Part shown: positions 1 to 64,000 of the stretch, piece after piece
How the letters are laid out: every line of letters begins with the position of its first letter
Numbering within the stretch: position 1 is the stretch's first letter
Assembly (NCBI GenBank): GCA_004431415.1
Contig: QPMI01000165.1
Span: 192,196-256,195 of the forward strand
Reading direction: 5' to 3'
From: Cyanophora paradoxa CCMP329
Taxonomy: Eukaryota; Plantae; Glaucophyta
Length of the DNA stretch: 64,000 nucleotides
Notes under the pieces: model-generated
The model's input: only the letters and a program-made list of their open reading frames with translations
The model's database searches: none
What the model was told of the DNA's origin: nothing
Position numbers and translations under genes: made by a program

Positions 1-57
1 GGTCAACTACGTCGACGGCGCCTGGCTCGGTCCGGCCCCCTCCTGGTCTCCCTCCTC

Positions 58-385
58 TTGCACTATGCGTTCTTTGTGTTCCTCCACCTCTTCCCCCTGT
101 GGGCCCTGTTCAGGCGCTGGCCCGGCCGGCGGCCCTACCTCCTCCACGCCGCGATCACCCTGGCCGTAGTGGTCCAGCATGTGGCCCTCGACAACCGCTG
201 CCTCTGGACCGAGCTCGAGACCCGGCTGAACGGGGGCCGGCCAGTCCCATTCGTCTACGAGCACCTCAAAAAGATCGGCCTCATCGGCAGGGACGTGACC
301 AAGGGCCAGTTCTTCCGGTTCGGCCGCGGCCTCCTCCTCTTCCTCGTGACCGTCGATGTCGTCGCCATCGGACTCGCTGCTCGTC
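58..385 (+). pseudogene. Membrane protein fragment, DUF2784-like
   Basis: Hydrophobic helices plus DNRCLWTELETRL, resembling the CxLTxLExxL motif; no ATG start and runs into unrelated sequence. Confidence 0.45.
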
Positions 386-827
386 GAGCGCCTCTTCCGG
401 CCCCTGCTCCAGGCGGCGCTCGAGGACCCCGCCGTGCGGATGCAGATCGCCGCCGCAGTGGCCGATATCGTGCGGACTAGCCCCGAGGTCCGGGCCGCCG
501 CCGCCGACGTCGTCCGCGCGGCGCTGGCGGGCCTGTCGTCGAGGTGAACCAGGCCGAGCGTGGGCCCGGCTCCCCTTCCCCTTGGCCTTGGTAGACCCGT
601 CAGATCGCCGACGCCCGGTCGCGCCTCGCGAACCGCACCACCACGCCCTCCAGGAGCACGCCGCCGGATGCGATGCAGCTCCTCCCGAGCGACATCAGGG
701 ACGACTGGATCGCGTACCGCAACTCCTACCCGCCCGTACTTGGCCGGCCCGCGCATGTGCTGTTCAACACGATATAGGCGCCCCGTACCCCCCCCCTCCC
801 AGACCGTCCGCGCGCGCCCGGGGCGAG

Positions 828-1585
828 ATGGAGACCGCCGCCGCCTCCTCCTCCCACGGCGCCGGCGTGGCGCTCTCCCCTTCGTCGTCATCCTCGTACG
901 TGTCTGCGGCCGCCTCGCCGGCGACGCCGGCGTCGTCGGACTCGGACTCGCCCGGCCCGCTCGAGCGCCGCCGCCGCCGCCGCAGGGCGCGCGAGTCGTC
1001 GCCGACGCTCCTCACACCGGCGCTCGCCAAGTGCGCGCGCACCCTGCGCTTCGGGGAGGCGGCGGCCGGTAGTGCTAGTACCGGCGCCGCCCTCCTCAAC
1101 CTCAACCTGCTGGACCTCCCCGACGAGCTCCTCGCGCACATCATGCGCTTCGTCTGCCACCACCCTGCGGGCACCCTGCGCGGCGCCCTGGGCCTGCGCC
1201 TCGTCTCGCCCCGGCTCTTTGGCGTCGCGTCGCGCGCCGGCTGCGTCCTCGGCCCGGGCCGCGCCCTCGCCGTGGACGTGTCCACGGTGGCCCAGGAGTA
1301 CCTGCGGCGGGGCATGTGGGCCGCGCCGGCCGGGGTGGTCTCGCCCCACGAGCGCCTCCGCGCCCTCGTCGCGGCGATCTGCGCCGGCCGCGGCCGCGGG
1401 GAGCCGGTCGAGCTCTGCATCCGCAGCCCGACCATCGCCCGGTCCCCGCTCGCGGCCCGCGAGCTGGTACGAGACGCGCAGGCGGCGCAGGTCATGGGCG
1501 TGTTCGCCGCCGCCGGCCGCCCCACCGTGGTCCAGCAGGCGCTCCAGCCGGTCGCGGACCGCCTGCAGCAGGTGCGGGTGGAGCC
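828..1585 (+). pseudogene. F-box protein, 3'-truncated
   Basis: ATG at 828 after the GTAC-C-run motif; F-box LLDLPDELLAHIMRFV; collides with an opposite-strand gene near 1580. Confidence 0.7.
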
Positions 1586-1891
1586 TGGCCAGGTCGGAAG
1601 CGCTGGCCTCGCCCGGGATGCATGATTTCTTGACGCTCATCACGCGCTCCATGGTCAGGCGCTGCGTATGCGTACGTAAGAGAGGGCGGCGCGGGCGGCC
1701 GATCGGTGCGCGCAGGGCCGCACCTTTGCGCGGGCCTCCCAATCGCGGTCGGTCAGGCCGATCACCGTGCGCGCGAGCGCGGCGACCTCTTCCGGGATCG
1801 GGGGGCTCCCCGGCTCCATGATCGCATGCTCGCTCTCCTCGAGCTCGTGATGCAGCTGCAGGTCGATGATCGTCATCACGTGGGCGGCCAT
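1575..1891 (-). pseudogene. Hypothetical protein N-terminal piece with intron 1662-1723
   Basis: MAAHVMTIIDLQ...EARAK|GTGCGG..CTTAC..CGCAG|RLTMERVMSVKK joins two ORF-track frames. Confidence 0.6.
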
Positions 1892-2300
1892 GGTCGGTCC
1901 GGGTCTGGTCGGGCGGGGGGTACACCCATGGCGCCCCGGATCGATCATGTCGTAAGGTTGCTTGCTTGCTTGCTTGCTGGCTTGCAATCATTGCACTGCC
2001 GCTGGCCGGCTGACGGCAGTGGCGCGCCTCAGGGACCGACTCTTCAAGTCGGTGGAGAAGGTTGGACGGTATGCATGCGTGTGCCTGTGCGCGCGCGGCG
2101 CGGCGCGGATCGCACGGCTGACCCGGGATGAGCCCGTACTCGGCGGCGGCCGCCGCCGGCAAAGCGCAAGCGGCCGGGCGGGAGTGCTCCGGACTATGGC
2201 CGCCAAGCGCAAGCGGCCGGGCGGGAGTGCTACTTCAGATTGAATATCAAAACCAATCGCGTCACCTGTATCTCCCACTATTTCCCAGCCCATATTAACC

Positions 2301-2603
2301 ATGACCGCAACCGTCTTCATCGTCTCAAAGCTCTACTCCTACTCCTTGCCCCTTGGTGTCTACAAAACCTTCGCAGAGGCCCGCACCAGGGTAAAAGAGC
2401 TTGCAAAGAGCAGCGAGGACACTTTCATCGTCCTGTGTGCCATGGTGGGTGGCAGTGGGATCCGGGAGGTGGCAAGGAACGAGGTGCGGAAGGTTCGCGC
2501 GTGGTTGATGCACGGAGAGGACACAAAGGGCGAGACAGGCAGCGAGGATCCTGAGAACACTGAAGGCCCCGAGATCCGTGAGGAGACCCACGACGACGAG
2601 TAG
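2301..2603 (+). CDS. Hypothetical protein, 100 aa
   Basis: Complete ATG-to-stop ORF, globular-looking composition, AT-rich leader. Confidence 0.55.
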   Translation: MTATVFIVSKLYSYSLPLGVYKTFAEARTRVKELAKSSEDTFIVLCAMVGGSGIREVARNEVRKVRAWLMHGEDTKGETGSEDPENTEGPEIREETHDDE

Positions 2604-2644
2604 GCGGCCCGTGGGCGTCCTCTGTACATATATTGTAGCAGCCT

Positions 2645-2862
2645 CTACTCGCCTGCGCGCGGCCCCGGGGGGAGGCGCCGGAGGGAGAGGGCGTTTAAGA
2701 CGGCCGCGTATAGGAGCCAGGTACCGTAGGGGATGGTGCAGAAGCGCAGGCGGTGGCCGGTGAGGCGGTCGATCTCGTAGAGGGTCCAGAGCATCGCCAG
2801 GATGAGCACGAGGGCGGGGCCGGGGCGCCGCGCGGCGAAGAAGGTCGGGGTCCAGGCGTAGT
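2645..2862 (-). pseudogene. tspO: TspO/MBR family protein, C-terminal piece
   Basis: YAWTPTFF...IPYGTWLLYAAVLN matches TspO TM3-TM5 (WxxxFF, PYxxWxxxAxxLN). Confidence 0.8.
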
Positions 2863-4799
2863 GGGTAGGTCGTACGTGGGGATGATCTGGAACGGGCGCC
2901 CGGCCTTGAGCTCCTCCATGGCGCGCACGGCGAGGGGCACCTCCCATGGGTTCGGCCTCGGCGGCGGCGGCCGCAGGCCCCGCGCGGCCGCCGCGGGGTT
3001 CACCGCCCAGGCAAAGTGGCGGGGCGACCCTGGGGGAGAGCTCAGCTCCCCTAGCAGGACCATGTGCAGTAGTTGTTCTTCTGTCTGTTGAACGAACGCG
3101 CTTGAAAATATTTCCAGGGTGCCCCCTGCACAATCGGGCGACGGGCTAGGGCGCCTGAGGTCCCCCCCCAGTAGGCGCGGCGCTCCTGCACAACCGCCTC
3201 GTCCATGCGGGACAGGGACGCCGATATCTCGTCACGCAGACGCTCCAGGGCCACGTACGTCGCCTTGCGCATCCTGTGCCTGGCAAACGCGTACGGTATG
3301 GCCGGCAGCAGCCAGCCCCGCCTCTCGTGCCCCACTACGCCGCCGCCCTTGCGGTACTCGTTGATGAGCTCCGCCGCCGCCCCTGCCGCCGCTGGAGGGG
3401 CCGCCGCTGCAGGGGCTGGCCCCGCCGCCGCCCCTGCCGCCGCTGTCGACCAGCAGCCCCCCGGCCCTGTACCCGAGGACGACTACAGCGCCTCGACGGC
3501 CCTCTTGATCCCCGACGGCAGCGCCCAGGCCCCGCGCCTCGCTGATCGCCCCGACCTCTCCAACCTCGGGGCCCGCGATGAGCTGGCCGGCGCCGCCCCG
3601 GCGCCCGACGTGATGCACGACGCCGCCGACGCGCTGCGCGCCGCGTTCCGGCCGCTGCCGGCGCCCCGTGAGGTGCGTGACGAGCCCGTCGGGTCGGTCC
3701 GCGAGCTCTCGCACCTGGCCCCGTCGTACGACCCTGACCTCGGAGGACGCCGCCCGTGGCGACGAGGTCTTCTCTGTCACCGTCCGCTACCGCCCGGGGC
3801 CAGGCCAGGACGCCGCCTCACTTGCCCCGGCCGGCGACCTCGGCGCGCCGGAGGGCGTGCTCGGCGGGGCGGAGGGCCTCGATCCGCCGCAGCCGGTCCC
3901 GGATCCCCTCGGGCCCCAGGGCCCGCAGCAGCTCGGGGACCTCGCGCAGGCTCGCGGTGAGCTCCGCCACCTCGAGGGCGAGCCTGTCAAACTCCGCCCT
4001 CACCTCGAACTCCTCGAGCAGGGCGAACTTCGACGGCAGCACGGGCTCGAGCAGGGCGAGGAGCTCGGGGTCCCGCCCCGTCAGTGCCCGCACCCTACCC
4101 ATGAACTCAAGGGCCCCGATGCGGCGCGCCTCCATCTCCTCCATGCTCCTGCACAGGTCCGCAACGTCGCCCTCGGGGAGCGTGGCCCGCGCCCTTGCCG
4201 CGAACCGATCCATGCTCACTAGCTGCAGGCGGCCCAGCAGGTCCCCCACCGTGTCCGAGTCCGCCCGCTGATTCGCACCGGGGCTCGTGCCCCCTTTTCT
4301 ACTACCGCTGATACCTACACCACGGGCGCCAGTGGTGGCCCCCGCTGTCGTCGTCAGCGGGGCCGCCGCCGCTGGCGGCGCCCTGAGAGCCCCCCCTCCC
4401 CGTTCGGGGGCCGCGGTCGAGGAACGCCCACCATCCCCCTGCGCATGCCTTGTTGAGGCAGTACTGTTAACCGCGCTCATTGTGACCCACGCCCCCCCCC
4501 CTGCTCCCTGAATGCGAAATCCATTCTCCCATACAAAACGCGAGGACTACACCAGGTACACCGTCGCACGGAGGGGCCCTGCCTGCACGCCCAGAGCCCG
4601 GCGCCCGTCCAAGGACAACGAGGAGAGGGACAGGAGCCCCGAGGCGCGGCCGCGCGCTGGGATCCGAGAGTACTCCTCCAGCACGCCGTAGCCGCTGTCG
4701 GCGCCCCGCTGCAGGGTCCCCGTCCTGCTCCAGGCGCCAAGGGCCCCCTCCCCGCTCGACGTGTCCCAGCAGAGGACCGCCCGGGGCGGCCGAAGCTGA

Positions 4800-5430
4800 T
4801 GGCGTGCACCTCGCGCCGACCGACATCGGCCTCGCCGCCGAGGAGACGGGGCGCGTTTTCCTCGACTGCGCCGTCAAGAGTGCCTCGGGCGAGCTCGTCG
4901 TCCTGGAGCGCGGCTGGGCGCGCGGCCGCGACCGGTACCGCCTCTTCTGCACGCGGGTGCGGCTCTCCTGGGACGGGGGCGTCGGCGACGCCGATCTGCA
5001 CTCGCGGGCACGCCCGACCCTCTCCGGCGAGGCCGTCGCGGTCGTGCCCCTCGCGGCCCCCGAGGGCCACGACCTGGTCGTCGTGGGGAGCCGCAACCGC
5101 GTCATGGCCGAGTGCCGCGCCGGGACGGCGGCGTTCGCGAGCCTGCGGCCGGCCCCCGGCAGCCGCGGGGCCGTCGGGCGCCTCGCCAACTCGTGGAGCG
5201 AGGGGACGTGCGCCGCGCTCGCCGACGGGACCCTCGTGCAGGCCATCGACGCGGGGGGCGCGACGATCCTGCGGGAGCTGGCTCGTGGGGACGGGAGCCT
5301 CCTCCTCTCCGAGACGGGCTTCGTCGTCAACCAGCCGCTCTCGGACGACGAGCTGGCGGTCGTACTCGGGGCGGACGGCAGGGTCGCGACGCTCGTCGCG
5401 CCGAACCAGGAGACCGCGGTGGTCGTGGGA
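4800..5430 (+). pseudogene. Beta-rich hypothetical protein fragment
   Basis: Coding-like frame with GC3 bias and no clear start or stop. Confidence 0.4.
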
Positions 5431-5765
5431 CGGGCGGCGGGACGTAAGGTGGCGGTGCGGGCGGCGGGACGGGCGACGGCGCCTGAGGCGGGACGGGCAC
5501 GTAAGGTGGCGGTGCGGGGGGGAGAGCCGCCTGCATTATACTGCCTGCGGCACATGGAAAATTCTAGCGCCCCTGGTACGGCGGCCCCGTCAACATGGCC
5601 GGCTCCTCTGTTCTCCTAGCCGCCGCGTACGCCGTGCTGGCGATCGCGGCGATCCTGGTCTGCGCCGGCCTGTACCTCGCGCTGGCGCTGAGCCCCCCGA
5701 GCTCCAGGCGGCGATGTAGTGTCTGTATTTGTAAGAACGAACAAAGACCGTTTTTCTTTCCTGCT

Positions 5766-6170
5766 CTACGCGCCAACGCGAATCACGACGAGGCCGTTGC
5801 CGCCAAATTTGTGGTGCGGGCCCCCCACGGCCACCCCGTCGATGTAGTCCTCGTCCCCCGTCTTGGGCAGAAGGTGGTTGTGGTCGCGGCAGTAGTAGAG
5901 TCGGAACTGGGACTTGGATATCCACTCGCGGGCCGTGGTCTTGTTTATGTCGCTGTATGCAACCTTTGGATGGTATCCTTGATACTGGGACACGATCTCC
6001 GCAATGCCTTCAGCATCCGGCGTGCCCGTTGACCTGACATGAAAGGCAGGCACTCTCCAGGGGATCAAGAGACGCCGATCCGGCTGAGGCTCGCCGGCGC
6101 GGGCTGCAGGGGCGGTCTTCTTCTTGCCGCTGGGCGGTCCTCCATGTCGCGCTCTCTTCTTGGCCGCCAT
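5766..6170 (-). CDS. Hypothetical protein, basic N-terminus
   Basis: MAAKKRARHGG...VIRVGA* coding-like segment. Confidence 0.45.
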   Translation of the reverse strand: MAAKKRARHGGPPSGKKKTAPAARAGEPQPDRRLLIPWRVPAFHVRSTGTPDAEGIAEIVSQYQGYHPKVAYSDINKTTAREWISKSQFRLYYCRDHNHLLPKTGDEDYIDGVAVGGPHHKFGGNGLVVIRVGA

Positions 6171-6254
6171 CCGCGGCTGTTGCGCGTCGTACCAGCTGCC
6201 GGCACCGTCGTCGTCGTCGTCGTCGCCGTCGTCGGGCACAGTGGAGGAGGAGGA

Positions 6255-6645
6255 GAAGATCGTGAACCGCGGCTGCGGGGTCCGGAGAAGGGGCGGCGCC
6301 GGTGCCGGCACCGGGGTCGCCTGGTCAGCCTGGCAGCCGGTCAGTGTTGTTGCATGCGCGCGCAGTGCGGGTCCGCCGCCGGCGAACCTGTTGATTGCCG
6401 CCTCCCGGAAAGTTCTCATCCGCGGCGCCCCTTTCGACTTCACAGACGTCATTCCAAATCCCCGCTGACTCTGCAAGTTCGCCGTCTAACGGCTGCAGAT
6501 TCAACTCGTAGCCAGCGGTTCTCCAGGCGGCCAGCGGTTCTCCAGGCAGTCGGGATGGCAGCGAGGAGAATGCTTCTTGCAGCGGATCGTATGGTGGGTC
6601 TTGCAGCGGATCGAACGGTTCGAACCGCGCCAAATCGTCGCTCAT
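6255..6645 (-). pseudogene. Hypothetical protein N-terminal piece with intron 6330-6387
   Basis: MSDDLARFEPF...GNQQ|GTTCGC..ACTGAC..CCAG|ADQATP. Confidence 0.55.
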
Positions 6646-6822
6646 TCGATCGCGCGAGCTCGCGCCCGTCGCCCGCCGCGGCCGGGCGACGCCGACGTGC
6701 GCGCGCGCGGCGCCCGATCCGCGCGGTCCGTCCGGTGGTCGGTCCACGACGAAGAAGAAGGGGGGGGGTACGTGTTTTTCGCCCCACGTGACTTTTTTCG
6801 TCCCACGGGGTACGTCATCGTG

Positions 6823-7614
6823 ATGGCGGCGGCACCAGCTGCAGCTCCGGATCCGGATCTAAACCCCGCGACTGGAGTCCAGCGGCGATGGTTTGCAATC
6901 TTCTGGGCGCTCGAGGGCGCCGGCGACGTGCCGACGGCCTTCACCCTCCACAGGACGCAGCGCCAGCCAAACCCCCCCGCGGCGCCGGCGCCGGCGCCTT
7001 ACCGGATCCCCTTCAGCGCCGCCCAGCGGGACGAGCTGCAGCGCATCCGGGACGGGCCCGAGGGCATCCACCACATCAAGCTAGACCCCCGCGGCATCGT
7101 GGTCAACGACATCATCTCCCGACGGAAGGACTCGGACGGGAGGGAGGTGTGGCACAACCGCACGTGCGGGCCCGGGAACGAAAGGTGCACTTTTCGCATC
7201 GGAATCATCCCCTTCGACGAGGCCCAGCGGGGCCAGATCAGGCAGGCGGTTCGCGAGTTCTTCAATGAATCGAATCCGCCGCCGAAGGCGAGCGAGATCT
7301 ACATGCTACCCTGGCACGGTACGCTTTTTCCGGTACGGGAGGGGTGCACGAGGGTTCGGTACGCGCAATCGGGGACGGAGGCGTGCGCCCCGAAGCCCTG
7401 GGTCAAGTTCGCTGGCCAGGGCTCGCACGCGCCGACCTGCTGGAGGGACGAAACGCGGCAGAGGGGCCTGCTCCAGATCCAGGCCAAGGGCAACCCCTCG
7501 GGCACGGAGGCGTGCACGCGCTTCCCGCCGGCGTACTACGGAGACCGGTGGCCGGCGGCGCCGCCCCGCCGCGGCGGTTTCTACGACAACGCCTGGCTGG
7601 CCGGCGGCGGCTAG
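6823..7614 (+). CDS. Hypothetical protein (~263 aa), apparently intact
   Basis: ATG after a GGGGTAC motif; Cys/Trp-containing globular sequence through to a stop. Confidence 0.6.
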   Translation: MAAAPAAAPDPDLNPATGVQRRWFAIFWALEGAGDVPTAFTLHRTQRQPNPPAAPAPAPYRIPFSAAQRDELQRIRDGPEGIHHIKLDPRGIVVNDIISRRKDSDGREVWHNRTCGPGNERCTFRIGIIPFDEAQRGQIRQAVREFFNESNPPPKASEIYMLPWHGTLFPVREGCTRVRYAQSGTEACAPKPWVKFAGQGSHAPTCWRDETRQRGLLQIQAKGNPSGTEACTRFPPAYYGDRWPAAPPRRGGFYDNAWLAGGG

Positions 7615-7780
7615 CTAGCTGGCCGCAGGCTCCGCCGCCGCCCCCGCGACCGCCCGGCAGAAGAAGCGGAACTCGTCATCCGACATGTCGGCCTTCATGA
7701 GGTTGCACTGGGCGCAGACGAGCCGCACGTTGCCGGGCACGTAGCCCAGCGCTGGGTCGATCCTGTCCACGGACATGTTG
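7615..7780 (-). pseudogene. HNH endonuclease C-terminal piece
   Basis: SVDRIDPALGYVPGNVRLVCAQCNLMK matches the DRID..GY...N....C..CN..K viral HNH motif. Confidence 0.8.
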
Positions 7781-7784
7781 TAGG

Positions 7785-8484
7785 CTGCGGCGGTGCCGTA
7801 GTCCTGCTCGTAGCCCCAGTTGGAGGAGGAGGCGCCGGCGCCGCCGTAGTTGTCCTGGCTGTAGTTGTAGTCCTGCAGCTGGGCACCGGTAGCCCGCATC
7901 GACGACGTGCGGAAACCGGCCGTATCGGCCCTGCTCCACGCTCGTGGCTGCCCGTCCAACTGCACGACGACCAGGTCCACCGCGGTCGCGGCCACGTAGG
8001 CCGGGCCGAGGAGGCCCGCGAGCGTGGCGTGGAAGATGCGCATGGCGGGCTTGGTAACACCCGCCTTGCCCATCCGCCAGTACGACAGGAACCAGGCGAA
8101 GATACCAAAGGCGATCCAGGCGAACATCAAATTGACCTTGTTCTGGGCACCCCATGTCGCCATGTTGCCGAGCGGCGCGGCCATGGTGCCGATGACGCCG
8201 TCCTGCTTGAAGGCCGCGGCCGGCCGGGCGGCAACGACGGGGGGGCGGAGTGGCACGGCCACTCCGAACTGCTGCTGGGCCCGGCCGAGGCGCGGGGCCG
8301 CGCCGGCGATGGCCGCCGCAGAGGAGTGGCCATGGCCGCCGGCGGCGGCGGCGGCCCGCTGGGCGACCATGGCCTGCGCCTGCACCTGCGCCTGGTGCTG
8401 CTGCTGGCCGGGGCGGCCCGCGTTGAAGACCTCGCTGATGGGCGCGGCGCTGTCGACGGTGGAACCGGCAGTGGGGGATGCCAT
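7785..8484 (-). pseudogene. Two-TM membrane protein (composite ORF)
   Basis: TATATA upstream; hydrophobic LMFAWIAFGIFAWFLSYW and HATLAGLLGPAYV segments. Confidence 0.45.
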
Positions 8485-8553
8485 GGGGGTGCTGCGGGGC
8501 TGCTATATATATCGAACTAGGATCAAAGAAAAAAACTTTGCCCAGGTCGAACG

Positions 8554-8945
8554 ATGTCGGCCGCAAGGTACACCGCCGGTCAGGAGGACGACGTGGCGCC
8601 TGCCGAGGGGGCGCTCGGCATGGCAGGCCCCTGCCGACAGGGCTCCGAGAGCAGCGGCACCAGCGACACCCCCACAGCGGCAAATTCGTTGCCGCTGTCG
8701 TCCGACGGCACCTCGGCGTCCCAGGCGTCATTGGAGCGCACCCAATGGACGAGTGAACAGGAATCGCTCCTGGTCGGATGGGGGAGGGCGCTGGCCCGGC
8801 TGCGGGAGTACCACCTCTCAGCCAAGCGCTTCTACTGGGCCTGGGAGTACGCGATGACGGTGCCTAGCCTCCTCCTCTCCACGACAGTGACGGTGCTAAT
8901 AGCCATTCAAACCTTTTCTGGCAAAACAGACGACTTGCTGCGTGC
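8554..8945 (+). pseudogene. SLATT-like 2TM domain protein (NCLDV type), N-terminal piece
   Basis: WTSEQESLLVGW...H...Y...TVPSLLLSTTV pattern. Confidence 0.6.
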
Positions 8946-9161
8946 GATGCCCTGCTCCTGCCGCGGGACGTTCGATCCTGGGACGGGCGCCTGGGCCTTC
9001 CCCGGGGTCTCCACGCCTGTTCCAGGCGTGGTAGCGGTCGCCTCCTCGCACCGACGCCGCGGGCCGCACCTGCACACGCCCGCCACGGCCGCCGCCGTCT
9101 TCGTTGTGGCCGGAACCGCCGCCGTCGCCGCCGCCGCCCTCTGGCGGCCAGCAGCAACACC

Positions 9162-9455
9162 ATGGTCGCGCCGGCGGCCTCCTGGCGCCGGACGGCGGTG
9201 ATGCGCTGGATCCACGACAGCGGCTTCTCCGTGAAGGACCAGAAGTCGGCGACGCACCTGCTCATGACCGGCGGCAAGATCCGCATCCCGCCCGAGCGCG
9301 AGGACGAGTTCCTCGCGCGCTACGCGGCCGACGTGGCGCTCGGGCACGGCCAGCTCTTCTTCGTGGAGAAGCGCACGCCCGTCTTCCGCCTCTTCGCCGA
9401 CCTGGACTTCCTGGACGACCGGCCCTACGACCTGGCCACCGACGTGCGCCCGTTG
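9162..9455 (+). pseudogene. AEP primase, PBCV-1 A468R-like, N-terminal piece
   Basis: THLLMTGGKIRIP...FFVEKRTPVFRLFADLDF (motif I DxD); truncated immediately after. Confidence 0.8.
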
Positions 9456-9879
9456 AGGCGCCGCTGGCGGCGGGCGCCCTCCGTAGAGACCGACAGGAGC
9501 GCAAGGAGCGCCACCACAAGGTACGTCTGGCCGTAGGTGATCTGGCGAGTAGTAAGTAAGCGTGCGCGGGCCGTCCGCTCTCCACTCTTACCTCGAAGGA
9601 CGAGCCCGCCGCGACCAGAATGGCCTGCACGATGACCCGCCCCACGAGCGGCTTGACCGCCAGCACCAGGGCGAGCTCCAGCGCACAGAAGAGGAAGTCC
9701 TCGCAATCCATCCGGCTCGCACACACAAGACCACCCCTGTACCCCCCCCCCTACCGCGTCGGACAGGTGGTGCGATTTATAGCGGCCATACGGCAACCGC
9801 AACAACACAGCATGGAGCCGGCCGATCTCGTATCCATCCGAACGTGCATCGAGCGTTGCGCCCCAGCTGAGGGAATGCC

Positions 9880-11085
9880 AGCAGGACAGGACGCGGCTGC
9901 AGGAGCGAATCGCGGTCGTCGATCGGGAGCGGGATGTGCTCGCGGGCAGGGTTGCAGTACTGGAGGCTGATCTTGCGGTGCGCCAGGTGGAGGTTGGAAG
10001 ACTTGGGGGGGAGCTGGCAGCGTGCCAGGGGGAGGCTGCAAGGCTTCGGGCTGCCCTTGAGCAATGCCGGGAGAATCTGCGTGTTCAGAACGACCGGGCC
10101 AACGAAGCTGAGCGCCGGAGGGCCGTGGCCGAACAGCAAGTGCAGGCCTTGCAGCAGCAAGTCCGAATGGCCGTCGCAGACAGGCTAGAGTTCGAGCGTC
10201 GGGCAGAGGAGGCCGTGCAGGCGCTGGGGGAGGCGCGCCTTGCAGTGGAAGCCGCACGGGCAGAGGCCAATGCCGAGCGGCAGCGCCGGGTGCCCGTCGA
10301 GCAGGAGCGCGACGACGCGCGCCGCCAGCTGGAGGAAGAGCGAGGGCGCCGGGCGCCCGTCGAGCGGGAGCGCGACGACGCGCGCCGGGAACGCGACGAG
10401 GCACGCCGCCGGCTGGAGGCTGGTGAGCTGGAACGGGATCGCGCCCGGGCACAGGTGGACGCTGCAGACAACGTGGCCATGTTCGATCTGTTGGAAGGGA
10501 GGCTGCGGGACCTTCTTGAAGATCAGGACCTCGCTCCCCAGGGAAATCGAGATCTCATCCGCCAGCTTCTTGGCGTTGTCGTCGACCAGGCCGCAGATTA
10601 TAGGACTCAGGCGGCGATGAATTCTTGGAGGGTACTTGCCGAGTTTTGGCTGGGCAGATTGAACGCGGTCATTCGTTTGGTCCCTGCCGACGACCCTCTT
10701 CGGGCCGAGGTGCCTGAACAAGACGGCCGCCGCGGCCGGGTCCGTTTCCTCATGGCAGTGGTCCGTGCTTACCTGCGTGATCGCCGCCAGCTGGACGCTG
10801 CAAACTATGCAGCCATGCACGTCCATCTACAAGGGAGGCTGGATGCACTTTTAGCACTGCCCTTTGAGCCTGCAGTGATAGAGGAGCTCCGGCAGATTCG
10901 CCAAACCGTCGAGGCTGACAATCTTCCTGCAACAATCACTGCCTGGATTCGGGTCGTCGGGATTTTGCAGAGGCAGGTAAACCTGGACGCAAATCAGTTT
11001 CTTCAGGCACTCCGCCGCCGCATAGAACCCGCCCTCAATGGCTTACGTAATGCACTTCCCGCAGACGACCCTCTCCGGGCCCTGC
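9880..11085 (+). pseudogene. Long coiled-coil protein fragment
   Basis: E/R/A heptads with internal repeats PVE[QR]ERDDARR x2 and PADDPLRA x2. Confidence 0.6.
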
Positions 11086-11586
11086 TCATGTTGCCCGTGA
11101 CGAGCGAGGTCACCGGGAAGGCCCAGCAGATGCCGTCCTCGCGGTTCGCGGCGTGGCGCGAGCGCTGGGAGAACGACATCCCCTACGTGCACGAGAAGAT
11201 CCTCTCGGACGGGGCGCAGCGCTGGGAGGTGCGCATCGACGACCGGCCCGCCGTGCCGTACCCCCCGTGCGTTGCGCCGCCCGCGGTCTGCGTGCCCCCA
11301 AAAGCGCCGAGGTTCGATCTCGCCCCCTGCAGGCCGCCGCCGGCCCCTCCATTTGAACCGATGTAACCCCCGCCGCCGCCGCCGCCGGCTGTGATTAGAT
11401 CGGCCACGGGCGCTACACCGACCTTGAAGAGGCCCCCGACGCGGATGCCTTCTGCCGAGCCGGGCGCGTCTTTCGCCGGTCCCGTCCGGGGCTCCTTGTT
11501 CTCCCCACCTGTGGACGCTGCCCGCGCTGCTCGCCCCGTACAAGGCCCGCAATCAAGGCGCCAGGCTGGAGTTCTGGCAGATCGAG

Positions 11587-12135
11587 GTGTCGGAAGCAAC
11601 CTGGCGGGACCCGTCAATTGCATCATTTGACGTGTGGTACGGCACCGGCATACCTGGCATCCAAGTGACAGTGCAGAAGGCCGCCGGCCAGGCGGCCGAG
11701 GAGGTCCCCGTGGGGTTGATTCGCACCACCGAAATGTCCCGGCCGATTCCCGGCGGAAATGCCAGACTACACCCGATGTACTTCGATGCTGGTTCCGGCA
11801 ATTCGAACACGGCGGTCATCGAGGGCTACGTCCGGGTGCACGTTCGCCCCCCTCCAGGGGCGCTCACGGACGGATTTACGGTCCATTTCCGTGTCGTCGG
11901 GCCCAACGGGGAGCCGAGAAACAACGGCGATCGGTCGAACAAGACAGTGGATGTCCCCAGGCTGGAGAGGGAAGAATACCTACCCCGGGCGTACCAGGGC
12001 CGAAGGGAGCTCCCCAAGTGGGACAGCGATGAGCGCGTCCTCCAGGCCCTAATCCAGCAGACGGCCAAGGAAGATGCGGCGGCCGCACAGGCTCCGGCCC
12101 CGGCCCCGCCGGCCGCCGCGGCCCCGCCCCCGCCC
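11587..12135 (+). pseudogene. Hypothetical beta-rich protein fragment
   Basis: Coding-like frame, no ATG. Confidence 0.4.
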
Positions 12136-12289
12136 CGGCCCGGCCGACGGCCTCTGGCGCGCACAGCGGGACAGGCTCGAGGAGTCGATCCGACTCGAGT
12201 TCCGCGACAGGGAGAACGCCGCCGCCGGCCGGCCGGCGCCGCTGGCCCCCCGCCCACGAAGCGGGAGGCGGCGCGCCTGCGGCGGGCAG

Positions 12290-12563
12290 CGTCCGAGGCC
12301 GCCCGCCAGCGCCGGCAGGAGGACGCGCTCCGTATGCGGCAGGAGGGGCTCCCGCTCGCCCGCATCGCGGGCGCGATGGGCGTCGGGGTCTCGAGCGCCT
12401 GCAGGATGATCCGGCGCGCCGGGCGTCCACGCCGGCGCCCGGCGCCCGGTCCGGCGGCGATCAAGGCCCTGGCCCTTGGGGGCGACGCCGCCCTGCGGGA
12501 GAAGGTGCTGGACCTCCACCTGCACCACCCGACAATCTCGGGGCGGGAGGTGGCGGCGCTCCT
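12290..12563 (+). mobile_element. IS630/Tc1-mariner-like transposase N-terminal double-HTH fragment
   Basis: GLPLARIAGAMGVGVSSACRMIRR (HTH) followed by LREKVLDLHLHHPTISGREVAALL; no DDE domain present. Confidence 0.55.
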
Positions 12564-12629
12564 GAACGGCGGCGGGGGGGCGGCGGCGGCCGACTTGGCC
12601 GTCGAGGTGGAGGAGGGCCAGCGGGGGGA

Positions 12630-13160
12630 GCTGGAGCGCACGAAGAAGATGCCCGCGTTGAACTCGGCGTTGAAGCTCGAGGTGTGCACGTTGGGGGGGT
12701 CATCGCCCCCGAAGAAGGAGCGCGAGGGGAAGGGGCTCACAACGTCCTCGATGGCCCAGCTGCCCCGGTGAAAGGCGGCGTCCGTGTCGACCCAGCAGAC
12801 GAGGTCGTAGTGCCCCCCCTCGAGGTGGTGCTGAACGAGCCAGACTTTGGCCCAGTAGGGCGGCATGCCCCCGACCCGCTCCCGGTGGAAGATGTACGTG
12901 TACCCGTGGCGGTCCGCATACGCCGCGTTCAGCCGGCAGAGGTCCACCTGGTGCCCCAGGAGCTCGTCGGGGCGGTCGTCGTACTGCAGCACCAGGATGC
13001 GGGGCCCACGTCGTACACTGGCGGCGCCGGGGGGGCCGGGCAGGGGGGCGAGCATGCGCCTGCGGTACAGGCGGTAGCGGAAGAGGCCGACTCGCAGGCA
13101 CACGAGCGCGGCGAGGAGCGCGGCAGCCACCAGGAGAAGCGCGACCCTCTTCTTCTTCAT
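12630..13160 (-). pseudogene. Glycosyltransferase family 34 (GMA12/MNN10-like), 3'-truncated
   Basis: N-terminal TM; YADRHGY, PPYWAKV, WVDTDA (DxD), FNAGIFFVR. Confidence 0.85.
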
Positions 13161-14376
13161 GTCATCAGCTTGTGGGCAGCGGAAAATTACGCCGCCTTCC
13201 GCTTCTTCTTCTTCGAGGATGACCCCGCTGCATGGCCCGCGCGATCGCCGCACACAGCTCGGCGCGCCTCATGCGCGAGATGCCGCCCTGCACGCCGCAC
13301 CGGACCGCGAAGGCCCGGAGGGCGTCCATGTTGAGTGGGGGCGGGGCGATCTGGGTGGAGGAGGTGGAGGAGGTGGAACAGGAGGAGGCCGCCGGCGCCG
13401 GCGCCGGTCGCGGCCGCGGCGGCTGCTGCTGGAGGAGCGTGTGGCCGCCGCGGCGGCCACCGCGGCCGTGGGCGGCGCCGCCGCCGCCACCGCGTCGGCA
13501 TGCTGCTGCTGTTGCCTGGGGCCCATGCCTTCACCGGTACCGCTACCTGCCGCCCAGAAAATTCGCGGCGCGGTCAGTACGCGAGGCGTGCGGCGGGCTA
13601 GGGGCTGGGGCGGGGCCTGGCGGCAGCGCCACGGCATCGCGAAGGGCAGTGGCCTCGGGCCGTGTCGTGCCCCGCAAAGAAGCCGGCCTGGTAGTTGGGC
13701 TCGGCCGGCAGCAGGCCGGCGCCGATGCGGGCGGTCGCGGCTGGCCCGCCGATGGGGACCGGGGGCGCGAACGGCGAAACGAAGGGCGCCGGCGCCGGCT
13801 GGGTGCGGTCGACCCGACCGCCCCTGCACGTTGGTGCCGGCGGCGCCCAGCCAGGCCGGCTGCGGCTCGGGGCGCATCATCGGCTGGGTGGCGGCCGGCG
13901 CTGGCGCGCTCTGCTGGAAGGAGGTGCCTGCGGCCTCCGCCTTCTTGCCGTACCTGCTCAGCCAGGTACCGACCGGGTCCGGGTCCGGGAAGCGCGGGTT
14001 CAGGGCGCCATCCTGCGCGTACGACGCCTGCGCCTGCGCCTGTGCCTGCGCCGCCATGTACGCCGGGCAGTCGGGCCGGCCGCAGCGGGTGCAGCCGGTG
14101 GCGCGGGGGGCTGCCGGGTGCTGGACGTGGTGGAGGACCACCTCGGCGGGGGCGCCCGCCCCGGTGGAGGGAGGGGAGAAGAAGAGGAAGTAAATGACCA
14201 GCCCGAGGAGGAGGGAGGCAATCCCCACCTTCAGCGCCGCCGAACACGATGCGGAGGGCGAGCCGGAATCCATGTCGAGGTCACCGCCGGCACCACGGAG
14301 AGACATAGCAGCAACACACAGTACAGTTGTACACTCGATATTTTTTCGGCAGCGGGTCGGCCGCATACTACACGTG

Positions 14377-14775
14377 CTAGATGGGGCTCGGGGGCGGGGC
14401 GGAGAAGGTCAGGAGCATGGTCAGCGAGCTGGGAAGGCCGGTGATGGCGGGGTTCGCCCACACTGACGACTGCCCGTCCGGGCCCGTGACCTTGATAACG
14501 GCGTTCTTCAGGGAGGCGACCCCAAGGCGCCCGAACGGGCGGCCGGTGCCCTTGTAGGACTCTGCGAATCGCGGGTTGACAAGCGTCTCGGCGAAGAGCG
14601 GGAGGGCCCCCGAGACGCCCTGGAGGTTGGAGCGGAGGGCCGTGTCCACGCCGTCGATGGAAATAAGCACGTATGGGAGCTCCACCTTAATGCCCTGGAG
14701 GCTGAAGGCGGAGAGGTGTACACGGGTGCCGAGGGGGAAGACGGGGGAGTCGCTGATCGCGAAACGGAGGGTCGC
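14377..14775 (-). pseudogene. Possible penton/minor capsid (single jelly-roll, DUF5901-like) C-terminal piece
   Basis: PYVLISIDG...SN...LKNAVIKVTGPDG...LTMLLTF pattern. Confidence 0.4.
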
Positions 14776-15396
14776 GACGCGGCGGTAGACGACCCGCGGC
14801 GGCGCCGGCACCGCGCCGGCGCCCGAGGCCTCCTCCTCCGACTCGATCACCTCGGCGCGGCAGAGGGTCACGAGCTCGCCGCTGTCGCCGCAGACCACGA
14901 GGTGGTGGCCGTCGTCGGAGACGCAGATGGGGGCGACCTCGTCGAGGCCGGCCGTCGTCGCCGCGATGCAGGCCTCGTGCGGGATCGCGCCGCTCTCGAC
15001 CGTGACCTCGGCGAACCGCGTCCGGTCCATGCCGATGCCGATGAGCGCCCCCTGCCCGAGCGCCGGGTTGAGCAGGAGCGCGAGGGCGCCCAGGAGGGTC
15101 GCCCCGGGCCCGCCCCGCAGCGGGAAAATCTCGGCGCCGCCCGGCCCGCCCTCGCTCTGCTCGGGGCCGCCAGGCGACGGCAACGAAGCCTCTGCCGGCA
15201 GGTCGATCGCGTAGAGGGGCTGCACGCCCCGGGGCGAGAGGGCGAAGAGGACGGCGCACTCCGCGCCCGTCCAGACCAGGGGCCCGCCCCCGTGCGGGGA
15301 CGCCCCCACTTCCCGGGCGCCGTAGAAGCAGAGGAGGAGCGGGGTCGCGGGCGAGCGGGTGCCGCGCCCCCCGACGAGGGCCGCGTCGTAGACCCC

Positions 15397-15600
15397 GATC
15401 TCTGCGGCACCTGCGGCGGCGACAGCTCGGCATGCACATCCGCCGGCTGCCTCCCTGGCCAGCTTCGTGACGTCTGTGGCACGTGCGGGGGCGATGGGCT
15501 CGCATGCTCCGACCCGGGGTGCCCACCCGGCCAGCGCCGCGACGGGTGCGGGCTCTGCGGCGGGAACGACAGCACCTGCCGGGACCCCGAGTGCCCCCCC
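15397..15600 (+). pseudogene. Cys-rich repeat protein fragment (DxCGxCGGD repeats)
   Basis: Three DxCGxCGG[DN] units linked by GC[LP]PGQxR. Confidence 0.7.
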
Positions 15601-15856
15601 ATCGCCAACCAAGGTTCTCAAGGACCGAGTGGATCCGATCCCTGCCGAACGGCCGGATTCGAGCACCCCACCACGGGTTGTCGAGGATGTTGATCCAGTT
15701 GATCTTCCCAGCGGCCACTAGAGCGATGGCGAAAACCAGGCCCGGCAGCGGCACGTCCAATACCCTCGGGGGTAGCGCTTCGATGACCTCCTGCACCCGC
15801 ATCGCTCGTCTGACGCTATAGAAAAATCGTGTGCGGTTGGTTGGCTGCGGGGTGCG

Positions 15857-16100
15857 TCACGTGCCGGCACCGGGCCGCGCCGTGAACTGCTGGCGGGGGG
15901 ATTTGACCATGAAACAAACCACGATCTCCCAGATGCCCGGCGGCCCGATGGGGGGGGAGTTGGACCCGAGCACGAGGGGGTTCAGGGGCCAGACCAGGTG
16001 CGGCATTCGGAATCGCGCAATGTCGATGAACCGGCCGTAGGCCACGTCGAACCACGCCTGGTCACGGGGATCGGGGACCCCCTGTGAACCTCTTATTGGG
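15857..16100 (-). pseudogene. C-terminal domain paralogous to 56230-56400
   Basis: RDQAWFDxxYxRxxDxARFxMPH...WEIVVxFM occurs in both. Confidence 0.6.
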
Positions 16101-16469
16101 TGCCCTGCGGGGTCCATGAGCGCCGCGCCTCGGAGGGGGCCGCAGCGGGCGCAGACGCGGCCGCAGCGGCAGGCGAGGCGCCCGCACCCGTTGCATGGGT
16201 CCCGCTCGGCCCTGGGGGCCTTCTTTGGGCGCAGGACGAGGCGCGGCCACCCGGCGAGGGTGGACCCGGCGGCGCGCCAGGCGAGGGCGGCCGGCTGGGT
16301 GCCGACAAATAGCGCCGAGGCCTCCACAAGGGTGCAGAGGGTGGCACCACGGTCCAGGTCATCGACGCGAAGGGCGAGGAGTGGTCGCTGCGGGGTCGCC
16401 GCGGGGCGGAGGGCCTTGGCGGCGGCGCAGGAGGCCTGGTCGGCGAGGCCGAACAGGGCGATTGTCCGC

Positions 16470-16912
16470 AGAGGGTACCGACCTCGGCACGACCCTGTGC
16501 CGTCCCTGCCTGGGGCGCGACCGCATCAAGGCCTGGGCACCCCCGCCCGGCCCCGAGGCCCTCGAGCGGCCGGAGGCCCCCGTGCTGTTCAGGTGTGCGC
16601 CGCCGCCGCCGCCCCAGCGCCCCCCCCCCCCCCCCCCTCATGCGGGCGCGCCCCCTCAGGCGCATCCACCTGTTGAACGACTCCTGCCGCATCAACCAGT
16701 ACGCCCCGGTCCTGCCGATGGTGTGTATATGTATGCGCGCCCGCCCGCCCGCCGCCCCCCGCCGCCCCCCGGACCGTGCTGGCCGCTGCAGGTCCTGGCG
16801 ACCCTCCTGGACTTCACGGACGCCGCCGCGCCGCCCGTCCTGCAGCTGGAGGGGACGCCGACGGCGGGGGCCCTGCGCGAGATCGTGGAGGGCCTCCTCG
16901 GCATCCTGGGGT
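16470..16912 (+). pseudogene. Hypothetical protein fragment with introns 16593-16659 and 16721-16791
   Basis: GT..AG introns join three ORF segments: PVLFR|RIHLLND..PVLPM|VLATLLDF. Confidence 0.6.
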
Positions 16913-17275
16913 GCTCTTCGGCCCGGGCCCCGTCTACGTGATGTACCTGGGCAGGGACGAGGATGTGGTGGTGGTGGGCGACCGCACCCCGTGGGCGAAC
17001 ATGCGGGCCCGCCTGGGGCAGCCCAACCGGGACGGGGTGGTGCCCATTGTGCTGCAGTAGTAGTAATAGTCGCCTGTGTTCTCGATGAATAACATATCAC
17101 ACGCAGGGAAACCTAAACTCAGCCCCCCCTCAGTCACCCCCCTCCTCCATTGGGTCGACTAGTTCATGATCATCGTCGCCCACCGCCGCCGCCGCCGCCG
17201 CCGCCGCCTGCAGGATCGCGATGAGCCCCGGAGCGAGCTCGAGCAGCGGCGCCTCGCTGCCGCCGCTGCCGCCGC

Positions 17276-17309
<34 letters not shown>

Positions 17310-17453
17310 GCCGCTGCCTGGGCCTCCAAAAGGATCGGGCCGGTTGGTGATGTGGAAGGTCACGCGCTCGAGCCTCCCCGAGGTCAGGAGGGAGTGGATC
17401 GGCCCTTCATACTGGCGGAACTTGCTGGCCGCCGAGCCAGCCCCGGGCCCAGC

Positions 17454-18008
17454 ATGCTGTCGATGGAGAGCATGTCCTCCACGGCGCTCTTCGTCTTCCT
17501 CTTCAGCGCCATGCGTGGCAGCATCGTACCTGCGCTCTCATGCAAGCTGCAGTACATCCTGACGAACTCGATGATCTTCAAGCACGTAATCGGGTTCTTC
17601 GCGATGCTCACCTTCGTCGTGATGCCCGACCCCGACTACGAGAAGGAGAGCTTCCTGAAGCAGCTCGGGATCAACGCCCTGTACTACACCTGGTTCCTGC
17701 TCCTCAGCCGCTCGCACTGGACGGCGATCCTCGCCGTGCTCGCCGCCATCCTCGCCAACTACGTCCTCACGCTGCGGATCCGGAGCTTCAAGAAGCGGCA
17801 GGAGCGGCCGGAGGAGGTCGAGAAGATGCAGACCGCGACCCGGTGGATCACGATCGGCTCCATGGTCATCACCAGCATCGGCTTCGTCTACTACCTCGTG
17901 GATAAGATGCGAGAGTACGGCAACGGGTTCCAGGTCAAGACGTTCGTGCTCGGGAGCCTGGCCTGCCGGAACGACGACGTGGACAGCATCCCGATTATGG
18001 ATTTCACG
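17454..18008 (+). CDS. Conserved NCLDV multi-pass membrane protein, nearly complete
   Basis: LSCKLQYILTNSMIFKH...IGFVYYLVDKMREYGNGF..FVLG..C motif; stop lost at a junction. Confidence 0.65.
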
Positions 18009-18171
18009 ACGGCCCCTCGCCGCCATCACGGCCGGGGGCCACTCCCTCGGCGGCGCGATGGCGCACATCTGCGCCCTCGACCTCGCTGCCAACTCGACGC
18101 GCGGCCTGGGGGCGCCCCGCACGCGGATCGGGGCGTACTCGTGGGGCGCCCCCGCCGCCGGCGCGGCCACC

Positions 18172-18803
18172 TGGATGCAGCTCGCGGGGATGATGCCGCC
18201 GTTCGCGTCCTGGCCGTACGCCGAGTTGTAGAGGTCCTGCTGGAACTTCCAGCAGGCGCACTCGGGCTTGGTGGGGTTCGACTTGCAGTGCGTGTCGATC
18301 TTGGCGTTCAGGAGCGCGTACGACGAGGGGAACTGCGTCACCCCCGTCTTGAGGTACATGTTCGACCAGCGCGCGCACCGGGGGTCGGTGATGTTGACCC
18401 CCTCCGAGCAGATGCGGGGCATCTGCTCGAGGCACCACCCCTGGGTCACCCGCCGCGGGTCCTGGCCCGTCTGGTCGACGCACGCGCTGGCGCAACTGTA
18501 CTTGATCCGGATGGTCTTGCCTTCGCCCCAGGCGGGGTCGCCGGCGACGGCGCTCCAGGAGCTGGTGTGGCCCCCGTACGCCCCGCTGACCCACGGGCTC
18601 AGGCTCTCCCCCTGCCAGCCCACCGCCGGGTCGGTCATCCTGTCCTGTATGGCCTTCGTGAGGTCAATGTACCTGGAGGACGACCCGTAGTGCGCCTGCG
18701 TGACCACGGGGAAGGGGCACTGGAACCGGATGGTGGCCCCCGCCCCGTCTTCCGACCCCGTGAAAGTGAGGTCGAGGGGGGTGATGACGGCAGGGCTCAT
18801 CAT
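18172..18803 (-). pseudogene. SUEL/Gal-lectin domain plus Cys-rich (pox A16/G9/J5-like) protein, 3'-truncated
   Basis: AHYG, GDPAWGEGKTIRIKYSC; CKSNPTKPECAC. Confidence 0.65.
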
Positions 18804-19069
18804 TATTATTGGTGTGTCGTACTTGTTGCTACTACAGCAAATAAATAAACGACCACTAGAGCCCCAGAAACCCCGGGTCCGACTCCAGGAAGGCTCGCAC
18901 AGGCCGGGCGGGCCGGGGACCCTCTTGACGAAGAACTTGGCGTGCGCCATGCAGTACCGCCAGAACTGCGTGGGGCCGCAGCTGCCGTGGAACCAGGCCC
19001 GGCACCGCTTCTTCGTCACGTTGCCGTTCTTGTCCTTGGTTGGAGCACGTGGTGGCGTCACGTTGGAGC

Positions 19070-19297
19070 TACGGCTGAAGCTCCTGGCGCGCTTCTTCGC
19101 CGAGGGAGACCACTGGGCGACCTTTCTGGCCGCCGTGGCCGGGAAGCGCCCGGCGGCGGTGGGCGGCGCCGGCGGCGGCGGAGAAGACGAGGAGGAGGAG
19201 GAGGAGGAGGAGGAGGAGGAGGAGGAACGGCAGCAGACCGTCTCCCTCCGCGCGCTGGACTGGCTGGTCACCAACTACTCCAAGAAGCACAACACCG
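19070..19297 (+). pseudogene. Conserved NCLDV hypothetical (SLRxLDWxVTNYSKK family) fragment
   Basis: VSLRALDWLVTNYSKKHN. Confidence 0.75.
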
Positions 19298-19564
19298 CCC
19301 CGGCACCGGCGGCGATTCAAATTGAGTGATTGGCATGTTTAGATGTTGAACGAGGGGGGGCCGGCGGCGAGGGTGGGGGCAGCCGGGGAGGAATCCGCCG
19401 CCGCCTTGTGGGCCTTCTTGGGGGACGAGGCCTCGTCGCTTGCTGGGTCCGCCGCGCCCTTGCGCGCCCGCGCCTTCTTCGGGGGCTTCGGGCCGCCCTC
19501 CGAGCCGCCCTCGCCCTCGCCTGCGCCCGCGCCGCCGCGAAGGATGAAGCGGCCCTTCTCGTCG

Positions 19565-19735
19565 CGCACGACGCGTCGTTCCCTTCCGGGGAAGGCAGCA
19601 ACAACAACGCGGTCACCGTTAGCCTCCCCGGGGACCCCGATCGCCTGTGGGTGGTTGCAAAGAAGCCCATCGCAACGGACGGAGAGATCTACCTCGCGTA
19701 CGGAGAGACGTACTGGCATCAGAGGGGTCATCCGC
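19565..19735 (+). pseudogene. SET domain C-terminal piece
   Basis: NNNA...VVAKKPIATDGEIYLAYGETYW matches I..GEEI...YG..YW. Confidence 0.75.
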
Positions 19736-20284
19736 AGTTCGTCTTCAGGGACTCCGACGATCACGATGCCTCTAGGCAGCATGCGGGGGCCGGTCTGCAG
19801 CAGCTTCAGGAAGTAGGGGCAGTCCTCCGTCACGCGCTTGCAGATGTGTTCGATCATGCCGGACGGCCAGCGCTTGACATCCGCAACCCTGGAGAGGAAG
19901 AGGCCCGTCGACGTCGACGTACCCCCCCACCCTGGTCGGACGGACCGACGGACCGATCACAACAACCAACCGAGGAGACTGCAATATGCAGCCGCCCAGG
20001 CCTGCTGCTCCGGCGCCGGCAGTCCAGTACGTGTCGCGCGAGGCCCTTGCAGCGCAGGCGCCGCCCGCGCCGAGGCCGCCAAGGCCCAGGCCGAGGCCGC
20101 CAAGGCCCGCGCCGCCCTCGAGCTCGAGGCCGCCAAGGCCCGCGCCGCGCGCGAGGCGGAGCGCGAGGCCCAGCGCGCGGCCCTCGAGCTGGAGGCTGCC
20201 AAGGCCCGCGCCGCCCAGGAGGCCCAGCGCAAGGCCGAGCGTGCCGCCCTCGACCTGGAGGCCGCCGTGTGGGAGGTGCGGGTC

Positions 20285-20692
20285 CAGGTTGAAGTCTCTG
20301 AGGTACTCCGAGCCGCCATTCCCTCCTTGTTCTGGGTCGTAGGCACCGCGTGCCCAGATCCTGTCCCTGTTGATGAAGATCTCCGCCCCGCTGACGGGAT
20401 TAGTGAGGCTGTACTGCAGATACAGGGCACCCTCCTCGTCCTCTATGACCTCTGTGTTTGCGAGAGTGTACCGCATGGCCGACAGCAAGTTTTTCGCAGC
20501 ACACTCATCCATTGAAGAAAGCATGAAAGCCTTCTTCACTGTGCCGCTTTCCACAAGGGCAACCCTGATTGCGCTGGCCGCATCCAGCTCCTCCAGGCAT
20601 TTAGTCACTTCCCTTGCCATGGGGACATTAATGGCAGCCCCGACGGGGCCGCCAGTGCCGGCGCCGTTGCCGTTGGGGTTTCCGATTGCCAT
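20285..20692 (-). pseudogene. Hypothetical protein N-terminal piece
   Basis: MAIGNPNG...EYLRDFNLD coding-like segment after an AT-rich leader. Confidence 0.45.
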
Positions 20693-21677
20693 ATGTGTGC
20701 ATACATTACAGAGGTACGCATACAAAATTAATTGCGGCTCTACTCCCGCGAGTCCAGGGGGGAGGCCCGCGCCGAGGCCCGCGAGGCCCGCGAAGAGGTC
20801 GCGCGCCTCGAGGTCGCCCTGGAGGCGGCAACGGTGGAGGTTGAGGCGGCCCGCGAGCGGGAGGCGGCGCTCCTGGCCTCGGCGTGGGAGCGGGGCGCCC
20901 ACCACGGGCCCACCGCGGACGGCGACCAGGACTGCCTGGACCACCCCGAGGCGGCGGCCGACCCACACGCTTCCCCGAGGTGGTCTTCGTCGTGGTCACG
21001 GAGAGAATACCGGCCTTCTTGGGGCCGCGGCCGTGGACACCGACCGCGTTCTGGTACCGGATCCACTGGGCCAGAGTGGTGCGCTTGCCGCTGGGGTAGG
21101 CGTAGTAGGTGGCCCCATTTGCGCGACGTTTGCGTTGAATGGGCGCGCGGGCGGCCGCGGTCACGGTCCAGGTGCGGCCGTACGCAGCCTTCGTCGGCTT
21201 CTGAGCGACGATCGCGCTCTGCCGGAGGCCCTTCTTCAGGCCGATAACGCCCATACGGCGGTGGCCGCCGCTGGTGAAGTAGACGCGCTTGACGCGCGAA
21301 AGGCCGGCGTAGCGCCACCGCCGCCCCCGGAGCCGGCGGCGAACGCAACCCCGCCCACGGCGGGGCACTCCCTGCCGCCACGCAGGGCGCCGGCCGTCCC
21401 ATCGTCGATGATCTCGCTTCTGGCACAGCGGCTGGGGGCGGCGCCGCCCGTGGGTGGGCCCAGACCGGGCCCGTCTCCACGGGGCGGGACCACCGCGGCC
21501 ACCGCCGCCGGTGGCGACAACACCGCCGCGACCGCCGCCGCCGGCCAGATTACCCTCAAACGCCCCCCCGGCCCCCCTCGCACTAGTGCCCCCTCGATCG
21601 CATCCTTTCTGAACGTAGAGGTTTCCAAAAGGGTGAAGAAATCCCTCTGAAACCAGTCTTTGTGTGACACTACAGAG

Positions 21678-21930
21678 CTAAGCTAGCTCCTGCATCGCCG
21701 CGAGGATGCGGGGGAGGGCCTCCCGCGCGAGGTCCCTCGCCGGCTGGCGAGAGTCAAGGCGCAGAACGGGGATCTTGCGCCGCCGCTCGACGCTGCCGAT
21801 CCACTGGGTGTACCGGTCCGCGAGCCCCGGGATGGTGTCGATCGCCTCCTGTGGGTCGCCCCGCCCCTGGGCGCGGACCTGGCAGAGCTCCGGGGGCGCC
21901 TCCACGGAGACGATCAGGATGGCATCCGCA
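21678..21930 (-). pseudogene. Deoxynucleoside/thymidylate kinase C-terminal piece
   Basis: ILIVSVEAPPELCQVRAQGRGDPQE (lid region)...VLRLDS; P-loop absent. Confidence 0.55.
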
Positions 21931-22184
21931 ACAAGGCGGCCTCCGTCCGCGTCCGCGGCTGCGTCCTCGACCCGCGCCGGCCGGCCGGCGACCCGACCAT
22001 CGACGTGCGGGAGGCGCTCCTGGCCCTCCGGGCGACGGACCGGCTGTGGAACAGCGAGCCGCGGCCGGGCGGCCGGCGCGGCTCGGCCCTCGCCCCCCCC
22101 GAGGACCCCGAGGACGTGGCGGCGCTGGCGAGGCGCTACGATCGCCAGGAGTAGGAGCAAGTGTATATGTGTACAGTGCCGAAG

Positions 22185-22535
22185 TTACAGGGGCCGCCGG
22201 TGCCTCGTCTGCCAGAACGAGTGGCCGAAGTGAGGTCGCTCGCCGCGGGCCAGGCGCATGTCGCGCTCGACATCCGCGCGGGGGATGGGGAACGGGTACT
22301 CGGGGTTGTAGGCGGGGGGCGGGAAAACAGTACCGGGCGGCAACCCCCGGTAGGGGCGCGGCCTGTCGTCGCGCACGTAATTCGACGGCATCGGCGGCGC
22401 AGAGGGGGCGGGGGGCACGTATGCGGGCCGGGGTGGGGGCAGCGGGGGCGCAGAGGGGGTGCGGTGCACGTAGTAGGGGGGGTCAGCGAGGTAGCCCGAG
22501 GGATCAGTGAAGTGGTACCGGTAGGAGTCGGACAT
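22185..22535 (-). CDS. Pro/Tyr-rich small protein with PSAP and PPxY motifs
   Basis: MSDSYRYH...PSAPP x2, PPYY, PPAY. Confidence 0.55.
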   Translation of the reverse strand: MSDSYRYHFTDPSGYLADPPYYVHRTPSAPPLPPPRPAYVPPAPSAPPMPSNYVRDDRPRPYRGLPPGTVFPPPAYNPEYPFPIPRADVERDMRLARGERPHFGHSFWQTRHRRPL

Positions 22536-22708
22536 CGTTTTACAGGCTCGGGAAGAAAAAAACAAAGAGCGAACGCTTACGATACGCGCGCGACGGCTCT
22601 GAAGAAGCTCTTCTGCGCGCGCGGCAGGCCCCTGGGCCGCGCTGGAGGCGAGATGACGTGGCGCGAACGACGTACCCCCCTTACACCATACCCCCCCCTC
22701 GCAAGCGG

Positions 22709-24700
22709 ATGCAGCCGGAGCGTGCTCGCAGCGGCTCTCCTGACCCGAAGCGGAGTCGGTTGGACCCAGATAGCTCGTTTGGAGCTGGAGGGGGCGCTCC
22801 CCGGGGCCCCGAGGTGCGCGCGCGCGTGTTCACCTGCTGCGGACGTGCGTCCGGCCGCTGACGCGACCTGAACGCAGCCCGCTGGCAGTTTGCAGCCCGT
22901 TGACGCGCCAGGGAACCTCCCTGGAAGCCAGGCGAGTGGTGCATGTGCGCGTTCGCATGCGTCACCCGATGCCGCGCGCGCAGGGGGAGCCTGCTGTTGC
23001 TGTTGCTTCTGTGGAGGTCGAGCAGGCACGCCCGCCGCCCCCGGCCCCGCCGCTGGCTGCAGCTGCTAGCTGAGGGCCGCCGCGCGCAGGCCGACTGCAT
23101 GCTGCTGTCCATGCTGCCCCCCGAGCTCATCACGAAGATCATCCTCGCCCCCGGAGCCGACGCGCGGCGCGTGCTGGCCCTCTTCCGCTCAACGTGCCGC
23201 CTGGCCCGCCGCCTGGTCTGCGCGCGCGTGTTTGTTCGCCGCTGCCCCGCCCGGCCCGCCTCACCGGGGCGGCCCCCTAGGGCGAGGACGTGTTCCCGAT
23301 GCTGGACCCCGGGGCGCCGCTCGCCGTCTGCATCTCCGGCCCCCGCGGCCACCACGGCCTCGAGGACCGCATCGGCAACCTGGAGCTCGCGAACGTCGAC
23401 GCCGAGCGGACCAGGCTGATCCAGGAGCGCCCCTCTGACGCGAAGGCCTGCGCCAAGCGCGGCATCTTCTTCTACAGCGACAGGGAGGACCCGTACCGCC
23501 TCGCCGACCTGGTAAAGGTGAAGCGGGGCGCCAACGTCTTCGTCGACACCATCGCTGAGGTGCGCGGGCCCGGCCCCCGCTTCGTCCCGTCCCTCTCACG
23601 CACGCGGGCGCCCTCCAGGCGGCCCGCCTCATCGTGGGCGAGGACGGCAGCGGCGGCCCCGGCAGCGAGTACTTTGCCACCGCCACGAGGCTCCGCCTCA
23701 TCCTGGCCACCAACGAGGCGCTGGACGACGCCAACACGGCGATCCTCGCGTTCCGTGGCCGCTTCAAGGAGATCACCTTCGAGCTCGTCAACTTCATCCT
23801 GGACTACAGGCGGCCCCCCTTCGTCCGCGTGCCGGACAAAGGCGCCGTCAACGGGCTCGCCCCGTGGATGCAGGAGCACCTCTTTGTGCGCCCCCCCCCT
23901 CCCTCCCGTCCCGCCCTCCAGCTTACCGCCTCGGCGCAGGCCCCCTACCCCCCCGACGAGAGCTTGCTCGGCTGCTGGCCCGAGCGCATCCGCATCGCGG
24001 ACAGCACGTGGTTGCCGCAGCGCGCCCCCTGCGCCATCCGCGAGCCCGGCGGCGGCTTCACCGGCCTTGCCTTCCTCGACGAGGTCCGCCTCCGCCCCGG
24101 CCCCGCCCCGCCCAGCCTGACCCTTGCACCCCCAGTTCACCATGCCGCCCCCCGGCGTCAAGGAGCTCGGCTGCATCCTCGCCCTGGTCCCCGAGACTTC
24201 CGGCGCGGCGATCGCCAGCAAGCTGCACTGCACGGCGGAGGACCCGCTCGTCGTCGAGGGCCTCGGTGTGAACATGAACTTCCCCCACGTGCCCTTCTTC
24301 GCCGACTACGGCGGCGTCATCAAGCCCCTGGCGGACCTGGCCGCCGGCCGGCTGCGGGCGCGGAGGGCCCTGCTCGAGCTCAGCGGCTGGGAGCCGGACA
24401 CTCCTTTTGTCGAGTCGGTCATACCGCCGGCCGACCTGGCCGACGCCATCCTCAAGCTCCTCGTGAAGACCGGCGGCGAGGTGCGGGTCTTCTTCTCCGC
24501 GTACACCGCGACCGGCGACTACCCGGGGCGCTGGGGGCGGGCGCTCGGCCGCTTCGTCCCGCTGGTGCGGCGCCCGCGCTGCGGCTATATAATCGGCCAC
24601 TACTTCTTCTCGGTCCTGGCCGCCATCGTGCGCGGCTACGGGGGAGGCGGCCTCAGGATCGTCCTCGAGGGGTGCGTGCGGGGCCGGGGGCCGGCCGGCT
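22709..24700 (+). CDS. Intron-rich F-box protein (7 predicted introns)
   Basis: Introns 22814-22877, 22932-22983 (GC-AG), 23026-23089 (GC-AG), 23234-23280, 23560-23618, 23886-23939 and 24084-24135 link several ORF-track frames into one frame; F-box LSMLPPELITKII; 3' end uncertain. Confidence 0.7.
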
Positions 24701-25829
24701 GCCGGGGCGCTTACCCGGTCGACCGCTCGCAGGCTCGATATCGGCGAACTCGAATGGCATATGAAGAACACGGGCCTCGTCGAGGCGCTGGCGGCGCGCC
24801 CGCCCCGCGAGATCCTCCTGCTCAACTGCCCTGATGATGATGATGCCGCGGCGGGAGGCGGCGGACCGGGCGCAGCGGGCAGCTGATCCTGAGACTGGCT
24901 ATTCCGCTTCACACTGGAGCCGCCGCCTCCTCCGCCGGTGACCGGAGCGGCCGCGGCGGGCTGCTGACCCTTCGGCCTGGACTCGCCGACGCCTCCTCCG
25001 GTGGTGGCCGGAGCGGGAGGCGGAGCGGCAGCGTGCTGATTCGGTCGCTTCACAGGAGCGGCCGCAGCGAGCTGCTGGCGCAAGATCCAGAACCTGGGGC
25101 TGGATGTGCGGGCCTTGCCCAACGACCACCCGATCTTCGACTTCAGTGGGAGAGTGGGATTCTGGGAGACTGTCCGTGCTGCCCGTCAGAGCTTCGAGGA
25201 CTACTACAGGCCCAGGGGCCTGTGGACGCCCGCCTTCATCCAGAGCCGCATGCTGCAGAACCCTGCCGCCTGGTATTTCTGGGCGCGCGAAGATATGCCG
25301 TCGCGCCTCGGTCAAAACATGTTCGATCCACAATACGCAAGAGACATCAACGCCGGCAGCATCCTCTCGGACCCCGCCCTGATGTACCTCCCCGCCGACC
25401 TGACCGCCGTCGGGCAGGTCTGCCGCGCCTGGCGCGCCTGGCCGGGGGCCCGGGAGGAGCTCGCGGCGGCCGCCCTGAACGCCGCGCTGGGGCTCGGGCC
25501 TGAGGACCCCTGCCCCCTGGAGCCCTGGGCGCGGGCCGGCTACCCGGGCGGGCTCGAGGGGCCCTCCGGGACCTCGAGGGCCGCCCCGGCCAGCCGAGCG
25601 CCTCCCTCCTCCGCATCCGCCACCTCCTGTGGGAGGAGGGGGCAGCCTGCCCGGCGGCGGCGCCCTGCGCTACCCGATCCGGGCCGCGTCGGCGGCGGAG
25701 GCGAACGCCGCCGTCGAGGCCGAGGTGGCGCGCTTCGTCGCGGCGGGGGACGCTGTCGAGTCCGGGCTGCTCACGGGCACCGGCGCCGGGACGGCCCTGG
25801 GCCTCGCCGCCGCGTGGCAGCTGACCACG

Positions 25830-26007
25830 CGCGGCCCCGTCGGGCGCCCTATCGTCCGTTTCATGTACTACCCCGACCAGGAGGACGAGGTCTCCCTCGA
25901 CGGGTCCCCGTCGGATCCGGAGTAGCGTAGGCGCATGTCATTGTTAATGCAGTCCAGCAGTGCGCGTACTGGTCGCCGCGCGTCCGGGCAGTCGTCGGAT
26001 TTCTGCA
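25830..26007. repeat. 178-bp exact copy (inverted) of 42804-42981
   Basis: Base-by-base reverse-complement identity. Confidence 0.95.
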
Positions 26008-26526
26008 GTCCCACTCTAGTGGAGGCCGCCGCCGCCATGGCCCTCAGCTCTGATGCCTGCCCTGCCCCGCCTGTGCATGTTCGCATGCTGCTGCTTCTAT
26101 ATAGGCTGAACTGCCTCCGCTTGTGAGAACATGATTCTAATGCACTCCACTGCACGCCGCCCGCCCCCCCCCCACCGCCCTCCACACCGCCCCACTCAGC
26201 CCACCCAGCCCCGCGGCCCTCCCCCCTACCCTCCCCTACCCCTCCCCCGGGCCCCTCCCCCCCTACCCGCCCAACCGCTATGAACCACTTTCACAGCTGG
26301 GAACCGGTTGTGCTTTCCGAAGGCATCTGCAGCCTTAAGAGACGACCGCCGAGTCTGCTGTGGGAGGAAGCATAGTAATTCACGATGGGGGCCGCGGTCT
26401 CCTGGAACAGGACCACGCCGTAGTGGTACGCCCAGTACGCGGGGTCCCCCGCTGAGTAGGGGTTAACGGGCCCGTCGCCTCCGCGGCCACCGCCGCCGCC
26501 GCCGCGGTCCAGCAGGCGCTGATAGC

Positions 26527-27188
26527 CGTTGGGGGGTACCCTGGGGGTGACCGGGGCGACCACCCTTGCGAACGCCTCAGTGGGGGGCACGCTTGGGGTG
26601 ACGGGGAACACCACGCTGAGCACCCTTGGGGTGACGGGGGCCACCACGTTGGGGGGTACCCTTGGCGTGACCGGCGCGACCACCCTGGCGAACGCTTCGG
26701 TGGGGGGCACGCTTGGGGTGACGGGGGCCACGACGCTGGCCGGCACATCGGTCGGGGGTGCGCTCGGGGTGACAGGGAACACCACGTTGGGGGGTACCCT
26801 TGGCGTGACCGGGGCGACCACCCTGGCGAACGCCTCGGTGGGGGGCACGCTTGGGGTGACGGGGGCCACGACGCTGGCGGGCACCTCGGTGGGGGGTACG
26901 CTCGGGGTCACAGGGAACACCACGTTGGGGGGTACCCTTGGCGTGACAGGGGCGACCACGCTGGCAAACGCTTCGGTGGGGGGAACGCTAGGGGTGACCG
27001 GAAACACGACACTGAGCACGCTCGGGGTGACGGGGGCCTCGACACTAGCCGACACCTCGGTGGGGGGTACGCTGGGGGTGACAGGGTCGACGACGCTGGG
27101 GGGTAGCCTGAGCGTGACAGGGTCAACTACGCTGTCGGGTGGTCTCCAGTCCACAAACGTTTCCAATGCCACTGACGTGACAAGTGGC
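26527..27188 (+). pseudogene. Fibre protein repeat segment (GGTLGVTGATTLANASV repeats)
   Basis: Tandem degenerate 11-17 aa repeats, synonymously diverged. Confidence 0.85.
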
Positions 27189-27698
27189 TGGTGCTCGCCG
27201 GAGCTGGCAGCGGCCCGGCTCCCCCGCCTCCTCGCGTGCGCGGGATTGCCAGCGCGGTCGGTCGGTGCCCCCGGTCCGGCCGTCGTCGGCCCGGGGGGCG
27301 TGATCGACCTCGTTCTCGCCGCGGATGCCGCCCAGCTCGCGGTGTTCGGCGGCGAAGAGCCCGGGAACCCGTACGCGACCGCACAGTGCCTCGCCGAGTT
27401 TGCGGCCGCCGCGGGCCTGGACCCCCGCGCCATCGAGGCCCGCCTGCGCCGCGCCGGCAAGGGCGGGGCACCCGGCAGCAGCACGCCGGGGTCGGTGTCC
27501 CCTGCAACCACGGCGACGACCCCATCCCCGCTTGCTTCTGGCGGCCCTGGCGCGCCCCCCACGCCTTCTCCCCGCTCCGCCTCCCGAGCGCGGCCGCGGC
27601 GGCTTCGTCGTGCCTGGTCCCGCGAACGCCGCCCCCGAGGCGCCCCCCCCGCTCGTCGCTCGCCATGTGGGTGGCGCCGGTCGGACGGACCGGGCCTG

Positions 27699-30600
27699 CT
27701 AGAACCTGTACCCCCTCCGAGCGCCCCCCCGCCCTCCTAGACGGCTTCCTCGGCGGTGCATACCCCCCTCCGGCTCGGGCCGCCACGCAGCCACCGGCGG
27801 CGGCGGGCGAAGGGGCGGCGGCGGCGGCGGCTCGGCTCGCCAGGCGGCCGGCGACGGCGGGCCAGGGGGCACCGGCTGCGGCTCGGCTCGCCACGCGGCC
27901 ACCGGCGCCGGCGGCGCCGGCGGGCGCTGTGCGGGCGGTGCCGGGCCCCGCCCCGCCGGTGGGCGAAGAAGGGGCGGCGCCGGGGCCGGCGCCGGGGGCG
28001 CCCCCATGCTGTACCCCATGTACACCCTCCCGAGCGCCGCCTCGAGGTCGTCCAGGGTCCACGGCCGGCCCGGCCGCCGCCTGAGGAAGTGCCTGATGTT
28101 GGCGTCTTCCAGCGCCCCGGGCCCGCCCCCCAGCCGGTCCATGCAGTGGTCCGGCGGCATCAGCGAGTTCGACGCCGACGCGAGCGGCCTCAGGTGGTCG
28201 GCCCGCACCCGGCAGTGGACCGCAGTTTGGCCCTGGCCGTACATCGTCTGGCCCCTGGCGATGATGTCGGCCGCGAGCGAGGCCAGGCCGATCACGTCGA
28301 ACTCCTCGTCGCACCGCATGCAGGGGGTGCGCGGGCGGTCGGGGACGTGCTCAAGGTGGGCCCCGGCTCCGGCCCCGCCGGCTGTGTTCGCCTTGGCGAT
28401 CTCCTCGGCCACGCACTCGTGGGGCAGGAACGCGCCCCTCGTCGGGGGCTCGCTGCCGGGGTCGAGCGCCCCGCGGAGGCGCCCCGGCAGCTTGCTGTCG
28501 CCGCCGCCTCCGGATGCGTTCTTCAGCGCGCCGCCGCCAAAGTCAAGGAGGACGAGCCTGCGCGCCGCCTCGAGGGGGTTCTCGTTGATGTTCAGGGGGG
28601 CGTACTGCCCCGGCCGCGGAGGGAGGGGCCGGATCCCCACGTTCTCGAGCTTGAGGTCGCAGTGGGTGAAGCCGGCCAGGTGCAGGGCGCGGACGGCGGG
28701 GATGAGGCGCAGGACCGCCGCCAGGGCGAAGAAGACGAGGTTCCCGTGCTCCACGCGCACCCTGCCCCCCTTGATGGCATCCATCTCCTTCTTGAGGTCC
28801 GCGCCCTCTTGGTCGTCCCCCGGCCTCCTGCCCGGCGCCAGCTGCAGGAGCTCGGAGATCACGCAGGGGGCGGGCGCCCCCCTGCCCTGGTTGTTCGCGC
28901 CCCACCCGATGCGCGACGGGCGCTCCAGGGTCCAGCCGAGGGTATTCGGGAGGGCGGGGGCCGCCCTGCGGGAACCGCCGCCGCCGATCAGCTCGCGGGC
29001 CCACGGCTTCCCCGCGGCGAGGTCGGCGTCCTCGATCCGAATGAGCGCGTTGAAGGCGGCCATCGCCCCCGCCAGCTCGAAGATCGCGTCCCGTGCCCCC
29101 GCCTCGGGGTCGTACGGGAGCTTGACGGCGACTCTCCGGGGGCCGTATTCCGCCACGCAAACCTGGGCGTTCTTCCCCCTGCCCAGCTCCTGGTTGAAAT
29201 CGATCCGGATGCTCCCGGGGTTCACGTACAGGGACCCCTGCCCCAGCTGGGCGAGGGCGTTCCCGATGGGCGTGCCCCGGACCCCGGGAGCCTCCGAAAC
29301 GAGCCTCCACCAGCCCATGCAGTCCTTCGCAGTGACGGGTTCCTTGACGTAGTCGCGGGTACGACCGCCGGCCCCGAACAGCCGGCCCACGCCGGACGCG
29401 AACGGAATGCGGAAAGACGCCGCGGGTGTGGTCGGGCTCGGGCGCCTGCTCATCTCCACGGGCCCAACTGGGCGTGCCGCCACTGGGCGCCTGCTCGTCG
29501 ATCTCTCCAGGCCTTGGGGCGCGACTGTGCGAGCTGTCGCACGCGGATCGCCCGCGGCGGTACTCCCGCTCCTGATCCAGGGGTGGTTCTCCATGGCCCG
29601 GAGCGTGCGCGTCCGCCCTCTGTCGCTCGTGTACATGAGGAAGTCGTACAGGAACTTCTGCAGCGCCGGAGAGGCCTCCCCACGGGTGCACTTCGAAGGG
29701 TCTTGCTGTCCCATGCCCAGGGAGGGCGGACTGAGGCGAATGCCAAACAGCATTGCCATCGTTAACGAGCACGTCGGGGAAACGCCGGCGATCCTCCCGT
29801 CGGGGTGGATATCAGTAGGCTCCCATAATGGCACGCCCGCCGGCAGTGTCAGCCCGAGAACGATCGCTGCGATCTGGTACACGAGCCTTGCCTCGTCGCA
29901 TTGGCAGTCGGGGGCCGAGTGGCCGTAGGTAGGTCTCCCGTCCGGGTAGAACATGCACTCGGGGTTGACGAGGGTCGTGGCGTAGTCCGTGCTGTGTTCG
30001 CCATTGATGCCACGTATCCACACGTCCCCAAAATCTATAAGGACCGGCGTCATCGTGGAAGCCGAGCGGCGGAGCCCAATGTTCATTGTCTTGAGATCAC
30101 AGTGCCGGATGCCGCCGTCGCCGTGGGCCGCTCCCAGGAGCCGGCAGCCCTCTACGAGCTGGAGCACTATCCGCTTGAGCTCCTCCTCAGACAATCGACG
30201 AGCCCCCTGGCGCGGTTTTCCGTCGTTTTCCGTCGGTCGCAGGTCATGAAGTGTACCGTAAAGCCTCTCCATGACTATGGCAGGGGACGGGTCCGCGCCA
30301 AAGGTGGTGTAACCCAGAACCCGCATGATGGGGGCCGCGTCCCCCCGGTCAAGTGCAGCGGCATGTGCAGCCAGCGGAACGCACAGCTCGCGGACGACAT
30401 CAATGCCTACAGCTGGGGCCACGGAATTATAACTGGATGCCGCAGCCGGGGCAACGGACCCAGCCCCGCGACCCGCCTGGCGCTCGGGCGGTTTGGCTTG
30501 CTTCACAGCCACTTCCTGCCCCTGGTACGTCCCCAGCACGACTTTCCCAAATGATCCCGTGCCTAGCACGTTTTTTGCAAACACCCGGACCTTGTTCGAA

Positions 30601-30737
30601 TCCAGCCTGAAACCTCCCTCCAGGACCTTCATTAGCACCCCGACTAGGTGTGAGTTCTCCGCCGTGAACCCGGCGGCCTTCAGCCTAGCGTATGCCACCT
30701 CGCACTGGGCGCGGACAAGGGGCGGCACAGGGTCCAT
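27699..30737 (-). CDS. Ser/Thr protein kinase with two kinase domains, 1012 aa, apparently intact
   Basis: Domain 1: GTGSFGKV, VAVK, HCDLK..N, DFG. Domain 2: GRGKNAQV, VAVK, HCDLKLEN, DFG. Pro-rich tail. Confidence 0.9.
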   Translation of the reverse strand: MDPVPPLVRAQCEVAYARLKAAGFTAENSHLVGVLMKVLEGGFRLDSNKVRVFAKNVLGTGSFGKVVLGTYQGQEVAVKQAKPPERQAGRGAGSVAPAAASSYNSVAPAVGIDVVRELCVPLAAHAAALDRGDAAPIMRVLGYTTFGADPSPAIVMERLYGTLHDLRPTENDGKPRQGARRLSEEELKRIVLQLVEGCRLLGAAHGDGGIRHCDLKTMNIGLRRSASTMTPVLIDFGDVWIRGINGEHSTDYATTLVNPECMFYPDGRPTYGHSAPDCQCDEARLVYQIAAIVLGLTLPAGVPLWEPTDIHPDGRIAGVSPTCSLTMAMLFGIRLSPPSLGMGQQDPSKCTRGEASPALQKFLYDFLMYTSDRGRTRTLRAMENHPWIRSGSTAAGDPRATARTVAPQGLERSTSRRPVAARPVGPVEMSRRPSPTTPAASFRIPFASGVGRLFGAGGRTRDYVKEPVTAKDCMGWWRLVSEAPGVRGTPIGNALAQLGQGSLYVNPGSIRIDFNQELGRGKNAQVCVAEYGPRRVAVKLPYDPEAGARDAIFELAGAMAAFNALIRIEDADLAAGKPWARELIGGGGSRRAAPALPNTLGWTLERPSRIGWGANNQGRGAPAPCVISELLQLAPGRRPGDDQEGADLKKEMDAIKGGRVRVEHGNLVFFALAAVLRLIPAVRALHLAGFTHCDLKLENVGIRPLPPRPGQYAPLNINENPLEAARRLVLLDFGGGALKNASGGGGDSKLPGRLRGALDPGSEPPTRGAFLPHECVAEEIAKANTAGGAGAGAHLEHVPDRPRTPCMRCDEEFDVIGLASLAADIIARGQTMYGQGQTAVHCRVRADHLRPLASASNSLMPPDHCMDRLGGGPGALEDANIRHFLRRRPGRPWTLDDLEAALGRVYMGYSMGAPPAPAPAPPLLRPPAGRGPAPPAQRPPAPPAPVAAWRAEPQPVPPGPPSPAAWRAEPPPPPPLRPPPPVAAWRPEPEGGMHRRGSRLGGRGGARRGYRF

Positions 30738-31387
30738 TGGACGTCTTTCACCACATCACACATGGAAAAAATTAGCCTAGCTGCCGGGCCCGCCCCACGA
30801 CGAGGGCCCGCGGCCCCGCGATGCGGCGCACGGCCGCGAGCGTCGGCGCGTCCGCGCCATCGGCCGAGAAGACGACGAGGGCCGCCGCCGGCCCCGCGCG
30901 TCGGCCTCCTCGGCCGCCCGCTGCACCCGCCGGAACGCCCGCTCCCCGCCCACGAGGGCGCCCTCCGTCCACTCCTCCAGCAGCCGTGCGCGGCCCCCGG
31001 GCCCCGGGATGTAGAACGTGATCGCCTGGAGCTCCGGATTCTCCTCCATGAACCGCACCACCGACTCGCCGTCGGGGTCGGCGCCGCCGTGCCACCAGCA
31101 GTTGCGGAACTCCAGGTGCGTGGCCCCCCTCATGAAGGGAGGGAACGGAGAGGCACGCGTTCCGTGCGGTGAGCCCCACGGCGTGGCGCACCAGGCTGTT
31201 CAGCACGCCGGTCACCTCCCTGACCTGGTCCTCGAGGGCGCGGAGGCGAACAAGCGTGTCGGGCGAGGCAGACATGGTTTATATATGCGAGCGTAGGATG
31301 GGATGGGGCGAGAACATTTCGCGGCCCGCGCGTCCGCACCTGCGCCGGGAAAGTCGGGGTTTGGAAGTGCATACGGCGGCGATATCG

Positions 31388-31627
31388 ATGCCAACGAGCT
31401 ACCACCCCGAGCTCGGGCTCCACCCGGCGACCGCCCGCCTGCTGGCCCTGCCTCCCCGCCCCGAGCAGGGCACGGCCGGCTGGCTGCAGCAGCGGGAGGG
31501 CATGCTCACCGCCAGCGACATCCCGGCCGCCCTCGGGGAAAACCCCTACCAGTCCCCAGCCGCCCTCATCCGCCGCAAGCTGGGCCTGGACCCCCCCTTC
31601 GAGGGCAACTTCCTGACGCGCTGGGGT
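31388..31627 (+). pseudogene. YqaJ-like viral recombinase/lambda exonuclease N-terminal piece
   Basis: EQGTAGWLQQR..MLTASD...LGENPY...TRWG. Confidence 0.85.
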
Positions 31628-31775
31628 TGTTCGCCGTCATGTAGGTGAGGATCGCAGCCTCCAGCTCCTTTCGCTGGCCCCGGATCGGCTTCGTGCGGCT
31701 GCTCGCCGCCCGCAACTGGTCGTCCAGGATCGTGAACTCCCGGATGTTCTCCCCGAACGTCTGTGGGTCCTCCAT
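31626..31775 (-). pseudogene. DUF5760-like NCLDV protein N-terminal piece
   Basis: FGENIREFTILDDQL...RKELEAAILTYMTANN; abuts the YqaJ piece head-on. Confidence 0.7.
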
Positions 31776-32139
31776 GCTTGTCTTCGCCGCTGGCCTCCGC
31801 CGTGCTGGCCGCTTTCGGGCGCCGTGCTCACTTAACTCTGATGCTTCCACAATTTCTGGGCTCACTGTGCCGCGGGGGGGATGGCGCCGATGAAGGAGGT
31901 TGGGTTGACAGGGACGCTCACCGTCGGACGGAGGCCGAGGTTCCAGTTGGCGACCTCCTTGTTCGGGGGCGGGATCGTCACCTGCCGCCGCGGGTCGTCC
32001 GCCCGGCCGAGGAAGTTGCTGGCGATACGCCCGGCGACGGCCTCGAGCGCCGACGAGGCGCCAGCCCCGGGGGCTACACCCGGTGCCTGCTGCAGGAAGC
32101 GGCCCTGCTGGAAGGCGTGGCCAGCCGAACCCCAGCCTG

Positions 32140-32225
32140 CGCCGCTCTGTCCGCTGGCTGGGGCTCTTCCACGACCTCGAGAGCGCGGCGCGGGCGGCGC
32201 TTGACCACATGCGGGCGCGGGGCGA
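32140..32225 (+). pseudogene. AP2-like DNA-binding domain fragment
   Basis: RWLGLFHDLESAARA. Confidence 0.4.
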
Positions 32226-32423
32226 CCCCCGCCAGCGCCGGATCCCGAGCCCCGGGGCCCTCTGCCGCAGGCCGCGGCGCGGGATGGGCCGCTGGTCCGG
32301 TCACATGCCGCTTTCGCCCGGCGCGCGGCGGCGGCGGCGGCGGCAGCAGCAGCAGCGGCGGCAGCGGGAGCGCGAGGCGGCGGAGGAGGACGGTGCAGGC
32401 GCCGTGCAATGAATTACACATGC

Positions 32424-33064
32424 CTAAACTGGGTGCTCGTTGAAGCGGGGCGGCGTGCGGACTAGGAACACGGGCGGGTCCTGCCTGGCCCTCTTCCGCG
32501 GCCTCGGCGCCGCCTCCTCCCCCTCCGCGACGGCCGCCGCCGGCCGCAGGGCCGCCGCGCGGATCTCGTTGGTCGCCTCCCCCCACTTGTAGTAGACGCT
32601 GCCCCCGAAGCGGCGCGCCACGGCCCGCGTGCTCTCGTTGAAGAAATCCCTCAGCGATGCGACCTCGCCGGCCCAGCGCCGGAGCTCGGCGATCCAGAGG
32701 GGGAGCGCCTGCTTGGGGGGGCCCGCGATGCGCACGGCGAGCAGGTTGTTGAGCAGGTCGATGCCGCACGCCACGAGCATCTGCATGACCTGCACGCGGG
32801 CCCGCACGCGCTCCCGCCTCCGCTCCCGCATCAGCACCAGGGACTTGAAGCGTTCCTCGGTGAGCTCCTTGGTGAGGTACTTGAGGCGGATGTCCTCGTT
32901 CGAGCGGGGGTTGTACGCCGCGACGTTGGCCGCCGCCCCCTCGATCTCCACGCGCTGGACGTGCACGACGAGGCGGTGCAGCTCCGTCACGGGGCGGACG
33001 GCCTCGTGGACGTGCGGCGGGCCCCCCGAGTCCACGATGTGGGCCACGATGTCCGCAAGGCGCG
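32424..33064 (-). pseudogene. NCLDV RBR (Ariadne-like) E3 ligase, C-terminal piece
   Basis: NEDIRLKYLTKELTEERFKSLVLMRERRRE matches the NxDLRxxYLxxEIxExxFK tail of this family. Confidence 0.75.
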
Positions 33065-33439
33065 AGCTCCGCCTCGGCCCCGCCCCGGGCCCCCGGCTCC
33101 GGCTCCGGCGCCGGTGGGGGCTCGGGGGCCTTGAGGCGCCCCCGCCGCCGACCGCGCCGAGGGCCTCGCGCGCCGCGCCGGCGAGGCTCATCCACGCGTC
33201 GGGCGGGGCCGGCGCGGCGCTGGCGGCGAGCTCGTCTGGCCGGAAGTCTTCGTCGACCAGCCGACGGCGCTCAAGATGCGCGCGGGGCTCGTGCACCGGC
33301 TGGTCGAGCGCCTCGGCGAGCGCCCCAGCGGGCACAGCACCGTGCGCGAGGTGCTGGACGCCTCGGTCTACATCGGCAACGGCCTGCGCATGCTCGAGTC
33401 GGACAAGTTCTCGCCGCGGCGGGGATGATGGCGGGGTAG

Positions 33440-33640
33440 GCGCCAGGGGCCCTTGGCTCCAGGAACTCGGCGTCCACGATGGCAAGGTCGCAGCCCCGCG
33501 CCTTGCGGACCATCTCTGCGTGCCGGGGCCTCGAGTACCGGAAGTCCCCCGTGTGGAGCACGCGGCGCCCATCGTTGGACTCGAAGAGCAGGCACACCGC
33601 CCCCGCGCAGTGGTTGGCGTCGAAGGCGTGCACCTGGTGC
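33440..33640 (-). pseudogene. SNM1/Artemis-type metallo-beta-lactamase nuclease internal piece
   Basis: DANHCAGAVCLLF...LHTGDFR...IVD. Confidence 0.85.
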
Positions 33641-34286
33641 GCCCCCCTCGCCTCGCGCACGTCCGCAACGATCTCCCGCACGCACGAGTCCACGTAGCCG
33701 GCCGGCGGCTGGCCGGCGAGCTTTCCCGCTGCCTCGTGCAGCGCGCGGCGCACGAGCTGGTGGAGCAACGCGAGGTCGCCGAGGGGCGCCCCGTCGAGCT
33801 CGCGGGCCGCGGCCTCCTCGAAGCCGGCCCGCGAGGCCCCCGGGCGGAAGAGGGCGGCGAAGAGTGCGCGGAGGGAGGCGAGGCAGCGCGCGGCGGCGCG
33901 GCCCTCGACGCCCGAGGCCTCCTCGAGGCCGCGCGCGAGGCGGCGCGCCCGCGCAAGGGCCCCCGCGGCGCGCGAGGCCGCCGCGACCGGCAGGACGCCG
34001 GCCTCCAGCACGAGGCCCAGCACGAAGGCGTCGACCTCGGTGTAGTACGCACGGTTGCGGCCCTCGGCCGCCGCCGCGAGGAGCGGCTGGAGGACCCCCT
34101 GGGCAGTCTCCAGGAGCTCCTCCTGGGAGCCCCCGGCGGCGAGGGCGGCGGCGGCGGCGGCCGGAACCGGCACCTCGACGAGCTGGCCCGTCGCGGGGAG
34201 GCTGGCCGTCAGCACGCGCATCTGGGTTCGTCCATTCGGGGCGGGGTTTTTTGTGCGGCCTTTCCAGACGAGAGCAGGGAGGGCCG

Positions 34287-34342
34287 ATGTCCGCCTCCAA
34301 GGCCTTCAACGCCATGCTGGAGAGCTTCCTCGAGGAGCTCGG
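34287..34342 (+). pseudogene. N-terminal ~19 aa of a conserved phycodnavirus-type protein
   Basis: MSASKAFNAMLESFLEEL resembles the M..AFN.M..FL.EL start; very short. Confidence 0.4.
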
Positions 34343-36224
34343 CAACGGCGGATGTGCATGCGCACAACACACCCCAATGCCTCCACCCGTTACGAGAGAT
34401 ATATATATATATATATATATCGATTTATCGGCTTCGAGGAGCCAGCGGATGGGGGGGGCGGGTGCGGGTGCGGGCATGAACGGAGCGGGAGGCGCGAAGA
34501 TCCGGAATCCCTGCTCCGGGCGTGCCGCTCCAGTGAGGAGATCAAATTGCACACGCGCCACACGTACCCCCCCCCACGCACACACACACGACAGCAGAAG
34601 ATGACCGTCACCACGCGCAGTGGCGGCGGTGGCGGCCGCAAGCGCCAGGCGACCGAGCAGGAGCAGGTCGCCGGTCTGGAGCAGCCGCAGCGGCAGCCGC
34701 AGCAAGAGCTCGAGCAGCGGCCGGCGGCCGAGGAACAGCACATCGAGAAGCACCGCGACTCCTTCACGGTGAACTCCGCCTTGGCGTAGTCGCCTTGAGA
34801 GGGGGGGTCGGGTCGCGAGCGATGTTGCTCGATGCACGTCTGCGACCTCTGCGTCAGCGAGCCGGGCCCCATCGGCGAGCGGGCCGCCCTCCTCATCGGG
34901 ACCCCGTCGCCGGCCGCGTCGCCCCCCGCGCCCCTCCTCATCCCCCTCGTCTACATGGAGCCGGCGGGGGCCGGCGCCGGGATGCCCGACGAGGACCCCG
35001 AGTTCATCCGGCTCACGGTGCACGTCCTCGACGCCTCCCGCCCGCCGCTCGTGCGCGCCGTGCGCGCCGCCCGCTCGCCCCACAACTACGCCAGCAGCTT
35101 CGACCTGCGGGCGGCCGCCGTGCTCGCCTCGGGGGACGCCGTGCTCGCGGCCGGCCGCAGCGAGGACGACAAGCTCGTCGTGTGCACGTGCGACTGGAGG
35201 GGGCCGGGGGGGGAGGCGCGCTGGGACTTCCTCCGCATCAACGTCGACCTGCTGGAGGAGCCCGACTGGGCGGGCGGCGCGGGGGACTCGCCCTACGACG
35301 CCCCGCCCCGGTTCCACATCATGCCCCACGCCGCGGGGGCGCACGCCGTGGTGCGCGTCTCCTCCCCGCGCTGGGACCCCTGGGCGGCCTCCGAGGAGGG
35401 GGCGCCCTCGGCCGAGGTCCAGTACTTCCTCGTCCGCATCACGCCCGCCGGGCGGGTCGAGGTGCACACGCACGCCGACCATCGCGCACGTGCACACGCA
35501 GCTGTTGCGTTGAGGCGCTGGAAAAAACGCGCCTACCCCCCCCCCTCCCCCGTTCAGGGTGACGTTTGGGCCGGGGGGGGGGTCCGTTTTGCCATTTGCA
35601 AAATCCAGTTTACACCCCAACCGAAACTCTATAGCTAAGGCGATACGCAGCCGGGGCTCTTCTTCCGCGGCCTGCCTCGCCGCCTTTTCGCCTTGTGCTC
35701 GATCTCCCCCCTCCCGGGCGAGTGGGCCCACTCCTGGCGCCTTTTGTGACTCTCCTGGTCGATCTCTTGCCGTGTACGGCGGGGCCGCTTCGGGGGCGTC
35801 GTCGCGGCCCGCCACACTTCAGGCAAGTGGGCGTCGTCGTCTCAGGGCCGCCGCCTGCAGCCGCCGGGTCCTCCCCGCCCCTTGCTCGCCGGATCGACTC
35901 GTCCAGCCGCCTACAGTCGCCGCAGATCACTTTCGAGATGTACGGCGACCCGCAGCGAGATGTCGGACATCCACAGCAGACTCGGCGGTCGTCTCTTAAG
36001 GCGCCCTGCGCACCTTGTGCATGCCGCAGAGGGCGCATGCTGGCATCGGCGCCATGTGTGCGTGTGCACACACACGGATTACCATATACCACAGAAATCC
36101 GCCAGAGCGGCTCAACCGCACAGGAGGGGGAGGGGGGGCGATTTGCGGCCCACTCCAGTTTAGACCCCTACCGAAGTTGTAGGTCGGCAAGGGTACCCCC
36201 CCCCCCCTACTCACCCTAGGGCCC

Positions 36225-36545
36225 CTAGGCAACCAGCGGCAGGCAGCTGGAATCCGTCTGCGGGATACAGCCGACGCAGGCGCCTCCCGCGCTCTCCTCC
36301 TCGGGGGTTGAGCATACATAGATCCCCAGCGGGCACAACGTGGCAGATGTGCCCGGAGGGCAAGATCCACACACGCGCTCGTACCCCAGCTGAAACTCCC
36401 CCGGGGGGCACCCTGTCACTATGCACGCGACTCTGGGGTCGATGAGCTTGTCCCAGCGCGCAGAGACGAGACCGTCCTGGCCCACCGGGCCTGTACAGGA
36501 CCCGCATGCATCGAGCACGCCGCCCCCTTTGCATGGCTGCGGGCC
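36225..36545 (-). pseudogene. Cys-rich repeat protein C-terminal piece
   Basis: DACGSC...TGCPPG...CGSCPPG. Confidence 0.55.
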
Positions 36546-37167
36546 GAAGTCCGGCGGTACCGATGGCGTCGGTGGCGCCGGCGCTGCAACTGGGGCTGGC
36601 GGCGGCACGACTCGTTCCATTCCGCCGCGACGGGCCCGTCCCACGTCTGCATCAGCATGTTGGAGAGGCGCGGCTCGATCCCGTGGCCGCGGAAGTCGTC
36701 CAGGACGCACACGGCGACGACGAGCGGTGCGTCGGGCACGGCGGTGTCGAGGATGTGCACCACGGGGGGCAGGGGGTGGGCTGCCTGCGGCTGGGGCTGC
36801 TGCTGATGCTCCTCCTGGACGACCAGGGCCGCCCAGGGGCGCGGGTCGCCGCCCCCGGCGCCCGGGGCGACCCCGACGTCGAGGGTGCCGCACTGGGTGG
36901 AGGGGTCGACCTCGGCGAGGAACGGGGCCAGCGCGAACGTCCCCGCCAGGCGGTCCGACGAGACCGCCCCCGTCGCCGGCCAGGCCCGCCCCTCGGCCTC
37001 CGTCGAGGCCACCGATGCCACGAGCTCCGAGAGCCCCGCCGCGCGCACGCGCTCGCCGACGACGGCGTTCAGCTCGTCGACGAAGCCATCGTCGAGGAGC
37101 GCCGGGCGGGCGAGGTGCGGGCCGAGGAGCGGGAGGGGGCAGGTGGCGGCCGCGACGGCGCCGCCGA

Positions 37168-37744
37168 TCAGCCAGGGGCCGCGTAGGCGACGCGGATCTC
37201 GGAGGCGCGCACGGGCGCGCAGGCCCCGTCGCGCCGCCTCGCGCCGGCGCCGTCGAAGAACCGGGCGAGGGCGCGGAGGATGCGGAAGGGCCCGCGGAAG
37301 CGCGCGACGAGGCGCTCGGCCATCCCGCCGTCCGGGTGCGAGGGCCCGAACGCCTCGTCGAGCCACGCGGCGAGCAGCACCAGCGCGTGGCGCCCGACCA
37401 GGGCGGCGAGCTGCCGGCACGAGGCCGCGGCGCGCGCGAGGTTCGCCAGGCCCTGCAGGCGGTCCGCTTCGTCCTGGCCGGCGTGCGAGAGGATCTGCGG
37501 GGGCCGGCGCAGTCGGCGGTCGGCCGGCGAACGGCGCGCGAGTGCGTGTGCCGACCTTCACGATCAGCGAGTCCGGCAGGAGGTTCAGTCGTGCGGGGCG
37601 GGCCAGGGGCGCCGACTTCTTCGGGCGCTTGCTGCAACGGCGGCACGGCGGCCCGGCCGGCGCCGGCGCCTGCTCGGTGGCGGCGATGCGCGCCAGGTGG
37701 CCCAGGCACTCGCGCTGCAGTTCCCGGGAGACGGAGGGCCCCAT
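37168..37744 (-). CDS. F-box protein with intron 37495-37555
   Basis: LNLLPDSLIVK|GT..CAG|ILSHAG..LARAAASCRQL restores a complete F-box. Confidence 0.65.
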
Positions 37745-38049
37745 TGCGCGGTCGGTCCGCCTGGCCCGCGCTGTTCTGTGTACCCCGGTTCGAAGAGTGG
37801 ATTATAACGTGAGTATACTCACGGTTTTTGTGGGCTGAGCAGCAGCAGGGGGGGGGGGGGGGGGGGGAGGACGCACCTCAGCTGTCGTCGTCGGGCCTTT
37901 TAATGCCGCTCCCCCCCACCCCCCACCTGCGAGCAGTGGAAAGCCAGTTAGCAGATCGCGCACCTGGCAGTCGACGATGATGTTGATGATATCAACCTGC
38001 GCAAGGGGTGGTAGGGGCCGGCGCACGGCTGGGTGGCGCACCTGCTGCT

Positions 38050-38170
38050 GCTGCTGGCCAGCCCCTGCAGCGGCGGCCCCTCCAGCGGCGGCAGGGGCGG
38101 CGGCGGGGCCAGCCCCTGCAGCGGCGGCAGGGGCGGGGGCGGCCCCTCCAGCGGCGGCAGGGGCGGCAGG
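38050..38170. repeat. Ala/Gly/Pro coding minisatellite shared (inverted) with 3371-3445
   Basis: GCCCCTGCCGCCGCTGGAGGGGCCGCC / GCTGCAGGGGCTGGCC units at both loci. Confidence 0.8.
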
Positions 38171-38637
38171 GATGATGGCCACCCCCAGAACGCCGGCGCC
38201 CACATCAGCGGCGGCGGCCGGAACAGCGGGGCCGGCAGCCGCAGCGTTGAAGACTTTGAATCCTTTTGGGAGACGACAGGGATTCCAGAGAGCGACCCTG
38301 GCCGCCGAGACGGGGGCGGGGGCGGGGGCCCCAACCCCCCACTGGCGGACGACGGCGTTCTAACTCATGCAGGGGCGGGCGATGATGGGGCACGTGTTGA
38401 GTTTTTCCCCGCACAAGTGGCGGGCTTCATCCATTGAGCACTCCCACCAAGCGTTGCCACCGGCGGCGGCCGCAAGGTCGGTGGTTTCCGGGCCGAAGAC
38501 GAGCCGCGCGCCGGCGGCAATCCGGTCCTCGTCGGACCCGGCGCACCCCCGCCCAGCGGCCTTTGCGACCGTGATCAACTGCAGCGGAGGCGTGAGGCGG
38601 GAGGCGCGCGAGGGCGGGGGGGGGGGGGGGGGGGGGG

Positions 38638-38900
38638 TGCGTCTCGACAGGGTGCCCTCCGGGCCAGCGCCGGAACCTCTGCGGGGAGTGCGCCCCGCTG
38701 ACCTCCGACGCCGGCCGCTGCCTCAACGGGTGCTACCACACCACCCCCCTCCAGACCGCGTGCGGCGAGTGCGCCCCCGCTAGCTGGGGCGACCTCTCGA
38801 TCTGCCTCAACGGGTGCCCCGCGGGCCAGCGCCGCAACCTGTGCGGCGCGGGGGAGTGCTCGCCCAACCAGGACCTCTCGATCTGCAACAACCTCTGCCC
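38638..38900 (+). pseudogene. Cys-rich repeat protein fragment, not in the ORF track in this frame
   Basis: CVSTGCPPGQRRNLCGEC...GCPAGQRRNLCG..DLSICNNLC; bounded by poly-G and poly-C. Confidence 0.7.
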
Positions 38901-39789
38901 CCCCCCCCCCCCCCCATTCTACATTGGAAGGAATGCACTCGGAATTCACACACACACACACATACTACTCGTCGTCCGCCGCCGCCGCCCCCGAGGGCGC
39001 GCCCAGCAGCTTCTCGGGCGCGCACGCCCTCCCGAGCCTGACGTACAGGTCGGCGAGCCGGGTGGCAGTGTCCTTGGTCAACCGCTCCTTGTGGTGGTCG
39101 ATGAAGCTCTGGCGCGCCTCCTCGACCGTCATCATCCTCGGAGTCGACGCCACAAGAGCTTCGTACGTCCGCATCGCGTCCTTGAACGAGCGCCGCCGCT
39201 CGTCGCCGCCGTCCGGGCCGTCCTCGCACTCGAGCAGAAGGCGCTTCCGTTTCAGGAGCCGCGCGTGCATTTCGGGGGTCCCTGCCGGGGGCAGCGGTTC
39301 GGCGAGTTCATTATCGAACTCCGTCTCCAGTTCCCGCAGCCCCCCCAGCACAATCCTGGCCGCCGCCGCGCGCGATGAGCAGGGGGGGGGGGGGGGGGGG
39401 TGTGAGGACGCGGCGTGTGCACACACCTGGCTTCCGCCAACAAACAGTCGGCCGTTGCCCGGACCGATGGCGGCACCGTTGGGCCGGGCGCCGAGCCGGA
39501 GGCGGGGGCCGGGGCCAGGGCCGGGGCCGGGGCCTCGGCCGGGGGGAGGGCTGCAGGGCCGGCGGGCCGGGGGAGGGCTGCAGGGGCCGGGCCCAGGACC
39601 GCACCCGGCCCGGCCGGGGCCGGAGCCGGAGGGGCGGGGCCGCAGCCGGGGCCGGGGCCGCAGCCGGCACGGCCGGGGCGCTCTCAGCCGGAGGGGCCGG
39701 GGCCTCGGCCGGGGGGGGGTCCGCATCCGGCGCGATAGATATCTTCGACTTGCGATATCCCAAGAACGCGTGCGGCGAATGTAAGCCCG

Positions 39790-39905
39790 AGGCCGAGGCG
39801 AGCGAGCCGTGCAAGCTGGTGTTCCCGTTCACCGGCCGGGACCAGCTCTGGACCGTGCCGGCGGGGGTCACCAGCGTGGCGGTCAAGATGTGGGGCGGCG
39901 GCGGG
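39790..39905 (+). pseudogene. Glycine-rich fibre-type domain start
   Basis: FPFTGRDQLWTVPAGVTSVAVKMWGGGG. Confidence 0.6.
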
Positions 39906-41029
39906 GTGAGTGGGGCCCGCCCGAACGACCCACACGACAAGCAGGTTCTCGACACCATCGCCTTATACGACAACAGAGGCTACAGGGAACGACCGGGGCG
40001 GGCCCAGCGCCGGCGTGAACGAGTGTTTCCGTTGAACGACGCGTCAGCGACCATATTGGACTTCATTCGCTGGTTCCTCAACGCTCGCCCCCGCTGGGCG
40101 TGGACTCTGCCGGCGATGTACAGGGGCATGTCCCTGATCGGCGTCGTCCGCCGCAGGCTCTACGAGCAGTTCGACGAGCCGGACTCGGACTAGGGCGGCA
40201 GACTGCGGCCGCCGGCGCGGCGCGCGCCCGCCCCGTCTTTCTTTGTTTCTCCTTTTGTTGAATACATACGCATTTCTGCGCGCACTGCACATGGAGAGCG
40301 GCTCGGATCTGGCGGAAGGCGCACCGCAGCGGGCCCCGCGCGGCGCGGGCACGGGCAGGGGCGGCGGCGGCGGCCGGGGAAGGGCCCCGCAACAGCCGCA
40401 GCGCGGCGCGGCGGGCCCGGCTTCCTTTGCCGACACCTTCCTTAGCCGAGACTACTACTACACGTACACCACCACGGCCGCCTCGAGGTCGCGCGCCTCC
40501 CGCACGGGCACGCCGGGGGGCCAGACGGGGGGGTCGCCGGGGGGGGCGGGGGCCAGGGCGAGGACGACGGGGCCGGTACGGGCGTCTGATCGTTCGCGCC
40601 TATTTTATGTTCACCCCGTATTATTGATTGATACGCTGCTGCTGCTGGGGCCCGGGCGCCGGGACCGGCTCCCACGGCTCTTCCTCTTCGAATTCTTCAT
40701 CGTCGCTCGGTTCGAGTTCGACTAGCCTCATCGGGCTGCCGCTGGGGCCTGCTCCCGTCCAGCCCTCGTCGTCTTCGGCCAATGCCCCGGACGGCCCGGC
40801 GGCAGGGGGGGTACCGGTGGGCTCCGGGAGCGGGGCCATACCGTCTTCTTCTTCTTCTTCTTCTTCTTCCGGCCCCCACCAGGTCCACGAGCCGCCGCCC
40901 GCGACCGCCGGCACCTCGGTGGGCCCGGCCTCGCCTTCGAATTCGTCGTATGAATACGGCGGGGGCGGTTCGCTTGAGACGCCCGCTGGCGGCCACACCC
41001 TCAGCGGCGGCGTCTGCGGCGCCGGCCCC

Positions 41030-41190
41030 GGGCCGGCCAGCGCGTACGGCGGCGGCGGTGCCGACACCGAGGGGCCGGCCAGCGCCGCGTACGGCGGCCG
41101 TGTCGCCGAGGGGCCGGCCAGCGCCGCGTACGGCGGCCGTGGCGCCGAGGGGCCGGCCAGCGCCGGGTACGGCGGCCGTGGCGCCGAGGA
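41030..41190 (-). repeat. 33-bp coding tandem repeat (RPPYAALAGPSA)
   Basis: About four units of GAGGGGCCGGCCAGCGCC..GTACGGCGGC. Confidence 0.8.
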
Positions 41191-41461
41191 GGAGGAGGAG
41201 GAGGAGGAGGGGGGGTCGGCCAGCGCGTACACCGCTGCGGCCGCCGGCGGCGGCGGAGGAAGATCGCACAGCCGGAGCGGCTCGCCCAACCCCCCCAACG
41301 GCGGCGGCACCATGGCCCCGCGCTCGCGGAAGAGGAAGTGGAACGGGAAGTAGATCGGCAGGCCCTCCGCCTCCGAGAACTCCCCGGCCGGCCGGGCCTC
41401 GGCGCCGCCGGGGCGGTAGTAGAGGTGCAGGATGGCGGACTCCGGCGCCGGCACCTCTGTG

Positions 41462-42283
41462 CCCTCTACCTGCCCGGCGAGCTCCTTGACCGCCTCCACA
41501 AGGAGCCCCACCAGGTTGCCGTAGGCGAGGGAGAGGTAGCCGTCCGGGTGCTCCAGCACGGCCTCGGGCATCACGCGCCGCACCTCCTGCGCGATCAGGC
41601 CCGTGCGGCGCCTGCCCCCCTCCTCATCCTCTTCTTCGGCGCGCCGGAACGTCACGCCCCGGAGCGCCCCCACCTTCTCCAGGGCCCCCTCGATGACGCG
41701 CACGTCCCGCTTCAGGCGCTCGTCGGAGAAGGCCGTGATGTCGTTCTGCGCCGTGATGTTGCCGAAGGCCGTTGCCTCGGTCTCGCCCGTGGCGCCCCCC
41801 ACAAAGAGGTTGCGGCTGATGTAGGCCCCACCGCGGCAGACCAGGGCGCCGGCCGGCGTTGTGGCCCCCTGCGTCGTGTTCGTGATCGTCACCACGCCCC
41901 CGATCGTTGCGGCCCCGTTTGTCAGGGTCATCGTGCCGTTCGTCGAGCTGTAGTTGCCGGTCACCGTCACGGAACTCCCCAGCGTTGCAGCCCCCGTCAC
42001 GCCCAAGGTACCCCCCACCGAGGTGTTGTTGGACAGTGTCGCGACCCCCGTCACCCCAAGCGTGCCCCCGACGGAGGCATTGGCCAGCGTCGTGGCCCCC
42101 GTCACCCCGAGCGTCCCCCCCACCGAGGCATTGGCCAGCGTCGTGGCACCGGTCACACCAAGGGTGCCACCCACAGAGGTGCCAGCAAGTGTGGAGGTCC
42201 CAATAACCTGCAGGGTCCCCCCCACAGAGGTGTTGCTTAGAACGGAGGCCCCCGCATTGAGAGTTTTCAGGGTTGTGGTCCCG
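41462..42283 (-). pseudogene. Fibre protein C-terminal piece with Peptidase_S74 chaperone domain
   Basis: GGTLGVTG repeats, then SDERLKRDV...GLIAQEV..VMPEAV...YGNLVGLLVEAVKEL. Confidence 0.9.
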
Positions 42284-42399
42284 GCATCCTCTCCCTCCGG
42301 GGCCGCCCCTGCCCGCAGCGGCCCTCCCCGCCCCTCCTCCTGCTGGGGCCGTCAGGCCAGGTCTGCGGCCCCGGCCAGCGGCGGCCCCGGCCTTGCCGC

Positions 42400-42552
42400 C
42401 CGCCAAAGAAGAGGGCGACTCCAACAAAGGAGAGGTGCTCACCTCTGTGCACCCCGGCGCGTGCGTGTACACGTACGAGAGGATGGGCTACCTGTACGTG
42501 GCCCCCTCCAGGCTCCCAGGCAACACCGGCAACGGCCTCTTCACACGAGTGG
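42400..42552 (+). pseudogene. SET domain N-terminal piece
   Basis: LYVAPSRLPGNTGNGLFT matches LxVxxSxIPxxGxGLF. Confidence 0.7.
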
Positions 42553-42803
42553 GGCCGCGCCCGTCTGCGTGCACGTCCAGCGCCAGGAGGCGGATGGCGC
42601 CGTCGGGCGCCGGCACGAGGAGCGCGCCGCCGGCTTCCTCCTCCCGCAGCGAGCGCAGGGTCAGGCGCAGGGCGAACGCCCCGGCCGGCCGGTCCCGCAG
42701 CAGCGAGGCCAGCGGCCCAGCGCGCTCGTGCGGCGCGCGCTTGGTGCGCTCGTAGAGCTCGTAGGCAGGGCTGCCATCGCCGCCGAGCGTGCTCTTGAAG
42801 AAG

Positions 42804-42981
42804 TGCAGAAATCCGACGACTGCCCGGACGCGCGGCGACCAGTACGCGCACTGCTGGACTGCATTAACAATGACATGCGCCTACGCTACTCCGGATCCGA
42901 CGGGGACCCGTCGAGGGAGACCTCGTCCTCCTGGTCGGGGTAGTACATGAAACGGACGATAGGGCGCCCGACGGGGCCGCG
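42804..42981. repeat. 178-bp segment duplicated at 25830-26007
   Basis: Exact reverse-complement match. Confidence 0.95.
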
Positions 42982-44167
42982 GGCGATGCCGCTGAGTGCC
43001 ATGAGGTCGCGGGCGGGCATTGCCTGCCAGTGGACGAACTCCTCGGCGAGGCGGGCGATGCGGCGGTCGAAGGAGCACTTGCGGACCCTGCCGTGGACGC
43101 GCCAGACATCTGGGTTGAACCTCAGCCAGACGAGTGGGACGCGCGAGGCCGCCGCAAGGACCGCCTCGCGCATGCGCTCATCGGCGAAGTCGTAGTCCCT
43201 GTGCGCGTGCTGGTCGACCTCCACGACGATGATGCGGTCGGGGAAGAGGAAGAGGTTGTCCGGACGGCGGACTTCGGGGTCGAAGAGCCGGACCTCGCTC
43301 GGGAGGGCGCTGAATGACCTGTTGCGGTAGGTGGGCCGGCGCCCACCGAGCGCGGCCGTGAGGGCCACGATGACGCGGTCATCGGCGGTGTCGCAGCCCT
43401 GCTCCACACGTGCCTGGTGCCTGGGGCAGAAGCGTGGACAGGGCCCCTCTCCCTGGGCGGGAACGGTGCAGCCGCTGTCGTGGGTGCAGCGGAACTTCAG
43501 GCGGCGGCACCCAGCAGCTGATCTGCTGAGGAGCCGATGGTTCAAGCAGTAGAACATGCTCCGAGGGGGGCCGTCGGGGTCGGGGCTGCGGCCGCAGCGC
43601 TCGTCGAAGGTGCAGTCCGCCGCACCGTGCTCTCTGCAGAAGCGACTGTCTGGGAGCGAGGGGGGCCATCGAGGGACAGCCGCCGTCGAACTTGCAGACG
43701 CTGGGCTTGGAGAGGAGGTGGTTCGCGCAGAGGGGGGCACCCGCTGCGGCGTCTTTGTCGCAACCGCTCGGCCAGCAGCAGCGCCGCTTGCCGTCGCCAC
43801 AGGCGTGGCAGAGGCCGCCGCCGCCGCCGGTAGCCGACAGGCCCCCGCAGCAGGAGCAGCGCGGGCCACCGCCGTGGCGTGTGCAATTGGAGACGCCCCC
43901 CGCCGCCGGCCAGGGGCATCCTTCCGTGCTGCAGGCGACAGGCTGCTGCTGCTCCTCCTGCTGTATACCCCAGGTCCGGTGGTGCCAACAGAAGCGGTGG
44001 ACTTCCCCGGCGCTGGTCAGGTGCGCCCGCAAGATGCACCCGTCGAGCTGACACAGAGGGTGCGTGTTCTCCTTGCGACGATGACTCCAGCACAGGCGAC
44101 CACGTGTTGGCCGCGGTGAAGTGCATCCATCGACCCGGCAGCGCAGACCTGTGCTCGTATGCGGCAT
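42886..44167 (-). pseudogene. Multi-zinc-finger plus PD-(D/E)xK/Vsr-like endonuclease, one frameshift near 43660
   Basis: Repeated CxxxGC..CxxH fingers; RRPD...IVVEVDQHAH..Y...LRFNPD; frame change in a C-run. Confidence 0.8.
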
Positions 44168-44297
44168 CGGACCACTCGCCCCCCTGCACACCAACTGCAC
44201 GGATAATACGCCCGCCCGCACGGCCGCGGTCGTCCAGTGTACTGGGATAACCATGTACCCCGCCCACAGCGACGTCCACAGCACTGGGCGCCCGTCC

Positions 44298-44382
44298 CCA
44301 TCTGCATGCCCACCACGCCGGACGTCAGGCGGGGTGCGGGCGTGGCCCCGCCTGACGTCCGGCGTGGTGGGCATGCAGATGG
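44298..44382. repeat. Perfect 37-bp inverted repeat with an 11-nt loop
   Basis: CCATCTGCATGCCCACCACGCCGGACGTCAGGCGGGG at 44298-44334 and its exact reverse complement at 44346-44382. Confidence 0.95.
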
Positions 44383-46554
44383 TCCGGCGACGTCCGGCAT
44401 AGGTCCTGCTGCTGCTGCCCCTTTAGCCCCCCCTCCTCCTCCTCCGCCGCCACCAGGTGGTGGCCCGCCGGGCGGCGGCCCAGGTGGTGACCCGCCGGGC
44501 GGGCCCGCCTTCCGCCCAGGTGCTCCTCCCCCACCCCCATCCCCACCCGATGCGGGCGGTGCGGAGGGCGTGGCTGCGGTGCTCGAACAAGTAGGAGCCG
44601 GCGGACCTCGCCGGCGTGCTCCGGCTCCAGCTCGATCCGGTTGATGACGCCGGCCACGACGAGCGAGACGGCCGCCGCCACGCCGGGGCGCTCAGTGAAG
44701 ACGACGGGATCTCGCGTTGCCATGCCGCGATGGGCAGCTGTTGGAAAGACAAAAAAAAACACCCGAACCGGGGTACCGCGCCGTCTTGCCTCGGACCGTC
44801 CGACACATGCAGCCGCATCAGCGCCGCCGCCTCCGCCTCCGGCGCCAGCTCGAGCTGGAGCTCGCCGGCGCCGCCGCGCGCTACAGGGAGATGGAGAGCG
44901 CGTGGCTCGGCGAGCTGCAGCGCCTCGTGACGGGCTCGGCGGACTTCCCCTCCTCCTTCGTCCTGGTGCGGAACAGGAGCACCGGGGCCATCAAGATCGG
45001 CACGGGGGCGCAGATCTACTGCCTGGAGATCCTGGCGTGGATCAGGAGGCACTGGGCCGAGCTGGGCGCGCGCTTCCGGGCCGTCGCCGGCGAGGACCTG
45101 CCGGCGGCGCCGGACGACAACATGGTCTGCAACATCCTCGTCGACATCACGGAGAACGCGCAGTTGGCGCTGGGGTACGAGGGGGGCGGCAGCTAGAAAA
45201 TTATCTTAGGGGCATGGTGTATGTACTATACATCAGCCCATGAACAAGGCGGCTGCGGCTGTGGCGGTGGCCCTCGTCGTGGCCGTGGCCATCGCGATCG
45301 GCGAGGCAGCGTCGGGGAAGGCTCGCCCCATTGGGACATCGTCATGCAACTCCGGAACAGGCCGTTTCTATTCACACGATTCACCAGCACAGGCAGGCCG
45401 GAACCGGACCTGATTCTTAAAGAAATCACCTTCGCCCTTCAGCGCACTCTAAAGAGCGAAGGTGGGTTCGCCGCGATCAGAAACCAGAGTGTGCTGGAGT
45501 ACCTGCACGGAAGGTTCATGCGCGGCGAGCTCGTGCGCTCCAGCAACATGCGTGGCGGCGGGGGGCACCGGCGCTGGTGAAATCGGCTGCGGCTCCTCTA
45601 TCACGTACACGCGGGCGGCCCGCGCGCTGCCGCGGCAGAACGCCGGGGCCGGCGGGCGCCAGCTGCAGCTGGGGTCCAGCGCCGGCTTCCGGATGAACCG
45701 CTCGAGGTCCGACCGCGTGAGGCCCTCCACGAGCTGCCCGTACAGCTCGAGCAGCTTCGGGGCCATGCGCGCGCTGTCGAAGGGGCCCGCGCCGACGAAC
45801 GCATCCGCCTCCGCGCCGTTGCCCAGCAGCACGCCCGCGGCGAAGGACTCGGCCGAGCGGCCGCGCGCCCACATGACCGCCGCCGCGAGCACGCCGCGCA
45901 CTGCCTGCTCCGTCATCGGCTGCTGGGGCACCGGCGCCGGCGCCGGAGCGCGGCCGGCCGGCATCATGCGCGCGCGGGTTGGGTGTTCCATCGACCCCGC
46001 ACGCACTGCGCAGGTCCGTCCGGGAGTGGAGGGGGGGGGGGGGGGGGGGACGGTCGGGGGTACGCAATCTCACGCGCCGGCCTCCCTCCACTCGGCGGTG
46101 GCCCCCGGCTACCGCTACCGGCCCCGCTGCAACCTCACGGCCCTCTACGAGTTCCAGCCGAGCGACCCGGCCTGCACGGGCGGCGACCCGGCCCTCATCG
46201 ACGAGATCGCGCGCACGCACGGCAAAGCCTCGTTCTTCTCCGATGCCGTGGAGGAGATGCGCAACTCCGGCGCCGCCCCGCGGCCGTCCGCGGCGGCGGC
46301 GGCCGCTGCCGCCGCGGGCGGCGCCGATGCCGCCCCCATCCCCGCCGGCGGCGGCATCTGCATGCTCCCCAACACGCCTGCCGTCGCCCAGGCGGCCATA
46401 CGCGTCTTCAAGCTCCGGGAGGAGACGGAGGCCGCCCGCGCCAGGCACGCGGAGGCCGACGCGCAGGCGGCCGAGGCCGTCCGGCAGCACGAGCTCGCGG
46501 AGGCGGCGGCGCACCGGGAGGCCGCCGAGGCGAATCGCCGGGGCAAAGAGGAGA

Positions 46555-46980
46555 TTGCCCGAGCTCCTCTTCGTGCGGGAGAGGGCGCTCCTCCCGGGGA
46601 CGCAGCGGGCGCTGGAGGCGCAGCGCGAGTCGCTCGAGGAGCGGGCCCGGCTGAAGGAGGCCATCATCGAGTCGGTGCGGCTGGAGCAGGCGGCCCTCCG
46701 CACCGAGGCCCGGGCCGTCGGCCTGGCGACCACGTCCGAGGAATACAAGGGGCTCATCGCGCGGGCGCGGGATCTGATGGCCCAGGCCGACCAGGTGAAG
46801 AAGGAGGGGAACGACGCGATTGGCATCGTCGCAGCGGCTGGTGGCGGCGGGGTGCGCGGCATCATCGCCCAGGCGGCGGCGGTGGCGACCTCCTCGGCTG
46901 CCGCCCGCTTCCCATGCCCCGGGCAGGACTGCCGTGGGTTCATGGGCCGCCGCCTCCGCGGCGTGCGCAAGTGCGGGGCC
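46555..46980 (+). pseudogene. NCLDV RBR E3 ligase, internal piece
   Basis: ELLFVRERALLPGTQ...FPCPGQDCRGFM...KCG. Confidence 0.75.
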
Positions 46981-47586
46981 GCCGCGGAGGTGGAGGAGAT
47001 GGAGATATTGTTCATCGTTGCGTTTGCGGGCTAGCGCTGCAGCTGGCTCTTACAGGTTGGGGGCGGGAAAAGATGAATCAGAGGAGGCGGAAGACAGGGA
47101 CGAGTTTCCAGTACGTCGGGCCGAGGTCAGGGCGGTAGCGCGATCGGACCCGGTAAGGGAAGCGGAAGCTCGCAATGCGCATCAGGCGCACAGGCAGTCC
47201 GTGCTGTTGCCGCGGACGACGATGACCACCGGGGCCTCCGCCCCGCCGCGGCCGGCGGCCGGCGCCGTGCAGAGGATGCCCATGGGCCGCGGGCGCCCGT
47301 CGTCGCGAGGGCCCGCAGCTTGAGCTCCTGCACCGCGCACCACGCCTCCCACGTCCAGGGCCGGGCCTCCGGCGGGGAGGCCGTCGGCGGCGAGCGGCAG
47401 GACCACGTGGGCGAGGTGCCAGATGCTAGACCCGGAGCCCCCGCCGGAGATGGGGAACTCGGGGCGGGTGAAGTTGATGCGGTAGACCGGGGGGCCCGGG
47501 CCTCGACGTGGACGCCCCACATCAGGTTCGCGTGGGCGGCGCCCAGCGCCCTCACGGGCGCGGGGCGGGGCACCTGCGCCGGCCTG

Positions 47587-47805
47587 TCAGCCGCTGCCGG
47601 CCAGCAGCGGAACCGGTGCGCTGCCCCTTACCTGCAGCAGCAGCAGCGAGACCTCCCTGCGCACCGCGGCGAGCACGCACCCCTCGAGGGCGGCGCGCGC
47701 GGCGCGGCACGTTCGGGCGAACCGCGCCACGTCGGCGGACGAGAGCGGCGGCGCCCCGGCCGGCGCCGCGATGGCGCGCAGGAGCTCGGCCGGCAGCAGC
47801 TCCAT
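47587..47805 (-). pseudogene. F-box protein N-terminus
   Basis: MELLPAELLRAI...VARFARTCR. Confidence 0.6.
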
Positions 47806-47881
47806 TGCAAGGTCGATACCCGTACCCCGCCCGCCTGGACCGTCCGACCGGTCGTTCTAGCTAGATGACACCGCTGGCACT

Positions 47882-47914
<33 letters not shown>

Positions 47915-48475
47915 TGCGTCGGCTCGTCCCGTCCGTCTGACGGCCGGCGGGGGCGGGGGCGGCCGGCGGCCGGCGGCGTACTGCCGTAGGCGGCGTTCGC
48001 GGCCGTTGTGACCGCGGCGATGACAGCCGCGGTCAGGGTCTCTGGCTGGTGGCGGGACCGGCCGGGTCTGGCGGGACCGGCCGGCGGGCGGGATGCTCGC
48101 TGCGAAGGAGGTGCGTGTCGGGTTGTCGGCGTCGAGGTGCACCAGCAGGGGTGGGAAGGAGAGCTCGGGTCTCCCAGGGACAACCGATTTGGAGCCGTAT
48201 ACGTCGACCTCCTCCTGCCACATCCGGTGGTGCGTTTGCCAGGACATGAGAAATGTCCGCGTGGGGCACAAGAAGTTCCGTTCCAGCCTTTTTGCGTGAG
48301 GCGGCCCTAGGGCCCGATGCTTGTCCCCGCCCCGCCTGTTTCTGGCTGATTTGTTGCAATCGAAGCAAATCGGACGCGCCCCAAAAATCTCATGCACATG
48401 CGGCCCCCCTCGCGATTTTTTTCTCTGCACTAGTGTGCAACCCATATATAGGCCCGCGCTCGCCTGTCCCTCACT

Positions 48476-48817
48476 ATGTCCGGTGGTTCGTTGACCCATC
48501 TCGCCGCCGTCGGCGCCCCCGATGCGTACCTTTTCGGTGCGCCGGCGGTCACCTTCTACAAGGGCGTGTACCAGCAGCACACCAACTTCGCCATGGAGTT
48601 CATGGAGACGACCTTCAACTCGGCCAACTACGGCCACAGCGTTACCGCCGAGATCATCCGCACCGGCGACCTCCTCTCGAGCATGTACCTCGTCCTGAAG
48701 ATCCGCCCGCTCCTCAACGGAAGCAACACGGGCAGCGTCTTCTTCGTCGACAAGCTCGGGTACGCCATCATCAACAAGATCGAGCTCTCCATCGGTGGCA
48801 CCCTCATCGACACCATC
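48476..48817 (+). pseudogene. NCLDV major capsid protein (or paralog), N-terminal piece
   Basis: MSGGSL..LAAVGAPDAYL.G.P.VTFYK.VY..HTNFAME...RTGDLL...IELSIGG.LID; TATATA about 30 bp upstream. Confidence 0.92.
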
Positions 48818-49019
48818 CTGCCGGTGTTTGCAGCACCGAACACCACCGATGCGACGTCCAGCATCGTGCCGACCTGCTCGGCAGTCGCGCGGCCCGCGTC
48901 GAGCTCGCGCCGCAGCAGGGCCGGCCACGCTGCGGCCGCCGCCTCTTCCTCCTTGGCGGCGGCGCAACCGGTGAACCATGCAAAGGGAAGGCAGCTCGCG
49001 ACGGCCTGCGCATGCGCTT

Positions 49020-49195
49020 GAAGTCGCCGATCATGCCGAGGAACTTGCGAGCCACGCGCACCGCCCCCTCGATGCTCTTGTGCGTGCCGAGGTTCGCCTT
49101 GCCACACTCGATGTTGTCGAAGCGCACCAGGTAGCGGCACGGGCCCCCGGGCTTCCTCGCGGGCACGCGGTACACGTAGGGCGGCAGGTTGCGGC
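49020..49195 (-). pseudogene. AP2/integrase-like DNA-binding domain fragment
   Basis: LPPYVY...YLVRF...NLGTHKSIEGAVRV. Confidence 0.4.
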
Positions 49196-50163
49196 CGGCG
49201 GCCGGCGCGGGGAGCTGCAGCGGGGAGGCAGCGGCCTCCTCCTCGTCCTCCTCCTCCTCCTCGTACTCCTCGGTGCCTTCGCAACAGCGGCGCGAGAGCT
49301 CACGGGCGCGGTGCGCGCGGCGCTCCCGGTCAACGCACGCTGGCACCGCAACGACCGGCTGGCCTTCTACGACATCTGCATCCTGCGCACCGTTGCGCCG
49401 ACGGCGCAATCGCTCCTTGCCGGCCTCCGGGGCGGTCCGGCCGGCGCGCCGCTCGTCGAGGCGCTCTCTCGCATTTTGGCGGGAAACCGACGGACCGTCG
49501 AGAACCTCGCGACCGTCCTCGCCAAGGGCTTCATGTCCTCGTACAAGATGAGGATGGCGGCAGGCGAGCGGCCGGAGGCGCGGGCGGGCCGCCTGCTGCT
49601 CGACCTGGCGGCCCACATGACTTCCCACGCCGGCAGCGACGCCCAGGTGCGTGCCGCGGCGTGTCGCATGATGCAAGGCTGAAAACTGCCCGCGCGCAGG
49701 TGCGCCCCGCGGCCGCCGGATAGCAACATGGCGTGTCACATGATGCGCGCGCCGCAGATCATCATCGCCGAGGGCGGGGTTGGGCGCGCCGCGCGCGTGC
49801 TCGGCATGCACATGGCGATCCTCGGGCTGGTCGACCCCGCAGACCCCCTCGTCGACTTTGACATGTGGGTGGCGCTCCGAGGCGACCTCCGCCCGCCGCC
49901 GGCCGCTTCGGATCTGGCGGCGGCGCTGGCGGCGGCGGCCCGGGGCCCGCGGGGCGGATGCCGCGGCCCGCCCCGCCCTCGCACGTGCCCGTCGTCGGGC
50001 AGCCCGCGGGACCGCCGCCACCGCCGCCCCTCCCATCGTGGCCCGGCGACCTCGTCGCCGCCCTGCTGGTCGGCCTCGTGCCGGCGTGGGGCGCCGCCCC
50101 GAGCGGCCTCCCCGACCCCGACCAGGAGGCGCGGGCCCTGCTGGCGGCGCGGGGGCTGCGGCT

Positions 50164-50413
50164 GCGGGAAGCCGCCGCACGGGACGTCCCCCCGCGCCCG
50201 GTCCAGGCCGCCGTTGCGCCGGTACCAGTCGTAGTAGTGGGGGTTGTGCACGACGCCCTGCTCGACCCTCCCCGTCTTCCACGAGAAGGCCGTGTGGCAG
50301 GCCGTGCACCACATCTGGTCGCAGCCGCTGATCTTGAAGATGAGGGCGCGGCACGAGGGGCAGGACTTGCAGTCCCGCAGCATGGTGGAGACGGAGGCGG
50401 CGACGTCCGGGTC
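50164..50413 (-). pseudogene. NCLDV RBR E3 ligase, RING2/Rcat piece
   Basis: CPSCRALIFKISGCDQMWCTACHTAFSWKTG...HNPHYY...PCGG. Confidence 0.9.
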
Positions 50414-50600
50414 ATCCCGAAGCGCCCAATCTATGTCTACTCCTTCGCCCTCGACCCCGAGGACTGGCGCCCGACGGGGACCCTCAACTTCAGCCGCATC
50501 AACGAGGCGCTGCTCAAGTTCAACATGCCCGTGGGCGACAACGGAGAGCCCGCCACGCCTGCCGGCGAGATCTTCATCTTCGCCCGCTACGTCAACATCG
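50408..50600 (+). pseudogene. NCLDV major capsid protein, near-C-terminal piece
   Basis: IYVYSFALDPEDWRPTGTLNFSRI...IFARYVNI. Confidence 0.92.
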
Positions 50601-51887
50601 GCGCCGTGCTGAGCTCCAAGGCCGAGCCCAACGTCGTGCTGGACTCTGGCGTTCTGCGCGCGGGCCTGGAGCGCATGGGGGTCGACGCGGTGGACTCGGC
50701 CCTCCAGGAGCTGGAGCGCGCGGGGAGGGCGGACCGCCTGGCGCCCGCGTCCGAGTTCCGGCGCCTGCTGGACCGCTGGCTGACGGCGCAGACGAACGAC
50801 GAGTGCTTCGACGTCCTCGCGGACCCGATCGGCCGACGGGTACCCGCCTTCTTCGACGATCGCCGGCAGCAGCCGCGCACGCGCGTGCTCGCCGAGTGGC
50901 TGAGGGTGCTGCAGGGTCGCGGTACGTCTGCAGCCGTGCGGGGGTCATGAGGATGCAGCAGCAGCAGGCGGCCGCCCGCGCGGCAGGGCACTGGCACCAT
51001 GGCCACCAGTTCAACTATTGACACACACACACACACACACTAGGCGAGGGAGGGCGGGTCCACGCGGCGGCGGCGGTGGCGCCGCACCGCGGTCGCTTCC
51101 GCCTCCGCCGCCGCCGCCGCCGCCGCCGGTCTCCTCTCGAACCGGCGGGCGGCCGGTCCGCAGCGGCCCACGCCCGCCGCGTCGCCGGGTCGGCGGCGCT
51201 CGGCGCTTCGTAGCGCTCGAAGGAGCCCGACGAGACGCTGCTGCTCACGTCGTCGTCGCTGTCGTCGCAGGCGCCGGCGGCGCCACTGTCGGCGCTCCGG
51301 CGGGCGGCGCGGCGGGTGCGGCGCTGGCGCGCGCGTGCGCGCTCGCGCTCCAGGGCGGCCCGTCCTGGCACGGTCCCGATCGGCCGTGCAGGCGGGTAGG
51401 CAGGGAGCGGGCGGGTCTGGCTGCTGACGATCTTCAGCCGCCCGAGGGCCTCCAGCTCGGCGTGCGCGTCCGAGTCGGTCTCTGTATCGTCATCCTCGAC
51501 GTCGTGCGGCGCCGCCGCCGCCGCCGGCAGGGGCAGCGCCATTTGCGGACGGACGGACGGGGGTCCGTGTCGGTGTACCCCTTCCCCACCTCCTCCCCGC
51601 CGCTCCCGGCCGCGCTCCCTGCCGGCCCGGGCTCGGATGAGGGCACAATGGACGCCTCGGACAACTAGGGCGGCCGCCAACCACACCCTCACCCCCGCCC
51701 CCGGCTGGGGCGGAGGCGGGTCCCTCCATTCGTCCGGGCGGTCGGCGATGAATACAACCCGACCCCCCGCTTCCCGCCTCGCGCGGAAGACCGTTTCGTG
51801 CATTATTGTTCATTCTGTGATAAAAACAGACCCGCGCCCGCGCCCCTGCGAGCTTTTTCGCACACACACACACGTAATTATCGCACC

Positions 51888-52000
51888 ATGCCGACCACCG
51901 AGGTCTGGTTCTCCGGGCTCCCCGAGGGGCGCGTCACCGTCCTCAGCTTTGACGTCGGCATTCGCAACCTCGCGTACGCGCTGGTGTCCCGCGAGCCGGA
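51888..52000 (+). pseudogene. Holliday junction resolvase (pox A22/RuvC-like) N-terminal piece
   Basis: VLSFDVGIRNLAY. Confidence 0.8.
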
Positions 52001-53914
52001 TGAGATTCGGCCCAGGCGGGGCGCCAGCGCCAAAGGTAGTCGACTGCCCTCTGGAGCTCGTCTTCCGTGAACATCCCCCGGAAGTCCCCAAGAACTTGCT
52101 CGATTGAGGGGAATGGTTGGCCATGGTAATCGTTTTCTATCCAGACGGCGAGCTGCTCGACGAAGTCCGGCCTGTCTCGCATGGATGCATGGGCAATGCG
52201 TGGTTTCTCCCCGACCAAGAATTCCCCTCTCTTGTCCAGTTCCCGGATGGCCTGCCTGATCGCGGCCCAGTTCCCCAACAATGTGGGCCAATCACTGCCG
52301 GTCGCCGACACCGGTTCTGCAGCTGCCTGGGCCATCAGCTTCCTCGCAAGGCCGCCCAAGTCTAGGCTGTCTGGATCGTACTTCTTAAGCTTAAGCTTGG
52401 GAGGGGGGGCCGGGGTTTTTCCGCGCAACGTCCAAGGCAAATTGAACGTTCTGTAGTGCCGTCGCGTCCGTCATGGGGCATGGCCAGGGGGTTGCTGCCA
52501 TCGACGTAGACGGGCCGGCCGGCCCTCCGGGACAGGACGGGGTGGAACAGGCTATTTGACCTGAGGGGGACGCTGAAAAAGAGCACTGTGTTGCCGGCCT
52601 CGAAATCGGGCCGGGGCGGGCGGGGGCCAGGGGGCTCATTTTCCGGCTCGAGCACGTAAAAGCACTGCAGGCGGCCGAAGTAGGGCTCGCCCCCGAACGG
52701 CCCGGGCGCGGCGGAGGAGCAGCGGCCCAGCGGCGGCCCGCCCCCGCCGGCGGCCGAGCGCCCCAGCCGGCGGACTCGGAGCTCGGTCGCCGCATCCATC
52801 GCCGAGCTGGAGGCGGCTCGTGTCGCGCCGGACGCAATGCGGTCGACGGGGCCGCACCCGGTAGGGCGGCTCCACGTCCTGGATGTGCTATCTCACGGCC
52901 GGCCTTTCCCGGCAGAGGAGCTGGTGGGGGGGGTACCCCCCATTGTAAAACAAATAATGACCGACGCGTCCGGGCTGCCATCGCTTCCGGCGGACAGGGG
53001 GCTCTAGGCCGCCGGCGCCGGCGTGGCGCTTTCCGAGCCGCCGGCCGCCGCCTCCATCGCAGCCCTGATGCGCGCCACGTCGGCCATCGTCAGGACCTCC
53101 GTCGCGGGATAGAGGGGGTGCGCGTGCGGGCGGCCCCGCCCCGACGCGAGCCCCCTCGACGCGTGCTCGAGCCGCAGGCAGTCGCGGAAGCGCCCCCGGA
53201 CGCGCACGCCCTCGAGCGGGACGGCGAAGAAGAGCTCGTCGAGGGGCAGCTCGTCCAGGTCCGGGCCATGCAGCAGCAAGAACGCGAGTCGTCTGTCGGC
53301 GCCCCGCGGAGGGGGCCCGGGGCGGGCGGCGGGACGGCCAAGGGGTCGGCCGCCGCCGCCGCACCGTTGTCCTCTGGCTCCGAGGACGGCGGCGAGGGCA
53401 GTGGCGAGGAAGGCAGTGGCGCCGGCGAGAAGTAGGCCCAGCCCCTTTGGATGTTTTTTTTCTAGGGTCTCTTATCGCGAGAAGACCGGCCCCGTATATA
53501 TATATATATATACACCGCACCATGGAATTGATTCCACTCTTCGACGGACAGAGGGCCACGGGCGCGATGGCGATTACGCCGTACGACCGGTACATGAAGG
53601 TCCTCAACAAGGGTGATAGCAGCAAGCACGCCGGCAACGAGATCTCCGAGCTCTCCCCGCACGAGCGCGAGGCCCGCAAAATCGCCCGCGCCGCCCGCGC
53701 CGCCGCCATCGAGGCCGCCAAGCAGGAGCTGGAGACGAAGATGATGATCGAGGAGGCGTCGAAGGCCGCCGAGGCAGTGAAGGCCGCCGGCCGCTCGACA
53801 GCCGCCTGCTCGCTCCGCCGGAAGAAGAAGTCGTCGTCGTCGACGGCGACGGCGACGACGAAGCGGAAGAAGAAGTCCGTGCCGATATCGGCGATGGCCG
53901 GGCCCCCGGCGCCC

Positions 53915-54372
53915 CCCGTGCCCCGCATCCTCTTCCAGACGTGGAAGACGCGCGAGGTCCCCGAGCGTTGGCGCGATGCGCAGGCCTCGGTCGTTCACGC
54001 ACACCCCCACTGGGAGTACCGCCTGCTCACCGATGAGGACAACGACCGGCTGGTGGCCGAGCACTTCCCCGAGTTCCTGGCCCGCTTCCGCGGCTTCCGG
54101 TACCCGATCCAGCGCGCCGACGCGATCCGGTACGTTGTACTGTACGTCTTTGGGGGCGTCTACCTCGACCTCGACTACGTCTGCGTGCGCCCGCTCGACG
54201 GCGTCCTCGAGTCCATGCCGGCGGACCGCTCGGTCGGGCTCCTGGCCAGCGCAAACCCCGGGGCCGTCACCACCAACTCCATGATCGTCGCCCGCCCGGG
54301 CTCCCCCTTCTTCCTCGAGTGCATCCGCCGCATGCAGCGCCCGCGGCCCTTCTGGGCGTGCACGCGCCACGT
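53915..54372 (+). pseudogene. Glycosyltransferase family 32 (DxD, OCH1/SUR1-like) piece
   Basis: PRILFQTWK, IQRADAIRY..LY.FGGVYLDLD. Confidence 0.9.
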
Positions 54373-54503
54373 TGAGGGCGAGGTTCAGGAGGAACAGGAG
54401 CACGACGGGGTCGTGGCGGGCGGGGCGGCCGGCCGGTGCCCGTGCCGCGGCGGCGGCGAGGGCCAGGGCGATCAGCACGTAGAGGATCCCCCACGCGATG
54501 GGG
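54371..54503 (-). pseudogene. tspO: TspO/MBR family protein, middle piece
   Basis: PIAWGILYVLIAL...LFLLNLALN (WxxLY and LN motifs). Confidence 0.75.
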
Positions 54504-55084
54504 TCTTTGACGGCGGCGACGGGAGGCTGCTGGAGGCCCTCGAGGTGGCCACGACGCCGCGCCTCGCCAGCCCCTGGTACCTCCTCTGCCTGCCGGGCTC
54601 CTCGCCCCCCTCGCTCCTCGCCCACGACGGCGCAGGGGGCGTGGCGATCGCCCCCATCGAGGTCGTCTGGGCGCTCGCCGGCGCCGGCCGGGCCAGCATG
54701 GAGCCAGTGCTCGTGGCCAGCATGGAGTCCTACGCCACGGGCAAGGAGCTGCTCACCGTCCAGTCATTCGCCAACTACTTCTCGCGCGCCTACGCCAGCC
54801 CGTCGAACCGCTACGACCCGCGCGGCGACCGGGAGGCGGCGGCCGCCAAGGGGCTCGGGCGCCTGATGATGCGCGCGACGCTGGACGAGTTCGCGGGCGA
54901 CGGCACCGCCGTCCTCGAGTTCGCGTCGGTGGCGGCGGCCGCCGTGCCGCACCTGGAGGCGGCCTACGGGCTCGTCCCCGCTTTCAGGGCGTCCTCCTCC
55001 GCCTGGGCGGCGCGGAGGACCTCGCCGCCGCGGCCCGCGGGTGCGAGCGGTTCATGGCCAACAACAACCAGCAGACGCCGCCCC

Positions 55085-56042
55085 CCTCCCGCTCAAGCGC
55101 GACGTCATCGAGCTCGCCATGCGCCGCATGATCGCGCGCTGGGCCACCCTCTCCGGCACCGGCGGCGGCCTGCAGCAGCCGGCCGAGCCGGCCGTCGCCT
55201 CGCCCGCACCCGGAGCCGGCTGCGGCTGCCCCTGCCCGGCACCGGCAACTGCGGCCGGAGCCGGCGTCGTCCCGCTCGCGGCCGCCGCCGTGCGCCGCGC
55301 CGCCGCCGCCGAGGAGGAGGCGGTCGCGCTCCTCCTCGCCAAGAGCCCCTCCCCCTACGACCGGGCCGACCCGGTCCTCTGCGAGCGCATCCGCGCCCTC
55401 GAGCTCCTCAGCCGCGGCGAGCGCCACGAGGCCGTGCGCATCGTGCGCGACCACTGCGGCTGGCGGCCCCTGGGGCCCAACGTGCGCATGGTCACCGAGG
55501 GCCTCCTCTTCTCGATCGAGCGCGGCGCCGGGCGCGACCTCGGTTTCGCCGCCGCCTTCCGCGAGCAGCGGGACGAGATCTCCGCGGCCGCCGACGAGAT
55601 GGCCCGCTCGCTGGCGGCGGTGCCCCTGGCCTGCGGCGGCGACCCGGCCGGAACATGCCCCGCCCCCGCCCTCCTCCTCCACGCCGTCCAGACCTGCAAC
55701 CTGGCCCGCGAGTGGGCCGAGCGCGGCGAGGCCGAGGCGCTCCTCCGCCTCGAGGCCGCCGAGACGGCCGTCATGCGCCTCGCGGGGGCGGCCTTCCAGC
55801 CCTGCGCCCGCCCCGCCTGCGGCGCCCACGTGCCCCTCTTCCACTACGAGCGCTACTACTTCCCGTGCGGGATGCACTTCCTCTGCGCGGCCTGCCACCG
55901 CAAGGGGCTGGAGGAGCGCCGGGGGGTCCGGCGAGGCGACGCCTGGGAGTGCCCCCAGTGCCCCCCCGGGATGGGCGGGGGCCCGGGCGCAGGCGGCTGC
56001 TGCTGGTCCCGCCCCCCCCAGCGCATCGTGCTCGAGCCGTGA
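55085..56042 (+). pseudogene. RING-finger protein, C-terminal part
   Basis: CARPAC...PCGMHFLCAAC...WECPQC. Confidence 0.65.
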
Positions 56043-56120
56043 GTGAGGCGGTTAACCAGCCGCCTGGCGCCGCCGGCGCGGCGCGCGGCGTGTATATATG
56101 TATCGATGAATCTATTACAA

Positions 56121-56218
56121 TTATTACGAACAGTAACCCTACTGGGGCGGCCGGGGCAGGCGCCGCGGGTTATTACGAACAGTAACCCTACTGGGGCGGC
56201 CGGGGCAGGCGCCGCGGG
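56121..56218. repeat. Exact 49-bp tandem duplication
   Basis: TTATTACGAACAGTAACCCTACTGGGGCGGCCGGGGCAGGCGCCGCGGG x2. Confidence 0.95.
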
Positions 56219-56975
56219 TAAAGTGGCTGGCGGCCACCAGGGGCTGTGAGCATGAAGTAAACCACGATTTCCCAGCGGCTCGGTTGTACTAAGCCCGCCA
56301 CCTGAATCTGGTGCGGCATTTGGAATCGCGCCAGATCGAGAAGTCGGTCGTACGACGAGTCGAACCACGCCTGGTCCCGCGCATCGACATGCCCCGTTGA
56401 CCCAGGGATGTACCGGCGGCCGGATCCGGAGCCCTGCTGCCATGCCGGGTCCCCTTGCGACGCAGGGTCCCTGAGCGCGCTGCCTCGGAGGGGGACGACG
56501 ATTGTGATGATCGAGGTCAGCGGGCCGCCGAGCTTCTCGAGGACTCGTGGGGTTCCGCGCGGCGCCTGGCCGGCGGGGATCGGAACGGCGTAGTACCAGA
56601 TGGTGAGCCTCTGCTGGATAGCGTCAGATGCTCTGTCCCATCCGAGGGGCGGCAGCCCGTACGCCTCTGTCAGCCAGCTGTCAACGTCGACCTCTTGGGG
56701 GTGTTCCGTCGGCACGAGGGCTGCAGGTGGTGGTGCCGGCAGCGAAAACCCGTCCGCGCAGAGGTGCGTCGTGCTCAAGAGCAGCGCGCGATGTTCAAGT
56801 GGGGCCCTCCCAAAAGGCCATCGCCCGCCGCGCTCCCGCAACACGAGATCGCGCACGCGGCGGTCCAGTCCTGTCCAACACTCGTACCTCCATGTACCCT
56901 CGCCCTCCACGGTCCGATAGTATCGGTACTCGTTCTTCGCGTCCACAAGGGCAGCCGAGTTCGACGCCCAGTGGG
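56188..56975 (-). pseudogene. Hypothetical protein C-terminal part (RDQAWFD family)
   Basis: Lower-GC coding block; paralog of 15857-16100. Confidence 0.55.
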
Positions 56976-58160
56976 GGGCCGCCGCGGACGACGAGGAGGA
57001 GCCCGAGGAGACGCCCCCCGCCGAGATCACCGATGCCTTGACGAGCCGCTCGTCGTCATCGTCAGCGTTGTCGTCGACAGCGGCAGCGACGAAGTGGCGC
57101 CAGACGGCGACCTCGCCGGGGCCGAAGCCGGCGTCGAGGCGCGGGGCGCCGGCGGCCCCGTCGGCGGGGCTCACGGCGACGTCGGCCTCGTGGAAGCCGG
57201 CGGCGCCGTAGGTGGTCTCGATGAGGCGGCAGGAGACCGAGGCGAGCGGGGCCCCCCGCACCGAGTAGTAGAGCGCGATCGAGAGCAGCCGGTGGCCGAG
57301 GTTGCGCACCGGCTGGGATGCCTCGAGCCCGACCTCGAACGAGGCGGCGCGGGGGTTGCGGAGCGCCCGGAAGCAGCGGGCCAGGAAGGGGCGGCTGCCG
57401 TCGACGACCGCCGGCCCGCGCTCGACCGCCGAGGCGCCCCCGGGCCCAACGAGACACACGGCGTGGCGCGCCCCGGAGACGAAGCGCGTCTGCACGACCT
57501 GCGCGGCGCTGAAGAGGTGCTCGTCGGGGCGGGCGAGCGTCAGGGCGAGGCCGTCGACGGAGGCCGAGTACAGGGGCCGGCCGGCGGCCCTGTCGTAGGC
57601 GCCGAAGGCGGCGAGCCGGAGCTCGGCGAGGAGGTAGAAGGGCCCGCGGAAGGGCGCGGGTGCGGAGACGTAAGTCTGGGAGACGAGGTCGAATCGGGGG
57701 GCGGTGGCCTCCTCCGCCGGCTGTAGCGCCGGCATCTTCCCCTCCTCCCAGCCGCCCACACGGTGCTCCAGGGTGGGCTTCTCGTCGCCGGCGTACGTGG
57801 GGGCGTCGGCGGCGAGGGAGCCGGCGGGGCCCTGCACCTGGACCTGGGCCCCTAGCCCCTCGAGCACGTGCACGACGGGGCTCCGGTATCCCAGGTCGAC
57901 CAGGGCGAGCCGCAGCCCGGGCCCGCGGCCCTCGTCCAGCCCGCTCGCCTTGGCCGGCCACGCCGCCTCGAGCAGGACGCTGCCCATGCCGGCGAGGGCG
58001 TCGGCGTTCACGTCCACGCCCTGGATGATGCGCATGCTGTGCTTCTCGCCGTCAACGTCGCGCGCGCGTGCGACAAGCCGGCGCCTGGCCTGCGCACATG
58101 CTTTTGGCGTCGCAACTAGCTTCTCTAGGCCCCTTTCTCTCTCTTCTTCTCAACAAACAC

Positions 58161-58422
58161 GTACCCCCTCTACCAGTGTTCTATTTGTGTGTTGTAATTT
58201 AAGAGGTCCTTTATAGAAGAGTAGAAAAAGACGGAACTTCAAGAGGGGGGAGAAAACAGTAGGGGGGTACAACATCTTGAGGGAGGGGTGAAGACTGTAG
58301 GGGGTACAACATCTTGAGGGGGGAATGAACCAAGTCTCGATATACACTAGTCGATATGCAGACTTTCTATAAAGGGCCAACTTTTTCAGGAAGCACAAAC
58401 GAAAGCCACTGGGAGGGGGTAC
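58161..58422. promoter_or_regulatory. Lower-GC structured element: ~60-bp imperfect inverted arms around two 24-25-bp direct repeats
   Basis: Arms 58161-58219 and 58363-58422; GTAG(G)GGGGTACAACATCTTGAGGG at 58259 and 58297. Confidence 0.65.
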
Positions 58423-58462
58423 CGGACCCAACTTCAAAAGTCGGACCGTCGGCGGTCGGCGG

Positions 58463-58505
<43 letters not shown>

Positions 58506-59449
58506 CAGCAGCACGCACGCAAACAAGCAAGCAAGCATCAACGAGCACGCAGGCGCGCGCGCGCGCGGCCGGGCGCGTGAAAAGATGCACTTCCTCGAGA
58601 TCCTTCTCCGGAGACCTGCTCCGTCGTCCAGCGCTTGCTCTGCTTGATCTTGGAGTGCCGGCAGAGGTCGCAGACGATCTTCGCCGGGGTCGTGAGCTCG
58701 CCGCACCCCAGGAGGGCGCACCGCACGGCCTCCCCGGGCCGCGCGTGCGCCGCGCAGGTCGCCAGTGTCGGGTAGGCCGCCCGCTCGCACCGCGGGCCGC
58801 CGCCGCCCTGGCACCGCGGCACGCGGTCCAGCACGGGGAACGCGAGGACCAGGCCGGGCAGCCTCTGGCTCGAGCCCGACTGGCGCCGGCCGAGGGAGTC
58901 GACGGAGGACGCCGCCCCCAGCTCGCTGCACTGCTTGCACCCGGAGAAGGCGCGCTCGGGGTCGGCGTGCTGGTCCCAGGTCTCCTTCCGGCAGACGCCG
59001 CAGCGCGCCGTGCCGCGGTGGCCCGGGTGGGCCCGGAAGAGCGCGCAGAGGCCGTTGCTGGCCCAGTGGACGCGGAACGGGCAGCCGGCCGCCGCGCAGA
59101 GGAGGAAGGGAGGGGGCGGGCCTGCGGCGGCGCCGGCGGGCGCGGCCGCCACGGCGGCGGGCAGGGGCGGCAGGGCGGCGAGCGGGAGCGGCGGCGGCGG
59201 CGGGCGGGCTCGCACTGCTCGCAGATCCGGCGCGCGCGGGCGAGCACCGCCTCGCCGCCCCCGGGCAGGTCTTGTCGAGGGCCGCGCGCGCGCCCAGCGC
59301 CTCGGCGGCCGCGAGGAGGTCGAGCGGGCGGCAGCGCGCGGCGAGGAACCGCAGCTCCCTCCTGAAGCCCGGGGCGCGGCCGCCTCGGAGGCCCCCGCCA
59401 GGGCCGCGCCGGCCGCCAGGAACACGAGCTCGCCGGGCCCGATGGCCCG

Positions 59450-60601
59450 GGGCACCAGCGTGCGCGGGTCCGGCTGGAGCGCCGGCTCCGAGGCGGACTC
59501 CGCCTCCTCGTGCGTGCGCTTCTTCTTGCGCCCGGGGCGCCTGCGCGCCGCCTCGGCCTCCAGGGCGGCGGCCGCCCCGGGGTTCAGGTGCGGGTCGAAG
59601 TCCCCCCACGCGGCGAAGAAGAGCCCCACGAGGTTCGTCTCCTGCGCCAGGGCGACCTCGTCGCCGGTCATCTGCCCGTTCGGAGGGGCCATCCGGAAGC
59701 CGAGCGCGCAGGCCCTGCCGCCCCCAAACCACCGGAGCTCCTCCATGGCGGCCCACCCCTTGTCCAGGATGGCCCTGTATTCTGCCATGGGCCTCTTGGC
59801 ATCGTGGGGCACCGAGCCCGGAGTGAGAGAGGACGCCTCATCGAGGAGATGGTCCAGCTGTTTCCTAAACCGCTTCCTTGCCGAATTTGCGTCCATGTAC
59901 AGCCGCGGGGGGTCGTCCGGTCCCCCGTCCTCCGCCTGCTTGCTGAACAGGGTGATGTATAGAAGCGCCCCTTTCCTGTAGTAAGCAATCGCCCACTCGT
60001 AGGGGGCCTCCTGCTCGACGATCCTCTGAAGGCCCGCTCGGCCGCCAGGGATGCCCGCCTCGATCCTGTCGGCCCAGGAGGCAATGTCGCCGACCGTGGT
60101 GATGCCATCCACCAGCGGCGGCAGGGCGGCCTTGTGGGGCAACCCGAGCACCATGAGGGAGGAGCCCCCGAGGTGGCTGGAGCTGGCGGCGACCGCCCGC
60201 TTCGAGAACCTGCCCCCTCTCCCCTCGGCGCTCTGCGGCCTCGCCCTCTGCCGGTCCGCGTCGCGCCTCCCAATCCCCGCAATCTTCGTGAGCACGTACT
60301 CTAGGACCCCCCGCACGGTTCTCTTGTGCTTGACCCTCCACACCCTAAAGAGGTACTTCCCAAGGGGCGCCGCCGCGCGGCGGTAGATCCGCTCGAAGTA
60401 GCGGATCCCGGCCCGCGACCTGTCGGAGGCGGCGGCGGCGTTGTCGTAGTAGTCGTCTTCCTCCTCACTGTCCTCCAGAAGTGCCAGGGGGGGCTCGGGG
60501 TCCGCCCGCGGGCGCCGCTGGCGCCCGACAGATGGCCCCTCGCCCCCGTCGTCGTCGCTGTCTGTGATCACGATAACCTCGGGCGCCTTCCTCTTTGCCA
60601 T
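59450..60601 (-). pseudogene. Hypothetical protein (MAKRKAPEVIVITDSDD...), possibly composite
   Basis: NLS/SIM-like N-terminus and a helical body; 3' limit uncertain. Confidence 0.45.
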
Positions 60602-60656
60602 TATTATCGACACTGGGTGCCCTAGACATGAGAAATTATATTTCTGGCTGGGCTAG

Positions 60657-61080
60657 CTAGCCGTACGTCATGGCAACAACACGCCGAACTTCTGCCGCGA
60701 CCAAGAGGTTCGCCGCCCTTGCCCACGGCCCCATCTCGCACGCCGCCCCTCGGGTCCACCGATCGGTGAGGATCACTGCCACCCGCCTCTTCGTCTTCTT
60801 CGCCGTCGACGTCCTCCTCTTCTTCGTCGCCGCTTTCTTGGCAGTCGCCGTCGACGTCTTCCTCTTCTTCGTCGCCGCCTTCTTGGCAGTCGTCTTTTTC
60901 CGCGGCCTGGCGGGGGCCGGAAGCAGCAACGGCAGCAGCGGCGGCGGCAGCGGCAGCGGCCGCGCCGGCGGCCGGCCCATCATCGGCGGCGGGCCTGCCG
61001 CCGCCACAACCGGCCGAGGTATACTTACCGGCCGCGCGGCCTGCGCCGCCGGCGCCGCCGGCGCCGCCATCGGAGCCGGG
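60657..61080 (-). pseudogene. Lys/Ala/Thr-rich histone-H1-like basic segment
   Basis: TAKKAATKKR repeats. Confidence 0.5.
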
Positions 61081-61490
61081 GGGCGCGGGGACGGTCCGCC
61101 GCCTAGCCATAGAGAATCTTTTGCTTCCTCCAAGGACATGGGCCGCGCCCCGTAGTACAGGAGTCGGTCGAAGAAACGGATGGCGTCGAGGTGGTCAACA
61201 GTAGCACTAGCACTGCCAGCTTTAACAGCCTTGATCATAATAGCACCGGTACCGGCACAGCGCGTACGGCACATGTTCAGCCGCCGCTTAGTACTACTGC
61301 CGCCATGTTGACCACCATGGCCGCCACTGCCGCCGCCACCGCTCAGACCGAGCCGTCTCGACCCTCGGACTTCGGTATCTGGTGGGAGGCACCGCCGACC
61401 GACCCATGGGCCGTAAGTGCGGCGCCCACCGCCGAGGCAACGTCCTGGGAGGAGGACGATGGCGGTGGATGGATGTAGGAGTACGTAGCT

Positions 61491-62183
61491 TTATCGCTTT
61501 GCCAAGGCCACAACGAACACCACGATGAGGGCGAGCCCGCCAAAGATCAGGAGCTGGTTGCTGGCTATGGTGCTCTTGCTGGCCTGCTGGGCCTGGTACA
61601 TGCTGTTGTTCGCGTCGATGTACGGCCTCATCGACGAGATGAGCTCGGACGTCGACGGGCTCGTCCCGCCCGTGGTCTGCTGCATCGACGTCGACGTGGG
61701 GCTGGGGGTGGCGGTGTACACCGGACCACACCGGGAGTCTGAGGCGCCCCTAGCCCCGCCGCAGTAGCTCGCCAGGATCACCGAGCACTCTGGCAGGTTC
61801 TTGTTGTCCAGGCACGCTTCGAAGCAGCTGTAGCGGACGCGCAGGTTCTTGGTTGTGCCGGGCCAGGGGTCGCCACCGTGCGCTGCCTTTGCGTCCGAGT
61901 TCCACGTCCCATCCCCCACGGGGGTGGAGCCGAGGGACGTGATGATGGGCCCTGCGAAGGGCCCAAGGATGCCGCCCGACCAGTACGGGTCAGAGACGCG
62001 CCGCTGGAGCCAGGCCGTCATGTCGTAGTTGTGATCCGCCCCGTGCACGCAGCTGAGGTCAGTCCCCTTCCCGTAGCAGGCCTTGAGGATCTTGGGGCGC
62101 TGACAGAGGAAGGTGATGGGCACGGCGCCCTCCCTCAGGTTCGCTCGCTCCATCACGACCGTCTTTGGGTCCTCCATCTGCAT
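61491..62183 (-). CDS. SUEL/Gal-lectin-like membrane-anchored protein, intact
   Basis: ACYG, GDPWPGTTKNLRVRYSC, Cys cluster, S/T linker, C-terminal TM. Confidence 0.75.
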   Translation of the reverse strand: MQMEDPKTVVMERANLREGAVPITFLCQRPKILKACYGKGTDLSCVHGADHNYDMTAWLQRRVSDPYWSGGILGPFAGPIITSLGSTPVGDGTWNSDAKAAHGGDPWPGTTKNLRVRYSCFEACLDNKNLPECSVILASYCGGARGASDSRCGPVYTATPSPTSTSMQQTTGGTSPSTSELISSMRPYIDANNSMYQAQQASKSTIASNQLLIFGGLALIVVFVVALAKR

Positions 62184-62249
62184 GATATTGATTCATGATG
62201 AGGGCACCTGATTTTTTTTGCCACCCCCCACATAAAGGCACTCACCTCA

Positions 62250-62579
62250 ATGCCGCACGCCGAATCGACCCCCTACAGTTCCTACTACAGCGCCGAGGAG
62301 GAGGAGGCGGCGGCAGCACAGGAACGGTCGCGCCGACGCGGCCTCTTCGCAATGGCCTGCCTCCTGGGCTTCATATGGGCCTCCGTCGGTATCGCAGGGT
62401 TCGCGTGGTCCATCGTCTGCATGGGGCGCGGCGGCGATGCCATGTCGAAGATCGGTGGCTTCCTCATGGCTGTCTTCATGGGCCCCCTCTACTGGGTGTA
62501 CTACTACCTCAACCGCAAGATGGGGTACTGCAAGTTCACCCCGAAGACGGTCAGCTTCGGCGAGGGTCTTAAGGATTAG
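62250..62579 (+). CDS. Small two-TM NCLDV-type membrane protein
   Basis: SIVCMG...KIGGFLMAVFMGPLYWVYYY..GYC. Confidence 0.65.
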   Translation: MPHAESTPYSSYYSAEEEEAAAAQERSRRRGLFAMACLLGFIWASVGIAGFAWSIVCMGRGGDAMSKIGGFLMAVFMGPLYWVYYYLNRKMGYCKFTPKTVSFGEGLKD

Positions 62580-62631
62580 GGTTTTTTTCCGGCGGAGGAG
62601 AGAGAGAGAACGACAAGTGTGCGCACGTGCC

Positions 62632-63146
62632 ATGGCATCCGACCTGCCGCCTTTCATGACACCCATTGAGCGCTACAACATGCTGGAGAAATGGACGTGG
62701 GCCGTGATGCGGGTGATGGAGGCGCCGCCGCCAGATGCGGGTGCGCCTTTCGCGCTCTCACTGGAGTCGGGCCAGGTCAGGGGGGACCTCTCCGTGGGTG
62801 GGCATGCGGCTCTGACCGGGAACACCACACTGGCCGACGCCACAGTTGAGGGTGCGCTTGGGGTCACGGGGGCCACCACACTGGCTGACGCCTTGGTCGG
62901 GGGTACGCTCGGGGTCACAGGGACGACCACGCTGGGAAACGCCTCGGTAGGGGGCACGCTTGGGGTGACGGGGAACACGACGCTGGCCAACAACACCTCT
63001 GTGGGAGGAACGCTCGGGGTGACGGGCGCCACAACGCTCGCCAATGCCTCAGTGGGGGGTACGCTCGGGGTTACAGGGAATACCACGTTGGGGGGTGCCC
63101 TGGGCGTGACGGGGGCGACCGCGCTGGGGGACGCCTCGGTTGGGGG
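62632..63146 (+). pseudogene. Fibre protein N-terminal piece
   Basis: ATG, unique N-terminal domain, then GGTLGVTG repeats; truncated. Confidence 0.8.
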
Positions 63147-63601
63147 TCAACAACTACCTGGAGAGCAAGTGCCCCGACGTGAGCCAGACGCAGACAATCA
63201 CGACGCGCAACATCATCATCATGGGGTGCGCCCCCGTGAGCATCACGCAGACCTCGGACGCCAAGTCGGCGTGCAAGCTCGACCACCTCATGCGCCTCGC
63301 GAACCGCACGGACGCCAACCTCGCCACGAAGGCGGAGTCGACGGGGGCCCTCACGCAGAACTCCGTCATCGTGGGGGCCATCATGGCGGCCATCGTGCTG
63401 GTCGTCCTAATCATGAACCGGCCCGGGGCGAGAGGGTTCGGCGGAGGCGGAGGCGGTTCGAATTCAGGGCAGGCACCGGCACCGGCGATGGCCCCTCCAG
63501 CTTACGGCTACCCCGTTCCCGGGCCGGGGTATGCGGCGCCGCCAGCTGGGCCGGGCAGTGCAGCACCAGTCATCTACAACTTCAGCGGCAAATCAGCTTA
63601 A
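63143..63601 (+). pseudogene. Myristoylated membrane protein (pox L1/F9-like) C-terminal piece
   Basis: NYLESKC..SQTQTI..NI...GC...ITQ...AKSAC, followed by a TM. Confidence 0.55.
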
Positions 63602-64000
63602 CCCTACGCTGCCCCCATGATGCTATCGATGGCGAACATCTCGGAGGCCCTGGCAAGCATGACGCTGTCCGGCGGGTTCTCGGTCGGGACATTGTCCTGC
63701 TCGGAGGCCGTCTGACGGATCAGGGTCCAGGTGGAGGCCGAGTTGCGGACCGCGGTGCGCCGGCTCTCTGGCGTGCGCGCGCGCTCGCTGACGTGCGGGC
63801 AGGCGCCCGGTCCGCTCGACCAAGAAGCACCGCCGGGCGGCGAAGAAGCGACCCGCCATCGAGCGCGAGGAGATCGTGCCCGGCTCGCCTGTGCGCGCGG
63901 CGCGCGCGGCGGCGCCGGCACCCGCTGACGTCCAGCTCCTCGAGGGCGGCGGCCGGCCGTCGGAGAGCGCGATGAGGACGCGGCGGGCCAGCACGGCGGA

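What the first reader, a model, noticed from the sequence alone, without database searches (positions are those of the whole stretch)
22709..24700. Viral-context genes carry many tiny spliceosomal introns, including GC-AG, almost all phase 0
Seen: removing seven 47-64 nt introns (donors GTGCGC/GTTCGC/GTCCGC/GCGAGT/GCACGC, mostly CTNAC/CTGAG-like branch points, YAG acceptors) fuses separate ORFs into one F-box gene. Similar introns occur at 1662-1723, 6330-6387, 16593-16659, 16721-16791, 37495-37555 and 49647-49757. All but 16593-16659 are phase 0. None was seen in the capsid, fibre, lectin, kinase or core-enzyme pieces. Inference: a nucleus-transcribed gene class in an MCP-bearing virus, or post-integration intron invasion that preceded the shattering. 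My manual detection may favour phase 0.
Basis: partly seen in the sequence, partly recalled or inferred. Interest (0 to 1): 0.7.

Follow-up and report, generated by a model that had tools for sequence, protein, structure and literature searches.

The report
Host-style introns in shattered algal virus
A scrambled giant-virus insertion in the alga Cyanophora holds genes with predicted tiny host-style introns, eight in one intact gene, which likely mark a class of viral genes read by the host nucleus, as recently shown for a latent green-algal virus.

Summary
The introns hold up as sequence features, but no transcript confirms them. The window is a mosaic of Nucleocytoviricota gene fragments; the focal gene matches a Cyanophora paradoxa gene model exactly. 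The public model uses the same introns 5-8 and the intron-4 acceptor; introns 1-3, with both GC donors, rest on signal scores only. Of 16 candidate introns 14 are phase 0; 12 follow exon-end AG, which lies 75% in phase 0 in this GC3-95% DNA, so most of the bias is a by-product. Introns are GC-richer than exons, a reported peculiarity of this host. All six intron-bearing genes with a visible start have a GTAC+G/C-run upstream motif (6/16 vs 0/30; hand-picked starts). Best reading: a host-transcribed, spliced gene class of a latent giant virus, like punuivirus latency genes, older than the shattering (55%). No free relative was found, and the protein has no homologue; its F-box is below Pfam threshold. 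A new case of a known kind.

The parts
22672..22682 (+). GTAC + C-run upstream motif, 37 nt before the ATG (candidate promoter element)
   Evidence: GTACCCCC 27 observed vs 4.1 expected in the window (about 10 lie in fibre repeats)
22709..24886 (+). Complete 9-exon gene, predicted 574 aa: low-complexity N-terminus with PKRSR basic patch, F-box-like motif (23096-23233), ORFan body
   Evidence: no homologue but itself among 1.84 billion representatives for exon 8
22814..22877 (+). Intron 1, 64 nt, GAG|GTGCGC..CTGAC..GCAG, phase 0 if ATG 22709 is used; strong signals, weak coding flanks
   Evidence: absent from P0001
22932..22983 (+). Intron 2, 52 nt, CAG|GCGAGT GC donor; least certain
23026..23089 (+). 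Intron 3, 64 nt, CAG|GCACGC GC donor; in-frame GT alternative at 23017
23216..23280 (+). Intron 4; acceptor 23280 shared with P0001; donor 23234 (reader, 47 nt) or 23216 (P0001, 65 nt, higher score); phase 0 either way
23560..23618 (+). Intron 5, 59 nt, phase 0
   Evidence: same in P0001
23886..23939 (+). Intron 6, 54 nt (3n, no stop), phase 0
   Evidence: same in P0001; not needed for the frame
24084..24135 (+). Intron 7, 52 nt, phase 0
   Evidence: same in P0001
24672..24732 (+).
   Evidence: same in P0001
1662..1723 (-). Intron, 62 nt, phase 0, in gene starting 1891 (GTAC motif at -32)
6330..6387 (-). Intron, 58 nt, phase 0, in complete 273-aa gene starting 6645 (GTAC motif 126 nt upstream); flanks score weakly
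9542..9591 (-). New candidate intron, 50 nt, phase 0, in gene starting 9711 (GTAC motif at -31)
16593..16791 (+). Two introns (16593-16659 phase 2; 16721-16791 phase 0) in a fragment without start
37495..37555 (-). Intron, 61 nt, phase 0, inside an F-box-like motif of gene 37744 (GTAC motif at -39)
   Evidence: profile of four other window motifs scores spliced E 0.0026 (positions 4-35), unspliced E 0.8 (4-18)
47574..47631 (-). New candidate intron, 58 nt, phase 0, in F-box-like gene 47805 (GTAC motif at -20)
49647..49757 (+). 111-nt intron that reads as two related units, 49647-49699 and 49700-49757, joined by CAG|GT with no exon
   Evidence: 16 of 17 nt shared, z 8.7, the only related pair among 17 introns compared
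48476..48820 (+). NCLDV major capsid protein, N-terminal piece, TATATA upstream, no intron
   Evidence: Pfam Capsid_N E 7e-17; PBCV-1 capsid E 4e-17
50402..50590 (+). NCLDV major capsid protein, C-terminal piece
   Evidence: Pfam Capsid_NCLDV E 1e-9

Best explanation
The window is a scrambled insertion of a nucleocytoplasmic large DNA virus in Cyanophora paradoxa, and its predicted introns likely belonged to a class of viral genes that host RNA polymerase II would transcribe and the host spliceosome would process, before the insertion was broken up. Shown: viral fragments, intron signals with matching frame steps, a shared GTAC+G/C-run upstream motif. Inferred: the motif is the promoter of an early or latency module (F-box-like and other ORFan proteins, several with basic NLS-like patches); a long nuclear or latent phase in this host let these genes gain introns tuned to its spliceosome (about 60 nt, GC-rich, AG|G exon ends, some GC donors), whereas capsid and core genes behind A/T-run or TATA promoters would be read by the viral machinery and stayed intron-free. 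Phase 0 dominates mostly because exon-end AG falls on CAG/GAG/AAG codons.
For: NCLDV markers in the window. Host named by the exact gene model. Motif in 6 of 6 intron genes with a visible start and in 10 intronless genes, against 0 of 30 others with introns (P 0.0009 with a 130-nt window chosen after seeing gene 6645; 5/14 vs 1/32, P 0.007 at 80 nt; random ATGs 77/1212). An intronless 795-nt F-box-like gene (828+) has the same motif and layout, which ties the class to intron-poor viral DNA. Intron GC 0.80 vs exon 0.70 matches the host being the one species of that survey with introns GC-richer than exons (PMC6142364 figure legend); host introns are short, mean 86 nt (PMC6704402). Fragments look fresh: GC3 0.92-1.0 in most, CpG o/e 1.05, one 178-nt duplicate 100% identical, yet introns are unrelated to each other bar one tandem pair, so not a recent introner burst. 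Precedent: punuivirus, 61 of 506 genes with host-like introns in a latency module, virion genes on a viral promoter (10.64898/2026.10.09.758095).
Against: No homologue of the focal protein and no free relative of the virus, so viral origin of the intron genes rests on context and the motif. Eight introns in one gene is the host's density (9.2 per gene), far above punuivirus (2.5) or pandoraviruses (1.2). Gene starts were picked by eye, with the introns known. The motif was not tested on host promoters. Intron absence from core pieces is not significant per gene (P 0.13). My finder gave 13 antisense control calls against 16 sense calls at a loose filter, so single introns outside the focal gene are individually uncertain.
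Confidence: 0.55

Rival explanations
1. Introns were gained after integration, in a resident viral relic, by the host's ordinary intron-gain process; the virus itself was intron-free. Shattering came later.
For: Introns look fully host-like. This was the standard reading of GEVE introns (recounted). One tandem-duplicated intron pair shows intron creation in this DNA.
Against: Introns are confined to one promoter class and piled eight deep in one gene while 13.2 kb of hand-picked long coding runs have none; the DNA shows little decay; GEVE genes of this host are reported as methylated and methylated genes as mostly silent (PMC12344493; not tested for this locus), which leaves little route to neutral gain.
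Confidence: 0.2
2. The intron-bearing pieces are host genes (or genes recently taken from the host) mixed into the viral fragments by the process that scrambled the region.
For: Host-like intron number and style; the focal gene is whole (2.2 kb) where the median coding segment is 318 nt; F-box proteins are common in eukaryotes (own knowledge).
Against: Exon 8 has no homologue among 1.84 billion representatives, a library that includes EukProt proteins; the upstream motif is shared with intronless genes of up to 795 nt and recurs in a non-coding repeat block at 58160-58425; F-box expansions are typical of giant viruses (PMC5995976).
Confidence: 0.17
3. Most are not introns: GC-rich spacers and rearrangement junctions that happen to carry GT/GC..AG ends.
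For: No spliced read seen; antisense control 13 vs sense 16 at a loose filter; 21,679 in-frame solutions exist for the first 390 nt; P0001 is itself a prediction.
Against: Five consecutive frame steps in one gene are resolved by segments of 52-65 nt with consensus ends and branch words, the same ones an independent predictor chose; splicing restores an F-box-like motif at 37495 and a complete 273-aa gene at 6330; 12 of 16 have exon-end AG against 4.6% background.
Confidence: 0.08

Closest known systems
Punuivirus latency module (Chlamydomonas reinhardtii GEVE; bioRxiv 10.64898/2026.10.09.758095; read: abstract, sections 5 and 11, passages)
   Same: Endogenous nucleocytovirus; a minority of genes carry host-like spliceosomal introns; virion genes sit in a separate promoter class.
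   Different: Punuivirus is intact, expressed and makes virions; introns average 176 nt, 2.5 per gene, GT-AG; the intron class is marked by 6mA and the named motif belongs to the lytic class. Here: glaucophyte host, shattered, median 60 nt, up to 8 per gene, likely GC donors, a sequence motif before the intron class; expression untested.
Chlorophyte GEVEs with predicted introns (PMC9693826; read: passages)
   Same: GC-rich integrated giant viruses with 25-72 predicted spliceosomal introns; origin before or after integration stated as unclear.
   Different: Those are long collinear elements in green algae; this is a fine-grained mosaic of gene pieces.
Pandoraviruses (PMC5995976; read: passages)
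   Same: Validated spliceosomal introns in 7.5-13% of genes, many ORFans, F-box expansions, host nuclear transcription.
   Different: About 1.2 introns per gene, also in virion-protein genes; no canonical capsid protein detected in their virions, whereas this element has a double-jelly-roll MCP.
Intron-rich mirusviruses (PMC12768974; read: passages)
   Same: Large DNA viruses with many spliceosomal introns implying nuclear transcription.
   Different: Different realm (HK97 capsid); introns enriched in virion genes, the opposite of the pattern here.
Cyanophora paradoxa GEVEs (PMC12344493; read: abstract, section 9, passages)
   Same: Same host; methylated clusters of Nucleocytoviricota-derived genes already reported.
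   Different: The passages read do not analyse introns, promoter classes or fragmentation of these elements; its supplements were not opened.
Introners in viral elements (PMC12166617; read: passages)
   Same: Introns inside integrated dsDNA viral elements.
   Different: Introners form sequence families; these introns are unrelated except one tandem pair.

Membership tests
U2-type spliceosomal intron | GT/GC..AG ends, branch site, removal restores the frame | tested here: met
   firm for introns 4-8, weaker for 1-3 and the singles
U2-type spliceosomal intron | Excised from the transcript | tested here: inconclusive
   no informative RNA data (see Tried and rejected)
Giant endogenous viral element (Nucleocytoviricota) | NCLDV hallmark genes | tested here: met
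   MCP N and C pieces, C962R-type primase, YqaJ recombinase, DUF7197 (weak)
Giant endogenous viral element (Nucleocytoviricota) | Integrated in a host chromosome (virus-host junction) | not testable with these tools
   no genome held; no host flank recognised in 64 kb; inferred from the host gene-model match and the fragmentation
Punuivirus-type latency module | Introns confined to a non-virion gene class with its own regulatory signature | tested here: inconclusive
   motif association P 0.0009-0.007 on hand-picked starts; absence from core pieces P 0.13 per gene
Punuivirus-type latency module | Expression during latency, 6mA at starts, intact inducible genome | not testable with these tools
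   no methylation data; this copy is shattered
Punuivirus lineage (Imitervirales) | Phylogenetic placement | not tested
   no close MCP relatives retrieved to build a tree
F-box protein (Pfam PF00646/PF12937) | Score above the Pfam cut-off | tested here: not met
   E 1.7, 9.1 bits vs 20.5; three other window motifs E 0.0003-0.011, also below cut-off; the motifs align with each other
Introner elements | Introns form a family of similar sequences | tested here: not met
   only 49647/49700 are related

The most novel reading that the evidence does not exclude
This is the wreck of an undescribed latent giant virus of glaucophytes whose genome was split into two regulons: a GTAC-box class transcribed by the host, with introns so host-adapted that single genes reached host intron density and used GC donors, and an intron-free A/T-promoter class. 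It would be an independent origin of the punuivirus design in a third archaeplastid lineage, and the motif would let one predict the latency genes from sequence alone.
Probability: 0.35. Interest if true: 0.65.

Novelty: new member of a known kind. Interest (0 to 1): 0.45.

Why it matters
Whether introns in integrated giant viruses are scars of decay or working parts of the virus was stated as open (PMC9693826) and has one detailed positive case (punuivirus preprint). A second case in a distant host, with a sequence motif that tracks the intron class, makes the question testable by a genome-wide count of motif, introns and gene class in Cyanophora. It also warns that ORF-only annotation misses such genes. 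The phase-0 pattern itself is mostly ordinary.

Tried and rejected
RNA: no RNA holder listed for 16000-25000. This is no evidence on expression. DNA contigs X1 (22633-23669, 23680-25377, 27946-30831) and X2 (48405-49804) match with no differences and bridge fragment joints, but may be the window's own sample. Homologues: exon 8 in viral contigs gave two short weak hits, unrelated by tblastn; MCP found nothing in viral or metagenome contigs or among longer proteins and only itself at near length; 17463 gene nothing; glycosyltransferase one 26%-GC contig at 43% identity sharing no other gene; motif scan gave 9 unrelated contigs. AlphaFold of P0001 without alignment: mean pLDDT 40; fold search meaningless. 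NCBIfam and Rfam: nothing useful. First finder run was too permissive (79 calls). Manual phase bias: implanted introns were recovered 86/132, 100/132, 104/132 for phases 0, 1, 2, so the finder does not favour phase 0, and its loose calls were 11/3/2 for phases 0/2/1 (trained on the focal gene, so circular there). One of 47 gene starts (51522) had a wrong coordinate and was dropped; three others had no ATG near my coordinate and were left out. Host phase and GC-donor frequencies were not found. Earlier findings: three look-ups, nothing. A possible intron at 1031-1078 was dropped because the frame reads through. Literature searches for a prior description of these introns or the GTAC motif listed none; bioRxiv supplements were closed and the supplements of PMC12344493 and PMC6704402 were not opened.

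Full report
Setting. The window is 66-76% GC throughout; no genome is held. A codon model and Pfam show a mosaic of short gene pieces on both strands: 86 coding segments of 90 nt or more, median 318 nt. Of 82 pieces scanned, hits include Capsid_N (48500-48820, E 7e-17), Capsid_NCLDV (50402-, E 1e-9), a C962R-type primase, YqaJ, a fibre chaperone, a glycosyltransferase and TspO; the capsid piece matches PBCV-1 capsid and Nucleocytoviricota clusters. The two capsid pieces lie 1.6 kb apart with unrelated pieces between. The only database match of the focal gene is a EukProt model of Cyanophora paradoxa that equals window exons letter for letter, which names the host. GEVEs in this alga are already reported as methylated clusters (PMC12344493).

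The observation. The seven introns exist as described and give an open frame from ATG 22709. An eighth, 24672-24732, is phase 2 and carries the frame to TGA 24884, so the gene is complete at 574 aa rather than broken at 24700. Exons 4-8 are coding in one frame only and the introns in none. The public model shares introns 5-8 and the intron-4 acceptor (donor 23216 rather than 23234; both phase 0) and starts at Met 23099; published genes of this alga were predicted with RNA-trained BRAKER1/AUGUSTUS (PMC6704402), so this is a second prediction, not a transcript. The F-box is below Pfam cut-off; the body has no homologue among 1.84 billion representatives (exon 8).

Other introns. Both 60-nt flanks score positive in the assigned phase for 11 of all 16. 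Two have extra support: splicing 37495-37555 restores an F-box-like motif (E 0.0026 vs 0.8, best non-training hit of all six-frame ORFs) and splicing 6330-6387 gives a complete 273-aa gene instead of 106 aa. Against this, my finder made 13 antisense control calls for 16 sense calls at a loose filter (some controls reused the real introns); at score 3 or more with both flanks 10 or more it gave 4 sense (introns 4-7, its training set) and 0 antisense. Single introns therefore remain individually uncertain.

Phase. 14 of 16 are phase 0, more than the 44.3% eukaryote mean (PMC10639083; P 5e-4). But 12 of 16 follow exon-end AG (background 4.6%, or 10% at phase-0 positions), and with GC3 at 95.5% three quarters of AG| sites are phase 0. 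Given the exon ends, 10.3 are expected and P is 0.02. The AG preference is primary and explains most of the bias; a small residue and hand selection remain. Implant tests show no phase-0 bias in the finder. Host phase data were not found.

Host match. Median length 60 nt against a host mean of 86 nt and 9.2 introns per gene. Introns are GC-richer than exons (0.80 vs 0.70), and C. paradoxa is the single species of a 2018 survey with that property (PMC6142364 figure legend). The introns are not a repeat family; only 49647-49699 and 49700-49757 are related.

Gene class. GTACCCCC occurs 27 times against 4.1 expected, TATATA 44 against 0.6 (overlapping counts). Among 46 starts picked by eye, GTAC with a G- or C-run precedes all 6 intron genes that keep a start and 10 intronless genes, while none of 30 other starts has an intron (P 0.0009, 130-nt window chosen post hoc; 5/14 vs 1/32, P 0.007 at 80 nt). 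The capsid and glycosyltransferase genes have TATATA or A/T runs instead, though A/T runs did not separate intron from intronless genes (P 0.38). No intron was seen in 8.1 kb of structural and core pieces (P 0.03 per intron, 0.13 per gene).

Timing (inferred). Introns at 1662, 9542, 47574, 16593 and 49647 lie in frame in pieces that break within tens to about 150 nt, so they predate the scrambling. The DNA shows little decay (CpG o/e 1.05, GC3 0.92-1.0 in most pieces, a 100% identical 178-nt duplicate). Eight unrelated introns in one gene beside intron-free neighbours fit gain under function better than neutral invasion of a dead relic.

Mechanism and comparison. The likeliest reading (55%) is a two-class viral genome like punuivirus, where 61 of 506 genes carry host-like introns in a latency module and virion genes use a viral promoter (10.64898/2026.10.09.758095). 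Pandoraviruses, chlorophyte GEVEs and mirusviruses give further precedent for introns in large DNA viruses. Rivals are post-integration gain (20%), host genes mixed in (17%; the focal gene's intron number is the host's, not a virus's) and false introns (8%). No free relative was found to decide. Membership in the punuivirus lineage was not tested; the claim is that it works alike.

Verdict. Real by sequence, unconfirmed by RNA; new member of a known kind; interest 0.45. The motif-intron link is the part worth following; the phase-0 pattern is mostly ordinary.

Noticed in passing
window 1-64000: The whole window is a fine mosaic of barely decayed viral gene pieces (median 318 nt) in both orientations; short-read contigs bridge several joints without differences. 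The mechanism of this scrambling is unexplained and may be more unusual than the introns.
   Followed up: partly
window 49647-49757: Two related intron-like units in tandem joined by CAG|GT with no exon, like a recursive splice site or a duplicated intron; removing only the first gives a stop.
   Followed up: partly
window 58140-58480: AT-rich non-coding block with four GTACCCCC copies, a 36-nt direct repeat and short palindromes; could be a viral terminus or origin.
   Followed up: no
window 25830-26007 and 42804-42981: 178-nt inverted duplicate, 100% identical, with different neighbours on both sides.
   Followed up: no
window 6645-6823, 9711-9812: One GTAC motif lies between divergent gene starts in two places, which would fit a bidirectional element.
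   Followed up: partly
window 26400-27170, 41308-42290, 62749-63144: Three pieces of 17-aa repeat fibre genes, one ending in a Peptidase_S74 chaperone.
   Followed up: no
window 32514-33053, 46561-47016, 50168-50413: Scattered pieces that look like parts of RING/IBR-type ligase genes (IBR weak; the rest by eye); with five F-box-like motifs they suggest a rich ubiquitin toolkit.
   Followed up: no
window 9906-11120, 29814-30737: A coiled-coil gene and a kinase with GC3 near 0.7 against 0.93-1.0 elsewhere: a second compositional class or source.
   Followed up: no
window 2672-2866: TspO/MBR fragment (Pfam E 1e-7) among the viral pieces.
   Followed up: no
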